This document shows positions 1 through 64,000 of a stretch of 64,000 bases of DNA, one piece after another. The DNA is taken from the NCBI GenBank assembly GCA_963798675.1, contig CAWCUJ010000046.1, positions 55,390 through 119,389 of the forward strand. Reading direction: 5' to 3'. Made by a program: the position numbers and the translations under genes. Position 1 is the stretch's first letter. Each line of letters opens with the position of its first letter. Below the pieces are notes generated by a model. The model was not told the DNA's origin and did not search any database. It was given only the letters and a program-made list of their open reading frames with translations. The stretch is from an uncultured Actinomycetes bacterium. GTDB taxonomy: Bacteria > Actinomycetota > Actinomycetes > Streptosporangiales > Streptosporangiaceae.

Positions 1-1110
1 GGCCGGGTCGGCACCCGGGAGGAGTTCTGACAGGCGCAGAAGCTGGTCGCCGACGGCCTCGTAGTCGTCGTCGATAAGCGCCCAAATGAGAATAGCGATC
101 CGCCGCCGCTCGCTGGGGTCAAGCCGCCCGAACATGCCGAAATCGATGAAGCCGATCCGGTTACCGGGCAAGAACAGCAGGTTGCCGGGGTGGGGGTCGG
201 CGTGGAAGAGCCCGAACTGGAAGACCTGGCGCAGCATGGCCGCGGCGCCAGCGCGCAGCCCCGCCGCGGGGTCGAGGCCGGCCCGGCGCAGGTCGGCGGC
301 GGGCGCCGGCGGCAGTCCCTCCAGGAATTCGGTGGTCAGCACGCGCGCCGAGCTCCGGTCGCTGATGACGGTGGGGATCACGATCCGGTCATCCTCGGCG
401 AACAGCTGCCGCAGCCGCTCAGCGGTGCGCGCCTCATGCCGGAAGTCGAGCTCGCGCCGGGTGTACTGTGCCAGCTCGGCCACCGCCTCGGACGGCCTGA
501 AGGCAATCGAGCCCGGCTGGTGCCGCTCGAAGCGGCGGGCCAGCGTGGTGAGCAGCGCAAGATCTCGTTCCACCTGCACCCTGATGCCGGGGCGCTGCAC
601 CTTCACCGCCACTTGGCGGCCATCGCGGAGTCGCGCCCGGTGCACCTGCGCCAGCGACGCTGCGGCGAAGGGGTCCCGGTCAAATTCGGCGTAGAGCGCG
701 CAGGGCGGCGCACCGAGCTCGGCCTCGACGATGGCCGCCGCCTCCGCCGCCGGGAAGGGTGCGGCGTGGGTGTGCAGGCCACGCAACGCTTCGGCGTACT
801 CCAGCGGAACATAGTCTGGCCGCAGTGCGAGCATCTGCCCCGCCTTGACAAACGTCGGCCCGAGCCTTTCAAGCGTCAGCCGCAGCCGTTCGGGCAGCGG
901 AACGTCCCCTGCCAGATGGTGCGGGCACTGCGTGCCCGGCCGGAATGCGCAGACCAGGCGGCAGCGGGGGGAGACGCACGCCCTCAGGCCCAGGGCCTGA
1001 ACAAACCAGCCGAAGCCGCTCGCGGACAAGATCGTGGCGATCTCCACGGCGCGCGCCAGCTGTGCGGCGACCGCACCGGGACCGCCCCCGAGCCCATTCC
1101 CCGTCCTCAC
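1..1110 (-). CDS. ABC1/UbiB-family atypical kinase, partial (3' end runs off the left edge)
   Basis: Minus-strand frame translated by hand; it is absent from the ORF track because it has no stop in the window. It contains LGPTFVKAGQMLALRPDYVP, ASLAQVHRA, VAVKVQRPG and HADPHPGNLLFLPGNRIGFIDFGM. An in-frame GTG near 1110 is the candidate start. Confidence 0.75.
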   Translation of the reverse strand, partial: MRTGNGLGGGPGAVAAQLARAVEIATILSASGFGWFVQALGLRACVSPRCRLVCAFRPGTQCPHHLAGDVPLPERLRLTLERLGPTFVKAGQMLALRPDYVPLEYAEALRGLHTHAAPFPAAEAAAIVEAELGAPPCALYAEFDRDPFAAASLAQVHRARLRDGRQVAVKVQRPGIRVQVERDLALLTTLARRFERHQPGSIAFRPSEAVAELAQYTRRELDFRHEARTAERLRQLFAEDDRIVIPTVISDRSSARVLTTEFLEGLPPAPAADLRRAGLDPAAGLRAGAAAMLRQVFQFGLFHADPHPGNLLFLPGNRIGFIDFGMFGRLDPSERRRIAILIWALIDDDYEAVGDQLLRLSELLPGADPA

Positions 1111-1534
1111 AGCACCTCCTGCCCCCAGACCTGGCATCCGCTTCCCGTTACCTGGCGTACGTGCCCGCCAGGCAGCCGGCTCTGGTGGCCCGTATCCCCG
1201 CGCCAGCTGCGTCCACGCCTCGCCATGGCCGCCCTGCCATCCTGACATGCCAGTCAGCGGCCCCGCGACGCCCGTATTGAGGGCCTGCAGGCCCTCCGCC
1301 TGTCCGCTGGCCCGCCGCCGCCTGCCATCTGCCATCCACGCCAGAGCATTTCCGCAGCTCAGAGAACTTAAGAACAACCGCATCCAGAGCCGCGGGAATC
1401 GCTCTCTCCCTGCGTTCGCGCAGGTGAGAGGGCTGACTGGTCTCCGTCAGGGTGATGGTCAGGGGCAGGATCGAACTGCCGGCCTTCAGCTTTTCAGCCC
1501 GGCGCGCGGCCATGCCGCCTGGTATCACTGGCTC

Positions 1535-1819
1535 GTGGAAACGGGTCCGGTGTCCTTCGCGGTGGTTCCCATAGACAAGCCCGCCGACATGAACGTCATC
1601 ATCGGCCAGGCGCACTTCATCAAGACCGTCGAAGACCTGCATGAGACGCTGGCCGGAGTGAGCCCGCATCTGCGGTTCGGCCTGGCGTTCTGCGAGGCCT
1701 CGGCTGCGCGGCTCGTGCGCCGCTCCGGCAACGATGACGAGCTGACCCGGCAGGCGGCAGCCAACGCGCTGGCGAGCCCAACAGCTCAAACCACGCCAAA
1801 TATTTGTGCGGCTAGGTGA
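1535..1819 (+). pseudogene. Adenosine-specific kinase family (PF04008-like) gene, apparently 3'-truncated
   Basis: The inner part of ORF 1034..1819 reads VPIDKPADMNVIIGQAHFIKTVEDLHETLAGVSPHLRFGLAFCEASAARLVRRSGNDDELTRQAAANAL. An unrelated tail and a stop follow exactly where GC drops (about 1790). Family members are longer, from memory about 160 aa. Confidence 0.5.
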
Positions 1820-2225
1820 TCTGTGGTTAGGCGAGAGACTCGCGCGGATTATCCGTTATATTGGCAGGCGGGATCCGTGTCGGCAGGCGAGCTCGCAGGC
1901 AGTACACGCGTTGCTTGTATTCGAGGGGAATGAACGGAGCGCAGTAGCACTGTACGTTCATTCTCGCTATGAGCATAAACGTGGTTCCTGCGGGATTCCG
2001 AGTCTGGCGGTAATGTCCGTGAATGTCTATACTGCGGTGGCTGCATACCCACTTATCGATGAGACCACCCACGCCCGGCACTTGCCGCACATTCCTGATT
2101 CTCGCGCCTCGGGCGGCAGCCCGCCGGTAACATATGGTTTCTCATGCGTAGCGGACTGCTTATCCGGCTGATCAGGTTCGAGCTGGCGGGATGCTGTCTT
2201 AATCTTCGCCGGTACGCTACGGAGC

Positions 2226-3707
2226 GTGGCTGAGCAGAATATTCCGCAGCAGGTGCGGGTGCGCCTCGGCAAGCGAGATCGCCTGCTTGAGTCGGGCGCT
2301 GAACCCTATCCAGGTGGCTTTGAGCGAACCGCGACCGCAGCTGAGTTGCACGCGAGGCACGGCGATCTGCGGCCGGACACGTCCACCGGTGAGGTGGTGA
2401 GCGTCGCCGGGCGTGTGATGCTGTCCCGGGTCGGCGGCAGATTGTGTTTCGCGATGCTGCGTGACGGTACCGGCGATATCCAGGTGATGGTCTCGCTCGC
2501 CGGGGTTGGTGAGGAGCGGCTGGCGGCCTGGAAGCGCGACGTCGACCTCGGCGACCACGTGGGCGTGACCGGCGAGGTGATCACCTCGCGGTCGGGTGAG
2601 TTGTCGGTCCTGGCCTCGTCGTGGACGCTGACCGCGAAGTCGCTGCGCCCGCTGCCGGAGAAGTTCCGCGGCCTGACCGATGCTGAGTCGCGGGTGCGGC
2701 AGCGGTACGTGGACCTGATCGTCAACCCGGGAGCGCGGCGGTCCGCCGAGCTGCGCGCGGCGGTTATGCACTCGATCCGTTCCCAGCTGAACGAGCGCGG
2801 CTTCCTCGAGGTGGAGACCCCGGTCCTGACCCCGCTGCACGGCGGGGCGAACGCGCGGCCTTTCCTGACCCGCTCGAACGCCTATGACAGCCGGGTGTAC
2901 CTGCGGATAGCGCTGGAGCTGTATCTCAAGCGGCTGGTCGTCGGCGGGATCGAGCGGGTGTATGAGATCGGCCGGATCTTCCGCAACGAGGGCGCCGACG
3001 CCACGCACAACCCCGAGTTCACGATGCTCGAGGCGTACGAGGCGTACGGCGACTACACCACGATCGGGGAACTGACCCGGCAGCTGGTGCAGGAAGCGGC
3101 GGTCGCGGCCTTCGGCTCCACGGTCATCAGGCGGGCCGACGGGTCGGAGCACGACATCGGCGGGGACTGGCCCAAGGTAACGGTGTACGACGCGATTGCC
3201 GCGGTGGCGGGCGAGGAGGTGACCGCCGATACGGCCGGGGCCGGATTGCGTAAGCTGTGCCAGCGGCTCGACGTGCCGGTAGCGCCGGGCTGGAACCGGG
3301 GCCAGATCGTGCTGGAGATGTACGAACGGCTCGTGGAGAAGCGAACCATACAGCCCACCTTCTACCAGGACTTCCCGGTCGAGGTATCGCCGCTCGTCCG
3401 CCAGCACCGGTCCGACTCACGGCTTGCCGAACGGTGGGACCTTGTCGCGTTCGGCGCCGAGCTGGGGACCGGGTACTCCGAGCTAGCCGATCCGGTGGTG
3501 CAACGTGCCCGGCTGACCGCGCAGTCACTGCTCAAGGCGGGTGGTGACCCGGATGCGATGGAGCTCGACGAGGACTTCCTGCGCGCCCTGGAGTACGGCA
3601 TGCCCCCGACCGGGGGAATGGGCATGGGCATCGACCGCCTGCTGATGACGCTCACCGGCGAGAACATCCGCGAGACGCTCCTGTTTGCCTTCGTCCGCCC
3701 CGAGTAG
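2226..3707 (+). CDS. lysS: Lysine--tRNA ligase, class II
   Basis: 493-aa ORF with an OB-fold N-terminus and class II core (FLEVETPVL, YLRIALELYLKRLVVGGIERVYEIGRIFRNEG, GMGIDRLLM). Confidence 0.95.
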   Translation: MAEQNIPQQVRVRLGKRDRLLESGAEPYPGGFERTATAAELHARHGDLRPDTSTGEVVSVAGRVMLSRVGGRLCFAMLRDGTGDIQVMVSLAGVGEERLAAWKRDVDLGDHVGVTGEVITSRSGELSVLASSWTLTAKSLRPLPEKFRGLTDAESRVRQRYVDLIVNPGARRSAELRAAVMHSIRSQLNERGFLEVETPVLTPLHGGANARPFLTRSNAYDSRVYLRIALELYLKRLVVGGIERVYEIGRIFRNEGADATHNPEFTMLEAYEAYGDYTTIGELTRQLVQEAAVAAFGSTVIRRADGSEHDIGGDWPKVTVYDAIAAVAGEEVTADTAGAGLRKLCQRLDVPVAPGWNRGQIVLEMYERLVEKRTIQPTFYQDFPVEVSPLVRQHRSDSRLAERWDLVAFGAELGTGYSELADPVVQRARLTAQSLLKAGGDPDAMELDEDFLRALEYGMPPTGGMGMGIDRLLMTLTGENIRETLLFAFVRPE

Positions 3708-4002
3708 CGCACACGGACCCGTAATACCAGCTTGGAAAATCGGTAAATGGCTAAGATGGTGACCTGGGCCAACGTGTGCGACGGGCACCGAGATGCGCAC
3801 GTATCCGGCATGACCCGGGCGCGAAACCGATACGACAGACCCCCGGCCGTACCCGCTCACCCATCTATCTGAGGGCCATGGGCCCGGTGAACACGCCGGC
3901 TCCGCGATAAGGCAACCTCCGCCCCGATCGCAACGCGCCAGATCGACCCGTTCTGTGTTCGAGTAAGCAGTCCTGCCAACGTTCGGCTTGCCGCGCATAG
4001 TG

Positions 4003-4258
4003 GCGGTTATCTTAAGTCCATTTTGGAAAAGCCTTGGTCATGAGGGGGTTTTGCGTCTGAGACATGTCGCTGACGTGAGGTTCTGGGTGCGGCCCAGAAC
4101 TCAAAAGCGCAGCGACAAGGGGATAGGCGCAGGTCACGTGGGTGACATCGCTTCCGGTGCGTCGTAGACACCACTTAAGATAACGCGTCCACCACGCAGC
4201 CCCAAAGGCCCGTAAAGCTACATCGGAGACACCCTAAAGCGGACTTGAGATAACGCGG
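4003..4258. repeat. Inverted/direct copies of a 15-18-nt motif (GCGKTTATCTYAAGT) flanking a structured core; MITE-like
   Basis: gcggttatcttaagtcc lies at 4003-4019. Its reverse complement occurs at 4172-4190 (cacttaagataacgcgtcc) and again at 4241-4258 (ggacttgagataacgcgg). An internal 8-bp hairpin gttctggg/cccagaac sits at 4080-4100. Confidence 0.5.
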
Positions 4259-4505
4259 CACTGCGCCCGCCTGGGACCGGCCTCCGCCGGGCGAGAGCAG
4301 TCACGCCCGGTGCATGCTCTGGCGTGGCTCATGCGCGGACAAAGCCCTGAGCCGGCGGGAGGGCAGGCTCATCGGCTGAATCGTCCCTGACCTCGTGCGC
4401 CTTGTGCGGGTATGGGTGCACTGGGAACGGCCTCGCCCCAGCGCGCCCGTGCAGGAATCCCGGGCGCGGGCCCTGCGTTAGCATGAAATCCAAGGGGGCT
4501 ATGAC

Positions 4506-5057
4506 TTGCTTACGCGTAGGAACAGAAGCGCGGCCGTCGGGCCGGCGCTGGCCCCGCCGTTCGAAGGCCACGGCCCAGACGGAGCCGAGCGCGCGACATT
4601 CGCCGCAGGCTGCTTCTGGGGCGTCGAGGCGGCCTTCCGCCAGATCCACGGGGTGCTGCAGACCGCTGTCGGGTATACCGGCGGGCACGTCCCGGACCCG
4701 GCCTACGAGCGGGTCTGCAGGCACCGCACCGGCCACGCCGAGGCGGTCGAGGTCTGGTTCGACCCGGCCCAGGTCAGCTACGCGCAGCTGCTGCAGACAT
4801 TCTGGCGGATCCACAATCCGACCACCCGCAACCGCCAGGGCTTCGATTTCGGCAGTCAGTACCGCTCGGCGATCTTCTACCATGGCGCTGGCCAGCAAGA
4901 AGCCGCGATCGCATCACGCGACGCCGCGCAGCAATCGGTAAGGCGGCAGATCGTCACGCAGATCACCCCTGCGTCTGCGTTTTACCGGGCCGAGGAGCAC
5001 CACCAGCGTTACCTCGAGAAACATGGCCGGACCAGCTGCGCGGTCACCATCCAGTAA
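4506..5057 (+). CDS. msrA: Peptide-methionine (S)-S-oxide reductase
   Basis: [22 protein letters not shown] and YRSAIFY motifs. The true start may be internal. Confidence 0.9.
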
Positions 5058-5392
5058 TACGGGCCTGCGGGTGGCCGCATCTGCCTGGCCCTAGCCCGGG
5101 TTCTCATCATCCTGGAGCATCGGCACCCGCCAGCTGGGGGAGCGACAGAACAGCCACTCGGGCGCGATACGGACAGGCGGCCGGCTGGCAAGGGCTTCCG
5201 CGCATAGCGGCGGCTCTTCGCTCGCAGCGTATGGCGGTAAAGGGACGGTAGAGTGGAGCCCGCCCGGGCAGATTCCCACGGCAGCCCTCGACGACCTGAC
5301 CATGCGAGCGGGCCTGCACATTGCCGCATGAACCATCTCTCAAGATCATCGAATTTGACTCGGTAATTCCGGCTCCGGCGAATCAAGCCGGG

Positions 5393-5989
5393 TTAGTCGC
5401 CATCGTTCTCCCAGGCTTCGAGGCCTTCTCTCACTGCAAGGGCGGCGATCACCAGGGCGGCGGCCGGGTCAGCCCACCACCAGCCAAGCCAGGCGTTCAG
5501 CCCGACGCCCAGCAAGGCGGCACCAGAGGTCAAGGCGCACAACTTGCTTTCGGCCGCGTCGGTAATGAGGGTCTGGCTGCCCAGGGCTTGCCCGGTCCGT
5601 TGCTTCGCCAGCGCCAGCAGCGGCATGACCAGCAGGGCCGCCGCAGTGACGATGAGCCCGGCCGTAGATGCCCCTGGCCGTGCCTGACTGATCAGATCCC
5701 GGATGCTCTCGATGACCAGATATGCAGCGAGAAGGAAGAATGTCACGCCGATGAGGCGGACTGCCTGGTGCTCGCGGTGGCTGCTGCCGCCACGTAGCTG
5801 CCAGATGACAATGGCACCGGCGGCGAACTCGACGACCGAGTCCAGGCCGAAGGCGATCAGAGCGATTGATGAGGTGATGATGCCTGCTGTAATAGCGACC
5901 GCCGCCTCGACGGTCATCCACGCCATGCTCGCGTACTCCAGCCAGAAGCCGCGCCGGGTTAGGCCGTCGCCTTGGTTAGCCGTGCTCAT
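5393..5989 (-). CDS. Short cation-efflux (CDF-like) membrane protein
   Basis: Multi-TM protein from MSTANQGDGLTRRGFWLEY..., with SIALIAFGLDSVVEFAAG and TDAAESKLC. The ORF-track start at 6184 would add a Pro/Gly-rich extension across a poly-G tract, so the ATG at 5989 is preferred. Confidence 0.7.
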   Translation of the reverse strand: MSTANQGDGLTRRGFWLEYASMAWMTVEAAVAITAGIITSSIALIAFGLDSVVEFAAGAIVIWQLRGGSSHREHQAVRLIGVTFFLLAAYLVIESIRDLISQARPGASTAGLIVTAAALLVMPLLALAKQRTGQALGSQTLITDAAESKLCALTSGAALLGVGLNAWLGWWWADPAAALVIAALAVREGLEAWENDGD

Positions 5990-6699
5990 CTGCCCCCTGA
6001 TCTTGTCCGCCGCATCGATTCTGCCCGGTCCTAGTGGTAGGTACTGGGCTGCCTGCGCCGAGTGGCACGTACGGTTCTGAGAGGCCCCGGCGGGGCACGC
6101 GCCGGAGCTACCCGGCCGCGGGGGGGGGGGGGATCTCTGCCGCATCTTGTCTACGGGACTGCCGCATGGAGCCGATCGCTTCATGTACGCGAGCCAGCGT
6201 TGCGCCGTCCCCAGGCGCCGATGAAGGCGAAGCCGCAGGCCATAAAGTCAGGTTCGCCGAGCCGGAACGTCAGCCATCTCTCCGCCCTCACATCTCACGC
6301 ATGCAGCATCACTCGCGCGGCCGGGACTAGGCCTACACGCTAATCGACGCACCAGCGGACCTGCCAGAGCGCGCGGGGCAATTCGTCATGCCGCAGGCCA
6401 CGCCAGAGGCCACTCTCCCTGCCTGATCTGAGTGCCACAGGCGCCCGGCGGCTGAGCCTCCTACGGCGTACAGATCTCAATTGGGCGGGAATGCGCTCGT
6501 GCCATCGACCTGTGATGCCACCGACTCCGGCCGCGGCCGGTCACGGTTCCGGGGAGTGCGACGACCAGACATAGGATCCGCGCTGGGTGATCGCAACCGC
6601 CGATCACCGCTCAGGACGCGCGACACACCGCGGTACCGATCTCGGCGTGTAACCAACTGTGACCGTCACAGGCAGCACCTGTTGCCGTATCGCCGACTC

Positions 6700-7030
6700 G
6701 GAGTGCCCGATGAAGCAGGTCGGCCAAGCGACTGGCTCGCGCAGATCATTCAGCATCGACCTCTCCGTCCCCACGGGACGGCCACGGCCGGGAACCCGGA
6801 GGACCCGTCGCGGATGTTCCGCAACCTGCTCGACAACGCGGTCCGGTACGCCCGCCACCGGGTGCTGATCACCGCCGCCGCCGGGCCGGACGGCCTCGTC
6901 GTCCGGGCCGGCGGCGGCCCCGGCATCCCGGCCGAGGAACGAGAGCGGGTATTCGGCCGGTTCGTCCGGCTGGACGCCAGCAGGGAGCAGGCCAGCGGGT
7001 CGGCGGGCCTCGGGCTAGATCGCGGCCGCG
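6700..7030 (+). pseudogene. Sensor histidine kinase HATPase_c remnant
   Basis: N-box FRNLLDNAVRYA, G1-like GGGPGIPAEERERVFGRFVRLD and G2-like GSAGLGL are present. There is no HisKA or TM part, and the upstream coding signal switches frame. Confidence 0.45.
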
Positions 7031-7204
7031 CCCGGCAAGGTGCCTGGGTAAACGGCCTGGACACTGCACAACGCAGTACGGCACTACACGCCACGAGACT
7101 CCATGTGATCGACGTCACACAGATGTCCCAACCGAAGTCCCAACCAAACGGTTAGGGAAAGCTTCGGTGTCCTGTCAAACCCGCAGGTCACCGGCTATAC
7201 AACG

Positions 7205-7282
7205 TGGGGTGAGCGAGGGGATTCGAACCCCCGACATCCAGGACCACAACCTGGCGCTCTAACCAACTGAGCTACGCCCACC
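7205..7282 (-). tRNA. tRNA-His (GTG)
   Basis: Reverse complement GGTGGGCGTAGCTCAGTTGGTTAGAGCGCCAGGTTGTGGTCCTGGATGTCGGGGGTTCGAATCCCCTCGCTCACCCCA folds as a cloverleaf. It has the extra G-1, a GTG anticodon in the loop TTGTGGT, GTTCGAAT in the T-loop, and an encoded CCA. Confidence 0.9.
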
Positions 7283-7393
7283 ATCGTCACCCGCCGAAAC
7301 AGCCTAGGTAACAGCAGAACGCGCGCTGCCCGGAAGGACATCGCGCGGCTAGCAAAAGTATAGCGTTCCCCGAGCCCTCGCGCGTCACATGCT

Positions 7394-8002
7394 TTAGGTG
7401 CCCGGCTCGGAGTACCGCGCGGCGATCTGCCGCGCGGTCGCCGAATCCGGGCCCGGCTGCGGCACGAACACCGCTTGCCGGTAGTACCGGAGTTCCTGCA
7501 CGCTCTCCCTGATGTCCGCCAGCGCCCGGTGCCCGCCGTGCTTGGCCGGGGAAGCGAAGTACGCCCGCGGGAACCAGCGCCGTGCCAGTTCCTTGATGCT
7601 GGACACGTCGACCATCCGGTAGTGCAGGTAGGCGTCGAGTTCGGGCATGTCACGGGCGATGAACCAGCGGTCGGTGGCGATCGAGTTGCCGCACAGCGGC
7701 ACCTTCCTGGGCTCGGGGACGTGCCCGCGCACGTAGCCGAGCACGAGGTCGCCGGCCTCGGTCACCGTGATCCCGCCGGACAGCTCGGTGAGCAAGCCGG
7801 AGGAGGTGTGCATCTCGCGGACCACGTCCGGCATCGACTCCAGGGCCTCAGCCGGCGGCTTGATGATCAGGTCAATGCCCTCGTCGAGCAGGTTGAGCTC
7901 GCCGTCGGTCACCAGGCACGCGATCTCGATGAGGGCATCACGTTCGATGTCGAGCCCCGTCATCTCGCAGTCGATCCATACGAGCCGGTCATTCATCCTC
8001 AC
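7394..8002 (-). CDS. orn: Oligoribonuclease
   Basis: LVWIDCEMTGLD (DEDD exo I), CGNSIATDRWF and HRALADIRESV. Confidence 0.9.
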   Translation of the reverse strand: MRMNDRLVWIDCEMTGLDIERDALIEIACLVTDGELNLLDEGIDLIIKPPAEALESMPDVVREMHTSSGLLTELSGGITVTEAGDLVLGYVRGHVPEPRKVPLCGNSIATDRWFIARDMPELDAYLHYRMVDVSSIKELARRWFPRAYFASPAKHGGHRALADIRESVQELRYYRQAVFVPQPGPDSATARQIAARYSEPGT

Positions 8003-8096
8003 AGACTATGACTTCGGCCGCCCTGTCCCGCCAGCAAGAACCTTTTTGGGCCGAACGAACCGGGGTGCGTCGCCGCCCAGATGACTGTGTTTGGTC

Positions 8097-8765
8097 TTAC
8101 CGGGCTTGGGATGCGTCCCTATTCCGCTTGATGTGCTCTGGGGTGGCGATGCCCGGCCGCAGCGCGGCATCGGGCTCCGGTTCGCCGAACCTTACCGTGA
8201 CCGGCACCACGCCCGCCCATCGGTCGGTCGCGCAGTCCTCCGGCTCGTCGGACGGGCCGCCGCTGCGGATCTTGACCGAGGCCTCGGTGAGGGGAAGCGC
8301 GAGGACCGAGGTGGCGGCCAGCTCTTTCTTGGTGGGCTGGCGCGCGTAGGACCACTGCCCGGGTGCCAGGTGTTCGGTGATGACCCGGAGCGCCTCCATC
8401 CGCTCGTCAGCCTCGGTGACCAGCCGGGCCACGCCGAAGATCATGGCGCTGCGGTAGTTCATCGAGTGATTGAACACCGACCGGGCGCAGACCAGCCCGT
8501 CCAGGTGCGTGATGGTGACGCAGACCTCTTGGCCGCCGCCCGCCACGAAGGTCGCGTTCGCCGACGACCCGTGCAGGTAGAGGGCGTCGCCGAGACGACC
8601 GTACGCGGTGGGGAGCACGCGCGGCACGCCGTCGGCGATGACCCCGAGGTGGCAGATCAGGCCGCCGTCAAGCACCGCGTAGAGGTCGTCGCGGTCGGTC
8701 CGGCCACGCTCGTTGTGCCGTCGCAGCACGGTGCGCGGCGTGCTGGAGAGGTCAGCAGGGCTCAC
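8097..8765 (-). CDS. Pyridoxamine 5'-phosphate oxidase-family (FMN-binding split barrel) protein
   Basis: HNERGRTDRDDLYAVLDGGLICHLG...LYLHGSSANA...SMNYRSAMIFG. The ORF-track start 8831 overlaps the upstream gene, so the internal GTG at 8765 is preferred. Confidence 0.7.
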   Translation of the reverse strand: MSPADLSSTPRTVLRRHNERGRTDRDDLYAVLDGGLICHLGVIADGVPRVLPTAYGRLGDALYLHGSSANATFVAGGGQEVCVTITHLDGLVCARSVFNHSMNYRSAMIFGVARLVTEADERMEALRVITEHLAPGQWSYARQPTKKELAATSVLALPLTEASVKIRSGGPSDEPEDCATDRWAGVVPVTVRFGEPEPDAALRPGIATPEHIKRNRDASQAR

Positions 8766-8796
8766 GATACTTACGGTACGCCTGCCGCCCCTGCGG

Positions 8797-9507
8797 TCAG
8801 ACAGCTGCCGCCTGCAGGCCCGAGATCTCATGGGCGGTGCGCGGGCCTAGGCGGATGTGGGCGCCGCTGGTCCGGGCGGGCTCGGGCAGCTCGCGGGTGA
8901 TACGAACGTCGAGGCGAGTGAGCTGGTCGATATCGATGCCGCCTGGGCCGAGGTTGTCGCACTCGGGTACTTGGGAGGCGCCGTAGTGGCCGCCGCGAGC
9001 CCACAGCGCCCGGCTGCGGGGCCTGGCCAGCTGCCGGAACGGGGCCGGCTGCCCGGCCGGCCAGCGCCGCGGGATCTGCCATGAGTCCAGCCAGCCGAGG
9101 ATCGCGGCTAGCCCGATCATCTGGTAGCTCGTGAACGGCTCCCGGGGGGAGCCGAGCACCCCGATCTGGACGCACAGCCTGCCCTCGCGGTTCACGCCCG
9201 CGGGGTGGGACGGCAGCCGGTCCGGCGCGTAGTCCAGGTACTCGGGCATGCCAAGTGCGCAGCCTGCCCGGACGATCGGCATTAGCTGCGCGATGTCACC
9301 AGTCATCGGGTCCCACACCAGGTGAGTTGACCGGTTCTCCTGGTTGAGCCGCTGCGCGGCCGACCAGGCCGATACGACGCGCGGGTCGGCGCCTAGCGTC
9401 AGCCAGACCACCCGCGGTGCTCCACCCCCGAGTTGCCCCCCGTCGGTCTCGGCTCGGATGCATCTGGCGCCCGGCATCCACGCGTCAGCCACAGGGTTGC
9501 CTCCCAC
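8797..9507 (-). CDS. Hypothetical protein, possibly peptidoglycan amidase-like
   Basis: 236-aa ORF. HLVWDPMTGDIAQL, CVQIGVLG and GGHYGASQVPECDNLGPGGIDIDQL loosely recall Amidase_2 endolysin blocks. The function is not established. Confidence 0.55.
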   Translation of the reverse strand: MGGNPVADAWMPGARCIRAETDGGQLGGGAPRVVWLTLGADPRVVSAWSAAQRLNQENRSTHLVWDPMTGDIAQLMPIVRAGCALGMPEYLDYAPDRLPSHPAGVNREGRLCVQIGVLGSPREPFTSYQMIGLAAILGWLDSWQIPRRWPAGQPAPFRQLARPRSRALWARGGHYGASQVPECDNLGPGGIDIDQLTRLDVRITRELPEPARTSGAHIRLGPRTAHEISGLQAAAV

Positions 9508-9623
9508 TGTAGAACGGTCTAGACCTTCTAGCTCCCTTTCACCTGCTTACGTCACCATTGGTGATTAGTCCATAGGTGGCACGTTAAGATTTGCGTTCCA
9601 CACGTTCTACGATTCGGTAGATC

Positions 9624-10766
9624 ATGACCGTGACCAGTACCCCTCCGGGTATTCCCAGCCCCGCGCGGCTGGAAAGCTGGCTCAGCGAGGCCTTGGCCGG
9701 CGAGCCGGCCGAGCTGACGGATATCCAGCTGATCGCGGGCGGCCGGTCGAACCTGACCTACCGCCTGGCCGTCTCGGTGCCTGCTCATGCGCCTGGCGGC
9801 GCGGTGCCTGCTCATGCGCCTGGCGGCGCGGGGCCCGGAGGAGACCGGCTGCTCGTGCTGCGCCGGCCGCCGCTCGGCCACGTGCTGCCCACCGCGCACG
9901 ACATGTCGCGGGAGTTCCGCGTCCTGTCCGCGTTGGTCGGCACCAAGGTGCCGGTGGCCCGGCCGGTAGCGTTCTGTGACGACGCCGAAGTCGTCGGCGC
10001 GCCCTTCTACCTGATGGAGCACGTGCCCGGGGTGGTGCTCAGGTCCCGGCGGGACACCGCCGTGCTGACCGAACCGCAAGCCGCGGAACTTTCCGAACGG
10101 CTGGCCGACATGCTCGCCGCCATCCACGGCGTCGACGTCGAGGCGGTCGGCCTCGACGGGCTCGGCCGCGGTGCCGGATACCTCACGCGCCAACTGAGCC
10201 GCTGGCAGCGGCAGTGGGAGCTGTCCAAGACCAGGGAGGTGCCCGGATACGAGGATCTGGTGAGGCGGCTGACGGCCACGCTCCCGCCCGAAGGCGAGAC
10301 CACGCTGGTGCACGGGGACTTCCGGCTGGACAACGTGCTGGTGACGGTGGCGCCGCAGCCGCGGATCACAGCCGTGGTGGACTGGGAGATGGCTACCCTG
10401 GGCGACCCGCTCGCGGACCTGGGGCTGACCCTGGTCTACTGGACCGACCAGGGAGAGGAAGGCTGGCTCGAACCGGCGCTGGGTTCGGCCGCCCCGGGGC
10501 CCGGCGTGAGAACGGACGGCACCACCAGCCCGGGCTTCATGACCCGGGCCGAATTCGCCGCCGGGTACGCCCAGCGGACCGGGCGGGACATATCCCGGAT
10601 CGGTTATTACGTGGCGTTCGGCTACTTCAAGCTCGCCGTCGTGCTCGAGGGCATCCACGCGCGCTATCTGCAGCGCCAGACGGTGGGCGAGGGCTTCGAG
10701 CAGGAGGGCCTGGCCGTCCCGACGCTGGTCGCCCGCGCACACCAGGTACTCGACGCGGAGGACTGA
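9624..10766 (+). CDS. Phosphotransferase (APH/choline-kinase fold) family protein
   Basis: GGRSNLTYRL, HGDFRLDNVLV and VVDWEMATLGDPLADL. Confidence 0.85.
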   Translation: MTVTSTPPGIPSPARLESWLSEALAGEPAELTDIQLIAGGRSNLTYRLAVSVPAHAPGGAVPAHAPGGAGPGGDRLLVLRRPPLGHVLPTAHDMSREFRVLSALVGTKVPVARPVAFCDDAEVVGAPFYLMEHVPGVVLRSRRDTAVLTEPQAAELSERLADMLAAIHGVDVEAVGLDGLGRGAGYLTRQLSRWQRQWELSKTREVPGYEDLVRRLTATLPPEGETTLVHGDFRLDNVLVTVAPQPRITAVVDWEMATLGDPLADLGLTLVYWTDQGEEGWLEPALGSAAPGPGVRTDGTTSPGFMTRAEFAAGYAQRTGRDISRIGYYVAFGYFKLAVVLEGIHARYLQRQTVGEGFEQEGLAVPTLVARAHQVLDAED

Positions 10767-11109
10767 GCCAGGCTGGCACCCTGCCAGGTGAGGGGGCCAG
10801 CGTTTCACGTCACCTCCAGGCGGCTCACCGCCAGGTGCGGAGCCTCGACAGGACGCCGGCGCCCCGCTCACGCCAGGCCGGAGCCCGGCGCCCCGCTCTC
10901 GCCGGGCCTGCCGCTCGGCTTCCGCCTGCCGAGCTATTTAGAGGCCCGGCGCCCCGCTTACGCCGGACCTCTAAAGAAAGAGACGCGCCACCCCCGCCCC
11001 AGGTTCACACCCGATAAGCCAAAAGAACGCACGCCTGCCCGAAGAGGGGTACGTTGTCACATCCATGCCATTCAGGGGCCACCGGGAGCCGTCCCTGGAC
11101 CGTCCGGGG

Positions 11110-11168
11110 CTATCCGGGCGAAGCGCCGAACAGCGTCGCGACGGCCGAGAGCACGACCGGGGCCGAGC
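11110..11168 (-). pseudogene. Orphan 5' fragment of the DapA-family gene (19 codons, then a stop)
   Basis: Reads SSAPVVLSAVATLFGASPG*. This is the same N-terminus as the intact gene starting at 16444. It is part of the 52-bp repeat at 11120-11171. Confidence 0.6.
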
Positions 11169-13241
11169 TCAGCCCGGACCCCGGACGACGATGTTGAAGA
11201 TCTCCGCCGCGAACCGGCCGAAGCCCGCCGGCGGCAGCTTGGTGAACCAGATCAGCACGTAGCGCCCCGGTGCCGGGCGGGCGGCCGTGAAGGTATAGGT
11301 CCCGCCGACATCGTCGGCCTTCGCCACCGTCCGGAACGTGGACAGGGTCGCGGCGGCCAGCGCGTCGTGGTTGCCGACCTCGACCGACACGCCGGCACCC
11401 CGTGCGGGACCGAACGTGACCGTGACGGAGCCGATCCTGACCTGGTGGCCCATGTCCAGGATCAGGCCCGATCCCTTCTTCAGGCCGCCGAAGACCGAGC
11501 TGCCGAGATAGTACTGGGTCTGCCAGGCGGCAGCCGGATCCCGGTCGATGGCGTCCCGCGCGGCGGCGCTGTTCTCGTTGCCCGGGTTCTCCGGCAGGCC
11601 TTCCAGTGGGTCGAACCCGGCCGCGCCGACCGGCTGGAACACGATGGCCGGCGGGCTCGGCCGGCGGGCGGTCCGGCCGTCGGCCGGTGGCGCCAGGTCC
11701 AGCCGCTCGACAGTCACCCGGCCGGCCTGTGACGGGCGCAGGGCGGCACCGCGGCCCCGGGACGGCAGGACCCCCCAGTGAGCAGCCAGCCCGGCGGCGA
11801 CCAGGAGGGTCACGGCCACGGCTGGGAGCCGGAGGGCGGGACGCCGGCGGGTGACGGCGAGGACCTGGCGGAACGTACTCTGGACGGTGCGCAGCAGGAT
11901 GTACGACAAGCCGGCCATCGGCAGGACGAGCAGCACGGTCGAGATGACGGTGAGCAGTCCGGCGGCGATGTGGGCGTGCCCGAACTGCGTGACGGCAGCG
12001 TGCAGCTGAGCCCGCAGGGAGCCGGCGAAGGTCCGGGCCAGGCTGGGGCCGTTCAGGATGACGAACCCCAGCTGCAGCACGAGCATGGGGACGACGAGCA
12101 AGACCCACACGGTCAGGGCCACCCGGGCCGGGCGCTTGAGCTTGGCCTGCTGGGGATCGGTCGGCCGGCCGGGGATCAGGCTGCGCAGCGTGGGCCCGAT
12201 GCGCCGGAACAGGTCAGGCACGCCGATCAGGTCGGCCAGGATGAAGTACCCGTCGAACCGCAGTGACGGCAGCAGCTGCTGGACGATCTCCAGGTGGATC
12301 AGCACGACGGCGGCGGCCAGCGGCGCGTAGCCGGTGGCCAGGTAGGTGACCGTCAGCGGCAGCACGAAAATCGCGTTGAAGTAGACGCCGCCCAGGTCGG
12401 TGCGGAGGCCGGCCCGGCCCAGCCGGTAGGCGTCGGTGACGTTGGTGAAGAACGCGGGCCAGATCACGTAGATGCCCATGCCGATGACGCCGGGGCGCGC
12501 ACCGCCGTACCGGCAGGCGGCCGCGTGGCCGCACTCGTGAAACAGCATGGAGGCCACGGACAGGCCGAGGACCAGGAGCAGCAGCAGCGGGTGGAGCAGC
12601 ACGTACCGGGACGCGGATCCCAGCCGGCCCCGGCCGAACAGCCAGGTATCCGAGGCGATCAGGGCCGCCAGCACCACGGCCACGGCGAACGGGCGGAACA
12701 GCGGGCGGAACCATCGCGAGAGGAGCTGGACGCCCGCCTCGGGAACGATGGTCCGGCGCAGCTTCAGCGTCAGCAGGGCGGCGTCTTTCCCGGCTTTCCC
12801 GGGCGCTGCGGCGGCCGGATCGGCCGTGGCCAGCATGCCGAGCGGGAAAAGCTTCTTGGCCAGCAGGTACTCGATGTTGCCTGCGCTCACCGGGCGGCCG
12901 AAGCCGCCCGTGACCTGCTCGGCGATCTCGCTAACCGGGCGGCGGCCGTCGATCGCGCTCACGACCAGGTACAGCAGCCGGGACAGGTGCACGACCCGGC
13001 CGTCCGCGTTGCGGACCAGGTAGGTGGCTTCGGTCAGACCCGACCCCTGGTACTCGCCGATCGGCTCCACTGCAGCGGCCAGGCGCGGCACCGCGGCGCC
13101 GATCTCGTCCTGGCCGGGCTGCTCCTGGATCCTCGCGGTGCCGCCGCAGCCCGGCTCGGCGGCGGGGGAATGCAGGTCCCTGAACAGCGGCTGGCGAGGG
13201 CCGCCGGAAGGACGGCCCTCGTCAGAGTGCATGTGGTGCAA
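11169..13241 (-). CDS. Membrane M50-like zinc metalloprotease with a PqqD-like N-terminal domain and a discoidin-like C-terminal domain
   Basis: N-terminus YLVRNADGRVVHLSRLLYLVVSAIDGRRPVSEIAEQV (PqqD/RRE-like). Multi-TM core with HECGHAAA (HExxH) and DGYFILADL. C-terminus ENSAAARDAIDRDPAAAWQTQYY...GSGLILDMG (discoidin-like). Confidence 0.8.
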   Translation of the reverse strand: MHHMHSDEGRPSGGPRQPLFRDLHSPAAEPGCGGTARIQEQPGQDEIGAAVPRLAAAVEPIGEYQGSGLTEATYLVRNADGRVVHLSRLLYLVVSAIDGRRPVSEIAEQVTGGFGRPVSAGNIEYLLAKKLFPLGMLATADPAAAAPGKAGKDAALLTLKLRRTIVPEAGVQLLSRWFRPLFRPFAVAVVLAALIASDTWLFGRGRLGSASRYVLLHPLLLLLVLGLSVASMLFHECGHAAACRYGGARPGVIGMGIYVIWPAFFTNVTDAYRLGRAGLRTDLGGVYFNAIFVLPLTVTYLATGYAPLAAAVVLIHLEIVQQLLPSLRFDGYFILADLIGVPDLFRRIGPTLRSLIPGRPTDPQQAKLKRPARVALTVWVLLVVPMLVLQLGFVILNGPSLARTFAGSLRAQLHAAVTQFGHAHIAAGLLTVISTVLLVLPMAGLSYILLRTVQSTFRQVLAVTRRRPALRLPAVAVTLLVAAGLAAHWGVLPSRGRGAALRPSQAGRVTVERLDLAPPADGRTARRPSPPAIVFQPVGAAGFDPLEGLPENPGNENSAAARDAIDRDPAAAWQTQYYLGSSVFGGLKKGSGLILDMGHQVRIGSVTVTFGPARGAGVSVEVGNHDALAAATLSTFRTVAKADDVGGTYTFTAARPAPGRYVLIWFTKLPPAGFGRFAAEIFNIVVRGPG

Positions 13242-13256
13242 GAACGATCTGCGGGA

Positions 13257-13490
13257 TTAGGAGCCGCCTCCGCCGCCGTGGTGGTGGTGGAAGAAGAAGT
13301 GGTTGTTGAAGCTGCCCACCGCGACGTTGGTCTGCTCGATGTTGACGGCCCGGCTGGACGACAGGGACGCATGGTCAAGAGTGGAGCTGGCGGTGCCCAC
13401 GCTGACGATGGTGATGGTGCCGAGAGTCTCCCGCTCGGGCAGCAGTTCGCCGGTCTCGGCCCGCAGCTCATCGATGCTCAGCTCAGACAT
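13257..13490 (-). CDS. 77-aa peptide (candidate precursor or substrate peptide)
   Basis: The internal ATG of ORF 13257..13571 is preceded by GGAAGAAGGGAAACC. Sequence: MSELSIDELRAETGELLPERETLGTITIVSVGTASSTLDHASLSSSRAVNIEQTNVAVGSFNNHFFFHHHHGGGGGS. It lies 16 nt upstream of the protease gene on the same strand. Confidence 0.6.
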   Translation of the reverse strand: MSELSIDELRAETGELLPERETLGTITIVSVGTASSTLDHASLSSSRAVNIEQTNVAVGSFNNHFFFHHHHGGGGGS

Positions 13491-14357
13491 GATGGTTTCC
13501 CTTCTTCCTATCGAGTGGCCCGATACCGCCCCTTCACGGTTATCGGATAGCACACGCGGCAGATAGGGCAAAATTACGCGCCGCGTGCACGACTTGGGGG
13601 ATCGAAGACAAAGTTCAGGTCGAGTTAAGAAAGATTGAGCTCAGGCTGGCACAAGCTTAATTCGGAACCCAACTCCCCGCCCCTCTATTCGCGTTCGGGA
13701 TCGTGGGACGAACTTAGCTGACCCGCTATGCCATGCAATCTTCTCCGCAGCCGACTTCGGCCTACGTTTTTGTGGATCGTAGGATAAATCTAGCAGACCC
13801 CGCTATGCGGCGCAACCACCCTTCAGCGAATTTCTCAGCACGACGAGTAATTCGGGTCAACCCGGGCCAACCGGGACAGCCTGGCCGACATACTGGCATA
13901 GCGTAAGGGTTTGGCGGGCTCTTTCTCTGTTATGTCCTCGTACTTTACTAGGACAGCGCCGGGCAGCCGGTCACTTTCGCCGAGAACGATTAACACTGAT
14001 TGTCCTGATATTGGCCGACGGGTAAAAAGATCATAAATTCAACACCTCCCAAAATTGCCATTCAACGATGCCCGCCGGGCGTAAACCGGTCGGCTTCCTC
14101 GTGCGGCGTCGCCCAGCGGTTGGACGAAGCGGTGGCCGGTCTCGCCCGTGGCGATAGCGCTGTACGCAGGAGGAATACGCGGCACAAGGCTCGTGAATAG
14201 ACATTGCCTGCCGAACCCGGCAGTTACGACATGACCGGGCAATTTCTATTCGCCTCGTCATCTTGGCGATACCAGATGGACGCCTTCCCGTTTATTCGGG
14301 CCGTTCATACGGAGCGCGCATGGTACGCTGCCGGACACGATTCAGGGAGGGATCACG

Positions 14358-15167
14358 ATGTTGCTCAAAACGAAGCATGGAGTTCGGCGGCTGCGCTCAG
14401 GCGCACTGGCGCTGACGCTGGTGGCGTTCGTTCCGCTGGCCATTCCAGTCACCGCATCGGCGAGCACGAATCCGGCCTATCCGTTCCCGGGAAATTATCC
14501 CGGCCACCCCCAGGGAAACGAGTTCGTCAACGTCGTACGCGCGGATTCCCAAACGAATCAGAAGACCGTCTTCAAGGTGAAGTTCAAGCTGGGAGTGGGG
14601 CTCAGCCCGACCATCAGCGCCGTCAATCGCGCGGTGGCGCTGGCCAGCCACTGCGCAGATTGCCATGCGATCGCGATCGGATTCCAGGTGGTGACCACGA
14701 CGGAGCGAGATCTCACCGCCATCCACGCCCTCAATGTGGCCAGCGCGTCAACTAAGGACTGCACCCTGACCTGCTCGGCCGTCGCCGATGCGTACCAGGT
14801 GGTCGTCGCTACCGACACCCCGCAGCCGATGAGCTTTGGTTGGCTGCTGGGCCAGCAGCAGCTGGCCGCTCTGCTCAACCTGCGGTCGGAGTTCCTGGCC
14901 CTGCCGAAATCCGGCCTCAGCCTGGCCCAGATCCAGGCCAAGTGCCAGGACCTCGTGAACGAGGCCGTGGCCATCCTGCAGGACGGGAACGACGGGGGTC
15001 CGGGCTACCCGGGCTACCCGGGCTACCCGGGCTATCCGGGCTTCACTACGCCCACGTATTCCCCGGGCGTGCACGGTGCCGAGTCGGACACCCGGCTGAC
15101 CGACGACGGCCAGCGGGTGGTCCACCTGTACCGCGACCTTCAGTTCCGGCCGTTCTCGGCCGGCTGA
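14358..15167 (+). CDS. Secreted hypothetical protein with twin Cys motifs and GYP repeats
   Basis: Signal peptide (LALTLVAFVPLAIPVTASAST). Paired motifs SHCADCHAIAIGFQVV and KDCTLTCSAVADAYQVVV. A GPGYPGYPGYPGYPGF repeat. RBS GGGAGGGA upstream. Confidence 0.75.
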   Translation: MLLKTKHGVRRLRSGALALTLVAFVPLAIPVTASASTNPAYPFPGNYPGHPQGNEFVNVVRADSQTNQKTVFKVKFKLGVGLSPTISAVNRAVALASHCADCHAIAIGFQVVTTTERDLTAIHALNVASASTKDCTLTCSAVADAYQVVVATDTPQPMSFGWLLGQQQLAALLNLRSEFLALPKSGLSLAQIQAKCQDLVNEAVAILQDGNDGGPGYPGYPGYPGYPGFTTPTYSPGVHGAESDTRLTDDGQRVVHLYRDLQFRPFSAG

Positions 15168-15209
15168 GGTCGCCGCGGTTAAAGCGGCAACCGGGGCCAT
15201 CCCCGGCAT

Positions 15210-15320
15210 CACCGGCCCCGGCCAGGACGGCTACCACGACACCAGCCCCGGCCAGGACGGGCTACCACGACACCAGCCCCGGCCAGGACGGGCTACCACG
15301 ACACCAGCCCCGGCGACACC
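15210..15320. repeat. Tandem 31-nt repeat, about 3.5 copies
   Basis: caccagccccggccaggacgggctaccacga is repeated head-to-tail with no spacers. Confidence 0.85.
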
Positions 15321-15446
15321 GACCCCGGCCAGCCTCCCCCGCCCGAGGTTCACGCCCGGCGGGGAAAAGCACGCATGAACGTGGCAGCCTGCCCGAAAGA
15401 GCGGTGTTTTCCAAGTCCCACACCGGTTATGGCGGCGCGGCGGGCC

Positions 15447-15537
15447 GGCTCGATGTTCCATCGAGCCGCCCAGAGCCGGCTCAGTGTTCCATCGAGCCGC
15501 CCAGAGCCGGGCCGGATCAGTGTTCCATCGAGCTGGC
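15447..15537. repeat. Three tandem 31-32-nt hairpin-forming units
   Basis: ggctcgatgttccatcgagccgcccagagcc x3. The first unit contains a perfect 9-bp stem, ggctcgatg/catcgagcc. Confidence 0.8.
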
Positions 15538-15607
15538 TAGGAGGCGGCACGGTGCCACATCCATGCCGTCTCGCGCGGGGCCATCCCGGGCGGCGGCCGC
15601 CGGGGGT

Positions 15608-16444
15608 TCAGGCGAGGAGGGCAGCGACTTCGGCGGCGATCGCGGCGGCGGTGTCCGGGTCGGGGGGATCGACGGTCATCCGGGCGGCCGTGCTGGCCAG
15701 GCCGCGCACCCGGAGCGCGTGCTTGATCCGGCCGATGCTGGCCCCGAGCGCGACGATCCGGTCCAGCCGCGCCTGCTCCCCGGGCTGATCACGAAGGGCC
15801 GCGTAGACCTCGGGGTAGGCGGAGCTGCGGCCGGAGATCACGCCCGCGCAGCCAGCCCGCATCGCCGCCGCCGGGTTGGCGTCGTTGCCGGAGAAGATCG
15901 CCAGGCCGGGCGCCGCCGCGACGTAGCCGGCCGCCTCGGCCGAGGCGGACCCGCTGACCTTGGCGCCTGCCAGCCCCGCCGCGTCCGCCACCTGCGCAAA
16001 TAGCGGCGGGGGGACGTGCAGCCCGGTCCGTTCGGGAAAAATATAGGCATAGAGCTCGGGACCGGGGGCGGCGTCCCGGATGCGCCGGTAGTGGCTGATC
16101 AGCTCATCGGGGCGCGCGGGCAGGTAGTAAGGCGTGATGGCGGCGATGCGTCTGGCGCCGAGCGCGGCCGCCGCCTGGGCCAGCCGGCTGGCGTGCCGGG
16201 CGTCCGGGGCGCCGATGTGCGCGATCACCCGATCCGGTCCCGCCTCGGCCAGCGCAAGCTCGAACAGCGTCAGCCGTTCGGAATCCTCCAGGGCGGGGAA
16301 CTCGCCGCTGGTCCCGGCCACGAACAGGCCGTCTACCAGCCCGGCGACGAGCTTGTACAGCGCACGGTTGGCGTCAGAATCCAGCTCGCCTGAAGCGCCG
16401 AACAACGTCGCGACGGCCGAGAGTACGACCGGGGCCGAGCTCAC
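15608..16444 (-). CDS. Dihydrodipicolinate synthase (DapA/NAL) family lyase
   Basis: GLFVAGTSGEFPAL, ITPYYL and AGAKVSG. GTG start overlapping the upstream stop (GTGA). Confidence 0.85.
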   Translation of the reverse strand: MSSAPVVLSAVATLFGASGELDSDANRALYKLVAGLVDGLFVAGTSGEFPALEDSERLTLFELALAEAGPDRVIAHIGAPDARHASRLAQAAAALGARRIAAITPYYLPARPDELISHYRRIRDAAPGPELYAYIFPERTGLHVPPPLFAQVADAAGLAGAKVSGSASAEAAGYVAAAPGLAIFSGNDANPAAAMRAGCAGVISGRSSAYPEVYAALRDQPGEQARLDRIVALGASIGRIKHALRVRGLASTAARMTVDPPDPDTAAAIAAEVAALLA

Positions 16445-16932
16445 ACGAAACCGCGCGGCTTGAAGAACGCGGTCGAGTCTTTACGCCAGAGCAGGATGAC
16501 CGCGCCCAGGCCGATGAGCCAGGTCAGTACGGGGAATACCAGGCCGAGCAGCGTCTTCGGCTGGCTGAACACGCCGAACAGGTCCAGGGTGGCCAGCCCG
16601 AACAAGACGCTGGACAAGATCCGGGCCCAGTTCCGCCCCTGGCCGTTGGCCTTGGCCATCCACAGCCACAGCGCGACGCCGATCACGCCGGAGACGATGG
16701 CCAGCGTGATGATGAACGTGTTCAGCTGGTTGACCTGGGCGACGGTCAGGCTCGGGCGTGCCTTCCTGATCGCGGCCTTGGTGCCGCTGATGTCGACCAG
16801 GGAGACGACCAGGCTGACCGTGCTGACGGCCGCGCCGGCGTACATGAGCTTGACCGCCTGCAGCACCGGCGGCGGGGCCGAGGGCCGCTCCGGCTCCACG
16901 GGCTTGCCGGTCGACGGGTAAGGCTGGTACAT
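16441..16932 (-). CDS. Integral membrane protein, unknown function
   Basis: 163 aa with a Pro-rich N-terminus followed by four hydrophobic spans. Confidence 0.7.
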   Translation of the reverse strand: MYQPYPSTGKPVEPERPSAPPPVLQAVKLMYAGAAVSTVSLVVSLVDISGTKAAIRKARPSLTVAQVNQLNTFIITLAIVSGVIGVALWLWMAKANGQGRNWARILSSVLFGLATLDLFGVFSQPKTLLGLVFPVLTWLIGLGAVILLWRKDSTAFFKPRGFV

Positions 16933-17052
16933 GATGACCTCTGCTGGGTGACGATGCCGAACCGGATGGCGGGTCCCGCTAATCTACCGAGCTTACCGCC
17001 AGCCTGATAACGGGCTATTCGGCTCCGCGGGTTCGGTGATACTCAAAAGACC

Positions 17053-17877
17053 ATGACGGAGAAGACCCCCGCGGGCACCGCGGTGCCGATGGCTCGATCG
17101 GCGCCGCTGACCCCGCTGACCCCGCAGGCTGCCCGGCTGCAGCGCTGGGAGATCATTTGCGTCTTCGCCGTCTCGCTCGGCGCCAGCGGCCTGTACGCGG
17201 TGGTTAATTTCATCGGCTCGCTGACCGCGCACCAGTCGCTGGGCAAGCAGACCGCTGTGCTCAACGGCTCGCTGGCCCCCGGCCGCCCGCTGCTCGACCT
17301 GAGCCTGCAGTTGCTGAACATCACCTTGTCGCTGGCCCCGGTGCTGCTCGTGTTCTACCTGCTGGCCCGGGCGGGGGAGGGACCGTCCTCGATTGGCGTG
17401 GACTTCCGCGAGCCGGGCCGGGATCTGGCCCGGGGCGCCGTGCTCGCCGCGGTCATCGGCGGCAGCGGCCTGGGCCTGTACCTGATCGCGTATCACATCG
17501 GCGTCGAACTGAACGTGGTGGCGGAGAACCTGCCCGCCATCTGGTGGCGGATCCCGGTGCTGCTGCTTTCCGCGGCCCAGAACGCCGCCCTGGAAGAGGT
17601 CGTCGTCCTCGGGTACCTGATGAGCAGGCTAGAGAAGCTCGGCGTCAGGCCGTCGAGGGCGATCGCCATCAGCGCGGTGATCCGGGGCTCCTATCACCTG
17701 TACCAGGGGGCGGGCGCGTTCATCGGCAACGCCGTCATGGGCGCGATCTTCGGCGTCCTGTACCGGCGGTGGGGCCGGGTGACTCCGATGATCATCGCGC
17801 ACTTCCTGATCGACGCGGTGACCTTCGTCGGCTACGCGCTCCTCGCCGGTCACGTGTCCTGGTTGCCCAAGCCATGA
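17053..17877 (+). CDS. CPBP-family intramembrane glutamic endopeptidase
   Basis: AAQNAALEEVVVLGYL (EE motif), RGSYHLYQ and IIAHFLIDA. Confidence 0.85.
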   Translation: MTEKTPAGTAVPMARSAPLTPLTPQAARLQRWEIICVFAVSLGASGLYAVVNFIGSLTAHQSLGKQTAVLNGSLAPGRPLLDLSLQLLNITLSLAPVLLVFYLLARAGEGPSSIGVDFREPGRDLARGAVLAAVIGGSGLGLYLIAYHIGVELNVVAENLPAIWWRIPVLLLSAAQNAALEEVVVLGYLMSRLEKLGVRPSRAIAISAVIRGSYHLYQGAGAFIGNAVMGAIFGVLYRRWGRVTPMIIAHFLIDAVTFVGYALLAGHVSWLPKP

Positions 17878-17890
17878 GGGAGCCGCCCCC

Positions 17891-18643
17891 ATGACGGTGC
17901 TCGCCCGGCTCTGGGACAGGGTGTCGGGCAGCCAGCCGCTGCCGCCGGCCTGGGTGATCGGCCTGACCGGGCTGCTGGCCATTGTCGTCGTGCTTGACGC
18001 GCGATCCTGGCGGCTGGCCGGGAAGGTCATCACGATCGCGCACGAGGGCGGCCACGCGCTGGTCTCCGTGCTGTCCGGGCGGCGGCTTGACGGCATCAGG
18101 CTGCACGCGGACAGCTCAGGGGTGACCTACTCCCGCGGCCCGTGGCGGGGCCCCGGCCTGGTGCTCACCGCGGCGGCCGGCTATGTCATGCCGTCGCTGC
18201 TTGGCGCGGGCGCCGCGGGGCTGCTGGCGGCGCGGCACCTGACCGCGATGCTCTGGCTCGCCCTGGTGCTGCTGGCCGCGACGTTCCTGGCCGTCCGCAA
18301 CCTGTACGGCGCGATCGCGGTGCTTGTCACCGCGGGCGCGGTGGTCGCGGTGAGCTACTACGCCACGGCCGTCGTGCAGGCCGGGTTCGCCTACCTGGCC
18401 GCGTGGTTCCTGCTGTTCGGCGGGGTGCGCCCGGTGCTCGAGCTGGCCAGGGGCTCTTTGGGTCGACGCCAGCGCTGGACGCGGGGCTCCGACGCCGACC
18501 AGCTGGCCCGGCTGACCGGCACCCCGGTCGGCCTGTGGATCACGCTGTTCGTGCTGGTGTCGGTGGCCGCCCTGATCATCGGGGCCGGGCTGCTGCTGCC
18601 GCCCGGCTGGCACCCTGGCATACACTCCGGTTTGCATTCCTGA
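17891..18643 (+). CDS. M50B-type membrane metallopeptidase-like protein
   Basis: ITIAHEGGHALVSVLSGRRLDGIRLHADSSGVT plus multiple TM spans. Confidence 0.8.
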   Translation: MTVLARLWDRVSGSQPLPPAWVIGLTGLLAIVVVLDARSWRLAGKVITIAHEGGHALVSVLSGRRLDGIRLHADSSGVTYSRGPWRGPGLVLTAAAGYVMPSLLGAGAAGLLAARHLTAMLWLALVLLAATFLAVRNLYGAIAVLVTAGAVVAVSYYATAVVQAGFAYLAAWFLLFGGVRPVLELARGSLGRRQRWTRGSDADQLARLTGTPVGLWITLFVLVSVAALIIGAGLLLPPGWHPGIHSGLHS

Positions 18644-18775
18644 CGCCGCCCTGGCCCGGCGGCCCCATCCTTAGTTCGCTGATATTTCGCACTTTTCCCG
18701 AATATCGTTGACCGTATACGCCGACGCGGTTATCATCTACCGATAGTACTGTTCTGACTCCTCGAGAAGGGTCAC

Positions 18776-19561
18776 ATGGCCAGGGCTTCCGCGGTCAGAA
18801 TGCCTCCGGAGGCGAATGCCGCGCACGGCTGCGAGGGCGCCCGCCGTGTCCTCGCCTTGCTGCTCACGTTCTCCGCCGACGACAACACGCTTACCGCCCG
18901 TCAGCTCGCCGAACGCACCGGCATCGCGCTGCCAAGCGTCTACCGCTATATCACGCTGCTGCGCGAGACCGGTTTGCTGGCCGGCGACGAACGCGGCAGC
19001 TACCGGCTCTCCGCCCGGCTCATCGGCCTGGCCCGGGCGGCGGAGTCCGCCGAGAGCATCATCGACGTGGCCAATCCGGTCATGCACGACCTGGCCGAAC
19101 AGACCGGGGAGACCGTCATCCTGGTCCGGCTGATCGGCCGGTCGGCGGTGTGCGTGCACCGGGTGCAATCCGCACAGCAGCTGCGCATCTCGTTCGAGGC
19201 GGGCCAGCCGCTCCCGCTCGAGCGCGGCGCAAGCGCCCGGCTGCTGCTGGCCAGCCTGGCGCCCAATGTCCGCAAGGAATACCTGGCCCCGCTGGCCGAA
19301 CGAGACCCGGAAGCCGCCGCCCTGCTCGAGAAGAAGATCCTCGTGGCCGGCCAGCAGGGCTTCGCCACCAGCGAGGAGGAGATCCACATGGGAGTCTGGG
19401 CGGCCTCGGCCCAGGTGAAGCACGGCAAGCGCGTGGCGGCCGTGCTCACCGTGCCGTCGCCGCTTGTCCGGGCGCCCGCCGAGCAGCGGGCGCAGTTGCT
19501 GAGTCGGGTCAGGTCCGCGGCCGACCAGATCGGCGAGGGACTGCGCGTGGCGCGGCGGTGA
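18776..19561 (+). CDS. IclR-family transcriptional regulator
   Basis: wHTH LTARQLAERTGIALPSVYRYITLLRETGLL plus an IclR effector domain. Confidence 0.85.
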   Translation: MARASAVRMPPEANAAHGCEGARRVLALLLTFSADDNTLTARQLAERTGIALPSVYRYITLLRETGLLAGDERGSYRLSARLIGLARAAESAESIIDVANPVMHDLAEQTGETVILVRLIGRSAVCVHRVQSAQQLRISFEAGQPLPLERGASARLLLASLAPNVRKEYLAPLAERDPEAAALLEKKILVAGQQGFATSEEEIHMGVWAASAQVKHGKRVAAVLTVPSPLVRAPAEQRAQLLSRVRSAADQIGEGLRVARR

Positions 19562-19625
19562 GTCCGCGGGCCCGTGCGGCCCGGTCCCCTTCGCTCGCCA
19601 TCGATCTCACCGCTATCCTTCCCGC

Positions 19626-21200
<1,575 letters not shown>

Positions 21201-21241
21201 CCTCATCCAGCCTGCCCCGGCCGCACGATAACCTGACGATC

Positions 21242-22600
<1,359 letters not shown>

Positions 22601-22758
22601 CCCGGCGCCCGCCGCGTCCGGACCACCGTCGACGCCCTCCTAGGCATCAGCCTGTAGCCCGGCGCCCTCCCGCTCCGGGTGCGTGCTCGGCCAGAGGCTG
22701 GGCGCTGCGGGTGCGCGGATCGGGCGTGGCTGGAGCCTCGTTGTCAAATCATCCCGGC

Positions 22759-22795
22759 CCGCCTGTGGATAACGATCGAAGTTATCCACAGGCGG
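22759..22795. promoter_or_regulatory. Perfect 15-bp-arm palindrome upstream of DUF4192 copy 1 (candidate operator)
   Basis: ccgcctgtggataac-gatcgaa-gttatccacaggcgg, about 45 nt upstream of the ATG at 22840. The same core occurs at 26640-26672. Confidence 0.6.
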
Positions 22796-22839
22796 CCGTT
22801 TGGCCAGACTCCGAACTTGCCGGACCGCACGCTGGCCAT

Positions 22840-24078
22840 ATGACCCAAACGCTTACCGCGGGTGACGACACCCCGCACGGTCCCAAGCCCTCGCACACTC
22901 CCCAGACGCCGGCCTTTCAGGCCCCGGCCGGCCCTCAGACTCCGGACGCCCTGCAGGCGGACCCCGTGCAGGTCCGGGCCGGATCGCCCGAGTCGCTGCT
23001 CGCGATCGTGCCGCACCTGCTCGGCTTCGTGCCGCAGGCCAGCCTGGTCGTGATCGGAATGGAGGCTCCCCACGATCGGATCAAGGTCACGCTCCGCTAC
23101 GACTTGCCCGACCCGCCCGGTGCGGGGGTCTCCGTGGACATCGCCGCGCACGCTGTCGGCGTCATCGGTTCGCAGCAGCTGGCCACGCTGGTGGCGGTCG
23201 GCTACGGTCCCGGATGCCTGGTCGACCCGGTGGCGGGCGCATTGGGCGCCGCGGCGCGGACGGCCGGGATCGACGTGCTGGACGTCCTGCGCGTCGAGGA
23301 CGGGCGCTACTGGTCCTACCTGTGCGCTGATGAGGACTGCTGCCCGGCGGCCGGGACGCCGTTCGATCCCGGCGCGCATTCCGCCGCGGCCGCCATGGCC
23401 AGCGCGGGGAACCGGGTGCTGGCCGACCGGGCTGCGGTGGCGGCCCGGGTCGCGCCGGTCGGCGGCATCGCCGCGGAGTCCATGCGCCAGGCCACCCGCC
23501 GCGCCCAACAGCACGCCCGCCAGCTGCTCGCGAAGGTCCGCAAGTCCGCGCGCATCGGCGCCGCGCGGCAGTTGATCGCCGCCGAGGGCCTGAACGCGGT
23601 GGGCGCCATGATCGCGACCTACCGCGCAGGCGGTAAGTACACCACGGACTACCAGATCGCGTGGATCACGGTGGCGCTGCGCGACCTGAGGGTCAGGGAC
23701 GACGCCTGGGCCCGGATGGACCCGGCGCACGCGGACGCGCACCGGCGGCTGTGGATCGACGTGACGCGGCGGGCGCAGCCCGGCTACGTGGCCCCTCCCG
23801 CAGCTTTGCTTGCCTTCGTGGCCTGGCAGTCCGGCGACGGAGCGCTCGCGAACGTCGCGCTCGACCGGGCCGCCGCCGACGAGCCGCGGTACTCGATGGC
23901 CCTGCTGCTCCGGCAGGTGATCAGCGCCGGGGCGCCTCCGTCGCTGGCCAGGCTGCCGATGACACCGGAGGAGGTGGCCGCCAGCTATGACGACGCCGAG
24001 GAGGACGACCCGGCGGGGAGCCATGACCACTACCCGGACCCAGACGTCCACGACCCGGAACCGGGGGGCGAACAATGA
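22840..24078 (+). CDS. DUF4192 domain protein (copy 1, intact)
   Basis: SPESLLAIVPHLLGFVPQASLVVIGM...YWSYLCADEDCCPAAGTPF...LRDLRVRDDAWARMD. The ORF-track start at 22279 is a Pro/Arg-rich artefactual extension. Confidence 0.85.
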   Translation: MTQTLTAGDDTPHGPKPSHTPQTPAFQAPAGPQTPDALQADPVQVRAGSPESLLAIVPHLLGFVPQASLVVIGMEAPHDRIKVTLRYDLPDPPGAGVSVDIAAHAVGVIGSQQLATLVAVGYGPGCLVDPVAGALGAAARTAGIDVLDVLRVEDGRYWSYLCADEDCCPAAGTPFDPGAHSAAAAMASAGNRVLADRAAVAARVAPVGGIAAESMRQATRRAQQHARQLLAKVRKSARIGAARQLIAAEGLNAVGAMIATYRAGGKYTTDYQIAWITVALRDLRVRDDAWARMDPAHADAHRRLWIDVTRRAQPGYVAPPAALLAFVAWQSGDGALANVALDRAAADEPRYSMALLLRQVISAGAPPSLARLPMTPEEVAASYDDAEEDDPAGSHDHYPDPDVHDPEPGGEQ

Positions 24079-24311
24079 GGTCAGGACGATGGCAAGGGAG
24101 GCCCCGGTTGGCAAGAATCGGGCGCGGGCGGCCTGACCCGCACATCAGGGATCTGATCGATGCTGGGTCACACTCTGGCGGTGTCGCGGCGCAGGCTCCA
24201 GACGGCGCCGGCCCGGCGCGGTCCTGCCGCCCTGGCAGCGCGGCACGCTCCGCGTCGTCCCGGGTTATCTGCATGGCACGGCCCGTCGGCCTCGCCAGCG
24301 ACCCGGGGTTC

Positions 24312-24440
24312 TTACCCATCCCGGCTGCTTTTGCCGCGCCACCACCATGGGCCAAACGAGCCCGTGCGCGCCTTGCGCCATGCGATGTTCCCGACCGCCA
24401 GGAGCACCACAACGATCACGATAATCAGCTCAATACTCAT
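24312..24440 (-). CDS. Possible 42-aa hydrophobic peptide
   Basis: MSIELIIVIVVVLLAVGNIAWRKARTGSFGPWWWRGKSSRDG. GGAGGT lies 8 nt upstream of the ATG. It is the inner part of ORF 24312..24722. Confidence 0.4.
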   Translation of the reverse strand: MSIELIIVIVVVLLAVGNIAWRKARTGSFGPWWWRGKSSRDG

Positions 24441-25620
24441 CCCGGTACCTCCTGGCGCGCAGAATTGCTCAGAAGAGGTGTCGGGTCCGTATGGGGCGAC
24501 AACCCGAAGTGGTCGTCCTGCCCAAACAAGGCGTCGCTCCCAAGGAGAGACTTCTCTCACGGTACCACGGAAGAGCATAGAAGTGGCCACTGCTAGCCAG
24601 AAGTGACTTTTGAGACCCGCGGCAAGGCCCGCTGCATCTTCGTCGGAGTGTCCATAGACAGTTAGAAATAAGTCAGCTTCTATTGAGTTGCGGCATGGCC
24701 TGACGTAGCGTGAGGGTGACACGATGGATATTCCCGTAGCCGTGTTGGTCTCTGCTTAAGGCAGCTTGAGCAGCGTCCGGGAGCGTTGCTCCGGACCCTG
24801 GTAGCGCTGGCGTAGCGGATTGACCCATGAGACGCCTGGTTCGGGCAGGACGGCCGCCCGCGGTCTGTCGCCCCGTACGGGCTCGACGCCTCCTCAGCTG
24901 ACGGCGAAATGCCGTGACCATTGGATTCGACGACATGCAGGTACCCGTTTGGGTGCTGGGAACCCGCAGGTGGCAGGCCCCGGCGCTCCAGCCTCGGATG
25001 CGGTACACCGGGGAACATTCCGGTTCGGCCTCGGGTGCCCGGGCTGGTATGTGGTCCCTTCGCCGGGGCGGCCGGCCGTTCGCAGGATACCCGGAATAAG
25101 CAGGAGGACCCGATGCGATTTCGAATCCTGATTGATGCGGGCAAACCTTCTTTCGGTCTCATTTTGGGTCCTGGTCTGGAATGGTGATGGGCCAAGGTGG
25201 GCAGGCAGGGCGAGCCGCGACGGCCTCGCGTTAATGCCGGGCAGCAGCGTGGGGCGCGAGCCGCATGACGAGAAACTGAGCCTGACACCTGCGAGGTGCT
25301 CGTTGCGGCTATTCTCGTCGCACTGACACTTCCGCCGTACCGAGGGCTGCCCGTGCCATGAGGCATGAGAATCCGGCGGCGGATTCCCGGCGGCAAAACC
25401 ACCAGGCATCCTTGTCTCTGTGACGGATTGGGCGTAGTGTAAAAAAACAGGAAGGTGTACCTGTCCATCCCGCATGCGGACGAATCGATATCCCTTTCGG
25501 CTGCTCTGGACCCCGGTAGCGCCTTTGGTGCGCAATTAAGCCAAGGGTGGCATCTGACCTTTTCCGTGCTCGCTGCCGGTCAGCGACGCACGGCTTGCGA
25601 GCAGGATACGGAGCGACGCG

Positions 25621-25788
25621 ATGGCGATGGACTTGCATGACACTTTGATGGGGTCCGTACTGGTGATCTCTGCCGGGCTGACGTTCGCATACACCAGAGC
25701 CGCTTCGAAAATTCTGCTCATCCTGACTCTTATCGGTGTTGCCGCCACGATCCTCATTGGTGTGCTGCTGTTCTTTCATCTTGCCTGA
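25621..25788 (+). CDS. Possible 55-aa two-TM peptide
   Basis: MAMDLHDTLMGSVLVISAGLTFAYTRAASKILLILTLIGVAATILIGVLLFFHLA. It falls below the ORF-track length cut-off. Confidence 0.35.
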   Translation: MAMDLHDTLMGSVLVISAGLTFAYTRAASKILLILTLIGVAATILIGVLLFFHLA

Positions 25789-26032
25789 GGCGCGCTGCAA
25801 TTGGGCTAGAGCCTGAGATCTGCCCAGTGGCGGTCACTGTTTCTGCCACGGCCGTTTCAAGATCGTTCTAAGGTCAGCCTTGGCCGTTCCCGGGCTGCCG
25901 TGTGTGAGGTTGTGTCGCGATCTGGTATCGGCTCGGCGGACCTGATCATGAAGTAAGGCGAAGCCCCTGCCGCCGTTACCGGTTCTCCTGCGTCACTGCA
26001 GTAGCGGACCCTGACCGGGTGGTCACCATGGT

Positions 26033-26521
26033 TCAGGCGGCAGGGGCCAGGAGGGCACCTCGGTCGACTCGCGACTCGTCGCGATTACCGTAGCGCTCGC
26101 GTAGCGCTCGCCAGGCGTCCAGCTTCTCCGGGCGCATCTGCTGCCCGTCATACAGGTCGTGCACGTAGCAGTAGAGGACCGTCTCCCCGCCCGGACCCAG
26201 GAACTGCACAGTCAGCGACTCCCGCCCGGCGAACGACGGGAACGGGTAGGGCTCGCGTACGAACCGGATCCCGGTGATCTCATCGACCCGCACGTCCATC
26301 GTCCAGCTGGCCGCGTCGTCGCCGAGCACGACGTGCCACCAGCGCCGGTCGGCTGGCCCGCGAAAGATTGGCGTGGCCGCGCCGGTCAGGTGCGCGGTCC
26401 ACCAGCCGATGCCGAAGACGAAGATTAGCTGCCCAGACTCTGACAGCTCCGCGATCAGGCGTTCTAGTTCGCTCTCGGGCTCACTGATACCTGCGATCTT
26501 GCCCATCGCTGCGCTCCTCAC
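26033..26521 (-). CDS. Hypothetical protein (weak ChuX/HutX-like impression)
   Basis: 162-aa ORF with normal GC3 bias. ITGIRFVREPYPFPSFAGRESLTVQFLGPGGETVLYCYV. No firm family assignment. Confidence 0.6.
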   Translation of the reverse strand: MRSAAMGKIAGISEPESELERLIAELSESGQLIFVFGIGWWTAHLTGAATPIFRGPADRRWWHVVLGDDAASWTMDVRVDEITGIRFVREPYPFPSFAGRESLTVQFLGPGGETVLYCYVHDLYDGQQMRPEKLDAWRALRERYGNRDESRVDRGALLAPAA

Positions 26522-26639
26522 CCGCGGCGGCGCCGTCGCTGCTTGTGAACACAGCGCCGCGCAATTTCGATACCCGATGGACCGCAGGTTCGCGGAGCCT
26601 GGGCACGGCTGACCCTTCCGCTTTCAAGGCCCGCCGCCA

Positions 26640-26672
26640 GCCTGTGGATAAACCAAAAAGTTATCCACAGGC
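26640..26672. promoter_or_regulatory. 12-bp-arm palindrome upstream of DUF4192 copy 2 (same core as 22759-22795)
   Basis: gcctgtggataa-accaaaaag-ttatccacaggc, about 48 nt upstream of the ATG at 26720. Confidence 0.6.
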
Positions 26673-26719
26673 GGTCCCGCGGGGCTCGTTCGCCAGCCCG
26701 CCCCGGCAACGCTGGCGTC

Positions 26720-27669
26720 ATGAGACAAACCGCCACCGCGGGTGACGACACCCCGCAGACACCCCAGGCACGCCAGAGGGCACAGAGGGCCCAGACCTTC
26801 CCGGACCCTGAGCCCGGCATCGCCGTCCGGGTCAGCTCGCCCGCCGCCCTGCTGGCCGTGATCCCGCACCTGATCGGCTTCTGGCCCGCGGCCAGCGTGG
26901 TCATCATCGGGCTCGCGCCGCCACGCGACCGCATCCGCGTCACGCTCCGGTACGACCTGCCCGATCCGCCCGACGCGGAACTGGCCGCCGACGTCGCCGA
27001 GCACGCCGCGGGCGTCCTGCACGCCCAGCACCTGACCGAAGCGACGGCGGTCGGCTACGGGACCGAGACCCTGGTGACCCCGGTGGCCGAGGCCCTCCGG
27101 GCTGCGGCCGCCAAGGCCCGGATCGACCTGCGGGACTTCCTCCGGGTCGAGAACGGCCGCTTCTGGTCGTACAACTGCCATGACCAGGAATGCTGCCCGG
27201 CCGAGGGGACGCCGTTCGACGTGACCCAGCGATCCGTGGTGTCCGTGCTGGACCGCGGCGGCGAGCCGGTGCTGGCCGACCGGACCGCCCTGGCCGCCCG
27301 GGTGGCGCCGCTGGGCGGCGTCACCGCCGAGTCGATGCGCCAGGCCACCCGGCGGGCCGAGCGGCACGTCGCCCAGCGGCTCGGGAAGGTCCGCACGTCC
27401 TCCCGCCTGGGCGCGGCCCGTCAGATGATCGCCGCCGAAAGCCTGGCCGCGGTCGGCGCGATGATCGCCAGGTACCGCCGCGGCGGCCGGTTCAGCACCG
27501 ATTACGAGATCGCCCGCATCACCGTCGCCCTGCGCGACCTGAGGGTCAGGGACGACGCCTGGGCCCGGATGGATCCCGCGCACGCCGAGCCGCACCTGCG
27601 GCTGTAGATCGACGTGATCCGGCGGGCCCAGCCCGGACACGTGGCCCCTCCCGCAGCTTTGCTTGCCTT
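26720..27669 (+). pseudogene. DUF4192 copy 2, 5' part (premature TAG, then interrupted by an insertion)
   Basis: Homologous to copy 1. The Trp codon of RLWIDV is TAG at 27605-27607. Homology continues to 27669 and then breaks. Confidence 0.8.
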
Positions 27670-27842
27670 AGCGAAGTGTTGATAGTCACAGGTGATGGAA
27701 CGAAGCAATGTCTCCAGCCTAGCTTGGCGCCGTTGAGTGACCGAACCGTAACCTTTCACTTCTATCCGAATCACCGTAATGGAGGCGATAGTGAACTCTG
27801 GAGGGTGCTTCACAGGGCATAGGGGTGGGAGGCTGAGGAGAC

Positions 27843-28628
27843 ATGGTCAAGAAGGCTGTCTTGGTGGTGGTCTTGTTGGTGCTGGCACTCGCCGTCGACG
27901 GCTGTAGTTCTTCAGGAACTACGCCAACTGGACTTCGGTGCACGAACCTCAAAACGGGTGTCGTTGTACAACAAAACTGGGGTTGTTACTACTTTATGAG
28001 TAACGGAACTTCGTTCCCCTGTCATATTGACGTAACTGTAATCAAGAAACAATACTGCACGAACACAAGCGGCGAATTTTACTTTTACTATGACGGTAAG
28101 ACCTATGCTTGTGCAACCCAGAACTGCGCCAATGGTGACACTGCGTCCGCCCCTGAATCCTGCTCGCCTAAGTACACCTATAATGATCTCGTAAACGAAG
28201 GCCAAGCGTGGCGGGTCATAAATCAGCAAGCGGACCAGAACACCACTTCAGGGCCAGTCACCATCGACTTGAGCTCCACAACGGCGACCACTGTATCCGA
28301 ATCCGCTAGTGTCGAACTTTCAGTAAATGCTGATGCTCTGCTAGACATTATTTTCGTAAGCGTTCACGCGCAGATAAATGCCTCGGTATCTAAGACGGCA
28401 AGCACGGTAGTCGGAAACGCAGTAAGGGTCACTATTCCGGCAGGTATGACCGCGAATGGAATTTACGGAGTTAGAGTCCAGGTCACTAAGGGTCATCTGT
28501 ACCAAAGCAACACTTGTGGCTCAGCTAAACCGGACTACGGCAACGTCATGACGTACGTACCTCTCTCCACTGGATGGTGCGTATGGCTAAGTGATCATAC
28601 GCCTTGCCAAGCCATTCCCGGAAATTGA
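27843..28628 (+). CDS. Secreted/lipoprotein-like Cys-rich protein with a beta-rich Ser/Thr C-terminal domain
   Basis: MVKKAVLVVVLLVLALAVDGCSS signal. Seven further Cys in the next ~95 residues. The C-terminal half contains the alternating hydrophobic/polar stretch SVELSVNADALLDIIFVSVHAQINASVSKTAS. Confidence 0.7.
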   Translation: MVKKAVLVVVLLVLALAVDGCSSSGTTPTGLRCTNLKTGVVVQQNWGCYYFMSNGTSFPCHIDVTVIKKQYCTNTSGEFYFYYDGKTYACATQNCANGDTASAPESCSPKYTYNDLVNEGQAWRVINQQADQNTTSGPVTIDLSSTTATTVSESASVELSVNADALLDIIFVSVHAQINASVSKTASTVVGNAVRVTIPAGMTANGIYGVRVQVTKGHLYQSNTCGSAKPDYGNVMTYVPLSTGWCVWLSDHTPCQAIPGN

Positions 28629-28732
28629 CGCGAGTTGCCCGATCGGCTTCAGGCCCGTGGCCCGCGTCGTCACCAGGCGGTCAAGGCCGTTTAGCGGAGT
28701 GTTGCTAGAGGTTGGTGACGACGCATGTCGGC

Positions 28733-29545
28733 CTAGACCGTCTGTGTTATAGCGATTGGATATCCAATAGTGCTGGGCGCGCGATCCAGATATCTATCTG
28801 GAAAAAACATTCTGATTCTGTAAACTACGTTTACCAATTTAGGCGGTCCGATGTGCAGATTCAGACGACTCAAGAGATCGAGCATGGAGATATGCTCGCC
28901 AGTATCGCCATGGTAACGATAAGCACCTGTATCGTCCCTTAGAGGATAACTGAGCTCGGCCATTGCCGCCAGCATTGTGAGCCCGCTTATCCTGCCCTCA
29001 ACTCTTCCATCTGCCGGATAGTTCTCAACCAGGTACAGAGGGGCGGGCTCCACTGCGGGCTCTTCGCACTCAGATAGCCACATGGTCATGTCGTCCTGCG
29101 CATAAGGCCTGCCTTGGGGATGTATTGTCATGGTTTGCAGGAAACATTCTTCTCTTCGAAAAGGAACGATTTGGTCAGCGCGGCGCTCCAGCCATTGCTG
29201 CTCCCTCTCCTTATGTCCCCTGCCGTCGCGTATTAGAGCTTCTTCCTGAAGATAATTGATAACCTTACTGTACTTATCTACTATCGAGGCATCGATCAGC
29301 TGAGTGCCGATTTGCACGCCGACCGAAGGCGGAATTCCTGCATTGAAGCTCAGAGTTGGGATAAACCGTCGTCGCCGACGTCCGGATATCTGCTCATAAT
29401 AACTATTGATTCGATTGACATCAAGGTATATGTAATCCACGAGTACCATTGAGAAATATATGTCCTTATCTAGATGGATTAGTTCTTGTATCGAGCGATT
29501 GAGAGCATCCTCTAGATCGTGACTTAGATAAACGCTCCTGCGCAA
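28733..29545 (-). CDS. Hypothetical cytoplasmic protein, no recognisable family
   Basis: 270-aa ORF (TTG start in the track; alternative ATG at codon 33). No signal peptide or TM span. Convergent with 27843..28628. Confidence 0.65.
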   Translation of the reverse strand: MRRSVYLSHDLEDALNRSIQELIHLDKDIYFSMVLVDYIYLDVNRINSYYEQISGRRRRRFIPTLSFNAGIPPSVGVQIGTQLIDASIVDKYSKVINYLQEEALIRDGRGHKEREQQWLERRADQIVPFRREECFLQTMTIHPQGRPYAQDDMTMWLSECEEPAVEPAPLYLVENYPADGRVEGRISGLTMLAAMAELSYPLRDDTGAYRYHGDTGEHISMLDLLSRLNLHIGPPKLVNVVYRIRMFFPDRYLDRAPSTIGYPIAITQTV

Positions 29546-29598
29546 GAGTCAGTCGGCACGCCCTCGACGGCTCGTCACCAGCTTGGCACCATCGATTG

Positions 29599-29859
29599 GT
29601 GGCCTGGCAGTCCGGCGACGGAGCGCTCGCGAACGTCGCGCTCGACCGGGCCGCCGCCGACGAGCCGCGGTACTCGATGGCCCTGCTGCTCCGGCAGGTG
29701 ATCAGCGCCGGGGCGCCTCCGTCGCTGGCCAGGCTGCCGATGACACCGGAGGAGGTGGCCGCCAGCTACGACGACGCCGAGGAGAACGACCTGGCGGGGA
29801 GCCATGACCACTACCTGGACCCAGATGTCCACGACCCGGAACCGGCGGGCGAACGATGA
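29599..29859 (+). pseudogene. DUF4192 copy 2, 3' part
   Basis: 7 mismatches over 261 nt against copy 1 (23818-24078). Corresponds to ORF 29596..29859. Confidence 0.8.
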
Positions 29860-29997
29860 GGTCAGGACGATGGCAAAGGGAGAGACCCCGGTTGGCAAGA
29901 TACACTGCCTGGGGCGTTCGTCCAGCTCAGTACGGATCTCGCTCGTTTGCCCGCCCCGGCCGTTTCCATGATGGGTGACAGCCGTTAAACCGGAAGG

Positions 29998-31446
29998 ATG
30001 CCCGTGGTGGATGCTCGCATGACTGCCGACGCGCATGAGGTCGAGGTGGCCCGGTTGCGTGAGGCCTACGCGGCCCTGCCCCCGGGGGCGCCGGTGCGGC
30101 TGGCCAAGCGCACCTCCAACCTGTTCAGGTTCCGTGACGCCGACCCAAAGACCCCGCAGAACCCAAAGATCCCGAAGAGCCCGCTGACTCCCGCGGAGAA
30201 AACCGCGCGGGCTGACCGGGGCCTGGACGTTTCCGCGTTCGGCCACGTGCTTTGCGTTGATCCCGCCACCAGGACGGCGCGGGTCGGAGGCATGACCACC
30301 TACGAGCACCTATGCGACGCGACGCTCAGGCATCAGCTGATGCCGCTCGTGGTGCCCCAGCTCAAGACGATCACTCTCGGCGGCGCGGTCACCGGGCTCG
30401 GCATCGAATCCACCGCGCTGCGCAGCGGGATGCCGCACGAGTCCGTCACCGAGATGGAGATCCTGACCGGCGACGGGCGCGTTATCCGCGCCACCGACGA
30501 CAACGAGCATGCCGACCTGTTCCGCGGCTTCCCGAACTCCTACGGGACGCTGGGCTACTCGCTGTCGCTCACCGTCGAGCTCGAGCCGGTCCAGCCGTTC
30601 GTGCATATTCGCCACTTCCCGTTCGGCACCGCGGCAGCCTGCATGGACGCGATCAGCCAGATCGCCGCGGACGGCAGCTTCCACGGCCACCGGGCGGATT
30701 TCGTCGACGGCACCGCGTTCGGCCCCGATGAGCTTTACCTCACCGTCGGGGCGTTCAGCGACGTGGCGCCGTGGCGCAGCGACTTCACCGGGCAGCAGAT
30801 CTACTACGAATCGGTCCGGCGGGATAAGGAGGACTTCCTGACCATCCGCGACTACCTGTGGCGCTGGGACACCGACTGGTTCTGGTGCTCGCGACCCTTC
30901 GGGGTACAGAAACCTCTGGTCAGAAAGATGTGGCCGCGTCGTTACCGACGCTCGGACGTCTACCGCAAACTGGTCGCCCTGGACCACCGGTATGGCCTCT
31001 TCGACTTCGTGAATGCGCGGCGGCACCTACCGCCACGGGAGAGGGTCATCCAGGACGTAGAGGTCCCGGTCGAACGTGGTGCCGAGTTCCTACGATTTTT
31101 CCAGGAAAAGGTGGGAATGAGTCCGGTGTGGATGTGCCCGCTGCGGCTGCGCGGCGAGCGGATCTGGCCTCTCTATCCCCTACGGCCCGGCGAGGTATAC
31201 GTGAACTTCGGGTTCTGGGGAACCGTGCCGCTGCCCGCGGGCCAGGCCGACGGCTACCACAACCGCCTCGTCGAGGACGAGGTCGCGAGGCTGGACGGGC
31301 ACAAATCGCTGTATTCCACGTCGTTCTACGCCGAGGACGAGTTCTACCGGAAATACAACGGCGAGGCCTACCGCGCGCTCAAGCGCGCCTACGACGGCGA
31401 GGGCCGCCTGCTCGGCCTGTATGAGAAATGCGTCAGGGGACGCTAA
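29998..31446 (+). CDS. bfaA: FAD-binding oxidoreductase, BfaA-like (10-methyl branched fatty acid synthesis)
   Basis: FAD_binding_4-type N-terminus (ITLGGAVTGLGIESTALRSGMPHE, YGTLGY). Immediately followed by a Cfa-family methyltransferase, as in the mycobacterial bfaAB pair. Confidence 0.6.
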   Translation: MPVVDARMTADAHEVEVARLREAYAALPPGAPVRLAKRTSNLFRFRDADPKTPQNPKIPKSPLTPAEKTARADRGLDVSAFGHVLCVDPATRTARVGGMTTYEHLCDATLRHQLMPLVVPQLKTITLGGAVTGLGIESTALRSGMPHESVTEMEILTGDGRVIRATDDNEHADLFRGFPNSYGTLGYSLSLTVELEPVQPFVHIRHFPFGTAAACMDAISQIAADGSFHGHRADFVDGTAFGPDELYLTVGAFSDVAPWRSDFTGQQIYYESVRRDKEDFLTIRDYLWRWDTDWFWCSRPFGVQKPLVRKMWPRRYRRSDVYRKLVALDHRYGLFDFVNARRHLPPRERVIQDVEVPVERGAEFLRFFQEKVGMSPVWMCPLRLRGERIWPLYPLRPGEVYVNFGFWGTVPLPAGQADGYHNRLVEDEVARLDGHKSLYSTSFYAEDEFYRKYNGEAYRALKRAYDGEGRLLGLYEKCVRGR

Positions 31447-31498
31447 GGCATCGGGACGGCAGGGCTGAGGTATCGGACGACAGGAAGGAAAGCGAAGG

Positions 31499-32776
31499 AT
31501 GGCTTTGGCGGAGGTCTTCGAGGCACTCGCGGGGCCTGAAGCCCCGGTGGAGTTCACGGCCTATGACGGCAGCCATGCCGGCGCGGCCGGATCTCCGGTG
31601 AAGATCACGGTCCGCTCGCCGGCGGCCGTGGCCTACCTGGCCCAGGCGCCGGGCGAGCTCGGCCTGGCCCGGGCCTACGTGGCCGGGCACCTGGACGTCG
31701 AAGGGGACATGTACGAGGCGCTGGCCAGGATGACCAAGGCCCAGTCAAGCAGCATGAGCATGGCGGAGAAAATGCGGCTGCTGCAGGCCCTCGGCGGCCC
31801 GAAGCTGCTGCTGCACCGAATGCCGCCCCCGCCGCAGGAAGTCACGCAGACGCGCCGCTGGCTGACCGGTCGGCTGCACTCCAAGAGCCGCGACGCGCGG
31901 GCGATCTCCCATCACTACGACGTCTCCAACCAGTTCTACGAGTGGGTGCTCGGGCCGTCAATGGCGTACACCTGCGCCTGTTATCCCGACCAGAAGGCGA
32001 CCCTGGAAGAGGCGCAGGCGTACAAGTTCGACCTGGTCGCCCGCAAGCTGGGGCTGGGCGAGGGCATGCGACTGCTCGACGTCGGCTGCGGCTGGGGCGG
32101 CATGGTGATGCACGCGGCGCGGGAGTACGGCGTCAAGGCCCTCGGGGTCACGCTGTCCGGCCAGCAGGCCGCCTGGGCCCAAGCGGCGATCGAGCGGGAG
32201 GGGCTGTCCGGACTCGCCGAGGTGCGGCACTTGGACTACCGCGACGTGCCTGAGACCGGCTTCGACGCGGTCAGCTCGATCGGGCTGACCGAGCATGTCG
32301 GCAAGGCGAACCTGCCGTCCTACTTCTCGTTCCTGTACCGGAAGCTGAAGGTTGGCGGACGGCTGCTGAATCACTGCATCACCCGGCCAGACAACATCGA
32401 GCCGCCCATCCGCAAGCGCGGGTTCATCAACCGGTACGTCTTCCCCGACGGCGAGCTTGAAGGGCCCGGCTACCTGATCTCGCTCATGCACGACACCGGC
32501 TTCGAGGTGCGGCACGAGGAGAACCTGCGCGAGCACTACGCCAAGACCCTGGCCGCCTGGGGCGCCAACCTGGACGCGCACTGGAGCGAGGCGGTCAAGG
32601 AGGTCGGCCAGGGCACCGCCAGGGTATGGCGGCTCTATATGGCCGGCTCTCGGCTGGGGTTCGTCCGCGACCACATCGAACTGCACCAGGTGCTGGGAGT
32701 GCGACTGGCTGCGGACGGGACGTCCGGCATGCCGTTGCGGCCCGACTGGGAGCTGCCCCGGGTGCTGGCCAGTTAA
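31499..32776 (+). CDS. bfaB: Cyclopropane-fatty-acyl-phospholipid synthase family SAM methyltransferase, BfaB-like
   Basis: HYDVSNQFYEWVLGPSMAYTCA, LLDVGCGWGG and SIGLTEHVG. Confidence 0.65.
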   Translation: MALAEVFEALAGPEAPVEFTAYDGSHAGAAGSPVKITVRSPAAVAYLAQAPGELGLARAYVAGHLDVEGDMYEALARMTKAQSSSMSMAEKMRLLQALGGPKLLLHRMPPPPQEVTQTRRWLTGRLHSKSRDARAISHHYDVSNQFYEWVLGPSMAYTCACYPDQKATLEEAQAYKFDLVARKLGLGEGMRLLDVGCGWGGMVMHAAREYGVKALGVTLSGQQAAWAQAAIEREGLSGLAEVRHLDYRDVPETGFDAVSSIGLTEHVGKANLPSYFSFLYRKLKVGGRLLNHCITRPDNIEPPIRKRGFINRYVFPDGELEGPGYLISLMHDTGFEVRHEENLREHYAKTLAAWGANLDAHWSEAVKEVGQGTARVWRLYMAGSRLGFVRDHIELHQVLGVRLAADGTSGMPLRPDWELPRVLAS

Positions 32777-35385
32777 TTGGCCGAACGGACCGTAGTTCTC
32801 CCGCCCGCGCCGCTACCAGCCTGGCTGACGGCCGGTCCGGCCGGCCCGGGCGGCTCTGCGGCCCGCATCCGCGGAACAGCGCAGCTGGCCAGCGTGCCCC
32901 CGGTCACCGCAGACCCGGCCGGAGCCAGGAACGGCGTCAGGTCGGCGATGGCCCCCGCCGTGAACAGCGCGGCGATGGCCTTGGCCAGTGCCCAGTCGGC
33001 CTGGACCCCGCCGTCGCCCGGCAGCGTCGTCGGCATAGCGACGGCCGGTACGCCGCCGCATTCGGCGGCCTTAGCGGTCAGCCCGGCCGCCGGCCCGGCG
33101 GTCACGATCAGGTCGGCCAGCTCGGCTGCCTGCGCCATCGCCTGGGCGAACAGCACCGGGCGGCTCATCTGGCCGGCCAGCATCCGGGCGATGTCTTCCT
33201 GCGGCGTAACCAGGTGGCCGGTGATGGTGGAGAACAGCCGCCGCCGCGGCGGCGCGAAACTCGTGCCCGCGAAGACGCACCGCAGCGGGGCGGCGCACCT
33301 CGCCATGGCCGGGGAGTGCATCGGGCTCGTGCCGTCGAGCACCTCGACGGGGACGCCGAGCACCCCGGCCCGCCTGGCCATGTCCCGGATGCCGGCCGTG
33401 GATCCCGCCAGCACGTGCGTCCGGGGTCCCTCGTAGGCGGAGAGGTACAGGCGGCCAGGTGCGCCAAGCGCGCCGGCCATCTCGGCGTCGGCCGTGACGC
33501 GGGCCATCGCGGCCGGCCCGCGGGCGCAGGCCTGCAAGACCTGGCCGCACTGCGCCAGCAGGCGCGCCCCTTCGGCCGAAGATATGCTGCCGGCCCAAGT
33601 GAGCCCGGTGATCTCGGCCAGGCCGTAGCCGACCCCGGCGATCGGCCGGACGCCGAGCATGTCCAGGGTGCCCAGGGCCTGGAGCGAGGCGGCGAACAGC
33701 GCCGGCTGGCCGGCCGCCGATTCGGCGCGCCCGGGAAAGAGCACTACGACCGCGCCGGTCGCGTCGGCCGACATGCGCACGTCCGGCGGCCCGGCGTTGG
33801 CGGCGGCCGGGCCGCTCGTCCTCAGCCGCCAAGCTGCGCACTGAGCGCGGGCGGCCAGCTGGCGCGGGGTGGCCGCAGTCAGGGCGACCCGCAGCGGCGC
33901 CGGGTGATCGCAGGCCTGGACCGCGCCGCTGGCCAACTGGCGGGCGAGCCCGTCAAGTCCGGCGTCCGAGAGCACGGCGGCGCTGGCGGCGATGACGTCG
34001 AGCTGACTAGCCAGCGCGCCAGGATCCCCGCCGCGCAGCGCGAAGACGCGGAGATGCTCCGAGGTATCCACCGCGGCCGGCCTGCGCGGCGCCGTGTGTC
34101 TTCCCGGTACCGGGGGTTCCTGGACGTCGGCCTGATCGGCCCGGCGGCGCCGGCAGGCCCAGCGGTCGGCCTCGCCCTCGCGGCGCAGCACGAGATGGAT
34201 TCCCTCGGCGTCGCGCGGGCCGGAATGCCCAGGCAGCACCGCAGGGTCAGCCATGCCGAGCGAGTTCACCGCGGCGAACCGAGACGGGCGGGCGCGGGTT
34301 CCCGAGCTTTCGTCGGGCCAGGGTTCCGGCCGCGCAGGCAGCCGGAGCAGCCCGTCACCCGATGCGATGAGCGGATGCGGCCGGGTGCAGCCAGGGCCCG
34401 GCGGGATCGTCCCCGTAGCCATCGCCACGGCCGTCTTGACCAGGCTCGCGATGCCTGCCGCCGCCCGGGTGTAACCGATGCCGGCCGAGGCCGCGCCGAG
34501 CGCCGCGACGCCCCGGCCGCCCCGCCTGAGCTGCGTAAGCGCGGTCAGCTCGGCCGAGTCCGCCGCGGCGGTACCGGTGCCCTGGCCCTCGATGAGCTGG
34601 ATGTCCGCCGGATCCACCTCGGCTCGCTGGTAGGCCCGCAGCAGCGCGGGGCCGGCCAGTTCGGGTGCCGAAACGGGCACTACGCTCCAGCCCGTGATCT
34701 CTGCATAGACCGGAACATCCGCTGCCCGGGCGTCTGCGGTGCGGACCAGCACCACCATGCCGCAGCCCTCCCCGGGCAGCAGCCCGGCCGGGTCGGCCGC
34801 GTAGACGCGCATCTCATCGGTGCCCAGCGTGCCTGCCCGGGCCTGCAGCGCTAGCCAGATCGGGTCCAAGCCGAGTTCGGCCCCGCCGGCGACCGCGAGG
34901 TCAAGGTCGCCGGCCTGAAGCGCGGCGGCGGCGGCCGTCACCGCGTGCAGCGAGGACGCCAGCGCCGCGCCCGGGTACGGCCCGCGCGGACCGAATCCGA
35001 ACTCCTCGCGGACCAGCTCGCACACACCCGGCGCGGTGCTCGCGATGATCAGCCCGGTCCGGCTGGTCCCGGCCGCCTCGCGCAGCCCCGCGTCGGTCAG
35101 GGCGAGGGCGGTCATCTCGGCCGCCAGCTTCTGTACCGGGCCTAGGTCCTGCGGCCCGAGCTCGAGCTCACCGAACAGATGGTCATCCGCCGGTACCTGC
35201 GGGACCGTCCAGTCGTCAAGCAGCGCCGCCCGCAGCGGCCGGCCCGGCAGGCCGGCCGCGGGCTGGAACATGCGCCGCCCGGCCACGGCCAGCTCGTGGT
35301 ATTCCGCGGGATCCCGGGCGCCGGGGAACCGGCAGGCCACGCCGATAATCGCCACGGACCCGCCGTGATCCCCCCGACCGCCCAT
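32773..35385 (-). CDS. Type I PKS-like KS-AT didomain protein with all catalytic residues substituted
   Basis: KS N-terminus VAIIGVACRFPGA. GAALASSL replaces DTACSSSL, EGQGTGT replaces EAHGTGT, and IGYTRAAAG replaces IGHTxAAAG. In the AT domain, GVGYGLAE replaces GHSxGE. Confidence 0.8.
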   Translation of the reverse strand: MGGRGDHGGSVAIIGVACRFPGARDPAEYHELAVAGRRMFQPAAGLPGRPLRAALLDDWTVPQVPADDHLFGELELGPQDLGPVQKLAAEMTALALTDAGLREAAGTSRTGLIIASTAPGVCELVREEFGFGPRGPYPGAALASSLHAVTAAAAALQAGDLDLAVAGGAELGLDPIWLALQARAGTLGTDEMRVYAADPAGLLPGEGCGMVVLVRTADARAADVPVYAEITGWSVVPVSAPELAGPALLRAYQRAEVDPADIQLIEGQGTGTAAADSAELTALTQLRRGGRGVAALGAASAGIGYTRAAAGIASLVKTAVAMATGTIPPGPGCTRPHPLIASGDGLLRLPARPEPWPDESSGTRARPSRFAAVNSLGMADPAVLPGHSGPRDAEGIHLVLRREGEADRWACRRRRADQADVQEPPVPGRHTAPRRPAAVDTSEHLRVFALRGGDPGALASQLDVIAASAAVLSDAGLDGLARQLASGAVQACDHPAPLRVALTAATPRQLAARAQCAAWRLRTSGPAAANAGPPDVRMSADATGAVVVLFPGRAESAAGQPALFAASLQALGTLDMLGVRPIAGVGYGLAEITGLTWAGSISSAEGARLLAQCGQVLQACARGPAAMARVTADAEMAGALGAPGRLYLSAYEGPRTHVLAGSTAGIRDMARRAGVLGVPVEVLDGTSPMHSPAMARCAAPLRCVFAGTSFAPPRRRLFSTITGHLVTPQEDIARMLAGQMSRPVLFAQAMAQAAELADLIVTAGPAAGLTAKAAECGGVPAVAMPTTLPGDGGVQADWALAKAIAALFTAGAIADLTPFLAPAGSAVTGGTLASCAVPRMRAAEPPGPAGPAVSQAGSGAGGRTTVRSAN

Positions 35386-35608
35386 TGCTCCTCAGTGACA
35401 GGATTGGTTAGCTGGATTTCCCCCAGTAGGAATAAGTGCTGCTGGCGGTGCCCGTCAAGGGGAATGACGAGACGCGCTGATTTCCGCGCGCGAATGCATT
35501 TCTGGCCCGTCATACGGGCCTTTGGCCGCTATGCGCCCGCGGCGGCGAGGTCCCGGCGTGGCTGGCAGGGGGCGGGATCCAGGCGCCACACCAGCCCCCG
35601 GCCGTCTG

Positions 35609-35690
35609 CCGCCTCGCTCACCGCGGCCGCCTCGCTCACCGCGCCCGCCTCGCTCACCGCGGCTCGCTCACCGCGGCTCGCTCACCGCGG
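35609..35690. repeat. Tandem 14-18-nt repeats (tcgctcaccgcgg core, 5 copies)
   Basis: ccgcctcgctcaccgcgg x3, then ctcgctcaccgcgg x2, in the PKS-like/leuS divergent intergenic region. Confidence 0.8.
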
Positions 35691-35912
35691 CCGCCGGCAG
35701 GCGTGCCCAGGCACACACGCGGGGCGGTTGCGCGGCACGTGCGCTATCCTGTGCCCATGCGTGCCGTCCGGCTGCTTCTTACCTAGCCGCGCCGACTTAC
35801 CGTCGTTGGCGCGGCTGCCCCTCGTCCGGAGGGGCGTTTTCATTGCAGGTGATATCAGCCCAGGGGTAAACGGGGCCTAAATGGGCCGGACCGATTCAAT
35901 GGTGAGGAAACG

Positions 35913-38426
35913 ATGACAGCGGCCGAGAGCGCCGACCTGGCGCAGCGCTATGACCCCCGTGATGTCCAGGAGAAGTGGCAGGCACGCTGGGCGGAGCTTG
36001 ACCCCTTCCGCGCCGGTGCGGATCCCGCCGATCCCCGGGACCGCTTCTACCTGGTGGACATGTTCCCTTATCCGTCTGGTGACCTGCACATGGGCCACGC
36101 CGAGGCGTACGCCATCGGGGACGCCCTCGCCCGCTACTGGTTCCTGCGGGGCCGCAACGTGCTGCACCCGATCGGCTGGGACGCCTTCGGCCTGCCCGCG
36201 GAGAACGCCGCCATCAGGAACAACTCGCATCCGGCCGACTGGACCTACGCCAACATCGAGACCCAGGCCGCCTCGTTCCGGCGGTACGCGACCTCGTTCG
36301 ACTGGAGTCGGCGGCTGCAGACCTGCGATCCCGCGTACTACCGCTGGAATCAGTGGCTGTTCCTGCGGTTCTACGAGCGCGGCCTGGCCTACCGCAGGGA
36401 CGGTTACGTGAACTGGTGCCCGGTGGACCAGACCGTACTGGCCAACGAGCAGGTCATCGCCGGCAAGTGCGAACGCTGCGGCGCCGACGTGGTGCGCCGG
36501 ATGCTGAACCAGTGGTACTTCAAGATCACCGAGTACGCGGACCGGCTGCTCGAGGACGCCAAGCAGCTCGAGGGCTGCTGGCCGGATCGCGTCCTGCTGA
36601 TGCAGCGCAACTGGATCGGCCGCTCGGAGGGCGCCGAAGTCCGCTTCGCCGTGGAAGGCCGCGACGAGCCGGTCACGGTCTTCACCACCCGGCCCGACAC
36701 GCTGTACGGCGCCACGTTCTTCGTGGTGGCGGCCGACTCGCCGCTAGCCGAGCAGATCTGCGCTCCCGATCGCCTGCCCGAGCTGCGTGCCTACGTGGAG
36801 CAGGTCAGGAAGCTGACCGACATCGAGCGCCAGTCCACTGAACGTGAGAAGACCGGGGTCTTCCTGGGCCGCCATGCGATCAACCCGGTGAACGGCGAGC
36901 GGATCCCGGTGTGGGCGGCCGACTACGTGCTGCCCGACTACGGCACCGGCGCGATCATGGCGGTGCCCGCGCACGATCAGCGGGACCTGGACTTCGCCCG
37001 CGCCTACGGGCTCGGCGTCCAGGTCGTGGTGGACACCGGGCAGCCGGATCCGGCACAGACCTGGGTCGCCACCGCGGGCGACGGCACGCTGGTGAACTCC
37101 GGCCCGATCAACGGGCTGCCCAAGGCCGAGGCGATCGCCGCGATCACCGCCATCCTGGCGGAGCGGGGCCAGGGCCAGGCGGCGGTCAACTACCGCCTGC
37201 GGGATTGGCTGGTGTCCAGGCAGCGCTTCTGGGGGACCCCGATCCCGATCGTGCACTGCCCGTCGTGCGGCGAGGTGCCGGTGCCCGACGACCAGCTGCC
37301 GGTGGTGCTGCCCGACCTGCGCGGCCAGGACCTGGTGCCGAGGGGTGTGTCACCGCTGGCCGCGGCCGAGGACTGGGTGAACGTGCCCTGCCCGGCCTGC
37401 GGCGGCCCGGCCAGGCGTGACACCGACACGATGGACACCTTCGTCGACTCGGCCTGGTACATCCTGCGGTACTGCTCGGTCGACTACACCGCCGGGCCCT
37501 TCGACCCGGCCGAAGTCCGCCGCTGGGCGCCGGTGGACATGTACGTGGGCGGCGTCGAGCACGCCATTTTGCACCTGCTGTACAGCAGGTTCTTCACCAA
37601 GATCCTGTACGACATGGGACTGGTCGACTTCACCGAGCCGTTCACCAGGCTGATCAACCAGGGCCAGGTGATCAACCACGGTAAGGCGATGTCCAAGTCG
37701 CTCGGCAACGGTGTCGACCTCGGTGAGCAGATCGAGCGGTTCGGCGTGGACGCGATCCGGTTGACCATGATCTTCGCCAGCCCGCCCGAAGACGACATCG
37801 ACTGGGCGGACATGCACCCGGAAGCCATGGTCAAGTTCCTCGGCCGGGTCTGGCGGATCGCCGCGGACGTGTCCGACGCGGACCAGGGCAGCGGAGGTCC
37901 CGGGGTTTCCGCGGACCAGACGGCCACGGCGGGCGACACCGAGCTGCGCCGGACTATCCACCGGACCATCGACGAGGTCACCCGCCAGGTGGAGGCATAT
38001 CGCCTGAACGTGGCGGTGGCCCGGCTGATGGAGCTGGTCAGCGCCACCCGAAAGGCCATCGACTCCGGGCCTGGCGCGACGGACCCGGCGGTCCGCGAGG
38101 CGGCGGAGGTGCTGGCCGTGCTGCTGTCGCTGTTCGCGCCCTACACCGCCGAGGAGTCCTGGCAGCTGCTCGGGCATAAGCCGTCGGTGGCGCGCGCCAC
38201 CTGGCCGGTCGCGGACCAGGCCTTGCTGACCCTGCAGAAGGTGACCTGCGTGGTGCAGGTCAACGGCAAGGTACGTGACAAGCTAGAGGTCTCGCCGCAG
38301 ATCGGGGAGGACGAACTCCGCGAGCTCGCGCTGGTCGCGCCTGGGGTGGTCCGCACGTTGGGTGAGGCGCAGGTGAGCCGGGTCATCGTGCGGGCGCCCA
38401 AACTGGTCAGCATCGTCGCAGCCTAG
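35913..38426 (+). CDS. leuS: Leucine--tRNA ligase
   Basis: [12 protein letters not shown] (HIGH) and [10 protein letters not shown] (KMSKS); 837 aa. Confidence 0.95.
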
Positions 38427-38533
38427 CGCCCCCCTCAGGATTCCCGGTCCGGGATTCCTGGGACAGGCGCCGGGGCGGACGCGTCCGGCCGTTGGTAGCC
38501 CGAACGCCTCCGCACCGCCCGGCAGCTGTGTAC

Positions 38534-39430
38534 TCAGACGCGGCGGAGCACGGCGACGACGCGGCCGAGGATGCTGGCCTCGTCGCCGAGGATCGGCGTG
38601 TAGGCCGGGTTGTGCGGAATCAGCCAGACGTGCCCGTCGCTCTGCTTGAACGTCTTTACCGTCGCCTCGCCGTCCAGCATGGCCGCCACGATCTCGCCGT
38701 TCTCCGCGACCGGCTGCTCCCGGACCACCACCCAGTCCCCGTCGGCGATGGCGGCGTTGATCATCGAATCGCCGGCCACCTTCAGCAGGAACAGCGTGCC
38801 CTCGCCGACCAGCTGCCTGGGCAGCGGGAACACGTCTTCGATCGCCTGCTCGGCTAGGATCGGGCCGCCCGCCGCGATCCGCCCGACCAGCGGCACGTAG
38901 GCCGCCTCCTGCGACGGGATGTCGATGCCGGGGATGTCGCCGGCCTCTTCCTCCTCCCGGCTGGCCTCCCGGCCCGGCGCCGGCCGCACCGCCGGGTGAC
39001 CAGGCAGCCGCACCTCGACCGTCCGCGGCCGGCCCACGTCCCGGTGCAGGTATCCCTTGCGCTGCAGCGTGCTGAGCTGGTACGAGACGCTTGACGTGCT
39101 GGTCAGGCCGACAGCCTCGCCGATCTCGCGCATCGACGGCGGGTAGCCGCGCTTCTGCACCGACTCGCGGATGACCTGGAGCACCTTGCGCTGCCGCCAG
39201 GTCAGCACGTGGTCGGGGTCGGGCTTGTCCGGGGTCTCCGGGATGACGACCGGCACGCTGCCCTTCGGCTTGCGCCCTGGCCGCCCCTTAGGTCTGGGCG
39301 CCTCCGTTGGATCTGTGCCGGAAGCACCGGTTGCGGCGCCTCCCATGGCGGTTTCCTCCATCTGATGACCTTCCGTGTCCGAGTTCTTGCGTGCTGAGTA
39401 GAGAGTAACGGTTCTCGCCCGAGATCCCAA
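38534..39430 (-). CDS. lexA: LexA repressor (chromosomal copy)
   Basis: w[27 protein letters not shown]. Cleavage site [10 protein letters not shown]24 catalytic GDSM and TVKTFK. The likely real start is the internal MEETAMGG (about 39361). Confidence 0.9.
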
Positions 39431-39442
39431 ACATCTGTTCGA
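39427..39442. promoter_or_regulatory. SOS (Cheo) box-like site
   Basis: CCAAACATCTGTTCGA versus TCGAAC-N4-GTTCGA. The right half is perfect; the left half matches 4/6. Confidence 0.5.
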
Positions 39443-39544
39443 CGTGTCGCAAAAATGTCAGACCCCCGACGTACAACAGCTACGTACCCCATTCGATCGA
39501 ACAGTAATACGATCGAATGGGTGTACGATCGAACGCATCACGGC

Positions 39545-39560
39545 TCGAACGAAGGTTTGA
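39545..39560. promoter_or_regulatory. SOS (Cheo) box
   Basis: TCGAACGAAGGTTTGA matches the consensus at 11/12, just upstream of the LysM gene RBS. A weaker site, TCGAACAGTAATACGA, lies at 39497-39512. Confidence 0.65.
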
Positions 39561-39574
39561 TCAGGAGGTCCGCC

Positions 39575-40000
39575 ATGGATGCGATGCCAGCAGTGACGCG
39601 GCCCTGTGGTTCCGGGATCCGCCCACGTCACGGCGGTGCGGTGTACCTGGCGCCCCGCCCGCGTCGCGACCCGGCCCGCAGTGGCGCGCCGGATGCCGCG
39701 CTGCGGCTGACCAGGCGGGGCCGAGTGGTGGTCGCGGCTGTCGCCGCGCTGCTTGTGACCCTGGTGTCGCTGCTCGCGGCCGGCGCGGCGCAGGCTACGA
39801 ATCACGCCCTGCCGCCGGGCGTGGCGCGGCAGAACCTCGTCCAGGTGGTCGTCCGCCCGGGTCAGAGCCTGTGGTCGGTGGCCGAGAGCGCGGATCCGGA
39901 CCAGGACACCCGCGCCGTTATCCAGCAGATCGTCGATCTCAACGCGCTGAGCGGCGACCTCGTGTCCGCCGGCCAGCAGCTCTGGGTCCCGCGCGGCTAA
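39575..40000 (+). CDS. LysM-domain protein divergent from lexA (ChiZ/Rv2719c-like position)
   Basis: AGGAGG RBS, one TM span, and a C-terminal LysM domain (VVVRPGQSLWSVAESA...IVDLNALSGDLVSAGQQLWVP). Confidence 0.75.
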   Translation: MDAMPAVTRPCGSGIRPRHGGAVYLAPRPRRDPARSGAPDAALRLTRRGRVVVAAVAALLVTLVSLLAAGAAQATNHALPPGVARQNLVQVVVRPGQSLWSVAESADPDQDTRAVIQQIVDLNALSGDLVSAGQQLWVPRG

Positions 40001-40234
40001 GGTCCCGGGCAACCCGGCAACCCGGCAACCCGGCAAGCCTGAAAACCTCAGCAGCCCGGTAAATCCCGGCAGTCCCGAAAACTCCAGAAAACTCCGCCAC
40101 CCTCAGCAGACGGCAGCCCTCGAAAACACAAGCCGCGACACGCCGGCGCGCCCGCCGCAGCCGCACGGCGGCCGGAGGTTTCGGATTCTCCGCTCGCGCC
40201 CGCTTGCCTCGGGCCGCCCTGGTAGTCTACGGTA

Positions 40235-40287
40235 ACCACAACATCTAGTACTTACATCGTTGTGTTTTTTCCACAAGTTGTGTTCAC
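40235..40287. promoter_or_regulatory. NrdR-box-like palindromic sequences upstream of nrdR-nrdJ
   Basis: accacaacatctagtacttacatcgttgtgtt and ccacaagttgtgttcac contain CACAA/TTGTG half-sites, in an AT-richer leader. Confidence 0.5.
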
Positions 40288-40334
40288 AGGTAAACTGATA
40301 AGTGAACACGAACGATGGCCAGGGAGGTGATCGC

Positions 40335-40931
40335 GTGTACTGCCCCTTCTGCCGTCATCCGGACAGCAGGGTCATCGACAGCAGGACGGCAGACGACGGC
40401 GCCGCGATCCGCCGCCGGAGGTCGTGCCCGGAGTGCGGGCGGCGGTTCACCACCCAGGAGACGGTCATCTTGATGGTGGCCAAGCGCAGCGGTGTCACGG
40501 AGCCGTTCACCCGGGACAAGATCATCCATGGCGTGCAGCGCGCGTGTCAGGGACGGCCGGTCAGCGAGGACAAGCTGGCGATCCTGGCCCAGCAGGTGGA
40601 GGAGACGATCAGGGCGCGGGGGCTGGCCGAAGTTCCCTCGCACGAGGTGGGCCTGGCCATCCTGGGCCCGCTGAGGGATCTGGACGAGGTGGCCTACCTG
40701 AGGTTCGCCTCGGTCTACCGAGGGTTCGAGTCGCTCGCCGACTTCGAGAATGAGATCACCGCCCTGCGCCGGAGCCGCCGTGACGACGCGGCCAAGGCCG
40801 ACGTCGCGACGAAGGCCCGCGGCGAGCCTGGAACCGGCGCCGTAAGGGCGGCATCAGAGTTGTCATTGTTGCGGCCAGGCCATGCAGGGCCTGTCAGGGA
40901 TCCGGCGGATCCCGGAAGGGGGACGAAATGA
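40335..40931 (+). CDS. nrdR: Transcriptional repressor NrdR
   Basis: GTG start after [24 protein letters not shown]...[10 protein letters not shown] zinc ribbon plus an ATP-cone. Its stop overlaps the nrdJ start. Confidence 0.9.
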
Positions 40932-43900
40932 CGGAGACGGTGAGCGGCGCGACGACCCGCAAGGGGAAGGCAGCCCAAGCCCAGGCCGGACCGAGCAAGC
41001 TCACGATCGGGCGCATCCACACCACCCCGGGCGTGCACCCCTATGACCAGGTGACCTGGGAACGCCGGGACGTCGTGATGACGAACTGGCGGGACGGCTC
41101 GGTCAACTTCGAGCAGCGCGGCGTAGAGTTTCCCGACTTCTGGTCGGTGAACGCCGCCAACATCGTGACCACCAAGTATTTCCGCGGCGCGGTCGGCTCA
41201 CCGCAGCGCGAGTGGAGCCTCAAGCAGCTCGTGGACCGGGTCGTCGATACCTACGAGAAGGCAGGCCGGGAGCACGGCTACTTCGCCACCGCCGAGGACG
41301 CCGAGATCTTCGGCCACGAGCTCAGGTACGCCCTGGTCCACCAGGTCTTCAGCTTCAACTCCCCCGTCTGGTTCAACGTCGGCACCGCGTCCCCGCAGCA
41401 GGTCAGCGCGTGCCAGCCGTACGGCGCGTTGGTAAGCACGCCCGCAGGGCTCGTTCCCATCGGCAAGCTGGTCGAACAGGACGCCAAAGGCACCAAGGTC
41501 TATGATGCACACGGCGTGACCCGGATCGTCGCGACTAAGGCAAACGGCGTGAAGCCAGTACTCCGCCTGCACACCAAGGCGGGCTATGCGCTCGACGTAA
41601 CGTCGGATCATCTCGTCTGGCGGTCATCAGATCGCGATACCGGCCGCTTCGTGCCAGCCGGGAGCCTGCAGCCGGGGGACACGCTGCAATGGCATCGGCG
41701 CGATAGTCATGGCGAGGCCGAGATCAGCCGGTGCGAGATCGCCGAAGCAGCGCTGGCTGGCTGGCTGCAATCAGACGGGTTCGTGGGCCAGTACCACGGT
41801 ACGAACCGATCCCTCACTATCGAGGCCATGACGGTTACCGACTCCGAGTTGGCCTGGGTAATCGAGTCGCTGGACCTGCTCTTCCCTCGTGTGCACCGTC
41901 ACGAGCGGCATGTCAGTACGCAGGACGAGCGGCTCGACTGCCGGCGCACCCGGCTGTACGGGGAAGTCCTGCGGGACTTCGTCGATCGCTGGAACTTGCT
42001 AGCCCGCGGCACCGAGATGACGGTCCCGTGCCAGCTCTTCACGGCACCGCTTCCTGTCGTGGCCGCCTATCTGAAGAGCGTCTTCCAGGCCGAGGGATTC
42101 GTGTCGGCGCGCAAATCCTCCACCGTCGTGGAGGTCGACATGATATCCGAGCAGCTCATCAGGGGTATGCAGCAGCTACTGCTCCGCTTCGGCATCTACT
42201 CGCGGGTCGGCTTCAAGCCGGATGCTCGCGCAGACCGCTATGGGTGCTGGACTCTCCGAGTCCAGTCTGCTGGTGATAGGCGCATCTTCGCGGATGCGAT
42301 CGGCTTCGTGGACCCCGTCAAGGCGGCCAAGCTCGAACGGAGCTTTGATCTTCCCGGGCTCTCTGCGCGCGAGACCAAGCGCCTAGAGATCGACCGGATC
42401 GAGGAACTGGGTGTTATGGAGGTCTACGACATCCAGACCGAGAGCGGTGAGTACCTGTCCGGCAACTTGCGGGTCCACAACTGCTTCATCCTGGCCGTGG
42501 ACGACACCATGGACGCCATCCTGGACTGGTACCGGGAGGAGGGACTGATCTTCAAGGGCGGATCGGGCGCCGGCGTCAACCTGTCCAAGATCCGGTCGAG
42601 CAAGGAGCTGCTGTCCTCCGGAGGCACCGCGAGCGGCCCGGTCTCGTTCATGCGCGGCGCCGACGCCTCGGCCGGCACGATCAAGTCGGGCGGCGCCACC
42701 CGGCGCGCGGCCAAGATGGTCGTGCTCGACGTGGACCACCCGGACGTGGCCGACTTCATCACGACCAAGGCACGCGAGGAAGAGAAGGTCCGGGTGCTCC
42801 GCGACGCCGGGTTCGACATGGACCTCGGCGGCAAGGACATCGTCAGCGTCCAGTACCAGAACGCCAACAACTCGGTCCGGGTGTCCGACGAGTTCATGCG
42901 CGCGGTAGAGGAAGGCAAGGAGTTCGACCTGCTGGCCCGGCGCACCGGCGAGGTCGTCGAGCGGGTTGACGCGCGAAAGCTGATGCGCATGATGGCGCAG
43001 GCGGCGTGGGACTGCGCCGATCCCGGCATCCAGTACGACGGCACGATCAACGACTGGCACACCTGCCCCGAATCCGGCCGCATCACCGCCAGCAACCCGT
43101 GCTCCGAGTACATTCACCTGGATAACTCCAGTTGCAACCTCGCCAGCATCAACCTGCTTAAGTTCCTTCGCGACGACGACACCTTCGACGCCGAGCGGTT
43201 CGCGAAGATGACGGAGCTGATCATCACCGCGATGGACATCTCCATCTGCTTCGCCGACTTCCCGACCGAAAAGATCGCCGCCACCACCCGCGCCTACCGG
43301 CAGCTTGGCATCGGCTACGCCAACCTGGGCGCGCTGCTGATGGCCACCGGCCACGCCTACGACTCGGCAGGCGGCCGGGCCATCGCCGCCGCCATTACCT
43401 CGCTGATGACCGCCGCCGCCTACAAGACGTCAGCCGAACTAGCCGCCGCCGTCGGTCCCTACGACGGCTACGAGCGCAACGCCAGGCCGCACAAGCGGGT
43501 CATCCGCAAGCACGCCGACGCCAGCGAGAACATCCGCCCGGCCGGCCCGATGGAACGCGAGATCCTCGACCTGGCCAACGAGACCTGGCAGGAATGCGCC
43601 GAGCTCGGCGAGACAAATGGGTATAGAAACGCCCAAGCTAGCCTATTGGCACCTACAGGCACTATAGGCCTCATGATGGACTGCGACACCACCGGCATCG
43701 AGCCCGACCTGGCCCTGGTCAAGTTCAAGAAGCTAGTCGGCGGCGGCTCCATGCAGATCGTCAACCAGACCGTGCCGCGCGCGCTGAAGAACCTCGGCTA
43801 CCCGCACGAGCAGGCCGAGGCGATCACCGAGTACATCGCCGAGCACGGCCACGTGGTGAACGCCCCCGGGCTTCGGCCCGAGCACTATGAGGTGTTCGAC

Positions 43901-45760
43901 TGCGCGATGGGCGAGCGCGCGATCAGCCCGATGGGCCACGTCCGGATGATGGCCGCCGTCCAACCGCACCTGAGTGGCGCCATTAGCAAGTGCGTGACCG
44001 GGGAGACACTGGTTCCCTCGGCTGAGGGGCTTATCCGGATCGGCAACCTCCATGCTGGCGAAGAAGAGGACAGCTTCCGTGAAGAGCGGCTGGTGATCTC
44101 GTCGCTGGGCGGGGACAGGAAGACCGACGCCTTCTACTACGGCGGAACACGGCCGGTGCGCCGCGTCCGCCTTCGCTCCGGCCACACGATCACAGGCACC
44201 TATCCGCACCGCCTGTTGGTCGCCGGCGAGGGTTGCCTCGAGTGGAAGACGCTCGGCGAGATAGCAGAAGGCGATGCGGTCGCGATTCAATACGGCGCCG
44301 AACTCTGGGCCACGATGCCGGCCGGTCTGCGCGACATCAAGGTCTCCGCTTCTTATGGCAACCAGAAGCAGGTGAGGCTTCCGGAGGAAATGAGTACCGA
44401 GCTTGCCTTCCTCTTGGGTGCCTATGCCGCGGAAGGTCACATCACTCGCACCAACTGGACGATCCGCATCACGAACTCCGTGCCCGGAGTGCTTGAGCGG
44501 GTCCGGCACGCGTGGCAGGAAGTGTTCGGTGTGCAGGCGAGGATGGGAGCGCAACCCGGTAAGTGCCCGGAAGTTGCCGTCTCGTCCAAGGCGATCGTCG
44601 AGTTCTTCGAAGCGCTCGGGTGCGGTTCACGGGCATCGGAGAAGCGCATTCCGGACGCGGTGTTGCGGTCGCCCAGGGAGATGGTGTTGGCGTTCCTGCA
44701 AGGCCTCGCTCTAGATGCGTACGTGACGACCGCAACCCCGAAGTGGGCGATCTGTCTGGACAGCCGGAAGCTGCTCGACGACCTCCAGGTGATCATGACC
44801 AACCTCGGTGTCCTGCACAGCAGGGTGACTAAGCACAACAAGGACAACGGCAAGGATTACGACGAGGTCCATGCCTCCGGGCTGCAGGGGCAGCTGATGG
44901 TCAGCCTCGTCCCGTTCCTGGAACCGGACAAAGCCGCGCGGGCCGCGAAGTTCCTGACGTTGGATTACTCCACCGGCACGGCCGACGTCGTCCCCGGAAT
45001 CACCGGGCGGAAACTCTACGAGATGATCCCACTTGCCAGCGGTCGCGGCAACGGGCGCAGCTGGCGCAACCAGTTCACCTATCTACGCGACCCGCGTACC
45101 CAGCACGTCACCCGGCGCACGCTGGAGCGGGTCTCCACTCTGCCGGGCGTCGAGTTGCCGGGATGGCTCCGTCAAGTGATCGAAGGAAATCTTCACTTCT
45201 CGCCCGTCGACTCGGTGACGGACATGGGTGACGCGGAAGTGTATGACCTTTCGGTGCCAGAAACCCATGCATTTGTCGCCAACGGCATCATGAATCACAA
45301 CACGGTCAACATGCCGGAAAGCGCCACCGTCGAGGAGATCGAGCGGATCTACTTCGAGGGCTGGAAGCTCGGCCTGAAGGCGCTGGCCATCTACCGGGAC
45401 AACTGCAAGGTCGGCCAGCCGCTCTCGGACGCCAGGAAGAAGCCCGCCGAGGCGGGGCCTGCTCAGGCTCCGGCCGCCGTGGCGCACGAGCACCGGCCGG
45501 TCCGCAGGCGGCTGCCCAGGCAGCGGCCCGCCACCGTGACCAGGTTCTCCGTCGCGGGCGCCGAAGGCTACATGACCGCCTCCAGCTACCCGGACGACGG
45601 CGTCGGCGAGGTGTTCCTCAAGCTCGGCAAGCAGGGCTCGACGCTGGCCGGCGTGATGGACGCCTTCTCCATGGCCATCTCGGTCGGCCTGCAGTACGGC
45701 ATCCCGCTTGATTCCTACGTGGCCAAGTTCACCAACATGCGGTTCGAGCGGCCGGCCTGA
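40928..45760 (+). CDS. nrdJ: Class II (B12-dependent) ribonucleotide reductase with two inteins; the frame ends prematurely at 45760
   Basis: Extein blocks [12 protein letters not shown]|[27 protein letters not shown]|TVNMP and AIYRDNCK. See the intein and frameshift entries. Confidence 0.9.
41411..42481 (+). mobile_element. Intein 1 (357 aa) with LAGLIDADG homing endonuclease
   Basis: Starts CQPYGALV and ends LRVHN, followed by +1 Cys (CFILAV). LAGLIDADG-like [12 protein letters not shown] and [15 protein letters not shown]. Confidence 0.9.
43991..45301 (+). mobile_element. Intein 2 (437 aa) with LAGLIDADG homing endonuclease
   Basis: Starts CVTGETLV and ends IMNHN, followed by +1 Thr (TVNMP). 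[14 protein letters not shown] and [14 protein letters not shown]. Confidence 0.9.
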
Positions 45761-46203
45761 CCGACGACCCGGACATCAGGATCGCCAGCTCGGTAATGGA
45801 CTACATCTTCCGCCGCCTCGCGCTGGATCACCTGTCCTACGAGGAGCGCGCCGAGCTGGGCATCCTGTCGGCCGCCGAACGCGCCGCCGAGGTCGCGGGC
45901 CACGATCCTAACAACCCGGCCGGGATGAGCGAGGAGGTCGATCCCGTGGAACTTGCCCAGTCGGCCGCCGTAGAACAGCCTCATCATGCCGAACGGACCG
46001 TGGTGCAAGCCCCGGCTCAACCTCAACATCAGCCCGGTGCCGCCCCCTTTCCCGCCGCCCCGCACAGCTCGACCGAACTGATCGAGGCCCAGCAGGGCCG
46101 GACCGCCGACGCTCCGCTCTGCCTCACCTGCGGCACCAAGATGCGTCCGGCGGGCAGCTGCTACGTCTGCGAAGGCTGCGGCTCCACCAGCGGCTGCAGC
46201 TAA
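45748..46203 (+). CDS. nrdJ: NrdJ C-terminal segment in a shifted frame
   Basis: [29 protein letters not shown]...DAPLCLTCGTKMRPAGSCYVCEGCGSTSGCS is the normal NrdJ C-terminus. The frame differs from that of 40928..45760. Confidence 0.8.
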   Translation, partial: AAGLTDDPDIRIASSVMDYIFRRLALDHLSYEERAELGILSAAERAAEVAGHDPNNPAGMSEEVDPVELAQSAAVEQPHHAERTVVQAPAQPQHQPGAAPFPAAPHSSTELIEAQQGRTADAPLCLTCGTKMRPAGSCYVCEGCGSTSGCS

Positions 46204-46269
46204 AAATGAGCGGTATTGCATCAGATGCAACAAGAGATGCGGCTGGCCCGGGGATCCGCCGGGCCAGCC

Positions 46270-46459
46270 GGTATACGGCATCGACGCCCACGCCGGCCGC
46301 AATACCGGGCGCCTTGCCTTGGCCGCCGAGCTGCCCGCCTCGGTGCTGGCCGACCTGACCGGTATCAGCATCAGCACCGCCGAACGCTGGTCCCAGTGGG
46401 CCAAGCGGGACTGGGCCGTCTACGTCGGCCAGCGCGTCGCCGACGACCGCGAAGGGTAG
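46270..46459 (+). pseudogene. Possible integrase C-terminal remnant
   Basis: Third-frame translation GIDAHAGRNTGRLALAAELPASVLADLTGISISTAERWSQWAKRDWAVYV resembles C-terminal tails of actinobacterial tyrosine recombinases. There is no catalytic core. Weak call. Confidence 0.3.
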
Positions 46460-46534
46460 CGGTCACCGAAACCCGCTAAAGAAACCCACTAAACCTATTA
46501 ACCGACACTAATATTGGGTCGTTTAGTAGGTTGA

Positions 46535-47611
46535 TTGGGAGGTTCCTTGCGCAGCTTCGCTGACCTGGATGCGCTCATCGGGCTGGTGCCGGCCCAGGTC
46601 GTCACCCGGCTCAGCGCGATTGACTTCGGCCGGGGCTCGGAGGCGCTTTACCGTGACCAGATGACAGGGCTGCTTACCGAGCTCGCCGACCGGGCCCGCG
46701 TTCTGAGCATCACCGCCTCATCGGCGATCGAGGGCGTCATCGTCGCGGACGCCGATCGCGCCCAGCGGATCATCAACCGGCAGGCGACCACGCTGCGCAA
46801 CCGCAGTGAGCAGGAGCTGGCAGGCTACCGCGACGCTCAGGACTACCTGTTCCGGGAAGATTGGCGCCCGCTGAACGCTGGCCTGATCCTGCACTTGCAC
46901 CGACTGCTGTTCGCTCATACCGCCATACCAGGCGGGGCGTTCAAGACCGAGGACAACCTGGTCGTGGACCGCTCGCCAGACGGCTCTATCACCGTGCGCT
47001 TCAAGCCGGTGTCCGCCGCAGGCACCCCGTTCGCCGTCGACGACCTGATCGGGCGTTACCAGGACGCGGTCGCGGCGGGCCAGCACCATCCGGTGCTCCT
47101 GTCTGGGCTGTTCATCCTGGACCTACTCGTTATCCACGCCTTTGAGGACGGCAACGGACGAGTGGCCCGCCTGCTCACCAATGCCATGCTCAGCGAGCGC
47201 GGCTACACGGTGGGCCGCTACGTGAGCCTTGAGCAGGCGATTGCCGAATCGGCTGACGCTTACTACCAGGCGCTCCTGGATTCCACCCACGGCTGGCACG
47301 AGGGCGCCGCCGACCCATGGCCCTGGCTCGGCTACTTCACCAGCGTGATCGCCGGTGCCTACGCCGTCTTCGCCGAACGCGCGGCTGCGGCCCGGACCCC
47401 AGGGACCAAGCAGCAACGTGTCCGCGAGCACATCCTGCGCCACGCACCCGCCACGTTCCGCCTCGCCGATATAAGGGCGGCAGTGCCAGGTGTCAGTGAC
47501 CAGACCATCCGACTCGTCCTGGAACAGCTCAGGAACGAAGGTAAGGTCCGGGTCGACGGAACCGGCCGCTCCGCGACCTGGAGCCGCACGAATACCGCAC
47601 CCTCCGAATAA
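46535..47611 (+). CDS. Fic-family protein with a C-terminal wHTH
   Basis: Fic motif HAFEDGNGRVARLL. An N-terminal TASSAIEG matches the (S/T)xxxE(G/N) inhibitory motif. Confidence 0.9.
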   Translation: MGGSLRSFADLDALIGLVPAQVVTRLSAIDFGRGSEALYRDQMTGLLTELADRARVLSITASSAIEGVIVADADRAQRIINRQATTLRNRSEQELAGYRDAQDYLFREDWRPLNAGLILHLHRLLFAHTAIPGGAFKTEDNLVVDRSPDGSITVRFKPVSAAGTPFAVDDLIGRYQDAVAAGQHHPVLLSGLFILDLLVIHAFEDGNGRVARLLTNAMLSERGYTVGRYVSLEQAIAESADAYYQALLDSTHGWHEGAADPWPWLGYFTSVIAGAYAVFAERAAAARTPGTKQQRVREHILRHAPATFRLADIRAAVPGVSDQTIRLVLEQLRNEGKVRVDGTGRSATWSRTNTAPSE

Positions 47612-48109
47612 GTGCCCTGCGCCAGCAAAGTGATCGGTATTGCTGCGTCGGATGCCGCGAGGGTTTTGGCGGATCCGAATGCGACTGGCGCTGAGCGGTC
47701 GGCGGCTGCAAGCGCGCTGGCGCAGGCAGCTCACCAGGCCCGGCTCATCAGGCCCTTCATGCACTGGTTCGTGCTGCGCCGCGCCCGCCGGACCGCCGCC
47801 CTTGGACCTGCGGGTCACCGTGCGCAGACGAATTCCCAGTACCTGGACGCCGGCCTGGCGTTCGGACGCGGAGGACGAGGTAAAGGCAACCTCACGACTG
47901 CTCGGCACCGACGGCAGCCCTTGGGGCGAGAACCCGCTGTCCACCGTTTTCCCGGTATCAGGGATGCTGATCGACACGGTAATCCAGAACGCCGACGCCA
48001 TCCACGTGCTGCTGGAATCTCGTGTGACATCCACCCTCGCCCTGGACGCCCAGGCCCGTGCAGCGCTTGAAGCTGCCGTCCAGGCCAGCGGTCCTGCTAA
48101 TATGCTTTT

Positions 48110-48370
48110 ATGCGCACCACGATTGACATGTCCCCAACCCTGATGAGAGCGGCCAAGGCACGTGCCGCCGAGCAGGGCGAAAGCCTCAAGGATCTCGTCA
48201 ATCGAGCGGTAGCACATGAAATAGGCCTTCCCGCCACGCCACGGGGGAAGGCGGGGCGCGTGACGCTGCCCCTGATCGCGCGCGACGCCGAGCCGACGGT
48301 CCTCGTCACCAATGAGGACATTGAGGACGCGTTCGACGCCGAGGATGTTGAGAGGTTCGCCGCCCAGTGA
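48110..48370 (+). CDS. Type II antitoxin (VapB-like)
   Basis: 86 aa, MRTTIDMSPTLMRAAKARAAEQGESL. Overlaps the downstream PIN gene by 4 nt. Confidence 0.75.
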   Translation: MRTTIDMSPTLMRAAKARAAEQGESLKDLVNRAVAHEIGLPATPRGKAGRVTLPLIARDAEPTVLVTNEDIEDAFDAEDVERFAAQ

Positions 48371-48792
48371 AGCTGGTAGACGTTGGCTTCTGGTTGGCAG
48401 CCGTCTGGGGACGGCACGTCCACCATCCGGTCGCGGCGGACTGGTTCGGCAGAGAGACGGATGACATCGTCTTCTGCCGGGTTACGCAGATGGGACTGCT
48501 CCGACTGCTGTCCAACCCCGCCGTCATGGGTGACGACGTCATCGACCGCAGCCAAGCATGGCGAACCTACGATCAGCTCTGGGCTGACGAGCGCGTTCTA
48601 TGGGCTGACGAGCCAACCGAACTGGACGCGGTCTGGCGTGCGATCTCCGCGCGTGATGACAAGAGACACAAGCTGTGGACCGATGACTACCTGGCAGCCT
48701 TTGCCCAGGCTAGCGACGCCACGCTGACAACCCTCGACCGCAAGATGCCCGCCCGCTACCCCTCTGTCCAGGTCGAACTGCTGCTCCCCTGA
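48367..48792 (+). CDS. PIN-domain toxin (VapC-like)
   Basis: 141 aa with LVDVGFWLA, and TDDYLAAFAQASDATLTTLD near the C-terminus. Confidence 0.75.
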   Translation: MKLVDVGFWLAAVWGRHVHHPVAADWFGRETDDIVFCRVTQMGLLRLLSNPAVMGDDVIDRSQAWRTYDQLWADERVLWADEPTELDAVWRAISARDDKRHKLWTDDYLAAFAQASDATLTTLDRKMPARYPSVQVELLLP

Positions 48793-48907
48793 CCCTGTCC
48801 GGTGGACATAATGCTTGAGCAGGCGGTCGGCACCGCAATAGTGCACTGCCCCAGTAAATGTGGCCGCTCTTCTGGTAAATGCCCTGCTCGGGTGGGGTGC
48901 AGGTGAG

Positions 48908-49085
48908 CTCCGAAATCGCACGCCGCGTCGGCGAGTTGCTCGGGGAGCGAGCCTTTCGGGCCATCGCTGCGCCATCAACGCTGTCGTGGCGGCTACGGCG
49001 CTTGAACTGGAGCGCCCGGTGGTGTTGCTGACCAGCGACCCGGACGATCGCACCAAGCTCGTGGAGGAACCAGAGCACCCGTCTC
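48908..49085 (+). pseudogene. 3' fragment of a PIN-toxin gene (paralog of 50431..50871)
   Basis: About 178 nt align with 50664-50842 at roughly 88% identity by eye, with a 1-nt indel. Encodes SGHRCAINAVVAATALELERPVVLLTSDPDD. Confidence 0.65.
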
Positions 49086-49158
49086 ATGCGAGCCAACCGC
49101 TGCGGGCGGCGCTGCTGATGTCGACCCAACGTTTCGTATATGTGTTTGATAAACTACG

Positions 49159-49899
49159 TTGTACGATAGTGTGATGGAACACACCTACTGGCAACGGAGG
49201 CTCGGGATGAGACGTGCCAAGGCACCCGATATGACCGGTCCGCACCTTACCGACCGTCAGCGCAAGATCCTCCAGGTCATCGAGGACACCACGCAGGCCT
49301 GCGGTTACCCGCCGACCATGCGGGAGATAGGGGACGCGGTCGGGCTGGCGAGTACGTCGAGTGTCTCTTATCAGCTATCGGTGCTGGCGGAGAAGGGATA
49401 CCTGAGCCGTGGTACCGGGCGCCCGCGCACGGCGGTGGTGCGCCTGCTCAATTCTCCGGGTATCGCGGAGCATGCTGATCGCGCGGATGGTGACACCGAG
49501 AGGCGGACAATAGCTCGCGTACCGCTGGTCGGCCGTATCGCCGCCGGCGGTCCGATTCTCGCCGACGAACTGATCGAGGACGTCATCCCTCTGCCCAGAC
49601 AACTGGTCGGCGAGGGTGAGCTCATCGCGCTCAAGGTCGTGGGTGATTCGATGATCGGCGCCGCGATCGCCGACGGCGACTGGGTGGTTGTCCGCCGGGA
49701 GTCGGACGTCGAGAACGGCGACATCGTTGCGGCCATGATCGAGAGCGATACGTCGGCGGACAGGGAGGCAACGGTCAAGACGTTCAAGAAGACCGACGGG
49801 CACGTCTGGTTGATTCCGCACAACCCCGCTTTCACCCCGATCCCAGGCGATGAGGCCAAGGTCCTCGGCAAGGTAGTCGCCGTGCTGCGCCGGGTCTGA
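49159..49899 (+). CDS. Second LexA-like S24 repressor (island-borne)
   Basis: [37 protein letters not shown] and TVKTFKK, all retained. There is an extra insert ESDTSADR relative to the chromosomal LexA. The likely real start is MTGPHLTD (about 49231). Confidence 0.85.
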
Positions 49900-49981
49900 C
49901 GCTCACGGGCTCGCTGGAGAGCCGCCTGATGTGCCGAATGCCAGGCCACGTCAGGTTTACTACCGGTGGTAGCATCAAACC

Positions 49982-50449
49982 ATGAGTGCTGACCCGGCCC
50001 GCACCGAAGGCCAGGCTGAAGGTCAGGATGAGCATCTGCAGGAGCTAATGCGGTGCGTCCGTGCCCTGGAGGAGTACGCGCCAGCCGAAATAGCCAAGCT
50101 GCTCGCGTCACCTGGGTTGACGGACTACGCCAGGCGTGCCGTCGAGGCCGTTGCCGCCCTTCAAATGGCGGCGCATTACCCGGACATCGTTGCGGGCCGC
50201 ATAGTCGCGGAGGTCAAGTACGCCAGCCCGGCCCGCAAAGTCAGCGTGTCGATGCCAGAGGACCTCACCGCGGCTGTCCAACAGCGTGTTGGGCGCGGGA
50301 AGTTCAGCCAGTACGTAACCGAGGCCGTTACCCGGCAGCTCGAGATGGACATGCTCGATGAACTGTCGGCATTGCTTACCTCGGAGCATGGTCCGGTTCC
50401 CGAGGAATACCTGGCAGAGGCAAGGGCTGCATGGCCGGACGGCGAATAG
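49982..50449 (+). CDS. RHH-type antitoxin with an N-terminal extension of about 75 aa
   Basis: C-terminal KVSVSMPEDLTAAVQQRVGRGKFSQYVTEAVTRQL (CopG/RHH-like). Overlaps the downstream PIN gene. Confidence 0.65.
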   Translation: MSADPARTEGQAEGQDEHLQELMRCVRALEEYAPAEIAKLLASPGLTDYARRAVEAVAALQMAAHYPDIVAGRIVAEVKYASPARKVSVSMPEDLTAAVQQRVGRGKFSQYVTEAVTRQLEMDMLDELSALLTSEHGPVPEEYLAEARAAWPDGE

Positions 50450-50871
50450 CCGCAGGTGGCACTCTCGTCCTCGATAGTGAAGGACTCGCTAAGCTAGCGG
50501 CGGGCGATGCGCGCACCCGCGGCTATCTTGATAGCGCCCGCGCCCGCGCCCGCGGAGCCCGGGTGGCCGTGAGTGCGATCACGCTGACCGAGGCACTTAG
50601 GGGCGGCGCGCGCGATGCGGCCGTTTACCGTGTGCTATCCAGAATCACCGTCGTGCCAGTGAGCCCTGAGATAGCACGCCGCGCCGGTGAGTTGCTCGGG
50701 CAGACAGGCCTTTCGGGTCATCGCTGCGCCATCAACGCTGTCGTTGCCGCCACGGCGCTTGAACTCCAGCGCCCGGTCGTGTTGCTGACCAGCGACCCGG
50801 ATGATCTGAACAGGCTGGTCGAAGAGCCAGAACGACCGAAGGCGCAGCGCATCACCGTCGTCCACGTGTGA
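50431..50871 (+). CDS. PIN-domain toxin
   Basis: LVLDSEGLAKLA...AINAVVAATALELQRPVVLLTSDPDDL. Confidence 0.75.
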   Translation: MAGRRIAAGGTLVLDSEGLAKLAAGDARTRGYLDSARARARGARVAVSAITLTEALRGGARDAAVYRVLSRITVVPVSPEIARRAGELLGQTGLSGHRCAINAVVAATALELQRPVVLLTSDPDDLNRLVEEPERPKAQRITVVHV

Positions 50872-50932
50872 CCATATGCAGCGTCACCGGCGCTGTGCCC
50901 AGGTGGGAAGCGTTCACGGCCGGGATCTCGAG

Positions 50933-53536
50933 CTAGCCGCCGCCGAAGCACACGAACGGGCTGAACGGCTCGGTGGCCGTGGCCCCGGCGAGCGCCTCGG
51001 CGGGCCGGGTCCCGGCTGCGAGCAGGCGATGATAGGCGGTCATCGTGCCGACGGCGGCATCGTCGGCCACCCGGGTGACGCTAGAGGTCACGGTGGCGGT
51101 GCCCATGTAGAGCAGGGCCGCGGTGAAGCCGAGGATCTCCTCGCCGGGACGCACGACGGTCCGCCCGACATCGCAAGATGACAGGACTACGTGCCGGGGA
51201 GCGGCCGTGAGCTGCTGGATGTCGTAGGCCATGAGCGGGCCGTCGGCCAGGTCGAGCCTGGAGAACAGGAAATTCTCCTGGTCGTGGTGCCCGTGCGCGG
51301 CCAGGTGGGCGAGGGGGGCGCCGTCGAGGGCCCGCAACGCGGCGCTGACGGTGGCCGCATCCGCGAGCAGCGGGCGGCAACCCGGATAGGACGTGGCGAT
51401 CTCGGTGACTTCCCGGGCCGCGTGCTCCAGATCCGGTCCCGCGACCAGCAGCGGCTTGCCGGACGGCGGCCACGTCGCGTCGGCCTGCCCGCGCCGCCAG
51501 GCGGCCAGCCATGAGGACGCTGACGGGCACACGGTGACCGGGCGGCCGCGCAAGTCAGGCAGCACGCCCCAGGGAATGCCGGCCAGCGGGCCCGCCGGGA
51601 TGACGACGATGCCGCGGTCGGCGATCGAAGTGCGCAGCGGCGCGATGATCTCGGCCGTCAGCGTTTCCGCCTGACGCCGGATCGACTCCCTGATCACAAC
51701 CTCGAGGCGGGCGGGCAGCCGCCGCCCGGCCAGGGTGTCAAGATCGGCGTTCAGCCGCCTGGCTGCCTCGGCGGCGGCTTCGAAGTCGCCGAGCCCGATG
51801 AGGCGCGCAGATCCGCTCCGCACGACCACCGCGACCATCTGGCCGCGCCGGGCCAGGATGGCGACCAGGCTCTGCCCGCTCTCGTCCAGGGCCGCGCTCA
51901 CCTCGCCGAGGCTGGCCTGCGCGGTGGCCTGACCCAGACCGCTGGCCTGCCAGCTGTGTTCCCTGATATCGCGCTGCAGCGAGGCGTGCCTGGCGATCAT
52001 CGAAGGGTCGCGGTGGCCGTTCAGCTCGGCATGGCGGATCAGGTAGCTGAGCTGGCGCAGCTCCGCCAGGACGGCCGCCGTCTGCGGGTCGGCGGGCGGG
52101 CGTACCGGCCTGACCCGGAACGCCTGGGCCCGGGAGCGTTCCAGCCAGGCAAATACGAGTGGCGCGGATTTCCGGTCAAGCACCAGCCGCAGGCCAGCGT
52201 CGGCCAGATCCGCACCGAGGGCGGCGGTGCCGGTCTGCAGGTCAACGCTGCCGAGCCGACCGCGCTGGACCTGCACCAGCGCCAGGCCTGCCCGAAGCTC
52301 AGCCAGCGCCGCCCCGGTCTGCCCCTCCCGCTCGGCCAGCTCGGCCCGCACCAATCGGCGCAGCAGGCTGACGGCCAGCGGCACGCCGGCCCTGCGCCGG
52401 CGCACCATCTCCAGGCGTCGCCTGGCCTCATCCGGACGCCCGGCCGCGAGCAGAGCGCGGGCCGCGAGCAACTCGGCCATGTCCGCGTCGTTGGCCAGGC
52501 CGCGGTCGCGCAGCCGCTCGGCCAGCACCAGCGTTTCGGCGACGATGGGCGCCTGGTGTCGTGGTGCGATTGACCGTGCCCGCAGCCGGGTGAGCTCGGC
52601 CACGTAGGCCCAGGCGGCGTTGCCTCGCCGCCGGAAGCGCCGCTCGGCGGCAGCCGCCCACTGGCGCGCTGCCGCCAGCTCTCCAGCGGCCAGCGCCGCT
52701 TGCGCCCGGGTCAGCTGGGCTTCGGCAAGATTTTGATCAAGCCGTTGCCGCCGGGAGGAGGCCATCGCGGCGTCGAGCTCACTGGCCGCGTCGCTGGCCA
52801 GCCCGGCGGCGAGCAGCGCCGCGGCCTTGTCTGTCGCCAGCACGAGGAGAAAGCCGGGAGCGCTCAGCCGGTATGCGTTGGCGGCCACGTTGAACAGCTG
52901 CAGCGCGGCCGGAATGTCGCCGGCCAGCAGGTCGCAGTAACCCAGATTGTGCAGCGCCTTGGCCGCGATCAGGTCGTGGCCCTCATCCGTCGCGACGCGC
53001 CGGCACCAGACCAGGTCGGTGCGCGCCTGCCGGACCTGGCCGAGGCTGAGGTAGGCGAAGCTGCGATTCAGCAGGGCGCTCGCGAGGTTCGCGGTCTCCG
53101 CCGGGTTTCCCTTCAGCTGGGCCACCGCATCGTCGAGCACCTTCAGCGCGTCGCGTTCCCGCCCGGTCCGCATGAAGATCAGGCCTCGCTGGAGAAGCAG
53201 GATGCCTCGGTCATCGGCCGCGGTCAGACGTTCGGCGTGATCCAGGAGGCGGAGCCCGTACTCGGTGCGGCCCAGCTCGGATTCCCACTCGGCCAAGATC
53301 CCGAGGAGCCTGGCGGCCAGGCCATGGTGCATCTCGTGCACCCGCCGCGCGTCGGGTTGCCTCCCGTTTTCCGTCCAGCCCAGCTGCCGCAGTCCCGCGC
53401 GGGCGTAGCGGGCGCCGATCGCGGGGCGGCCCGCGTTGCCCTCCCGCAGGCCGCGCTGGCGCGCCTCGCGGGCCCGGGTCTCGGCGCGAGCGAGCGAACT
53501 GGGGGAGCGGGCTGAGCGCCGCTCGGCGCGGGGCAT
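50933..53536 (-). CDS. TPR-repeat CHAT-domain (caspase-like) protease
   Basis: About 600 aa of TPR-like repeats, then a CHAT domain with the His/Cys dyad (HLAAHGHHD, VVLSSCDVGR). Confidence 0.85.
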   Translation of the reverse strand: MPRAERRSARSPSSLARAETRAREARQRGLREGNAGRPAIGARYARAGLRQLGWTENGRQPDARRVHEMHHGLAARLLGILAEWESELGRTEYGLRLLDHAERLTAADDRGILLLQRGLIFMRTGRERDALKVLDDAVAQLKGNPAETANLASALLNRSFAYLSLGQVRQARTDLVWCRRVATDEGHDLIAAKALHNLGYCDLLAGDIPAALQLFNVAANAYRLSAPGFLLVLATDKAAALLAAGLASDAASELDAAMASSRRQRLDQNLAEAQLTRAQAALAAGELAAARQWAAAAERRFRRRGNAAWAYVAELTRLRARSIAPRHQAPIVAETLVLAERLRDRGLANDADMAELLAARALLAAGRPDEARRRLEMVRRRRAGVPLAVSLLRRLVRAELAEREGQTGAALAELRAGLALVQVQRGRLGSVDLQTGTAALGADLADAGLRLVLDRKSAPLVFAWLERSRAQAFRVRPVRPPADPQTAAVLAELRQLSYLIRHAELNGHRDPSMIARHASLQRDIREHSWQASGLGQATAQASLGEVSAALDESGQSLVAILARRGQMVAVVVRSGSARLIGLGDFEAAAEAARRLNADLDTLAGRRLPARLEVVIRESIRRQAETLTAEIIAPLRTSIADRGIVVIPAGPLAGIPWGVLPDLRGRPVTVCPSASSWLAAWRRGQADATWPPSGKPLLVAGPDLEHAAREVTEIATSYPGCRPLLADAATVSAALRALDGAPLAHLAAHGHHDQENFLFSRLDLADGPLMAYDIQQLTAAPRHVVLSSCDVGRTVVRPGEEILGFTAALLYMGTATVTSSVTRVADDAAVGTMTAYHRLLAAGTRPAEALAGATATEPFSPFVCFGGG

Positions 53537-53562
53537 CCGGCGGGAGCCTCCCAGCTGGCCGG

Positions 53563-54075
53563 TCAGAGAATGAGCGCGGGGGTCACCACAGACCGCCCGC
53601 CTCCGCCGGGTTCGGCCTCGGCCGGGCGGACCACGAGCTGAGCCGGCCCCCGGGGAACTCGGGGGAAAGCGAACCGCCCCTGGTCGTCGCTGGCCACGTT
53701 CAGTGAACCGGCTGCGGTCTTCATCTCGATCTCGCGGCGCTGCGGTGGCGCCAGCCAGCCGTCAACGCGCGCCGTCCCGTCGCGGTTCGCGTCGATCCGG
53801 ATCATGATGGTCAGGCTGTCGCTGTCGAAGGTAATCGTCCGGCTCTGCTCCACGCCGCGAGCAGCGACGGCCGGCCGGTCCTCCTCCGCGGCCAGCCGGG
53901 CCACCTCGATCTCGAGGTCCCGCAGCGCGAGGGAGAAGCGGATCCGCTCAGGAAGATCCGCCGGCATGGGGTCAGCGGCCTCGAACAGCCCGCGGATGTC
54001 GTCAAGCAACCCGAAATCGGCGTCATCGAGCGGCTCGTCAGCCGACGGCCGCCCGCCCGCATCCGAGACCATCAT
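53563..54075 (-). CDS. 170-aa acidic protein with a CarboxypepD_reg-like C-terminus (candidate anti-sigma or protease substrate)
   Basis: ATGA overlap with the sigma-gene stop. N-terminus DDADFGLLDDIRGLFEAADPMPADLPERIRFSLALRDLEIEVARL. C-terminus DDQGRFAFPRVPRGPAQLVV. No TM span and no zinc anti-sigma motif. Confidence 0.7.
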   Translation of the reverse strand: MMVSDAGGRPSADEPLDDADFGLLDDIRGLFEAADPMPADLPERIRFSLALRDLEIEVARLAAEEDRPAVAARGVEQSRTITFDSDSLTIMIRIDANRDGTARVDGWLAPPQRREIEMKTAAGSLNVASDDQGRFAFPRVPRGPAQLVVRPAEAEPGGGGRSVVTPALIL

Positions 54076-54686
54076 CGCGGACTCCCCTGCGGGTCACCGG
54101 CGAGCAGGGTGCGGAGCTTGGCCAGGCAGCGACCGCGAGTGGGACCGATGCTCCCGACCGGCATGCCGAGTGCGGCCGCTACCGTGGCGTAATCCGGACG
54201 CGGCGAGAACGCGATGATCCGCAGCAGGTCCTGGCACCGTCCGGAGAGCCGGCCGATGGCTACCCACAGCGCACGTCGCTGGTCATCGAGGATGACCTGC
54301 TCCTCCGATCCGGGGCGCTCGTCGGGCAGCCCGGCCAGCAATTCCTGATCCGCGGGAAGCTGCCTGCGCCCGGCGGCGCGTACCCGCCACGCTTCCCGCT
54401 TCGCGGTGGTGACCAGCCAGCCGACCAGGGCCGCCGAGTCGTGGATATTGTCCAGGTGAGCGACCAGGCGCAGCCATACCGTCTGCAGCACGTCTTCGGC
54501 ATCACCCGAACTCAGCCCGGCAGCGCGCGCGATCTGCCACAGCAGCGGGCTGAGTTCGGTCACGATCTGGCCGAGCGCGTCGTCGTTCCCCTCCCGGGCC
54601 GCGCTGACCAGGCCCGCGATGCGCGCGCCTCGGTCTGTCTGACTCGCCCGCACCGTGACGGGCCCAAGCGGTCCCGGGCCGTCCAC
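54072..54686 (-). CDS. ECF-type sigma-70 family factor
   Basis: Region 2 DAEDVLQTVWLRLV; region 4 DYATVAAALGMPVGSIGPTRGRCLAKLR. The candidate GTG at 54686 abuts the S8 stop. The long ORF-track extension to 55226 overlaps the S8 gene. Confidence 0.8.
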   Translation of the reverse strand: MDGPGPLGPVTVRASQTDRGARIAGLVSAAREGNDDALGQIVTELSPLLWQIARAAGLSSGDAEDVLQTVWLRLVAHLDNIHDSAALVGWLVTTAKREAWRVRAAGRRQLPADQELLAGLPDERPGSEEQVILDDQRRALWVAIGRLSGRCQDLLRIIAFSPRPDYATVAAALGMPVGSIGPTRGRCLAKLRTLLAGDPQGSPR

Positions 54687-54688
54687 GA

Positions 54689-56587
54689 TCAGCCCTCCCA
54701 GCCCATGTCCTTCAGGGCGGCCAGCACGCGGTTCGTCGTGGTCTGCGCATCGGAGGGGTCGAGCCGCAAGCCAGACTGGGCTGCTCCCGTCAGCAGCGAC
54801 CGAACGATCTCCGCGGCCAGCAGCGGAGCCGAGAACGACGTGCCACTCCAGACCCCGAACCCGCCCGCGTAGTCGTCTGGATCGAGGGCGGCGCGGAAGC
54901 CGGGCAGCGAGACGCCCGGCGGCATCGGGTTGGCCGGATGCGCCCGCATCCGGAGTTCCGGGCTGCGGCTGGCGTTGATGTCCGTCGGCAGGGTGCTGAC
55001 CACGGCCGCGCCCGAGGCCCAGGCCGTGACCCAGTGGCCCCCGTCGCTGAACATCGCCTTGGACCCGTTCGGGTTGAGCGCGCCCACGCTGATCAGCGGC
55101 ACCTGACCCGCAGGAACCGGACGCTGCGCGAACGCCGCCGGATAGAACTTGCGGCTGGTGGCGAAGTTCCCGGCCGCGGCGACGACGACCACCCCCATGC
55201 CGAGCAGCGCCTCGATCGCCTGCCATAGCGCCGAGTCGAGGGCCGCGTCGCTGGCCTCGCTGAAGTAGCCGAGGGACAGCGACACCACGTCGACCATCTT
55301 GGCCGGGTCGCCTGCCGCCTGAGCAGCGGCGACCCGGTTGGCCAGCTCATGCAGGGCGCACAGGAGATCGCCTTCGTAGACAGCGCCGTCGCCGTGCATG
55401 ATCCGGATGGCCAGGACCCGGGCATCGGGTGCGAGCTGGCGCACGATGCCCGAGATGAACGTGCTGTGGCCCGTGTCCGTCGCAAGCTCGCCCAGCAGCG
55501 GATCCGTGGTGATCGGCGTGTCCCATGGACGCCTGATCACCTGGCGCGGTCGGTCGCCGTGCGCCTCCGTGTCCTCGTCCTGCACGCGGATGGCGTCCTG
55601 AATCTCGTGATCGAGCTCGATGAAACCGTCGCCGTCCCCGTTGGGGTCGGTGTTGTAGCCGCCGCCGTGCTTGGCCGTCACATCCAGCCACGGGTGGGCG
55701 CGGACGCCCGTGTCCAGGACGGCGACCACCGCACGCCGGCCGTACACGCTCACGCAGTCCGCAGCCGACATGCGCCTCGGCGGATCGAGCAACACGGCCA
55801 CCGGGGCACGCGAGTCGCCGCCGCTGAACAGGTAGGAGTCAGTGCTGGTGGGCCCGGAACCGTCGTTGTTGGTGCCCGGCCCCCCGCCGATGCCGCCGCC
55901 TCCACTGTAGGCCGGGCTCCCGCTGATAGCGGAGCCGATAAGCAGGTGTTCGAGCCCGATCCCGTCGACGTCTGCCTGGTCCAGGTTCCCATCATGCTTC
56001 CCGGCCCTGGTGGCCGCGCGCAGCGTCTGCAGCGCCCGCCACGCGTCGACCTCGACCGGCCTATCGCCGCCCTTGGCCGGGACCAGCGCTACGGGGCGGG
56101 GCAGTTGCGGCAGGACATCGATGCTCTGTCTGCTGCCGCGGTTCTTGCCGGTGCCCGGCGCAGACGCGACCAGGTTCACCCCGATCCGGTCGAGGATCTT
56201 GTTAAGGGCGTTGATCGGCTCCTGCCCATGCAAGTTGCCGGGAACCAGCAGGGTCTTGGCCCGGTACACCGTCGACTGGGGCGGCGGGTAACCGTCGACC
56301 GCCACGGCCGTCCCGGGGTCGAGCACCCGGGCGCCGTGCCGTAGCAGCATGGCTGCGGGCAGGCTGATCAGGCCGGCCGCCGCGTCATCGTCCCGGGATC
56401 TTGCTCCGTTACCGGCAGGACGTCCCTGGAAGAACCATTTCGCGTTCGGCTCTCGCATGGCATCGCACCTCATCCTGAATCGGCCATCGCGGCAATCCCG
56501 CACAGCTGGAGCGAGTGCCTCCACCCGCTTAGAGCGGCCCCAGGGACCCAGAAATACGCGAGTCCAGGTAACGGATCGGTAACTCAT
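54689..56587 (-). CDS. S8 (subtilisin-like) serine peptidase with an unknown N-terminal region of about 280 aa
   Basis: Triad blocks VAVLDTGV, DTGHSTFISG and SGTSFSAPLLAAE. The likely start is the internal MREPNAKW (about 56458). Confidence 0.85.
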   Translation of the reverse strand: MSYRSVTWTRVFLGPWGRSKRVEALAPAVRDCRDGRFRMRCDAMREPNAKWFFQGRPAGNGARSRDDDAAAGLISLPAAMLLRHGARVLDPGTAVAVDGYPPPQSTVYRAKTLLVPGNLHGQEPINALNKILDRIGVNLVASAPGTGKNRGSRQSIDVLPQLPRPVALVPAKGGDRPVEVDAWRALQTLRAATRAGKHDGNLDQADVDGIGLEHLLIGSAISGSPAYSGGGGIGGGPGTNNDGSGPTSTDSYLFSGGDSRAPVAVLLDPPRRMSAADCVSVYGRRAVVAVLDTGVRAHPWLDVTAKHGGGYNTDPNGDGDGFIELDHEIQDAIRVQDEDTEAHGDRPRQVIRRPWDTPITTDPLLGELATDTGHSTFISGIVRQLAPDARVLAIRIMHGDGAVYEGDLLCALHELANRVAAAQAAGDPAKMVDVVSLSLGYFSEASDAALDSALWQAIEALLGMGVVVVAAAGNFATSRKFYPAAFAQRPVPAGQVPLISVGALNPNGSKAMFSDGGHWVTAWASGAAVVSTLPTDINASRSPELRMRAHPANPMPPGVSLPGFRAALDPDDYAGGFGVWSGTSFSAPLLAAEIVRSLLTGAAQSGLRLDPSDAQTTTNRVLAALKDMGWEG

Positions 56588-56691
56588 GGCGGGCCAGGTA
56601 ACGGCATGACAAGATCATTGGGCCGAACGGGCCGTCGTCCACGCCCCGGTGTTCCCGGGCCCGCCCCAGCACCCGCGCGCTGGCCTGGCGA

Positions 56692-57214
56692 TTACCGCGG
56701 TACCGTCAGCAGCGTCTTGCCGATCGTCGTCCGGGCCTCGATCGCCGCGTGCGCACCGGCGGCCGCGGCCAGCTCGAATTCCTGGCCGATGACCGGCCGC
56801 AGCCGGCCCTCGGCGGCCTCGGCCAGGGCCGTCCGGACTAGTGCCGCCAGTTCCTCCGGGCTCGCCGCCGCGCCGGGTAGCACCGAGACTTGCCTGGCCC
56901 GAGCGAGTTCGGCCGTGACCGGGGCAAAGCTCCCGCTGGCCATGCCGAACGGGCAGAACCGCCCGCCGGCTGGCCACCACCCGGCGCCCGGCCCCGGCCA
57001 CCGTGCCGCCGACGCCGTTGCCCAGGATGGCCGGCAGCGCCGGGAGCATCGACCTATGGGGCGGCTTACCGGCCCGGACCTGCGTCTCGACGAACGTCAC
57101 GTTGGCGAGTTCGACGTCGATGACCACCTCGCCCTGGCCAGCCCGGACCTCGTCCACCTCGGCGGGCTCGAGCACCTCAGGCGGCCCGAACTCCCGCATC
57201 ACCACGGCACGCAC
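56692..57214 (-). pseudogene. Quinone oxidoreductase/MDR-family gene with an internal deletion and frameshift
   Basis: N-terminus MRAVVMREFGPPEVLEPAEVDEVRAGQGEVVIDVELANV (ORF 56615..57214). The C-terminus GRLRPVIGQEFELAAAAGAHAAIEARTTIGKTLL is in another frame (56692..56943). The Rossmann core is missing. Confidence 0.7.
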
Positions 57215-57298
57215 GACGGCGCCTCCCTCATCGGAGCGAATCTATCCGACTCAGATCTTATCGGAATGATTCCCTCCGAATAAAGGTAGGCTGGACGG

Positions 57299-57952
57299 GT
57301 GACGTTCCGGTCCTTGCGCCCGCAGTCCGGGCACGGCCGCCAGGCCGAGGCCCGGCGCAACGACCTGGCCGTACTTGAAGCGGCCCGTGACGTCTTCACC
57401 GCCCAGGGCGCGGGCGCGCCGATCGCGGAGGTCGCCGACCGCGCCGGGGTCGGCATGGGCACGCTCTACCGCCGGTACGGCAGCAAGACCGAGCTTCTGC
57501 AGCGGTTGTGCGTGCTGGCGATGGACCAGGCGCTGGCCGCGGCAGACGACGCCCTGGCCGCCAGCGACCCGTGGGACGGCTTGTGCGGTTACATCCGGGC
57601 CTGCGTCGAGTTGCGCAGCGGGGCGCTCGCCTCGCTGGCCGGGCAGATCGAGACCACCGCCGAGATGCGGAGCACGGCCCGCCGGAGCATGGCGCGGATG
57701 GAGGAAGTCGTCGCCCGGGCTCACCGCGACGGCCGCCTGCGCACCGACGTCACCGCCCTCGACATCACCTGGCTGATCGAGCAGTTCAGCCGCCGGTCCC
57801 CGGCTCACGTCGAGCCGGCCGAAGAGCACAACGTGCGGTCACGGCTGCTCACCATCGCCCTCGACGGGCTGCGAGCGGGACCGGGCCAGCTCCTGCCCGG
57901 CCGCCCGCCGAGCCGCAGCCGCTACGTGAACCGCTGGTCGCGCCGGTCCTAG
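57299..57952 (+). CDS. TetR-family transcriptional regulator
   Basis: APIAEVADRAGVGMGTLYRRYGSKTELL. Confidence 0.85.
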   Translation: MTFRSLRPQSGHGRQAEARRNDLAVLEAARDVFTAQGAGAPIAEVADRAGVGMGTLYRRYGSKTELLQRLCVLAMDQALAAADDALAASDPWDGLCGYIRACVELRSGALASLAGQIETTAEMRSTARRSMARMEEVVARAHRDGRLRTDVTALDITWLIEQFSRRSPAHVEPAEEHNVRSRLLTIALDGLRAGPGQLLPGRPPSRSRYVNRWSRRS

Positions 57953-58110
57953 CTAGAGGCACTGGATGTCGAACGCGGCGTACAGGGCTTCCCGGATGGT
58001 GTCCGGGGCGTCGGCGAGCAGGCCGGAGGCGTAGGGGAGTTCGTCCAGGTGCGCCGGGTCGTTCACGGCGGGGATGCTGGCGGTGAGGGCGTCGAGCTCG
58101 GCCTTGGCGG
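57953..58110 (-). pseudogene. Possible serine-recombinase C-terminal remnant
   Basis: AAKAELDALTASIPAVNDPAHLDELPYASGLLADAPDTIREALYAAFDIQCL* resembles the tail region of large serine recombinases. The rest of ORF 57953..59077 is a shadow of the TauE gene. Confidence 0.35.
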
Positions 58111-58251
58111 CGGGACCCGATGCCGCCCGGCAGAACCACATCGACCAGCTCATCCGCCGACACTGCGGCGCAGACCTGGGTGGATGACTCCCGGCTGGCC
58201 GGCCCGTGCCGCGCAACTGCTGGGCTACTAGCTTGGCTGCGGGCGGCGGGG

Positions 58252-59043
58252 TCAGTGCAGCCCGGACCATAGGTACTGGGCCGCGATGGCGATGGCGAGG
58301 GTGCCGAGGATGCGGCGGATCAGGGTGTCGGGGAGCCGGGATTGCATCCGGGCGCCGGTGTAGCCGCCGGCGATGCCGCCGATGCCCAGGGCGATGCCGG
58401 TGGGCCAGTTGGGGGCGACCGGGCCCTTGCTGATGGACAAGATGGTGAAGGTGATCACGCCGGCGAGGGAGGTCACGAAGGTGGAGGCCAGGGCGGCCGG
58501 GGCGACTTCGGAGGCCGGGCGGCCGGACCCGATCAAGATGGGCGAGAGGATCGAGCCGCCGCCGATCCCGTAGAGGCCGCCGACACAGCCGGTCAGGCAC
58601 GCTAGGAAGATCAGCACGGGGGCCGGGATCTGGCGGGCTGGCCGGGCCGGGTCGCGGTCGCGGGCGGGCCGGGTGGCGGCCAGCCAGATGCCAAGCGGCA
58701 GCAGCAGGGCGGTGATCATTAGGTCGAAGACGTGGGGGCCGGGAACCAGCTCGACCCGGATGACCGATCCGGTGATCACGCCGGGCAGGGTCCCGGTGAC
58801 CAGGAGCAGGGCCAGCCGCCCGCCGGTCTGGTGCTGCCGCCGGTACCGGTACAGCGCCCCGGGCGTGGATACCACGTTGTAGAGCAGGTTGGTGGGGGTG
58901 ACGGCCGGGCTGGGCGTGCCCAGCACGCTGACCTGGAACGGGAGCAGCAGGACCGCCCCGGAGATGCCCGCCGGGGTGGCCACGGCGGAGACGGCGAAGG
59001 CCGCCGCCAGGGCCACGGCCTCGGTCCACCCAGCGCCGAGCAC
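58252..59043 (-). CDS. TauE/SafE-family sulfite/anion exporter
   Basis: Multi-TM, with GISGAVLLLP and GLYGIGGGSILSPIL. Confidence 0.85.
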   Translation of the reverse strand: MLGAGWTEAVALAAAFAVSAVATPAGISGAVLLLPFQVSVLGTPSPAVTPTNLLYNVVSTPGALYRYRRQHQTGGRLALLLVTGTLPGVITGSVIRVELVPGPHVFDLMITALLLPLGIWLAATRPARDRDPARPARQIPAPVLIFLACLTGCVGGLYGIGGGSILSPILIGSGRPASEVAPAALASTFVTSLAGVITFTILSISKGPVAPNWPTGIALGIGGIAGGYTGARMQSRLPDTLIRRILGTLAIAIAAQYLWSGLH

Positions 59044-59209
59044 CTAGCCACAGTAACCGGCTCCAGGCTGCCTGCACACCCTATGCCTGACAAGTTTGCG
59101 CAGGTCAAGTACTGTTAGCGGCCGGGCGTGCCCGGCCGGATGGGCGGCTAACCGGGGCTTACATTGCGGTCGCATGGGGCTGGCGCGAGCGGGTGCGGTG
59201 CTGGCTGTT

Positions 59210-60277
59210 TCAGGGGGTGTCTGGTGCGGCGGGGAAGATGCGAACGCTGCCGGGGGGGATTGTTACGGTGATCGGTTCGCCGGGCTTGGGGCGGAGCGTT
59301 TCGAGGTCCCGGTGCAGCAGGAGTGCTGTCACGGGCGGGTCGGCGGCGAGGGTGATGCGGGCAAGGGGCCGGGTGGGGAGGATCTGCGCGGCCGGGGCGG
59401 TGAGGCGGGCGGCTGCTCGCGTTCCGGCGGGTGGCGTGCCGAGGAGCAGGTCTTCGGGCCGGTAGAAGATGCGCACCGGACCTTGGATTCCTAGTGGTGC
59501 CGCGCCGGAGAGGTAGAGCTGGCCGGTGCTGACGGTGCCGCGGTCGGCGGTGCCGGGTCCGAGCTCGGTCCAGCCGAGCAGGCGGGCGGTCTCCGGGTCG
59601 GCGGGGGCGGCGGTGACCTGGCTGGTCGGGCCGGCCTGGCGGAACTGGCCGCCAATGATGATGGTCAGGTCGTTGCTGATGCTCAGTGCTTCGTCGCGGT
59701 CGTGGGTCACGTGCACGGCGGGGATGTCCAGGGCGGCCAGCAGCTGCTGGAGCAGCGCGCGCAGGTCTTCGCGGGTGGGCTGGTCGAGCGCGGACAGGGG
59801 CTCATCGAGCAGCAGCAGGCCGGGCTGGATGGCCAGCGCCCGGGCGAGGGCGACCCGCTGGCGTTCGCCGCCGGACAGCGATCGCGGGGATCGGTCGGCC
59901 AGTGGCGTGATGGCCAGGCGGTCGAGCAGCGGATCGGTGCCGGCGGCCGGGGGCTGGCGGCGGGCCTTCGGCCCGAACCGGATGTTCCCGGCGACGGACA
60001 GGTGCGGGAACAGGGCGGCGTCCTGGAAGACCAGGCCGATGCGGCGCCGTTCGGGAGGCAGGGCGGTGATGTCGGTTCCGGCCAGGGTGATCCGGCCGGA
60101 GCGGTGCGGGCGGAGCCCGGCGATGGTTTCCAGGAGCATGGTCTTGCCGGCCCCGGACGGGCCGAGGACGGCCAGGACCTGGCCGGGGGCGATGGTCAGG
60201 CTGACCGGGCCGAGGCGGAAGGATCCGGCCTGGCCGGTCAGGTCGCTGACGGCAAGACCGCGGTCAGCCGTAGGCAC
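59210..60277 (-). CDS. ABC transporter ATP-binding protein (molybdate/tungstate/sulfate type, TOBE-like C-terminus)
   Basis: GPSGAGKT, LSGGERQRVALARAL and LLLLDEPLSALD. Confidence 0.85.
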   Translation of the reverse strand: MPTADRGLAVSDLTGQAGSFRLGPVSLTIAPGQVLAVLGPSGAGKTMLLETIAGLRPHRSGRITLAGTDITALPPERRRIGLVFQDAALFPHLSVAGNIRFGPKARRQPPAAGTDPLLDRLAITPLADRSPRSLSGGERQRVALARALAIQPGLLLLDEPLSALDQPTREDLRALLQQLLAALDIPAVHVTHDRDEALSISNDLTIIIGGQFRQAGPTSQVTAAPADPETARLLGWTELGPGTADRGTVSTGQLYLSGAAPLGIQGPVRIFYRPEDLLLGTPPAGTRAAARLTAPAAQILPTRPLARITLAADPPVTALLLHRDLETLRPKPGEPITVTIPPGSVRIFPAAPDTP

Positions 60278-61094
60278 GGTTGATCCGGGTCAGCAGGCGG
60301 CCCGAGGCCAGGGTGCGGAAGACCAGGAATGTGGACAGCGTGACGATCAGCAGGACGACGGCGGCCGCGGCGGACTGGGTGAGTCCTGATTGCAGGAACA
60401 GGGTGTAGATCTGGACCGGGGCGGTGGCCGGGTAGTAGGCGATGATGACCACGGCGCCGAACTCGCTGATCGAGCGGGCGTACACCAGGACAGCCCCGGT
60501 CAGCACGCCGCGTAGCCCCAGCGGCAGGGTGACGCGGCGGAAGGTGTGCCACGGGGTGGCGCCCAGGTTACGGGCGGCCAGCTCGAGCCGGGGGTCGATG
60601 GCCTCGAACGCGACGCGGGCGCTGTTGACCGCGAACGGCACGCTGACGAACAGCATCGCGGCGATGATGCCCAGCTGGGTCCCGTAAAACGAGATCCCGA
60701 GGTGGCCGGCCGGGCCGCCGACCCAGCCGGTGCGGCCGAGCAGGAACAGCAGCGCGATGCCGGCCACGGTGTGCGGCACCACCAGGGGCAGGTCGACCAC
60801 GGCCTGGATCAGGCCGCGGCCGCGGAAGGTGCCGCGGGCGAGCAGCCAGGCCAGCGGCACCCCGAACACGGTCGCGATCGCCGCGGTGATCCCCGCGGCC
60901 TGCAGGCTGAGCAGCGTGGCGTCGCGGATCGCGGCGGTGGTGGCGGCCTGCCGCAGGCTGGCCACCGGCGAGGTGGCCGCCAGCCGCACGATCGGCAGCA
61001 CGATGAAGGCCAGCAGCAGGCCGCCGAGTGTCCACATCACGGCCCCGAACCAGCCGCCGGGCCAGCATCGGGCCGGCGCCCCCGCCGGGTTCAC
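60264..61094 (-). CDS. ABC transporter permease (ModB/WtpB-like)
   Basis: EAARNLGA-type loop (ELAARNLGATPWHTFRRVTLPL) and ARSISEFGAVVIIAYYP. Confidence 0.8.
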   Translation of the reverse strand: MNPAGAPARCWPGGWFGAVMWTLGGLLLAFIVLPIVRLAATSPVASLRQAATTAAIRDATLLSLQAAGITAAIATVFGVPLAWLLARGTFRGRGLIQAVVDLPLVVPHTVAGIALLFLLGRTGWVGGPAGHLGISFYGTQLGIIAAMLFVSVPFAVNSARVAFEAIDPRLELAARNLGATPWHTFRRVTLPLGLRGVLTGAVLVYARSISEFGAVVIIAYYPATAPVQIYTLFLQSGLTQSAAAAVVLLIVTLSTFLVFRTLASGRLLTRINRAYG

Positions 61095-61172
61095 GTGCCC
61101 GCTGCGCCGGCCCGCCGCGGTGGTGCCGGTGCCGGACCTGGCGGCGCCGGGCGGGGCGTGCCGGCCGTCGTG

Positions 61173-62201
61173 TCAGGCACCGGAGGCGGGCCACGGCGTG
61201 GTGAGGGCTTTCAGCGGGGCCGGGAGGCTGGCCTGGCTGCTGGCCAGGGCGGGTGAGATGACCACGAACCCGTTGCTGCTCATGATCGCCTGGCCCTGGG
61301 GGCTGAGCACGAAGCTGATGAATTTCTGGCCCAGCGCGGCGTCCGGCGCGGTGCTGGGGATGGTCAGCCCGTAGATGATGGGCTTGGCGGTCAGCGCGCC
61401 GAGTGAGCCGGCGTGGATGGTGACCTTGGCGTAGGCGGCGGCCATCGCGGAGTCGGACAGGTTGATCTGGGCGGGCAGCGCGATGTACTTCAGGTGCTGT
61501 TCCAGCGCGTCGGACCGGTAGATGGCCAGGTAGTCGATCTGGCCGGATTGCAGGGCGGCCAGCAGCGAGGTCTCGGTCTCGGCGACGCTGGAGTCCGGGG
61601 AGTTCTTCAGTACCGCGGCGGACAGGCCTGGGTCGTGGTAGTAGCCCTGGGCGAGCTGGAGCATCTGCAGGATCTGGTAGCCCGACGGGTCGGCGGCGGG
61701 GTTGGACCGGCCGATGTGCACGCCGGGCTCGGCCAGCACCTTGTACCAGTTCGACGCGGACAGCTGGCTGGCGCCCTTGCTGTGGCTGGTGTAGGCGAAG
61801 GTGATCTGGTTCGACACGAAGCCCAGGTACCAGGTGGCGTGGGGCTTGGACGGGTCGGACATGAGCTTGGGGATCAGCGAGTAGTCCGCCACGCCGAGCA
61901 CGTCGGCGGGCTGGCCGAGCTGGGTGATGTCCTTGACCATGTCCCCGCTCGCGCCGAACTGCGAATGGATGGTCACGCCGGGGTTCTGCTGCTTGAAGGC
62001 CTGCAGTTCCGCCGTGAACGGGGTCGCCAGGGTACCCGCGCCGAACACGGTCAGCGTGCCGGTCGCGCCTGCCGTGCTGCTCGCGCTGGCGGCCGGGCTG
62101 CTGCTCGTGGTGCTGCTGCTAGTGCTGCTGCAGGCTGCGGTCAGGGCCAGGACCAGCCCGGCGGCGGCCGCGAGTCCGCTGTGGCGCAGTCCGCGGTTCA
62201 T
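61173..62201 (-). CDS. Lipoprotein substrate-binding protein (molybdate/tungstate-type)
   Basis: Start MNRGLRHSGLAAAAGLVLALTAACSS (lipobox). VFGAGTLATPF and NPAADPSGYQ. The ORF-track extension to 63137 is a shadow. Confidence 0.8.
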   Translation of the reverse strand: MNRGLRHSGLAAAAGLVLALTAACSSTSSSTTSSSPAASASSTAGATGTLTVFGAGTLATPFTAELQAFKQQNPGVTIHSQFGASGDMVKDITQLGQPADVLGVADYSLIPKLMSDPSKPHATWYLGFVSNQITFAYTSHSKGASQLSASNWYKVLAEPGVHIGRSNPAADPSGYQILQMLQLAQGYYHDPGLSAAVLKNSPDSSVAETETSLLAALQSGQIDYLAIYRSDALEQHLKYIALPAQINLSDSAMAAAYAKVTIHAGSLGALTAKPIIYGLTIPSTAPDAALGQKFISFVLSPQGQAIMSSNGFVVISPALASSQASLPAPLKALTTPWPASGA

Positions 62202-62313
62202 AGCTGCCCTCCTGCTGCTGAGGTAGTACAGATCGGTGCAGAGCCTACAGCCGCCCGGGCGGATGCGAGCAAGACGAGACCGCACTGCAACCCCCGGCGG
62301 TAACATCCCGGAC

Positions 62314-63228
62314 ATGACGCGGTACCTCCAGGTCAGCAGCGACATCGCGGAGCGCGTCGCGGCGGGGATGCTGGCGGCCGGGGAGGAGCTGCCGAGCATC
62401 CGCCAGGCCGCGCAGCGGTATGACACCACGGCCACGACCATCGGCCGCGCCTGGCGGCACCTCGCCGACGCCGGCGTGATCGAGGTGCCGGACCGCCGCC
62501 GCGCCCGGGTCGCGGCCGGAGCCGACGCCGCGGCCCGGCGGCTGCTCGGCGGGCACCCGGCGCTGCGCCTGGCCGGCAGCGATGACCCCGGCCTGGACAT
62601 CGCGCTGCGCCGCGCCGGGGCGGCCGTGGTCACCGTCGGCGCGCGCGGCAGCTTCCACGGCCTGACCCGGATCTGGCGCGGCACCGCCGACGCCGCGGCC
62701 ATCCACCTGCGGCACCGCTCCGGTGACGGCAACAGCCCGTTCGCCCGCTCCCTTCTCCGCGGCCGGCAGCCCGCGATCATCCACCTGTGGCGCCGCGAGC
62801 AGGGCCTGCTGGTACCGCCGGGCAACCCCGGCCGCGTCAGCGGCCCGGGCGGCCTGCGGGGCCTGCGGATCGCCCGCCGCCCATTCGGCACCGGGACACG
62901 CGTGCTGCTGGACCGGCTGCTGGCCGACGCCGGGATCCCGCCCGCCTCCGTCACCGGACCCGACGCGGCCTCCCACCTGGAAGTCGCCATGACCATCGCC
63001 GCGGGCCAGGCCGACGCCGGGCTGGGCGTGCGCGCGGCCGCCACCGCGCTGGATCTCGGCTTCGTCCCGGTCACCTGGGAAGACTTCGACATCGTGCTCA
63101 GCGGCGATGCCCTGCCCGCAGCCAGGCCGCTGATCACCGCGCTACACGACCCGCACGTGCAGTCCGCGGTGAACTCCCTCGGCGGCTATGACCTGTCCCG
63201 GGCCGGCGCCGTGCACCTGCTCGGCTGA
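62314..63228 (+). CDS. HTH regulator fused to a periplasmic-binding-protein-like domain
   Basis: N-terminal GntR-like HTH (LPSIRQAAQRYDTTATTIGRAWRHLADAGVI) plus a PBP-like C-terminus. Divergent from the transporter operon. Confidence 0.7.
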   Translation: MTRYLQVSSDIAERVAAGMLAAGEELPSIRQAAQRYDTTATTIGRAWRHLADAGVIEVPDRRRARVAAGADAAARRLLGGHPALRLAGSDDPGLDIALRRAGAAVVTVGARGSFHGLTRIWRGTADAAAIHLRHRSGDGNSPFARSLLRGRQPAIIHLWRREQGLLVPPGNPGRVSGPGGLRGLRIARRPFGTGTRVLLDRLLADAGIPPASVTGPDAASHLEVAMTIAAGQADAGLGVRAAATALDLGFVPVTWEDFDIVLSGDALPAARPLITALHDPHVQSAVNSLGGYDLSRAGAVHLLG

Positions 63229-63335
63229 CCAGCGGCGCAGATCCCCGCAGCCGCGCTATCACACCCAGAACTGGAGACAGAGCCCGTGCCCAATCGCATT
63301 TGCTAAGTCCAGACTTATAAGCTTAGACTTAACAT

Positions 63336-63773
63336 ATGACTGAGGACCCCGACGTCCGCGAAGTCGCCGCCGCGCTGCGCGTCAGCATCGGCCTGCTCCT
63401 GCGGCGGATGCGGCAGGCCCGGGTCGAGGGTGAGCTCACCGTGCCGGAGACGGCGGCGCTCGCGCGGCTGGACCGTAGCGGGCCTGCCACCTCGAGCGCG
63501 CTGGCCAAGCTCGAGCAGATCAGCCCCCAGTCGATGGGCGCCACGCTGAGCGCGCTCGAGGCGCGCGGCCTGGTCGGGCGGGGGCCGGACGCGCGGGACG
63601 GCAGGCGGGTGGTCCTCTCGGTCACCGAGGCTGGCCGGCAGATCCTGCGGAACAAGCGCGACGCGCGCACCGAGCAGCTGGCCCAGGCCCTGTCGGCCGG
63701 GTTCACCCGGGCCGAGCTCGGCCAGCTGACGGCGGCCGCGCCGCTGCTCGAGCGCCTGGCCCAGTGCATCTGA
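63336..63773 (+). CDS. MarR-family transcriptional regulator
   Basis: LTVPETAALARLDRSGPATSSALAKLEQISPQSMGATLSALEARGLV...DGRRVVLSVTEAG. Confidence 0.85.
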   Translation: MTEDPDVREVAAALRVSIGLLLRRMRQARVEGELTVPETAALARLDRSGPATSSALAKLEQISPQSMGATLSALEARGLVGRGPDARDGRRVVLSVTEAGRQILRNKRDARTEQLAQALSAGFTRAELGQLTAAAPLLERLAQCI

Positions 63774-63786
63774 TGGGGAGCGTCTG

Positions 63787-64000
63787 ATGCGGTCGGCCGC
63801 CCGGACCGGGCAGGAGACCGCCCAGGATGACCGTTACAAGTGGGTCGCGCTGGCGAACACCACCGCGGCCATGTTCATGGCGACGCTCGACGGGTCGATC
63901 GTCATCATCGCGTTGCCGGCCATCTTCCGCGGCATCCACCTGGACCCGCTGGCGCCGGGCAACATCAGTTACCTGCTGTGGATGATCATGGGGTACCGGC
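63787..64000 (+). CDS. MFS (DHA2/EmrB-like) transporter, 5' part; runs off the right edge
   Basis: KWVALANTTAAMFMATLDGSIVIIALPAI. Typical partner of the upstream MarR gene. Confidence 0.75.
   Translation, partial: MRSAARTGQETAQDDRYKWVALANTTAAMFMATLDGSIVIIALPAIFRGIHLDPLAPGNISYLLWMIMGYR

Follow-up and report, generated by a model that had tools for sequence, protein, structure and literature searches.

A small peptide gene and an adjoining RRE-fused intramembrane metalloprotease as a probable minimal leader-peptide module of Actinomycetota

A 77-residue peptide with an acidic, leader-like N-terminus and the membrane metalloprotease encoded next to it probably constitute a minimal module of the RiPP or leader-peptide type, in which a precursor is paired with an RRE-guided leader peptidase. 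The two genes lie in a stretch of 64,000 nucleotides (contig CAWCUJ010000046.1, positions 55,390 to 119,389; here called the window) from an uncultured member of the Streptosporangiaceae, and had been proposed as a possible peptide-processing pair in a sequence-only reading of that DNA. The daptides are, to our knowledge, the one RiPP class for which an RRE-guided intramembrane leader peptidase has been described so far, and in them it performs the last step of a multi-enzyme pathway. Here this type of enzyme is accompanied by a distinct leader motif, and it appears to be the sole conserved enzyme of a widespread actinobacterial system.

Table 1. Coordinates of the features of the peptide-protease locus within the window
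Feature	Position (nt)	Strand	Basis or remarks
RRE-fused intramembrane HExxH metalloprotease with C-terminal CBM32	11169-13241	-	690 aa from TTG 13241
Predicted RRE (RiPP recognition element, PqqD-like winged helix), aa ~55-135	12837-13079	-	AF2 and Foldseek
Membrane core, aa ~168-492, about 8 TM helices	11766-12740	-	Hydropathy, AF2, conservation, NCBIfam
HECGH, aa 235-239	12525-12539	-	Invariant in 131 relatives
QxxPxxxxDG, aa 322-331	12249-12269 (PxxxxDG)	-	Conservation
CBM32 / F5-8 type C (discoidin) / F-lectin-like domain, aa ~535-690, predicted extracytoplasmic	11172-11639	-	Foldseek
Precursor peptide gene, 77 aa	13257-13490	-	ATG 13490, stop codon 13257-13259; ORF call and homologues
Leader, aa 1-24	13419-13490	-	Near-invariant among homologues
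Putative core, aa 25-77	13260-13418	-	Variable among homologues
Shine-Dalgarno-like GGAAGAAGGGA	13498-13508	-	7-17 nt 5' of peptide ATG
Two copies of conserved ~41-60-nt non-coding element	13698-13815 (13698-13738, 13774-13815)	+	Repeat finder
Divergently transcribed secreted four-Cys protein	14358-15167	+	Signal-peptide-like N-terminus, invariant Cys
16-bp GC-rich hairpin	10937-10975	.	Between convergent protease and APH-family genes

The coordinates of the small ORF and the good ribosome-binding site attributed to it were confirmed, and the sequence and composition of its product had been described correctly. The peptide has 69 close homologues and belongs to a family with thousands of members, none of them named; NCBIfam holds no model for any variant, and a literature search found no occurrence of the leader strings in published papers. 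In the homologue alignment the first 24 residues are nearly constant (consensus MSELSxDELxAETGELLPERETLG) and the remainder is divergent, which bears out the suggestion of a RiPP-type leader. Residues M1, S2, E3, L4, S5, L9, E12, E15, L16, L17, P18, E19, R20, E21 and L23 are invariant in the close homologues; L9, L17 and P18 are unchanged across the whole family, for which the leader motif is ELLPxRExL. Differences number 582, 316 and 888 at the first, second and third codon positions respectively, the third being the most variable, and among the differing leader codons 656 are synonymous (48%) and 721 non-synonymous. Since the leader codons change synonymously, conservation at the DNA or RNA level alone is argued against, and the pattern of substitution indicates a genuine, translated and conserved gene under protein-level constraint. 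Small ORFs are common in DNA of 69% GC and many overlapping spurious ones occur here, as would be expected if this were a chance ORF in GC-rich intergenic DNA and the protease had other substrates; against this stand the protein-level substitution pattern, the number of homologues, the retention of position and strand relative to the protease, and a Shine-Dalgarno motif in 56 of 61 ORFs of the peptide family (vs 14.5% of arbitrary background ATGs), and we find a chance ORF scarcely credible.

The putative core of the window peptide, of about 53 residues, is near-neutral, Ser/Thr/Val/Asn-rich and His-tailed, and ends in Ser; the peptide contains neither Cys nor a TM segment. Cleavage after Gly24 would give an unmodified core with a predicted monoisotopic mass of 5445.63 Da (T25-S77), and retention of Gly24 one of 5502.65 Da (G24-S77). 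Across the family the cores are 25-56 residues long and rich in N, S, A, V and G. They are not fully hypervariable, in that a loose N.A.A.N ... A.A.Q.I.V scaffold is common to many clades, and this could hint at a function in structure or assembly instead of a classic antibiotic. A likeness to chaplins or curli seen by eye was not upheld, ten diverse peptides giving zero Pfam matches even at E <= 10. Amphipathic beta-strand periodicity was likewise discarded, the hydropathy autocorrelation at lag 2 not differing from that of shuffles (z = 0.3); we make no claim of periodicity because the alternation concerns conservation only.

The protease gene lies immediately downstream, on the same strand and in the same frame, with a stop codon in the read-through. 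A database copy of the protein (P0001) has 687 residues and fits an in-frame ATG start at 13232, and the gap between the two genes is therefore 15 nt from the TTG or 24 nt from the ATG; the sequence-only reading had the strand right and the spacing, at 16 nt, slightly wrong. The structure of the protease was modelled with AF2 from a 131-sequence MSA (pLDDT 92.5, pTM 0.88; a shallow MSA gave a pLDDT of 55 for the membrane core). The N-terminal segment is predicted to fold as an RRE, in keeping with the PqqD/RRE-like assignment made earlier: the model contains strands at 59-63, 74-77 and 83-86 followed by helices at 88-96, 103-114 and 120-131, with pLDDT 91-98, and its top PDB matches in Foldseek are the lasso RRE TbiB1 with leader (5v1u/5v1v) and PqqD (5sxy), with probabilities of 0.84-0.93 and a TM to target of 0.60. 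These matches rank first with weak E-values of about 0.4-0.7. The NCBIfam model NF050149 (RiPP_bind_ApyI) also matches the protease weakly (E 0.022), and the isolated domain gave zero Pfam matches, PF05402 (PqqD) included, at E <= 1.

The membrane core carries, from its sequence, the metal-binding motifs of the S2P/M50 proteases and is homologous to the DapP and YydH/LiaK leader peptidases, so that the M50-type HExxH assignment in a multi-TM body stands as well. HECGH is placed at the end of a hydrophobic segment (214-232) within an AF2 helix (218-245), and a beta-hairpin follows. A hallmark of the S2Ps is a distal NxxPxxxxDG that supplies the third metal ligand; its counterpart in the window protease begins with Q322, which is nearly invariant, and across 131 diverse relatives H235, E236, G238, H239, D282, P325, R328, D330, G331, D337 and G340 are invariant. 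The NCBIfam model for the daptide intramembrane metalloprotease, NF041824, matches residues 71-381 over model positions 16-328 of 379 (E 2.4e-24), with 86.2 bits, far under its equivalog cutoff of 300 bits; NF058609 (YydH/LiaK) matches residues 223-339 (E 3.8e-8) with 33.3 bits as against a cutoff of 225. Both models are matched by all 74 of 74 relatives, the best E-value for NF041824 being 3.4e-39. These scores indicate a sister family of DapP and not an equivalog. The window protease has no Pfam match to Peptidase_M50 or PqqD even at E <= 1, PF02163 is matched weakly by 13 of the 74 relatives (best E 4e-4), and no solved S2P structure is present in the top 50 Foldseek matches of the model; the labels PqqD-like and M50-type are therefore owed to structure, motifs and NCBIfam homology, not to Pfam.

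The C-terminal domain is predicted to be a galactose-binding-like beta-sandwich of the CBM32 type, as the earlier description of it as discoidin-like had anticipated. Foldseek aligns it with CBM32, F-lectin and discoidin structures (E 1.3e-5 to 1e-4, TM to target 0.47-0.64), and there are weak profile matches to 1k12 and 2v72. PF22633 scores 22.4 bits on this domain, below its cutoff of 27.8, and PF00754/PF22633 are present in protease homologues. The loop at 444-473, ahead of the last TM helix, contains six K/R and zero D/E residues. In other clades the C-terminal module is a cytoplasmic MinD/ParA-type ATPase instead of the external lectin-like domain.

The association of peptide and protease is maintained well beyond the window. 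At 50 of the 60 actinobacterial loci compared, the protease is adjoined on the same strand by a peptide gene bearing the ELLPxRExL motif, so that the small ORF does co-occur with this protease architecture, and there are often two to four peptide copies in tandem. Among the ten remaining loci there are one divergent peptide, one remnant, two loci without upstream DNA and two with very little, leaving about four of the 60 with a protease and no detectable peptide. The system is spread through Actinomycetota, with no fewer than 2049 clusters of the peptide and 826 of the protease at E <= 1e-30. Its cultured carriers include Amycolatopsis taiwanensis DSM 45107, A. pithecellobii RM579, A. pigmentata CGMCC 4.7645, Gandjariella thermophila SL3-2-4, Frankia nepalensis CN4, Modestobacter excelsi 1G6 and Nocardioides donggukensis. 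The generic pattern of RiPP precursors is thus present, with a constant leader, a divergent core, an adjoining gene for a leader-recognising enzyme and often multiple copies. The absence of adjacent tailoring enzymes or ABC exporters noted previously holds for about 8 kb around the pair, a distance within which radical SAM, YcaO, Lan and ABC exporter genes are all missing. The view of the pair as a minimal one is upheld in the wider comparison: at 60 loci from many families the +/-10 kb neighbourhood contains no conserved tailoring gene, and neither exporters nor immunity genes are conserved alongside the pair across loci. The only recurring neighbours are a secreted four-Cys protein in the close clade and a regulator, SARP-like or LuxR-like, in other clades. 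Two candidate partners were set aside. The Rce1-like/CPBP and M50B genes at 17053-18640, considered for immunity or processing, have zero homologues near the pair at other loci and are evidently chance neighbours; as to ABC exporters, the ABC protein in Amycolatopsis belongs to the ABC-F type, and the remaining ones are either distant or limited to particular clades.

The closest parallel is with the daptides, in which the leaders of the MpaA/DapA precursors are removed by an intramembrane S2P with an RRE fused to its N-terminus (MpaP/DapP; Ren et al. 2023, doi 10.1101/2023.03.08.531785; PMC12338566) and are short, acidic and Leu/Glu-rich, with a conserved motif abutting the core and cleavage site. 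The window system shares with them the RRE-fused S2P-type HExxH protease, the adjoining and often tandem small precursor genes and the character of the leader. It differs in the leader motif, which is ELLPxRExL rather than ELExMEAP; in the C-terminal Thr, invariant in daptides and found in 0 of 48 peptides here; in its N/S/A/V/G-rich cores, where those of daptides are aliphatic and helical; and in the protease, which in the window clade is some 300 residues longer owing to extra TM helices and the external CBM32. Genes for DapB (DUF-RRE), DapC (Fe-ADH-type oxidative decarboxylase), DapD (aminotransferase), DapM (methyltransferase) and the DapT1/T2 transporter are missing here, and DapB, DapC, DapD and DapM are neither present in the flanks within the window nor conserved across 60 loci. 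Judged by these sequence features, the window system is not a daptide. In the epipeptide systems (YydFGHIJ / EpeXEPAB) an intramembrane M50-type protease, YydH/EpeP, likewise takes the leader off a small ribosomal peptide, and EpeP is thought to both cut and export its own peptide; cleavage and export of that kind would explain a cluster without a transporter. However, epipeptides are systems of the Bacillota whereas the window pair is actinobacterial, the match to the epipeptide protease model is far below its cutoff, and no radical SAM epimerase or ABC transporter is adjacent or conserved here.

These comparisons bear on whether the pair could be the visible end of a full RiPP pathway, with class-defining tailoring enzymes encoded elsewhere in the genome, the protease acting last and the product being a modified peptide, either of a class already known or of a new one. 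DapP and YydH, which are homologous to the protease, do work after tailoring, RREs usually belong to modification pathways, and secondary-metabolite clusters typically contain regulators of the SARP-like and LuxR-like kinds found beside the pair in other clades. Unlinked tailoring genes are nevertheless uncommon for RiPPs, and the lack of any conserved tailoring gene in the 60 neighbourhoods, of the daptide hallmarks (the terminal Thr and DapBCDM) and of an epipeptide-style radical SAM epimerase leads us to regard tailoring in trans as unlikely.

With the site-2 proteases of MEROPS family M50 (RseP, SpoIVFB, mjS2P) the window protease shares the HExxH in a TM helix, the beta-hairpin that follows and the distal (N/Q)xxPxxxxDG, but it has no PDZ or CBS domain in addition to the lack of Pfam M50 and Foldseek S2P matches, and what the RRE would recruit as substrate is a soluble leader peptide, not a transmembrane anti-sigma factor. 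S2P/M50 proteases are classically signalling enzymes, and the locus could be read as one of regulated intramembrane proteolysis, with the CBM32 sensing a cue from the envelope or from glycans, upon which the protease cuts a small cytoplasmic protein that is itself a regulator or signal. The swapping of lectin-like and MinD/ParA-type ATPase modules at the C-terminus, as in sensor or regulatory modules, and the transcription regulators adjoining many loci would suit such a role. Classic S2P substrates are, however, transmembrane anti-sigma factors and the window peptide lacks any TM segment; sigma and anti-sigma genes are not among the conserved neighbours of the pair; two to four divergent tandem paralogues with a constant leader and a variable core are typical of secreted peptides, not of regulators; and the closest characterised homologues of the protease are RiPP leader peptidases. 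We therefore consider a signalling function very improbable. A further comparison is offered by the TMcin bacteriocin clusters (PMC13252029), in which an S2P-clan intramembrane protease, TmcP (DUF3267), serves at the membrane as leader peptidase for a ribosomal peptide, and which also encode a CxxC protein. TmcP is, in contrast, a PF11667 protein that has four TM helices and lacks an RRE; the TMcin precursor forms a TM helix of its own and contains two Cys; and the clusters, which are staphylococcal, also encode a DsbA-like oxidoreductase and an ABC transporter.

The divergent side of the locus provides a probable accessory component in the window clade. The secreted CxxC protein gene was rightly noted, though not as the unrelated neighbour it had been taken for: it is co-conserved with the pair, which it adjoins in 21 loci in divergent upstream, same-strand upstream or downstream positions. 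The protein has invariant Cys pairs (C99-x2-C102 and C135-x3-C139) and matches no Pfam or NCBIfam family; a strand motif common to it and the peptide core was sought and dismissed (hhalign probability 4.5%). The repeated motif seen earlier in the intergenic region is present and belongs to a longer, imperfect direct repeat of about 41 nt, whose copies lie 76-77 nt apart and 208-325 nt 5' of the peptide ATG. Its core is TAGC-N6/7-GCTA followed by TGC..GCAAT, and an inverted copy of the 10-nt core is found at 13894-13903. The element recurs 226-370 nt 5' of the peptide gene at loci L001 (two copies), L016, L050 and L084/85 (7-mer background 0.047 per kb) and is probably an operator or promoter element of the divergent unit; Rfam has zero matches in the intergenic region. 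Beyond the protease gene, the hairpin at 10937-10975 folds with -31.9 kcal/mol (z = -2.9 vs shuffles) and is probably a transcription terminator at the 3' end of the operon, a function that we can only infer because it has no U-tract.

Returning to the minimal module, we infer the following scheme, including leader binding, cleavage site, topology, export and the absence of further modification. The 77-residue product would be a cytoplasmic precursor, the acidic 24-residue leader of which is bound through ELLPxRExL by the N-terminal RRE of the protease. Binding would bring the junction past the motif, at about Leu23/Gly24, to an S2P-type zinc site on the cytoplasmic side of the membrane, formed by H235, H239 and D330 with E236 as general base, and the leader would be cut off there. 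The core of about 53 residues could then pass into or through the membrane, perhaps released by the protease itself in the way proposed for EpeP. The external CBM32-like domain and the secreted four-Cys protein are probably partners of the peptide at the cell envelope or act upon it there. As a working guess, the mature peptide is bacteriocin-like or associated with the envelope. A stronger version, which we would judge unlikely, holds that the RRE-fused protease is the only dedicated maturation-and-release machine for a very large, unannotated actinobacterial family of unmodified leader-tagged peptides, the RRE gating proteolysis and export only, with neutral N/A/S/V-rich cores of the loose common scaffold that act at the envelope, for example by self-assembly or docking, and with the CBM32 and the four-Cys protein as their extracellular partners.

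If the peptides are unmodified, the pair would represent a new and simple route to leader-dependent peptides, and a compact and portable combination of leader and protease for peptide engineering; should they be modified in trans, it would mark an undiscovered RiPP class. Experiments are practical because several cultured strains carry the peptide-protease system, and either way thousands of small ORFs now called 'hypothetical' and of genes labelled 'putative peptide zinc metalloprotease' acquire a testable annotation from the pairing.

The peptide gene and the membrane protease gene that follows it on the minus strand are best filed as a precursor and its leader peptidase, an intramembrane enzyme guided by a RiPP recognition element (RRE). 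The sequence-only reading had proposed co-occurrence of the two as a check, and this was borne out by a genome scan with the protease (79 loci): when a peptide HMM was run against the six-frame ORFs of the 60 actinobacterial loci, peptide genes were found on the protease strand in 50, with one to four per locus and usually 15-400 nt upstream of the protease, while in Nakamurella one lies upstream and three downstream. The ten misses comprise one divergent peptide, one remnant, two loci that begin at a contig edge, two with less than 1 kb of upstream DNA, and four from which the peptide is apparently truly absent. The closest relatives in the scan are from Streptosporangiaceae and uncultured Actinomycetes MAGs; the GC content of the window is 68.7%. 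In the cultured thermophile Gandjariella thermophila, three paralogous RRE-protease genes within 8 kb (7632-9125, 9464-11287 and 14052-15770 of locus L020) adjoin two peptide genes, which suggests a local expansion of the system.

Features of the window discussed in the text
Feature	Position	Strand	Remarks
Hairpin	10937-10975		16-bp, GC-rich, without a U-tract
Protease gene	11169-13241	minus	690-aa ORF from TTG
Peptide gene	13257-13490	minus	77 aa, ATG start
His-rich tail of peptide	13260-13310	minus	C-terminus
Non-coding element	13698-13815		two copies of ~41-60 nt; core TAGC-N6/7-GCTA, then TGC..GCAAT
Inverted 10-mer of element	13894-13903		
Four-Cys secreted protein gene	14358-15167	+	269 aa, divergent from the pair
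Rce1-like/CPBP intramembrane protease gene	17053-17874	+	3.6-5 kb from peptide gene, with M50B neighbour
M50B-like peptidase gene	17891-18640	+	side by side with Rce1-like/CPBP gene
Other flank genes			APH-family kinase, pyridoxamine-oxidase-like, DHDPS-family, IclR regulator, amidase, CysRS

The 77-aa ORF, in front of which the earlier reading had seen a good ribosome-binding site, is a real, conserved gene. The sequence GGAAGAAGGGA lies at Shine-Dalgarno distance upstream of its ATG, and 56 of the 61 family ORFs examined have a similar motif in front of them, as against 14.5% of arbitrary ATGs. There are 69 close homologues, several of them on contigs that match in length those bearing protease homologues. 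In their alignment residues 1-24, the leader, are near-invariant (M1, S2, E3, L4, S5, L9, E12, E15, L16, L17, P18, E19, R20, E21 and L23 are conserved) and the rest is variable; in the codons of the leader, compared over 15 loci, third-position differences predominate (582/316/888 by position), and 656 of the 1377 codon pairs that differ are synonymous. All peptides have an (E/D)LLPxRExL motif. The leaders, with a mean net charge of -4.3, are acidic, and the cores are near-neutral, with a median of 42 aa, rich in A, N, S, V and G, nearly without K and E, and mostly lacking TM-like character. A loose N.A.A.N...A.A.Q.I.V scaffold is common to the cores of many clades, others being Cys-, Gly- or His-rich. 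His-rich tails (HFFFHHHHGGGGGS, HMHHHMHHHMHH, WHHWFHHHGGG, H9) occur in the window peptide and those of loci L002, L014 and L016; they recur in the Streptosporangiaceae clade, are absent from other clades and may be a metal-binding feature. Tests of speculative links between the cores and chaplins, curli or amphipathic strands gave no support. A broad profile recovered at least 2049 peptide clusters (90% identity) from sources including Nocardioides, Jiangellaceae, Jatrophihabitans, Pseudonocardiales and Mycetocola, every one unnamed or 'hypothetical' and none with a Pfam domain; Pfam and NCBIfam models matched no peptide variant, and the leader strings were not found in the literature searched.

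The spacer between the two ORFs is 15 nt to the TTG of the protease or 24 nt to its first ATG, and the latter start fits the database copy of 687 aa. The three parts previously assigned to the protease, a PqqD/RRE-like segment, an M50-type HExxH core and a discoidin-like domain, were all upheld. An AlphaFold model of residues 45-500 from a deep MSA (pLDDT 92.5, pTM 0.88) has a beta-beta-beta-alpha-alpha-alpha domain at residues 59-131, followed by helices, and its top PDB matches are the leader-bound lasso RRE TbiB1 and PqqD (probability 0.92-0.93, TM to target 0.60). For the membrane part, in which a beta-hairpin immediately follows the HExxH helix, the top 50 Foldseek hits include no solved S2P. 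Residues H235, E236, G238, H239, D282, P325, R328, D330, G331, D337 and G340 are invariant across 131 relatives and yield HExxH and (Q)xxPxxxxDG (its Q nearly invariant), the two S2P metal-site motifs. Pfam gave nothing above threshold in the 690-aa protein. The NCBIfam daptide intramembrane metalloprotease model (NF041824) matches residues 71-381 (E 2.4e-24; 86 bits, where the cutoff is 300) and the YydH/LiaK epipeptide protease model residues 223-339 (33 bits against 225); both are matched by all 74 diverse relatives, and Pfam Peptidase_M50 weakly by 13. The family numbers 826 clusters (50% identity, E <= 1e-30) that share residues ~50-470 and differ in their C-terminal extensions. For residues ~535-690 the structural matches are of CBM32, F-lectin and discoidin type (E ~1e-5), and this domain should face outwards since it is preceded by a K/R-rich loop and the last TM helix. 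In Agromyces sp. (locus L045, 9932-12334) and in locus L054 a MinD/ParA-type P-loop ATPase (AAA_31/CbiA, E 9e-10) takes its place, so the C-terminal module is swappable between cytoplasmic and extracytoplasmic domains.

Daptide clusters, discovered via an intramembrane site-2 protease that has an RRE fused to its N-terminus (Ren et al. 2023, doi 10.1101/2023.03.08.531785; PMC12338566), resemble the pair in uniting these in one protein and in having short, acidic leaders with a conserved motif abutting the core. However, the leader motif differs, none of 48 family peptides ends in Thr, DapB, DapC, DapD and DapM genes are lacking, and the protease scores far under the equivalog cutoff, so that the pair failed every class-defining daptide test. 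Unlike epipeptide systems, the pair has no radical SAM epimerase or transporter; TMcins differ in having another S2P-clan protease and a TM precursor (PMC13252029). EpeP has been suggested both to cleave and to export its peptide, a precedent for a transporter-less cluster. For the pair, we infer that the RRE domain binds the leader, that cleavage falls about Leu23/Gly24, and that the peptide, with a putative core of ~53 aa and no other modifications, is exported.

The proposal that the pair is a minimal peptide-processing unit is supported by the neighbourhoods: on clustering of ORFs of at least 90 aa in the 60 loci, only the protease is universal, and no conserved ABC exporter lies beside the pair. 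The flank genes of the window have no homologue near the pair in other loci, save for a single Amycolatopsis locus with an APH-like match at a distance of ~4 kb; the Rce1-like/CPBP and M50B-like genes, a second membrane-protease pair, are therefore probably unrelated to it. The hairpin between the convergent protease and APH-family kinase genes (-31.9 kcal/mol, z = -2.9) is probably the operon's 3' end and a bidirectional terminator. In 21 loci, drawn from at least two clades, the four-Cys gene adjoins the pair, with three different gene arrangements, and in other clades an HTH or SARP-like regulator takes its place. Its product matches no Pfam or NCBIfam family and has a PGY-repeat linker and two similar units, N.A.A....CxxC.A.AIAFQVV and NVA.A....CxxxC...ADAYQVVV, with all four Cys invariant. 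The only hhalign match between this protein (residues ~180-198, 14895-14950, SGLSLAQIQAKCQDLV) and the peptide (leader residues 2-20, SELSIDELQAETGELL) was not significant (probability 4.5%). The repeated intergenic motif noted earlier proved to belong to the longer non-coding element, which matches no Rfam family and is kept in five further loci (L001, L016, L050, L084/L085), where it lies 226-370 nt ahead of the peptide's ATG, with two direct copies ~76 nt apart in the window and in L001; it probably serves as an operator or promoter element for both the divergent four-Cys gene and the peptide-protease operon.

The pair defines an actinobacterial family that is large, lacks annotation and has a leader motif of its own; in the window clade a CBM32 domain is present too, and the partner is a secreted protein with four Cys.

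Follow-up and report, generated by a model that had tools for sequence, protein, structure and literature searches.

Within the window (the whole 64,000-nucleotide stretch of actinomycete DNA that we analysed), the segment at 27670-29598 interrupts the second of two DUF4192 genes and departs sharply from its surroundings in composition, with 51.1% GC against a mean of 69.1% for the other 1929-bp windows (sd 3.3, minimum 61.2), a drop of about 5.5 sd in windowed GC. Both open reading frames (ORFs) carried there share this departure, with GC3 of 0.53 for ORF1 and 0.52 for ORF2 against 0.87-0.92 in three native genes measured, and the foreign composition proposed in an earlier note on this DNA, which had estimated the insert by eye at 45-50% GC against about 70%, is supported. 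A further stretch at 24369-26004 is also GC-poor, patchily, at 56-65%. The two ORFs are intact and convergent as had been described (27843-28628 on the plus strand and 28733-29545 on the minus strand), and comparison of the two DUF4192 copies at the junctions upholds a clean interruption, since copy 1 reads GCCTT-C-GTGGCC where copy 2 reads GCCTT, then 1929 bp, then GTGGCC, with the loss of one C. Logan contigs from different sequencing runs (8 in all) match the window exactly over the cassette and both its junctions, and an ENA contig (L110) repeats the entire arrangement; the insertion is therefore fixed in the source organism.

Copy 1 of DUF4192 (22840..24078, plus strand) is complete and native-like, its DNA being 88-93% identical to that of orthologous loci, and it contains an intact site, denoted B-TT-B', with its TT at 23814-23815. 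Exactly at this TT begins the left copy (23815..24098, plus strand) of a 284-bp direct repeat, which is 97% identical to a right copy at 29596..29879 (plus strand); this right copy is the displaced native 3' part of DUF4192 and directly adjoins the syntenic FAD-binding oxidoreductase gene downstream (29998-31446). Between the repeats lie, ahead of the insert, a segment A (24099..26617) that is missing from all relatives and has 56-70% GC, and the promoter region and 5' part of DUF4192 copy 2 (26618..27669, plus strand), which is a pseudogene. Segment A holds a 157-aa ORF on the minus strand (26033-26506, scanned as 26033-26521) that belongs to no curated family in Pfam, NCBIfam, PADLOC or PHROGs, small hydrophobic ORFs at 24312-24440 (minus strand) and 25621-25788 (plus strand), and about 1.2 kb with no convincing ORF. 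Besides the insert, copy 2 carries a stop (TGG to TAG) at 27605-27607. Up to about 27610-27645 its 5' part shares 95.5% identity with a DUF4192 from another species (L055), as against only ~75% with the native copy; from there up to the TT it is native-like. The Pfam profile PF13830 (DUF4192) matches this 5' part at E 7.7e-54 over profile positions 1-257 and the 3' fragment at E 2.8e-12 over positions 280-320, while a PDB sequence search with DUF4192 returned no relatives.

Relatives (L041, L018, L017, L020 and others) possess a single DUF4192 between mshC and the FAD-binding oxidoreductase gene, and they have no counterpart of 24099-29595. The window here contains a strain-specific island of ~5.5-5.8 kb (about 23816/24099 to 29598) that none of the related MAGs contains, and the interrupted DUF4192 is a horizontally acquired second copy that was already a pseudogene. 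The insert is accessory DNA, as first proposed, but its target was not the core-type gene that had been assumed: it is a second DUF4192 copy, with an L055-like 5' part and the TAG already in place, where relatives have one. Simple Campbell integration by one homologous crossover was also considered as the sole explanation and was rejected because copy 1 is native-like throughout.

A domain scan detected no transposase or integrase in ORF1, ORF2, the ORF at 26033-26521, the 5' part of DUF4192 copy 2 or the 3' fragment (29596-29859), which agrees with the original view that no mobility gene lies within the insert. Rfam gave zero matches over 24000-29900, and a consensus scan found 0 terminator-like sites and 3 promoter-like sites against 1.7 expected, without excess. 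Plasmid and phage collections searched by BLAST yielded nothing for the 5.5-kb island, ORF2 or an ORF2-family member, and for ORF1 only a partial match to one Streptomyces megaplasmid. Viral contigs searched for the site described below, ORF1 and DUF4192 contained 0 copies of the site, 0 of ORF1 and one intact DUF4192 that lacked the site.

The insert is subdivided by a ~60-nt imperfectly palindromic site that occurs at both junctions and once more between the genes, which contradicts the earlier statement that terminal repeats were absent. At the left site (B-TT-P', 27640..27710, plus strand) the DUF4192 half ends at the TT at 27668-27669 and the P' half, AGCGAAGTGTTGATAGTCACAGGTGATGG, starts at 27670. 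The middle site (P-TT-P', 28664..28727, plus strand) is a complete imperfect palindrome around the TT at 28691-28692, and its outer arms are the previously described 10-bp inverted repeat, here located as GTCGTCACCA at 28666-28675 and TGGTGACGAC at 28713-28722. The right site (P-TT-B', 29566..29630, plus strand) reads GCTCGTCACCAGCTTGGCACCATCGA TT G GTGGCCTGGCAGTCCGGCGACGG, with a G after the TT as against the C of the target. The direct repeat AGCTTGGCRCCRT is likewise present, with copies at 27721 and 29580. The hairpin between ORF1 and ORF2 is of unremarkable stability (z = -1.8). Separately, 38 nt at 28638-28675 resemble the DUF4192 5' region (E about 0.025).

To search for these sites we used a model of the P' half whose seeds came from other genomes only, window sequences being excluded, and which returned two significant matches in the 64-kb window, one exactly on the left junction (27666-27710, E 1.2e-6) and one between the genes (28691-28727, E 0.006), with all further window matches at E > 5. 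Support for the right site is statistically weaker than for the P' halves: its P half gave a non-significant E of 3.1 in the profile search and rests on the 10-mer TCGTCACCAG, which it has in common with the middle site at a nearly equal offset from the TT. Every unit has a TT on either side, and across an alignment of 14 sites (about all those known, each from a fragmentary MAG or metagenome contig) the central TT is invariant and the boundaries read TT|RGCG in 14/14. Symmetry of the half-sites comprises the 10-bp outer inverted arms of the middle site and a weak likeness of the B' reverse complement to P (E ~0.7), and is otherwise poor. P is the reverse complement of P' and is a non-DUF4192 half-site. 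P' can be aligned with DUF4192 sequence immediately 3' of the TT, with the sequence of L068 intermediate between both; some part of the sites may therefore be remnants of DUF4192 flanks that homologous recombination carried along.

Delimited by these sites, cassette 1 (27670..28692, plus strand) comprises a 170-nt conserved leader, ORF1 and a tail of 64 nt whose end is the P half. ORF1 (27843-28628, plus strand) encodes a predicted Cys-rich lipoprotein of 261 aa. All 21 members of its family alignment have a hydrophobic N-terminus closed by an invariant Cys (C21 in the window protein) that follows a small residue (G, A or S), and the window protein keeps all of the family-invariant Cys residues. 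We read ORF1 as a putative secreted, disulfide-rich lipoprotein under purifying selection. In a comparison of the C-terminal half with beta-pore-forming toxins of the aerolysin/ETX-MTX2 type, whose fold has a Ser/Thr-flanked amphipathic insertion hairpin, an alternating polar/apolar pattern conserved in the ORF1 family (SASVELSVNA...VSVHAQINASVS) was seen, with neither a Pfam nor a PDB sequence match; a PDB sequence search with the ORF1 family profile found no relatives. No curated family in Pfam, NCBIfam, PADLOC or PHROGs includes ORF1, PADLOC giving nothing even at E<=1, and the same four collections have no family for ORF2, so that neither protein could be placed, as the earlier note had reported. 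Elsewhere, ORF1 homologues form single-gene low-GC islets.

Cassette 2 (28693..29597, minus strand) carries ORF2, whose homologues all align from residue 33, and the true start is therefore probably the ATG at 29449, giving a protein of 238 aa (28733-29449, minus strand), with the TTG at 29545 an unlikely start. ORF2 keeps all family-invariant residues. A single-sequence AlphaFold model was useless (pLDDT 31), whereas the model built with the family alignment reached pLDDT 80 and pTM 0.78, and Foldseek of this ORF2 model against PDB and BFVD gave a best E of 0.13 and a best TM of about 0.25. The model thus predicts a fold with confidence, for which PDB and BFVD offer no structural analogue; a PDB sequence search with the family profile gave one marginal match (E 0.069). 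We take ORF2 to be, by prediction, a soluble cytoplasmic stand-alone protein from an uncurated, patchily distributed family that probably travels as mobile-element cargo, and its homologue in Thalassotalea litorea is a true single-gene integron cassette. Two homologues adjoin defence-type genes, namely a TIR gene (L101) and NACHT/NNH1 genes (L112). The toxin/immunity, exclusion or defence role once proposed for the insert is no more than a weak lead, and for ORF2 only. In PADLOC v2 neither ORF2 nor any family member (0/39) had a match at E<=1. An N-terminal motif of ~21 residues, LxEYLYVDxxRLxSYFEQIS, is one that Dodola DolA (DUF6414), DUF7019 and phrog_9699 have in common with ORF2, and weak recurrent matches occur within the family (phrog_9699 in 15/39, DUF7019 in 9/39, DUF6414 in 3/39). 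This similarity is N-terminal only and no family member reaches the curated thresholds, ORF2 itself scoring 11.9 bits against DUF6414 (cut-off 25) over 21 N-terminal residues; moreover, Dodola has a ClpB-like partner, DolB, whereas ORF2 has no ATPase neighbour.

Turning to other genomes, ORF1-type cassettes bounded by the same site are found in L015, L010 and L107, and around ORF1 the window and L010 are homologous from one TT to the next. In L015, sites lie on both flanks of the ORF1 homologue (both were seeds of the P' model), while in L107, which was not a seed, three sites set apart a Zn-ribbon/TM gene, an ORF1-like gene and another unit of low GC; both loci have cassettes bounded by sites and no detectable DUF4192 gene. 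Three further loci that were not seeds (L069, L083, L048) have one match apiece, abutting a displaced 3' fragment of DUF4192 whose first residue is that of the junction. In four genomes (that of the window, L083, L069 and L048) the 3' part of DUF4192 is directly repeated over 120-285 bp (285 bp, 99%, in L083), with the repeats starting precisely at the TT and a P-type half-site always preceding the right copy although the cargo differs. A P' half also lies at the same DUF4192 codon in L054 (not a seed) and in L092 and L068 (both seeds). Truncation of DUF4192 in L068 and L092, first read from a similar homology end-point, was dropped: the ORFs continue, to 410 and 419 aa, so these loci count as carriers of P'-type sequence from the TT and not as proven insertions. 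Sites were not detected beside the ORF1 homologues of L009, L011, L012, L102, L103 and L104, nor was a clear one adjoining the nearest ORF2 homologue (L112). Overall, the same spot inside DUF4192 genes also takes foreign DNA in other soil actinomycetes.

The insert had been read as a self-contained two-gene module, and for this reading we checked co-occurrence of the two genes. Across the 15 loci with ORF1 homologues no ORF2-family gene was present at profile E<=1, the five loci with ORF2 homologues had no ORF1-family neighbour, and neither family appeared in 80 DUF4192 loci of relatives. ORF1 and ORF2 are independent genes and not a pair, co-occurring only in the source organism. The module reading is unsupported because the genes are never together elsewhere, which the earlier note had itself named as grounds for refutation, because ORF1 homologues and one ORF2 homologue are single-gene units, and because a recombination-type site lies between the two genes in the window.

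We consider it somewhat more probable than an even chance that the 1.93-kb block is an array of two independent, site-bounded single-gene cassettes that were moved in trans into the DUF4192 site. Such an array would sit at a matching site in DUF4192, at about codon 325 (GCC-TT-CGTGGCC), and the layout, B-TT-P', ORF1, P-TT-P', ORF2 (inverted), P-TT-B', is as expected if circular or excised units had been inserted one after another at a single recombination site, the cassettes being recombinase-less and the site-specific recombination enzyme supplied in trans. Successive site-specific insertions would also account for the clean junctions, the absence of a long target duplication and the absence of a mobility gene. 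Direct observation covers the sites and where they lie, their reappearance in other genomes, the lack of the island in relatives and the independence of the genes, and the joints themselves were probably made by a site-specific recombinase or transposase. The only lead to the enzyme class is a serine-recombinase remnant in L083, where a 41-residue Resolvase fragment lies beside the site (E 2.9e-5, 24.6 bits against a Pfam cut-off of 23.3). No recombinase was found in the window island, tblastn with a Bxb1 integrase probe detected no large-serine-recombinase homologue in the window or the other fetched loci (a weak negative), and the gene calls of the near-identical contig L110 include no integrase within 18-34.5 kb.

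A broader reading, tentative and below even chances, is that these loci would represent an undescribed cassette-capture system of uncultured Streptosporangiales-type actinomycetes, in which the ~60-nt TT site of DUF4192 may act as a docking point, analogous to attI, where recombinase-less single-gene cassettes of low GC, each bringing a site of its own, would be inserted, stacked and exchanged in trans. DUF4192, a conserved gene of actinobacterial conjugative plasmids, might itself belong to the machinery of such a system.

Of the rival explanations, the one that survives best, though we regard it as unlikely, is a shuttle by homologous recombination, in which cassettes ride DUF4192 alleles among paralogues, plasmid copies and species and the sites are decayed DUF4192 fragments. 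Several of our results fit it: the copy-2 5' part is a horizontally acquired allele (95.5% identical to L055) with the allele switch 25-60 bp left of the cassette, P' can be aligned with DUF4192 3' of the TT and L068 is intermediate, islands are flanked by long direct repeats (120-285 bp) of the 3' part, several genomes have multiple DUF4192 copies, and DUF4192 is a conserved gene of Arthrobacter plasmids (PMC10494377). It sits poorly, however, with a repeat start at exactly the same dinucleotide in four genomes, with a conserved non-DUF4192 half-site P before the displaced 3' fragment in islands of unrelated cargo, and with the site-bounded cassettes of L015 and L107, where no DUF4192 gene is detectable; homologous recombination alone also leaves the internal P-TT-P' between two unrelated genes unexplained.

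Decidedly less probable is a non-autonomous transposon (a mobile insertion cassette or MITE with cargo) with subterminal repeats TGGTGACGAC ... GTCGTCACCA and a TT target duplication, whose transposase would be encoded elsewhere and would have a strong preference for DUF4192 sequence. The TT flanking each unit, the 10-11-nt inner repeat common to the left end and the reverse complement of the right end, the absence of a recombinase in cis and an IS110-family gene about 6 kb from the L015 cassette are in line with this, but the outer 17-20 nt of the two ends are unlike, a 2-bp duplication cannot yield direct repeats of 120-285 bp in four genomes, the right junction reads TT-G and not TT-C, and no cognate transposase was found. 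Least credible, and very improbable, is random capture of one fragment by illegitimate or end-joining repair in a dispensable pseudogene, bringing in the functional pair (toxin/immunity, exclusion or defence) that the earlier note had proposed: one base was lost at the joint with no long duplication, GC and GC3 are equal in the two genes, both are intact with family-invariant residues kept and two ORF2 homologues adjoin defence-type genes, yet the joints fall on a site found also at this DUF4192 position in other genomes and at the ends of ORF1 cassettes elsewhere, the genes are convergent around a GC-rich site and co-occur nowhere else, and PADLOC matches neither family, that of ORF2 not even at E<=1.

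Site-bounded cassettes of this kind, if truly mobile units, would constitute a gene-capture route in the phylum of the actinomycetes and would account for small AT-rich 'orphan' genes that lie cleanly inside high-GC genomes with no mobility gene nearby. DUF4192, a conserved domain of unknown function, is given a genomic role as a recurrent integration target, and two uncurated families are defined, a Cys-rich lipoprotein family and a 240-aa family with a predicted fold (pTM 0.78). The site also provides a searchable DNA signature for further cassettes and for the missing recombinase.

Among known systems, integron cassettes resemble those of the window in being ~1-kb single-gene units of foreign composition that lack a mobility gene and stand in tandem at one insertion point, each bounded by an imperfectly palindromic site of ~60 nt; tandem single-gene units with sites number two in the window, and in L107 three sites separate three units. 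Integrons, however, have the IntI tyrosine recombinase, whereas the window has no IntI and no Phage_integrase match in the scanned ORFs, the integron crossover is G|TTRRRY as against TT|RGCG here, and the true attC of L097 (TAACAAG...GGCGTTAGG) differs from the 14 sites. Unlike integron cassettes, those of the window are not co-oriented, ORF1 has its own 170-nt leader and insertion is inside a protein-coding gene; to our knowledge, classical integrons are essentially unreported in actinomycetes.

The pdif modules of Acinetobacter plasmids, which are moved by the host XerC/XerD, are likewise small and recombinase-less with short palindromic recombination sites, as are the window cassettes, presumably moved by an enzyme encoded elsewhere. 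By inspection only, the window site bears no resemblance to the dif-type 11-6-11 arrangement, and the window sites are direct whereas pdif sites alternate in orientation. The serine-integrase element phiRv1 integrates into the repeated gene REP13E12 of M. tuberculosis, and elements of this type match the window in occurring in actinomycetes and in having a multi-copy protein-coding gene as target, with several alternative targets per genome; their imperfect inverted half-sites round a central dinucleotide, with no long target duplication, may also have a counterpart in the window. They differ in that the window island has no integrase and carries 1-kb single genes and not prophages, and unidirectional attP x attB recombination normally does not leave tandem units with an intact P-P' between them. 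Finally, genomic islands of the tRNA/tmRNA type, which lie at the 3' end of a gene and bring a replacement for it, have on the large scale the same architecture as the window, L083, L069 and L048, where the target is nevertheless a protein-coding DUF4192 gene, the repeats are long (up to 285 bp) and no integrase is retained; the common plan is an intact gene, an island and a displaced 3' fragment, with a direct repeat that starts at a fixed point.

The insert at 27670-29598 proved compositionally distinct, in line with the eye estimate of the earlier note, with 51.1% GC in a windowed analysis against a mean of 69.1% (sd 3.3, minimum 61.2) for the remaining 1929-bp windows of the 64-kb sequence, and GC3 values of 0.53 in ORF1 (27843-28628, +) and 0.52 in ORF2 (minus strand) versus 0.87-0.92 in the three native genes measured. 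The convergent ORF pair, the 10-bp inverted repeat and the AGCTTGGCRCCRT direct repeat were likewise found where they had been placed, as was the clean junction within DUF4192 copy 2, where GCCTT-C-GTGGCC of copy 1 becomes GCCTT, the 1929 bp, and GTGGCC with a single C missing. Every ORF2 homologue aligns from residue 33 onwards, which makes the ATG at 29449 the probable start and the product 238 aa long. Both ORFs do lie outside curated families, neither being accepted by Pfam, NCBIfam, PADLOC or PHROGs, and the impression of an insert without a mobility gene held up in a domain scan of the four island ORFs and the DUF4192 3' fragment just past the island, which revealed no transposase or integrase domain. 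What had been observed is thereby confirmed, whereas the interpretation placed upon it is only partly supported.

Aligning the flanks of ORF1 homologues revealed a site around a central TT, for which we term the sequence before TT P, the sequence after it P', and the two DUF4192 halves B and B'. The insert starts with AGCGAAGTGTTGATAGTCACAGGTGATGG, homologous to sequence that in two loci from other genomes (L010 and L015) precedes ORF1 by about 130-230 nt. Past the ORF1 stop, 64 nt match L010 at 92% identity, up to a TTT (28690-28692) that is immediately followed by AGCGGAGTGTTGCTAGAGGTTGGTGACGAC, where the left-end sequence occurs again. A P' profile built from other genomes only gave two significant matches in the window, at 27666-27710 (E 1.2e-6) and 28691-28727 (E 0.006), with all remaining matches at E > 5. 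The right junction reads GCTCGTCACCAGCTTGGCACCATCGA-TT-G-GTGGCC, and its P half, below significance in the profile search, has the 10-mer TCGTCACCAG in common with the middle-site P half at a nearly equal offset from TT. Together, the left-end copies, P' matches and right-junction 10-mer argue for the layout B-TT-P' / ORF1 / P-TT-P' / ORF2 (inverted) / P-TT-B', such that the insert ends, in which the earlier note saw no structure, carry a site at both junctions as well as one between the genes. The inverted repeat corresponds to the outer arms of the middle site, and the second AGCTTGGC repeat falls in the right-site P half. The first AGCTTGGC repeat lies in the ORF1 leader (27712-27740) within a conserved block, CCAGCCTAGCTTGGCGCCGTTGAGTG, also present in L010, that resembles the right-site P half and may be the relic of a site or have a regulatory function. 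Within the ORF1 cassette tail, 38 nt (28638-28675) that are also kept in the L010 tail show 84-88% identity to the DUF4192 5' region (26872-26903; 10150-10187 in the related locus L055; E about 0.025). Other window patches below 58% GC in 300-nt windows (1727-2257, 3906-4277, 13375-14309 and 39259-39656) had no P' site in the profile search.

Surveying DUF4192 in one genome per species gave 80 loci, almost all of them in MAGs of uncultured Streptosporangiales-type organisms. The closest four (L041, L018, L017 and L020; 81-93% DNA identity) are colinear with 18000-24116 and 29596-34000 of the window, hold one DUF4192 only, between mshC and a FAD-binding oxidoreductase gene, and have no counterpart of 24099-29595. 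Copies of the DUF4192 3' end form a 284-bp direct repeat on either side of the island (23815-24098 and 29596-29879, 97% identical), which opens with unrelated DNA (24099-26617) encoding a 157-aa ORF and small hydrophobic ORFs, followed by the promoter and 5' part of copy 2 (26618-27669). This 5' part shares 95.5% identity with DUF4192 in another species (L055), where the flanks reach only ~80% identity to the window, and about 75% with copy 1; the allele turns native-like at about 27610-27645, and a TGG to TAG stop lies at 27605. The closeness to the L055 allele and the stop argue that the interrupted DUF4192 is an acquired duplicate, already dead, and with native copy 1 (22840-24078, +) intact and a single DUF4192 in relatives, the claim of insertion into a core-type gene falls away. 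The 5.8-kb island could derive from a circular DUF4192-bearing element integrating at TT or from homologous recombination, both of which fit.

Several further features surround these genes. The small hydrophobic ORFs lie at 24312-24440 (-; 42 aa, with a GGAGG ribosome-binding site) and 25621-25788 (+; 55 aa), and the intervening 24440-25620 (about 1.2 kb, 57-65% GC) yielded no convincing ORF and no Rfam match. A perfectly tandem 57-nt duplication (22545-22658, 96% identical) covers the final codons of the mshC-like gene together with its stop, making it the second duplicated gene 3' end in the window; L110 and L111, contigs nearly identical to the window, have it as well. Both DUF4192 copies are preceded, at about 45-80 nt, by a palindrome, CCTGTGGATAA-N-TTATCCACAGG (22757-22795 and 26636-26674), each arm containing TTATCCACA, which resembles a DnaA box. 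DNA repeats 5' of DUF4192 have been reported on Arthrobacter plasmids (PMC10494377). One MAG contig (CAVUNL010000020.1, loci L092 and L035) carries about 9 kb and a second DUF4192 between mshC and the orthologous DUF4192, with P'-type sequence starting at TT in that second gene and then about 16 kb more, and the mshC-DUF4192 interval differs by 0.3-1.8 kb among other relatives.

In all, the site evidence comprises about 14 sites from fragmentary assemblies, and the central TT is invariant in their alignment (n = 14). A profile was built from seven seed copies, including those of L092, L068 and both L015 sites. It placed a P' half at the same DUF4192 codon in L054, a feature also present in the seeds L092 and L068; L015 has a site on either side of its ORF1 homologue (both being seeds). 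Matches in L069, L083 and L048 directly abut a second, displaced DUF4192 3' fragment that starts at the junction residue, with a complete DUF4192 2-6.6 kb upstream. Four genomes (these three and that of the window) share this arrangement, and in each the 3'-part direct repeat starts exactly at TT and a P-type half-site precedes the right-hand copy, beside unlike cargo. The L083 island (11057-16975) holds a 695-aa beta-propeller protein, a TIR-NB-ARC protein and a fragment of a resolvase between DUF4192 3'-end direct repeats of 285 bp (99% identical); L048 has a TetR regulator and a glycosyltransferase, and L069 a GH2 glucosaminidase. A 2.4-kb metagenome contig (L107, 1-2356, 56% GC) appears to be a cassette array and nothing else; the seven-seed profile placed three sites in it in the order site, Zn-ribbon/TM gene, site, ORF1-like gene, site, further low-GC unit; its Zn-ribbon protein (172 aa) has a CxxC and a C-terminal hydrophobic stretch, and its ORF1-like lipoprotein lacks the Cys-rich N-terminal domain.

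Searches with ORF1 gave about 36 homologues (42-73% identity), one of which is labelled Trebonia sp. The loci examined lie on actinomycete-like contigs of high GC, where the gene forms a sharp-edged, single-gene, low-GC islet in varied accessory contexts. A signal peptide is present in all homologues, and the lipobox Cys and ten other Cys are invariant, features that mark ORF1 as a predicted secreted, disulfide-rich lipoprotein, with a dN/dS of 0.27 versus the nearest homologue. Its C-terminal half holds a conserved alternating polar/apolar stretch between Ser/Thr runs that recalls the insertion hairpins seen in aerolysin-type pore formers, a membership that sequence searches did not support. 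One homologue (L009, 1-1666), carried by a 2-Mb contig, has cas4-cas1 and cas2 about 8 kb away and HTH/DUF6879/DUF5753 genes around it, a typical accessory or defence neighbourhood.

ORF2, a soluble protein, looked orphan in a word-indexed search, and a full HMMER scan recovered 52 distant full-length relatives (27-40% identity) with D10, R13, Y17, Q20, W124 and L140 invariant. With the family alignment its fold was predicted confidently (pLDDT 80, pTM 0.78) and had no match in PDB or BFVD; a 21-residue N-terminal motif alone links it, weakly, to DUF6414, DUF7019 and phrog_9699, of which DUF6414 is DolA of Dodola (bioRxiv 10.1101/2024.10.26.620412). One homologue is a single-gene cassette between two attC sites in a sedentary chromosomal integron of Thalassotalea litorea (VCBC01000019.1; locus L097, 2840-16066), where an IntI-like gene precedes at least 15 small co-oriented ORFs mostly separated by attC-type repeats. 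Others are cargo in an integrase/Prim-Pol element or adjoin a TIR gene in Nitrososphaera, and the nearest sits in a low-GC islet next to HTH, NNH1/NACHT and 7-deazaguanine genes on a 10-Mb chromosome (AP022871.1). This nearest homologue (6001-6900 of locus L112) is seemingly frameshifted, the family's C-terminal YRxR...GYPI motif lying in another frame past the annotated stop. PADLOC matched no family member, and from gene context we would guess at a stand-alone defence or addiction role.

The two genes are independent of each other rather than forming the two-gene module that had been envisaged: profile searches found the ORF2 family in 0 of 15 ORF1 loci and neither family in the 80 DUF4192 loci, and the pair otherwise occurs only in eight Logan contigs (different sequencing runs, identical sequence and junctions) and, in the same arrangement, in ENA contig L110, all of which are the same organism as the window.

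Site-specific recombination or transposition supplied in trans is, by a modest tilt, the best explanation of the joints because of the fixed crossover point, the conserved half-site beside unrelated cargo, and the complete sites between tandem units. A tblastn search of the window and the other loci revealed no serine-recombinase homologue, the L083 resolvase match is short and marginal, and no solved relative of DUF4192 was found. Homologous recombination via DUF4192-derived flanks would account for the mosaic DUF4192 alleles and long direct repeats, but leaves the conserved P half-site and the cassettes without a nearby DUF4192 unexplained. A trans-mobilised transposon duplicating TT, in turn, leaves the long repeats unaccounted for. 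Random capture of one functional pair, as the earlier note proposed, is contradicted by the independence of the genes, the sites at the boundaries in the window, and the recurrence of the site in other genomes.

In its apparent mode of working the feature is akin to integron cassettes, pdif modules and serine-integrase targets, but it falls short of the definition of each, and it is best filed, as a variant, with site-specific gene cassettes and integration hotspots, among which a cassette site embedded in the DUF4192 of actinomycetes is apparently undescribed and directly testable.

Follow-up and report, generated by a model that had tools for sequence, protein, structure and literature searches.

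A four-gene operon on the minus strand of the 64,000-nt stretch of DNA analysed here (the window) encodes an S8 subtilase, an ECF-type sigma factor, an acidic partner protein of 170 aa (p170) and a TPR-CHAT protease. We predict it to be an ECF54-type operon, inherited vertically and preceded by one promoter-like block, in which proteolysis of p170 by the CHAT protease or the pro-subtilase would free the sigma factor. This reading is, in our judgement, moderately probable. It builds on gene order, coupling geometry, intact active sites, co-conservation throughout the family, the way p170 and the S8 protein divide into domains, and a conserved upstream motif, all of which were directly observed. 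A protease-controlled sigma switch is the most economical reading, given the co-conservation of the four genes and the active-site residues that are kept throughout the family.

The genes overlap or nearly abut, and the tight packing described in the first-pass annotation could be read in the sequence at each junction. The subtilase gene (54689–56458, 589 aa) ends with a TGA at 54691–54689, followed by a 2-nt gap (“tc”) and the GTG start of the sigma gene at 54686 (54072–54686, 204 aa). The sigma TGA and the p170 ATG share an ATGA at 54075–54072. The p170 gene (53563–54075) is separated from the ATG of the CHAT gene (50933–53536, 867 aa; start at 53536) by 26 nt (53562–53537), with a GGGAGG inside. 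Overlap or abutment of the sigma stop and the p170 start was also found in distant loci. The S8 ORF had been opened at 56587, and we corrected its start to the ATG at 56458, since homologues have the same N-terminus (M-R/P-E-P..WFFQ), the public gene call for the same sequence is 589 aa long, and a conserved non-coding motif (56583–56529) falls within the longer ORF. None of the four proteins had a signal peptide or a transmembrane span, indicating that all components share the cytoplasm. A scan with generic models for sigma-70-type promoters and terminators inside the operon gave nothing beyond chance, and Rfam and tRNA scans of the operon and its leader gave no match.

The order S8–sigma–p170–CHAT recurred in about 90 related loci, essentially all of those whose flanking DNA was long enough. 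Order and tiny gaps were the same in loci with 71–95% p170 identity and in distant ones with 33–60%, and the order held at the lowest identities (33–45%), which included the cultured Nonomuraea gerenzanensis. These loci came from soil metagenomes, MAGs and N. gerenzanensis, and their flanking genes differed; the co-conservation check proposed for the four genes was thereby passed. The MAGs carrying homologous cassettes were named Streptosporangiaceae, Mycobacteriales, Kineosporiaceae and Actinomycetota. The scan of the genome collection, made with a single p170 sequence, returned 3 loci, and the metagenome scan used a narrower p170 alignment.

The primary description of the ECF54 group is reportedly that of Huang et al. 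(2015, J Bacteriol). Here, its definition follows a review (PMC8999054) and the main text of the re-classification by Casas-Pastor et al. (2021, NAR; PMC7826278). ECF54 sigma factors occur in Actinobacteria, lack an anti-sigma factor, and have carboxypeptidase(-regulatory-like), subtilase and CHAT proteins in their genomic context (PMC8999054); the reference member is SFT86700.1 from Geodermatophilus amargosae. Wherever a related locus had room for them, carboxypeptidase-regulatory-like, S8 and CHAT genes were found by the sigma gene. The distribution was likewise actinobacterial, comprising N. gerenzanensis and actinobacterial MAGs, and an anti-sigma domain (ASD/ZAS) was absent, p170 having no anti-sigma match in Pfam, NCBIfam or the PDB and no Cys or His. 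Based on gene context, distribution and the missing anti-sigma domain, the locus is probably an ECF54-type module. A 4Fe-4S cluster protein near ECF54 genes was named in the 2021 re-classification as a putative new regulator or target (PMC7826278). No Fer4-type Pfam family was detected in the called genes of five related loci (L004, L005, L088, L089 and L093), this protein being an accessory and non-defining feature of ECF54. The arrangement, of which the first-pass annotation knew no characterised example, is already catalogued as ECF54 context, and proteolytic regulation has been proposed for it, in the form of degradation of the sigma factor itself (PMC8999054; PMC7826278). No ECF54 member has been characterised experimentally (PMC8999054; PMC7826278). 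Our analysis adds the p170 architecture with its invariant Arg, the pro-subtilisin-like S8 model, and loci without proteases.

The sigma factor matched TIGR02937 (sigma70-ECF, E = 3e-16) and Pfam Sigma70_r2 (E = 1e-8). Among the NCBIfam models, no equivalog reached its cut-off, and only the superfamily model scored above it. The nearest solved structure was CnrH (4cxf, E = 5e-11), compared with which the N-terminus is ~16 residues longer. Sigma identities were 55–90% in the cassette homologues and 45–50% in distant ones.

The partner protein p170 has the acidic composition recorded earlier (30 D+E versus 20 K+R; 18 versus 7 in the first 70 aa), and contains neither Cys, His nor a hydrophobic span, in agreement with the reported lack of a transmembrane helix and of a zinc anti-sigma motif. 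Its AF2 model (pLDDT 89) showed an acidic two-helix hairpin, predicted with confidence (helices at aa 18–34 and 41–66, nt 53878–54024), a flexible linker (aa 67–77) where pLDDT falls to 66–72, and a seven-strand beta-sandwich (aa 78–151, domain at nt 53566–53844). A CarboxypepD_reg-like C-terminus had also been proposed; a weak motif of this kind is present, at E = 0.012, below the Pfam cut-off. The p170 family comprised 1381 clusters at 90% identity and 1171 at 50% identity (E < 1e-3), nearly all of 150–185 aa. Across 75 diverse sequences, P38, R73, F83, W107, G133 and F135 were invariant. Arg73 (codon 53859–53857) is the sole invariant charged residue; it is flanked by small residues in the linker motif [G/A][A/V]-R-[G/S/A]-x-[E/D], with the Arg in 75/75. 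Its place in an exposed linker makes it a candidate cleavage site; it could instead have a structural role.

A p170 profile search of the PDB retrieved neither Csx30 nor an anti-sigma factor; its only yield was a weak match (E ~ 0.08) of the beta-sandwich to a PA1324/carbohydrate-binding-like motif. With Foldseek, no PDB structure scored below E = 1e-3; the matches were generic beta-sandwich folds, with neither Csx30 nor an anti-sigma factor among them and without a significant protease-inhibitor match, and Pfam and NCBIfam detected no anti-sigma domain. Homology of p170 to Csx30 or to a known anti-sigma factor was rejected for this lack of a sequence or fold match. Fusions of sigma and p170 were absent from the 150 best family representatives, where one 300-aa match looks chimeric. 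The gene holds the +1 position relative to sigma, typical of anti-sigma factors. Two loci, L052 and L047, kept sigma and p170 without either protease, and L052 also retained the promoter motif, which points to a core pair of sigma and p170. It is plausible that p170 is an anti-sigma factor or a cleavable substrate.

A different division of roles would have the S8 and/or CHAT protease act on sigma itself, as an off-switch or for maturation, with p170 as adaptor, chaperone or protease inhibitor like PCi of the type III-B cascade. The ECF54 literature, with its suggestion of sigma degradation, points this way; p170 has no detectable anti-sigma domain, the extra N-terminal residues of sigma could be a pro-segment, and PCi is an earlier example of a protease inhibitor encoded by a small gene beside a sigma gene. 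Nevertheless, a sigma–p170 pair that persists in L052 and L047 without proteases is more in keeping with a direct partnership than with an accessory of the proteases, the stop-start overlap of the two genes is conserved across the family, and the p170 beta-sandwich has no significant protease-inhibitor match. We consider proteolysis of sigma unlikely, and prefer p170 as the protein that is cut.

The S8 protein has an N-terminal propeptide-like alpha/beta domain (aa ~35–175, nt 55934–56356), a Gly-rich, disordered linker (aa 176–223) and a catalytic domain (aa ~240–589; Pfam Peptidase_S8, E = 4e-15) with D249, H331, N431 and S541. The motifs AVLDTG, DTGHSTF, AAAGN and GTSFSAP were present, and conserved in 21/21 homologues (a further sequence, L079, was extracted in the wrong frame and left out of this count). 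The Asp-His-Ser triad and the oxyanion Asn follow the subtilase order and were kept even in homologues with ~35–46% identity. The first-pass annotation was thus right in finding the triad blocks intact, and protease activity is predicted. PDB subtilisins matched by sequence (~5e-9). The AF2 model (pTM 0.75, mean pLDDT 64) matched subtilase folds with E ~ 1e-7 and modest TM-scores (0.34–0.36 on the query), and its confidence is low for half of the catalytic domain (pLDDT < 50 at 458–541). Its closest structural matches were unprocessed pro-subtilisins, with 520–590 aligned columns, compared with ~350–375 for mature enzymes. Pro-Tk-subtilisin, pro-subtilisin E and PCSK9, all unprocessed, matched it in both the N-terminal and the catalytic domains. 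This modelled likeness suggests a latent pro-enzyme. Compared with the pro-subtilisins, however, the propeptide-like domain is ~140 aa long, the Gly-rich linker has ~48 residues, and there is no secretion signal.

In all cassettes compared, the gene following p170 encoded a CHAT protein. The one in the window has a TPR/helical N-terminal region (aa ~80–600), with matches to Pfam TPR_12 and TPR_19, and a caspase-like domain (aa 621–853, nt 50978–51676; PF12770, E = 1e-28) with the dyad His748 and Cys788. In 41/41 distinct CHAT homologues, down to 42% identity, H-x-A-x-HG-x-H was kept; the LSSCDVG block retained its Cys in the same 41/41 and otherwise had conservative changes only. The dyad is intact, as the earlier reading had it, and the protein is predicted to be active. 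The parallel drawn there with Csx29 and Csx30 turned out to be an analogy and not kinship: p170 did not match Csx30, and the CHAT protein scored 12.6 bits against the Csx29 family NF041237, whose cut-off is 300 bits. By sequence, it matched no PDB chain, Csx29 included.

A conserved promoter-like block lies on the minus strand at 56529–56583, about 70–95 nt upstream of the S8 ATG. It consists of a tandem GTTAC (56583–56579 and 56572–56568), a GTATTT (56557–56552) and a CTCTAA (56534–56529), the last two being 17 nt apart (16 nt plus a G). The pattern GTTAY-N6-GTTAY-N10-GTAYYT had a single occurrence in the window and none in 100 shuffles. Exactly one copy per locus was found in 26 loci, 5' of S8 in 25/26; in L052, which lacks S8, the copy sits upstream of sigma. 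An alignment of 35 distinct upstream regions had GTAT and CTCT as its best-conserved columns. The distant loci L088 and L091 retained the core GTATC(T/A)-N16-CTC, and Nonomuraea carries a similar GTTAT...GTATCG-N14-CTCT. From this pattern, the block is probably the promoter of the whole operon. The GTTAY repeat and GTATYT were rejected as −35 and −10 elements, their spacers of 9–10 nt or 20–21 nt not fitting; GTATYT-N16/17-CTCTnA fits better. The −35/−10 parsing is uncertain because motif spacing differs by about 3 nt in Nonomuraea.

The tandem GTTAY repeats resemble a site for a separate regulator. They would suit a scheme in which the four genes are mere co-transcribed targets of sigma without regulatory ties to one another, for instance a proteolytic stress or developmental output, while sigma is controlled elsewhere, for example via these repeats. 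Casas-Pastor et al. caution that genes conserved in the neighbourhood could be targets and not regulators (PMC7826278). On the other hand, the genes for sigma and p170 lie between those of the two proteases, with translation coupled family-wide, and cytoplasmic proteases that look regulated, through a TPR sensor and a propeptide-like domain, are unlikely bulk output enzymes. This scheme seems very improbable to us, and we keep to a local switch operated by the two proteases.

Near the operon, the window carries a Fic gene, two PIN toxins and one LexA gene; the latter is a second copy, with a 62% identical paralogue at 39238–38564. The island setting noted before is therefore real in its content, but the system does not include these genes: Fic comes immediately after the CHAT gene in the closest relatives, which lack the PIN and LexA genes. 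Upstream of the operon, TetR-ADH genes were syntenic in about eight loci. An array scan found no CRISPR-like array in the window, and no cas-family Pfam match was obtained in the window neighbour genes scanned or in the called genes of related loci, confirming the earlier observation.

Such neighbours raise the question whether the operon serves on its own in anti-phage defence or abortive infection, related to Craspase or to gasdermin-activating protease systems but free of CRISPR; infection would then trigger the proteases, and sigma would switch on defence genes. In type III-E and III-B CRISPR systems and in DdvA-DdvS, sigma factors are under the demonstrated or proposed control of CHAT proteases, and PIN toxin-antitoxin modules, the second LexA and Fic follow the operon in the window. 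However, none of the four proteins matched PADLOC-DB v2 at E ≤ 0.1, for which reason membership in a known defence system was rejected, and similarity to Csx30 was absent and that to Csx29 sub-threshold. The cassette occupies the syntenic position between TetR-ADH and Fic, the toxin-antitoxin and LexA genes being a variable insert. It was near-universal in the clade sampled, across several actinomycete lineages, and thus looks vertically inherited, unlike the patchy spread typical of defence genes. The sole phage-database match was an unverified contig at 75–77% GC. A defence role is accordingly judged improbable, and the signalling switch remains our preferred reading.

For the binding between sigma and p170, the choice of protease and substrate, the signal and the regulon, we infer the following course. 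Translational coupling would yield p170 and sigma in a 1:1 ratio, and p170, as a soluble and zinc-free anti-sigma factor, would keep sigma inactive through its acidic two-helix hairpin. The CHAT protein may sense a cytoplasmic signal through its TPR region, and/or this signal may relieve the S8 propeptide-like domain. It would lead to proteolysis of p170, with a candidate cut in the exposed linker at Arg73. Freed sigma would then transcribe its regulon, probably including its own operon.

A bolder version, which we put forward only tentatively, is that p170 represents a new class of soluble zinc-free anti-sigma factors in a CRISPR-independent cytoplasmic cascade. There, a cue-activated TPR-CHAT protease would either cut the Arg73 linker or activate the pro-subtilase, which would destroy p170 and free sigma. 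If true, a bacterial caspase-like cascade would operate in the ordinary transcriptional signalling of many Actinomycetes, adding an anti-sigma class and a possible two-protease cascade, and the design would have passed from ordinary signalling to the defence systems, or in the opposite direction. ECF54 is among the ECF groups without a demonstrated regulator, and in its literature the small protein is not considered as a possible anti-sigma factor. Experimental handles are the gene starts, Arg73, the catalytic residues, the candidate promoter, the natural protease-less variants and the cultured N. gerenzanensis.

CnrY, the partner of CnrH, is a short two-helix anti-sigma factor of class II. 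It binds via a short two-helix segment, and the p170 N-terminus is similar in architecture; in contrast, CnrY is membrane-anchored and signalled from the periplasm, and we detected no sequence similarity between the two. In Craspase (type III-E), Cas7-11/Csx29, a TPR-CHAT protease, cuts Csx30 and thereby releases CASP-sigma (PMC10028731). As predicted here, that locus combines a TPR-CHAT protease with an ECF-like sigma and a small inhibitor, which binds sigma and is cut in a linker (PMC10028731). Here, however, there is no Cas7-11, crRNA, Csx31 or array, and the signal cannot be a target RNA; neither in sequence nor in fold is p170 related to Csx30, the CHAT protein scores well short of the Csx29 cut-off, and the S8 protease is extra. 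DdvA-DdvS of Myxococcus xanthus couples a TPR-CHAT module to an ECF sigma, with CHAT-dependent proteolysis hypothesised (PMC11506125). In DdvA, the TPR-CHAT part lies in the periplasm, fused to an anti-sigma that spans the membrane and binds zinc, and release needs RseP (PMC11506125). The CHAT protein of the operon, by contrast, is a cytoplasmic protein of its own, and p170, as candidate anti-sigma, lacks both a zinc motif and a transmembrane helix. In type III-B systems, SAVED-CHAT acts on PCaspase, accompanied by PCc-sigma and PCi, and a related design is CalpL-CalpT-CalpS (bioRxiv 10.1101/2023.06.23.546230). These systems are activated by cyclic oligoadenylate via SAVED, use a caspase or Lon and not a subtilase as second protease, and are linked to CRISPR or CBASS. 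Like the operon described here, they bring together two proteases, a sigma factor and a small protein, and in them a protease activates a protease or cuts the anti-sigma (bioRxiv 10.1101/2023.06.23.546230).

The four minus-strand genes proposed in the first-pass annotation were all present when ORFs and translations were checked, and direct reading of the sequence gave the junctions it had described. The S8 subtilase gene ended with a TGA at 54691–54689, followed after two bases by the GTG start of the sigma factor gene at 54686. At 54075–54072, an ATGA holds both the stop codon (TGA) of sigma and the start codon (ATG) of the gene for the 170-aa partner protein (p170). Between the p170 stop and the ATG of the TPR-CHAT protease gene at 53536 there were 26 bases, including a GGGAGG. 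The S8 start, previously placed at 56587, had to be moved to an ATG at 56458, giving a protein of 589 aa. This start was chosen because the N-terminus M-(R/P)-E-P...WFFQ is common to the homologues, because a public gene call on the same sequence is 589 aa, and because a conserved non-coding motif falls within the longer ORF.

The S8 gene (56458–54689, minus strand) matched Peptidase_S8 (Pfam, E=4e-15). The sigma gene (54686–54072, minus strand) encoded an ECF-type sigma-70 factor (Pfam/NCBIfam; TIGR02937, E=3e-16; Sigma70_r2, E=1e-8), with CnrH (4cxf, E=5e-11) as the nearest solved structure in a PDB sequence search. The same search gave no match for the CHAT protein, recognized by its CHAT domain (Pfam, E=1e-28; minus strand). 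For p170, also on the minus strand, there was a sub-threshold Pfam match to CarboxypepD_reg (E=0.012). No signal peptide or transmembrane segment was found in any of the four operon proteins.

Co-conservation, which the first-pass annotation had set as its own test, was borne out. We compared three genome and 80 metagenome loci, plus several contigs with distant p170 family members. Every locus with enough flanking DNA had the order S8-sigma-p170-CHAT on one strand with tiny gaps, also where the p170 homologues were only 35–40% identical, and the genes flanking the cassette varied from lineage to lineage. The catalytic residues, described as intact in both proteases, were conserved: Asp, His, Asn and Ser of the S8 active site in 21/21 correctly extracted homologues, and the CHAT His-Cys blocks in 41/41. 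The p170 family comprised 1381 clusters at 90% identity and 1171 clusters at 50% identity (E<1e-3), nearly all of 150–185 aa. Its named sources were Streptosporangiaceae, “Mycobacteriales”, Kineosporiaceae and Actinomycetota MAGs.

A full cassette was found in the cultured Nonomuraea gerenzanensis (NZ_LT559118.1, 5026196–5040690), with identities of 45% for p170, 55% for sigma, 48% for CHAT and 34% for S8, providing a host usable for experiments. Its 11.85-Mb replicon is filed in PLSDB as “plasmid I” and is hardly annotated. A whole cassette was also present in a GenBank record from human faeces (MT838002.1, 1–7478), filed as “UNVERIFIED: Bacteriophage sp.”; the record has 75–77% GC and looks like a misfiled actinobacterial contig. 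In a contig of a 10-Mb actinobacterial genome (L093, 3909–5660), a 583-aa protein without Pfam match was encoded upstream of S8 on the same strand, and may be a lineage-specific fifth cassette gene.

Two related contigs, L052 and L047, stood out as informative exceptions to the four-gene layout: these natural minimal variants had sigma and p170, and both proteases were absent. Neither in L052 (sigma, 1287–1898; p170, ~1931–2401) nor in L047 was the pair preceded by an S8 gene or followed by a CHAT gene. The ADH gene upstream of the operon in the window also lay upstream in L052. It was intact there (ADH-like, 361 aa); the ADH-like gene upstream of the window operon (56692–57214, minus strand) was broken, with ~110 N-terminal and 26 C-terminal residues matching in one frame.

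A block with the pattern GTTAyC-N5-GTTAy-N10-GTATyT-N16/17-CTCTnA preceded the S8 start in 35 distinct loci; in the window it is located at 56583–56529 (minus strand). The pattern was unique in the 64 kb, with a chance expectation of 0 matches. In 26 loci it was found as one copy each, 25 of them before S8; in the remaining one, L052, this promoter-like motif was directly before sigma. The core GTATC(T/A)-N16-CTC was found too in two distant loci (L088 and L091), and Nonomuraea had a similar layout in which the spacing differed slightly. The block is presumably the operon promoter, with no fixed parse into -35 and -10 elements, and it possibly depends on the operon’s own sigma factor. In a generic scan, neither promoters nor terminators inside the operon exceeded chance, which fits one transcription unit.

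p170 was acidic, had neither Cys nor His, and lacked a hydrophobic span. Its model, built from a 75-sequence alignment (pLDDT 89), had helices at aa 18–34 and 41–66, a lower-confidence linker at aa 67–77 and then a seven-strand beta-sandwich. Foldseek and profile searches against the PDB returned for p170 only generic beta-sandwiches, with no Csx30 and no anti-sigma factor. The sole invariant charged residue of the family, Arg73, was located in the linker, within the motif [G/A][A/V]-R-[G/S/A]-x-[E/D]. Several clan-CD peptidases prefer Arg at P1. With its invariant Arg, the exposed p170 linker would suit a clan-CD (CHAT) protease, if the preference holds for the operon CHAT protease acting on p170. 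Cleavage at Arg73 is a tentative suggestion, with the odds against it.

The S8 model (pTM 0.75, mean pLDDT 64) had a conserved N-terminal alpha/beta domain (aa ~35–175), a Gly-rich disordered linker (aa 176–223) and the catalytic domain. The closest folds were unprocessed pro-subtilisins, with 520–590 aligned columns compared with about 350–375 for mature enzymes. This suggests a latent intracellular subtilase with a propeptide; we hold the evidence for latency as moderate, because part of the catalytic domain was poorly modelled.

The best-supported reading, which we favor by a little over even odds, is a protease-gated sigma switch with sigma and p170 as its core pair, since p170 remains with sigma where both proteases are lost. 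p170 is translationally coupled to sigma and lies at +1, where anti-sigma factors are typically encoded, and its acidic helical hairpin would be suited to binding. Whether p170 is an anti-sigma factor we consider evenly balanced. Candidate entry points for a signal are the TPR part of CHAT and the propeptide-like domain of S8. The two proteases might act in parallel, in a cascade from CHAT via S8 to p170, or on sigma itself. The CHAT-to-S8 cascade appears doubtful, and it is similarly unlikely that the proteases degrade or process sigma, with p170 as adaptor or inhibitor. Genes neighboring a sigma gene may be regulators or targets (Casas-Pastor et al. 2021, PMC7826278); that all four are merely co-transcribed outputs, without mutual regulation, is the least probable of the explanations considered.

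A CRISPR-less anti-phage module is improbable as well. A PADLOC search of the operon proteins gave no match, and homology to Csx29 or Csx30 was absent, the CHAT protein scoring 12.6 bits against the Csx29 model (cut-off 300 bits). The cassette had a clade-wide distribution and a syntenic chromosomal position. In the window a PIN/antitoxin/LexA block (48110–50871) separates the CHAT gene from Fic; it is a variable insert, because it was missing from the closest relatives (L007 and L009), where Fic immediately follows the CHAT gene.

The LexA adjoining the operon sits in this block with the PIN toxins, near a PIN-gene remnant (48899–49081). It (49159–49899, plus strand) was 62% identical to a paralogue about 10 kb away (38564–39238, minus strand). 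Elsewhere in the window, a very long ribonucleotide reductase ORF (40928–45760, plus strand, 1610 aa) is likely intein-containing, because the equivalent gene in the related locus L004 matched LAGLIDADG and intein-splicing Pfam families. The stretch 28001–30000 had a GC of 0.54, compared with about 0.65–0.73 in the rest of the window, and may be foreign DNA. Short arrays of tandem repeats at 15000–15533 and 22545–22670, whose periods were 9, 31 and 57 nt, were not CRISPR-like.

Our literature search found no experimental work on a system in which TPR-CHAT, S8 and an ECF sigma factor stand alone. The group ECF54, known for its conserved neighborhood of carboxypeptidase-regulatory-like, subtilase and CHAT proteins and for its proposed proteolytic control, is treated in a review of non-canonical ECF sigma factors, which cites Huang et al. 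2015 as well as Casas-Pastor et al. 2021, gives a Geodermatophilus protein as model member and names AntA as the sole case with experimental support for proteolysis-based control (PMC8999054). Beyond these papers, a full-text search on ECF54 yielded two unrelated ones. The locus is alike in function to Craspase, in which Csx29 cleaves Csx30 and CASP-sigma is released (PMC10028731), but the defining features of Craspase were, where tested, absent. Functional likeness extends to the SAVED-CHAT to PCaspase cascade with PCc-sigma, to CalpL/CalpT/CalpS (bioRxiv 10.1101/2023.06.23.546230), and to DdvA-DdvS; among characterised anti-sigma factors, DdvA is stated to be alone in having a TPR-CHAT domain (PMC11506125). 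These other protease-sigma systems rely on cOA-sensing SAVED domains or a membrane anti-sigma factor, and the locus belongs to none of the systems named here. By gene context it is of the ECF54 kind, catalogued but uncharacterised; the 4Fe-4S neighbor mentioned for ECF54 in 2021 was not seen in the loci examined here. The gene arrangement had been catalogued before, and the hypothesis at the center of this reading is in print. CRISPR-linked protease-sigma systems make the mechanism topical; our analysis contributes specific details that can be tested, and a host in culture.
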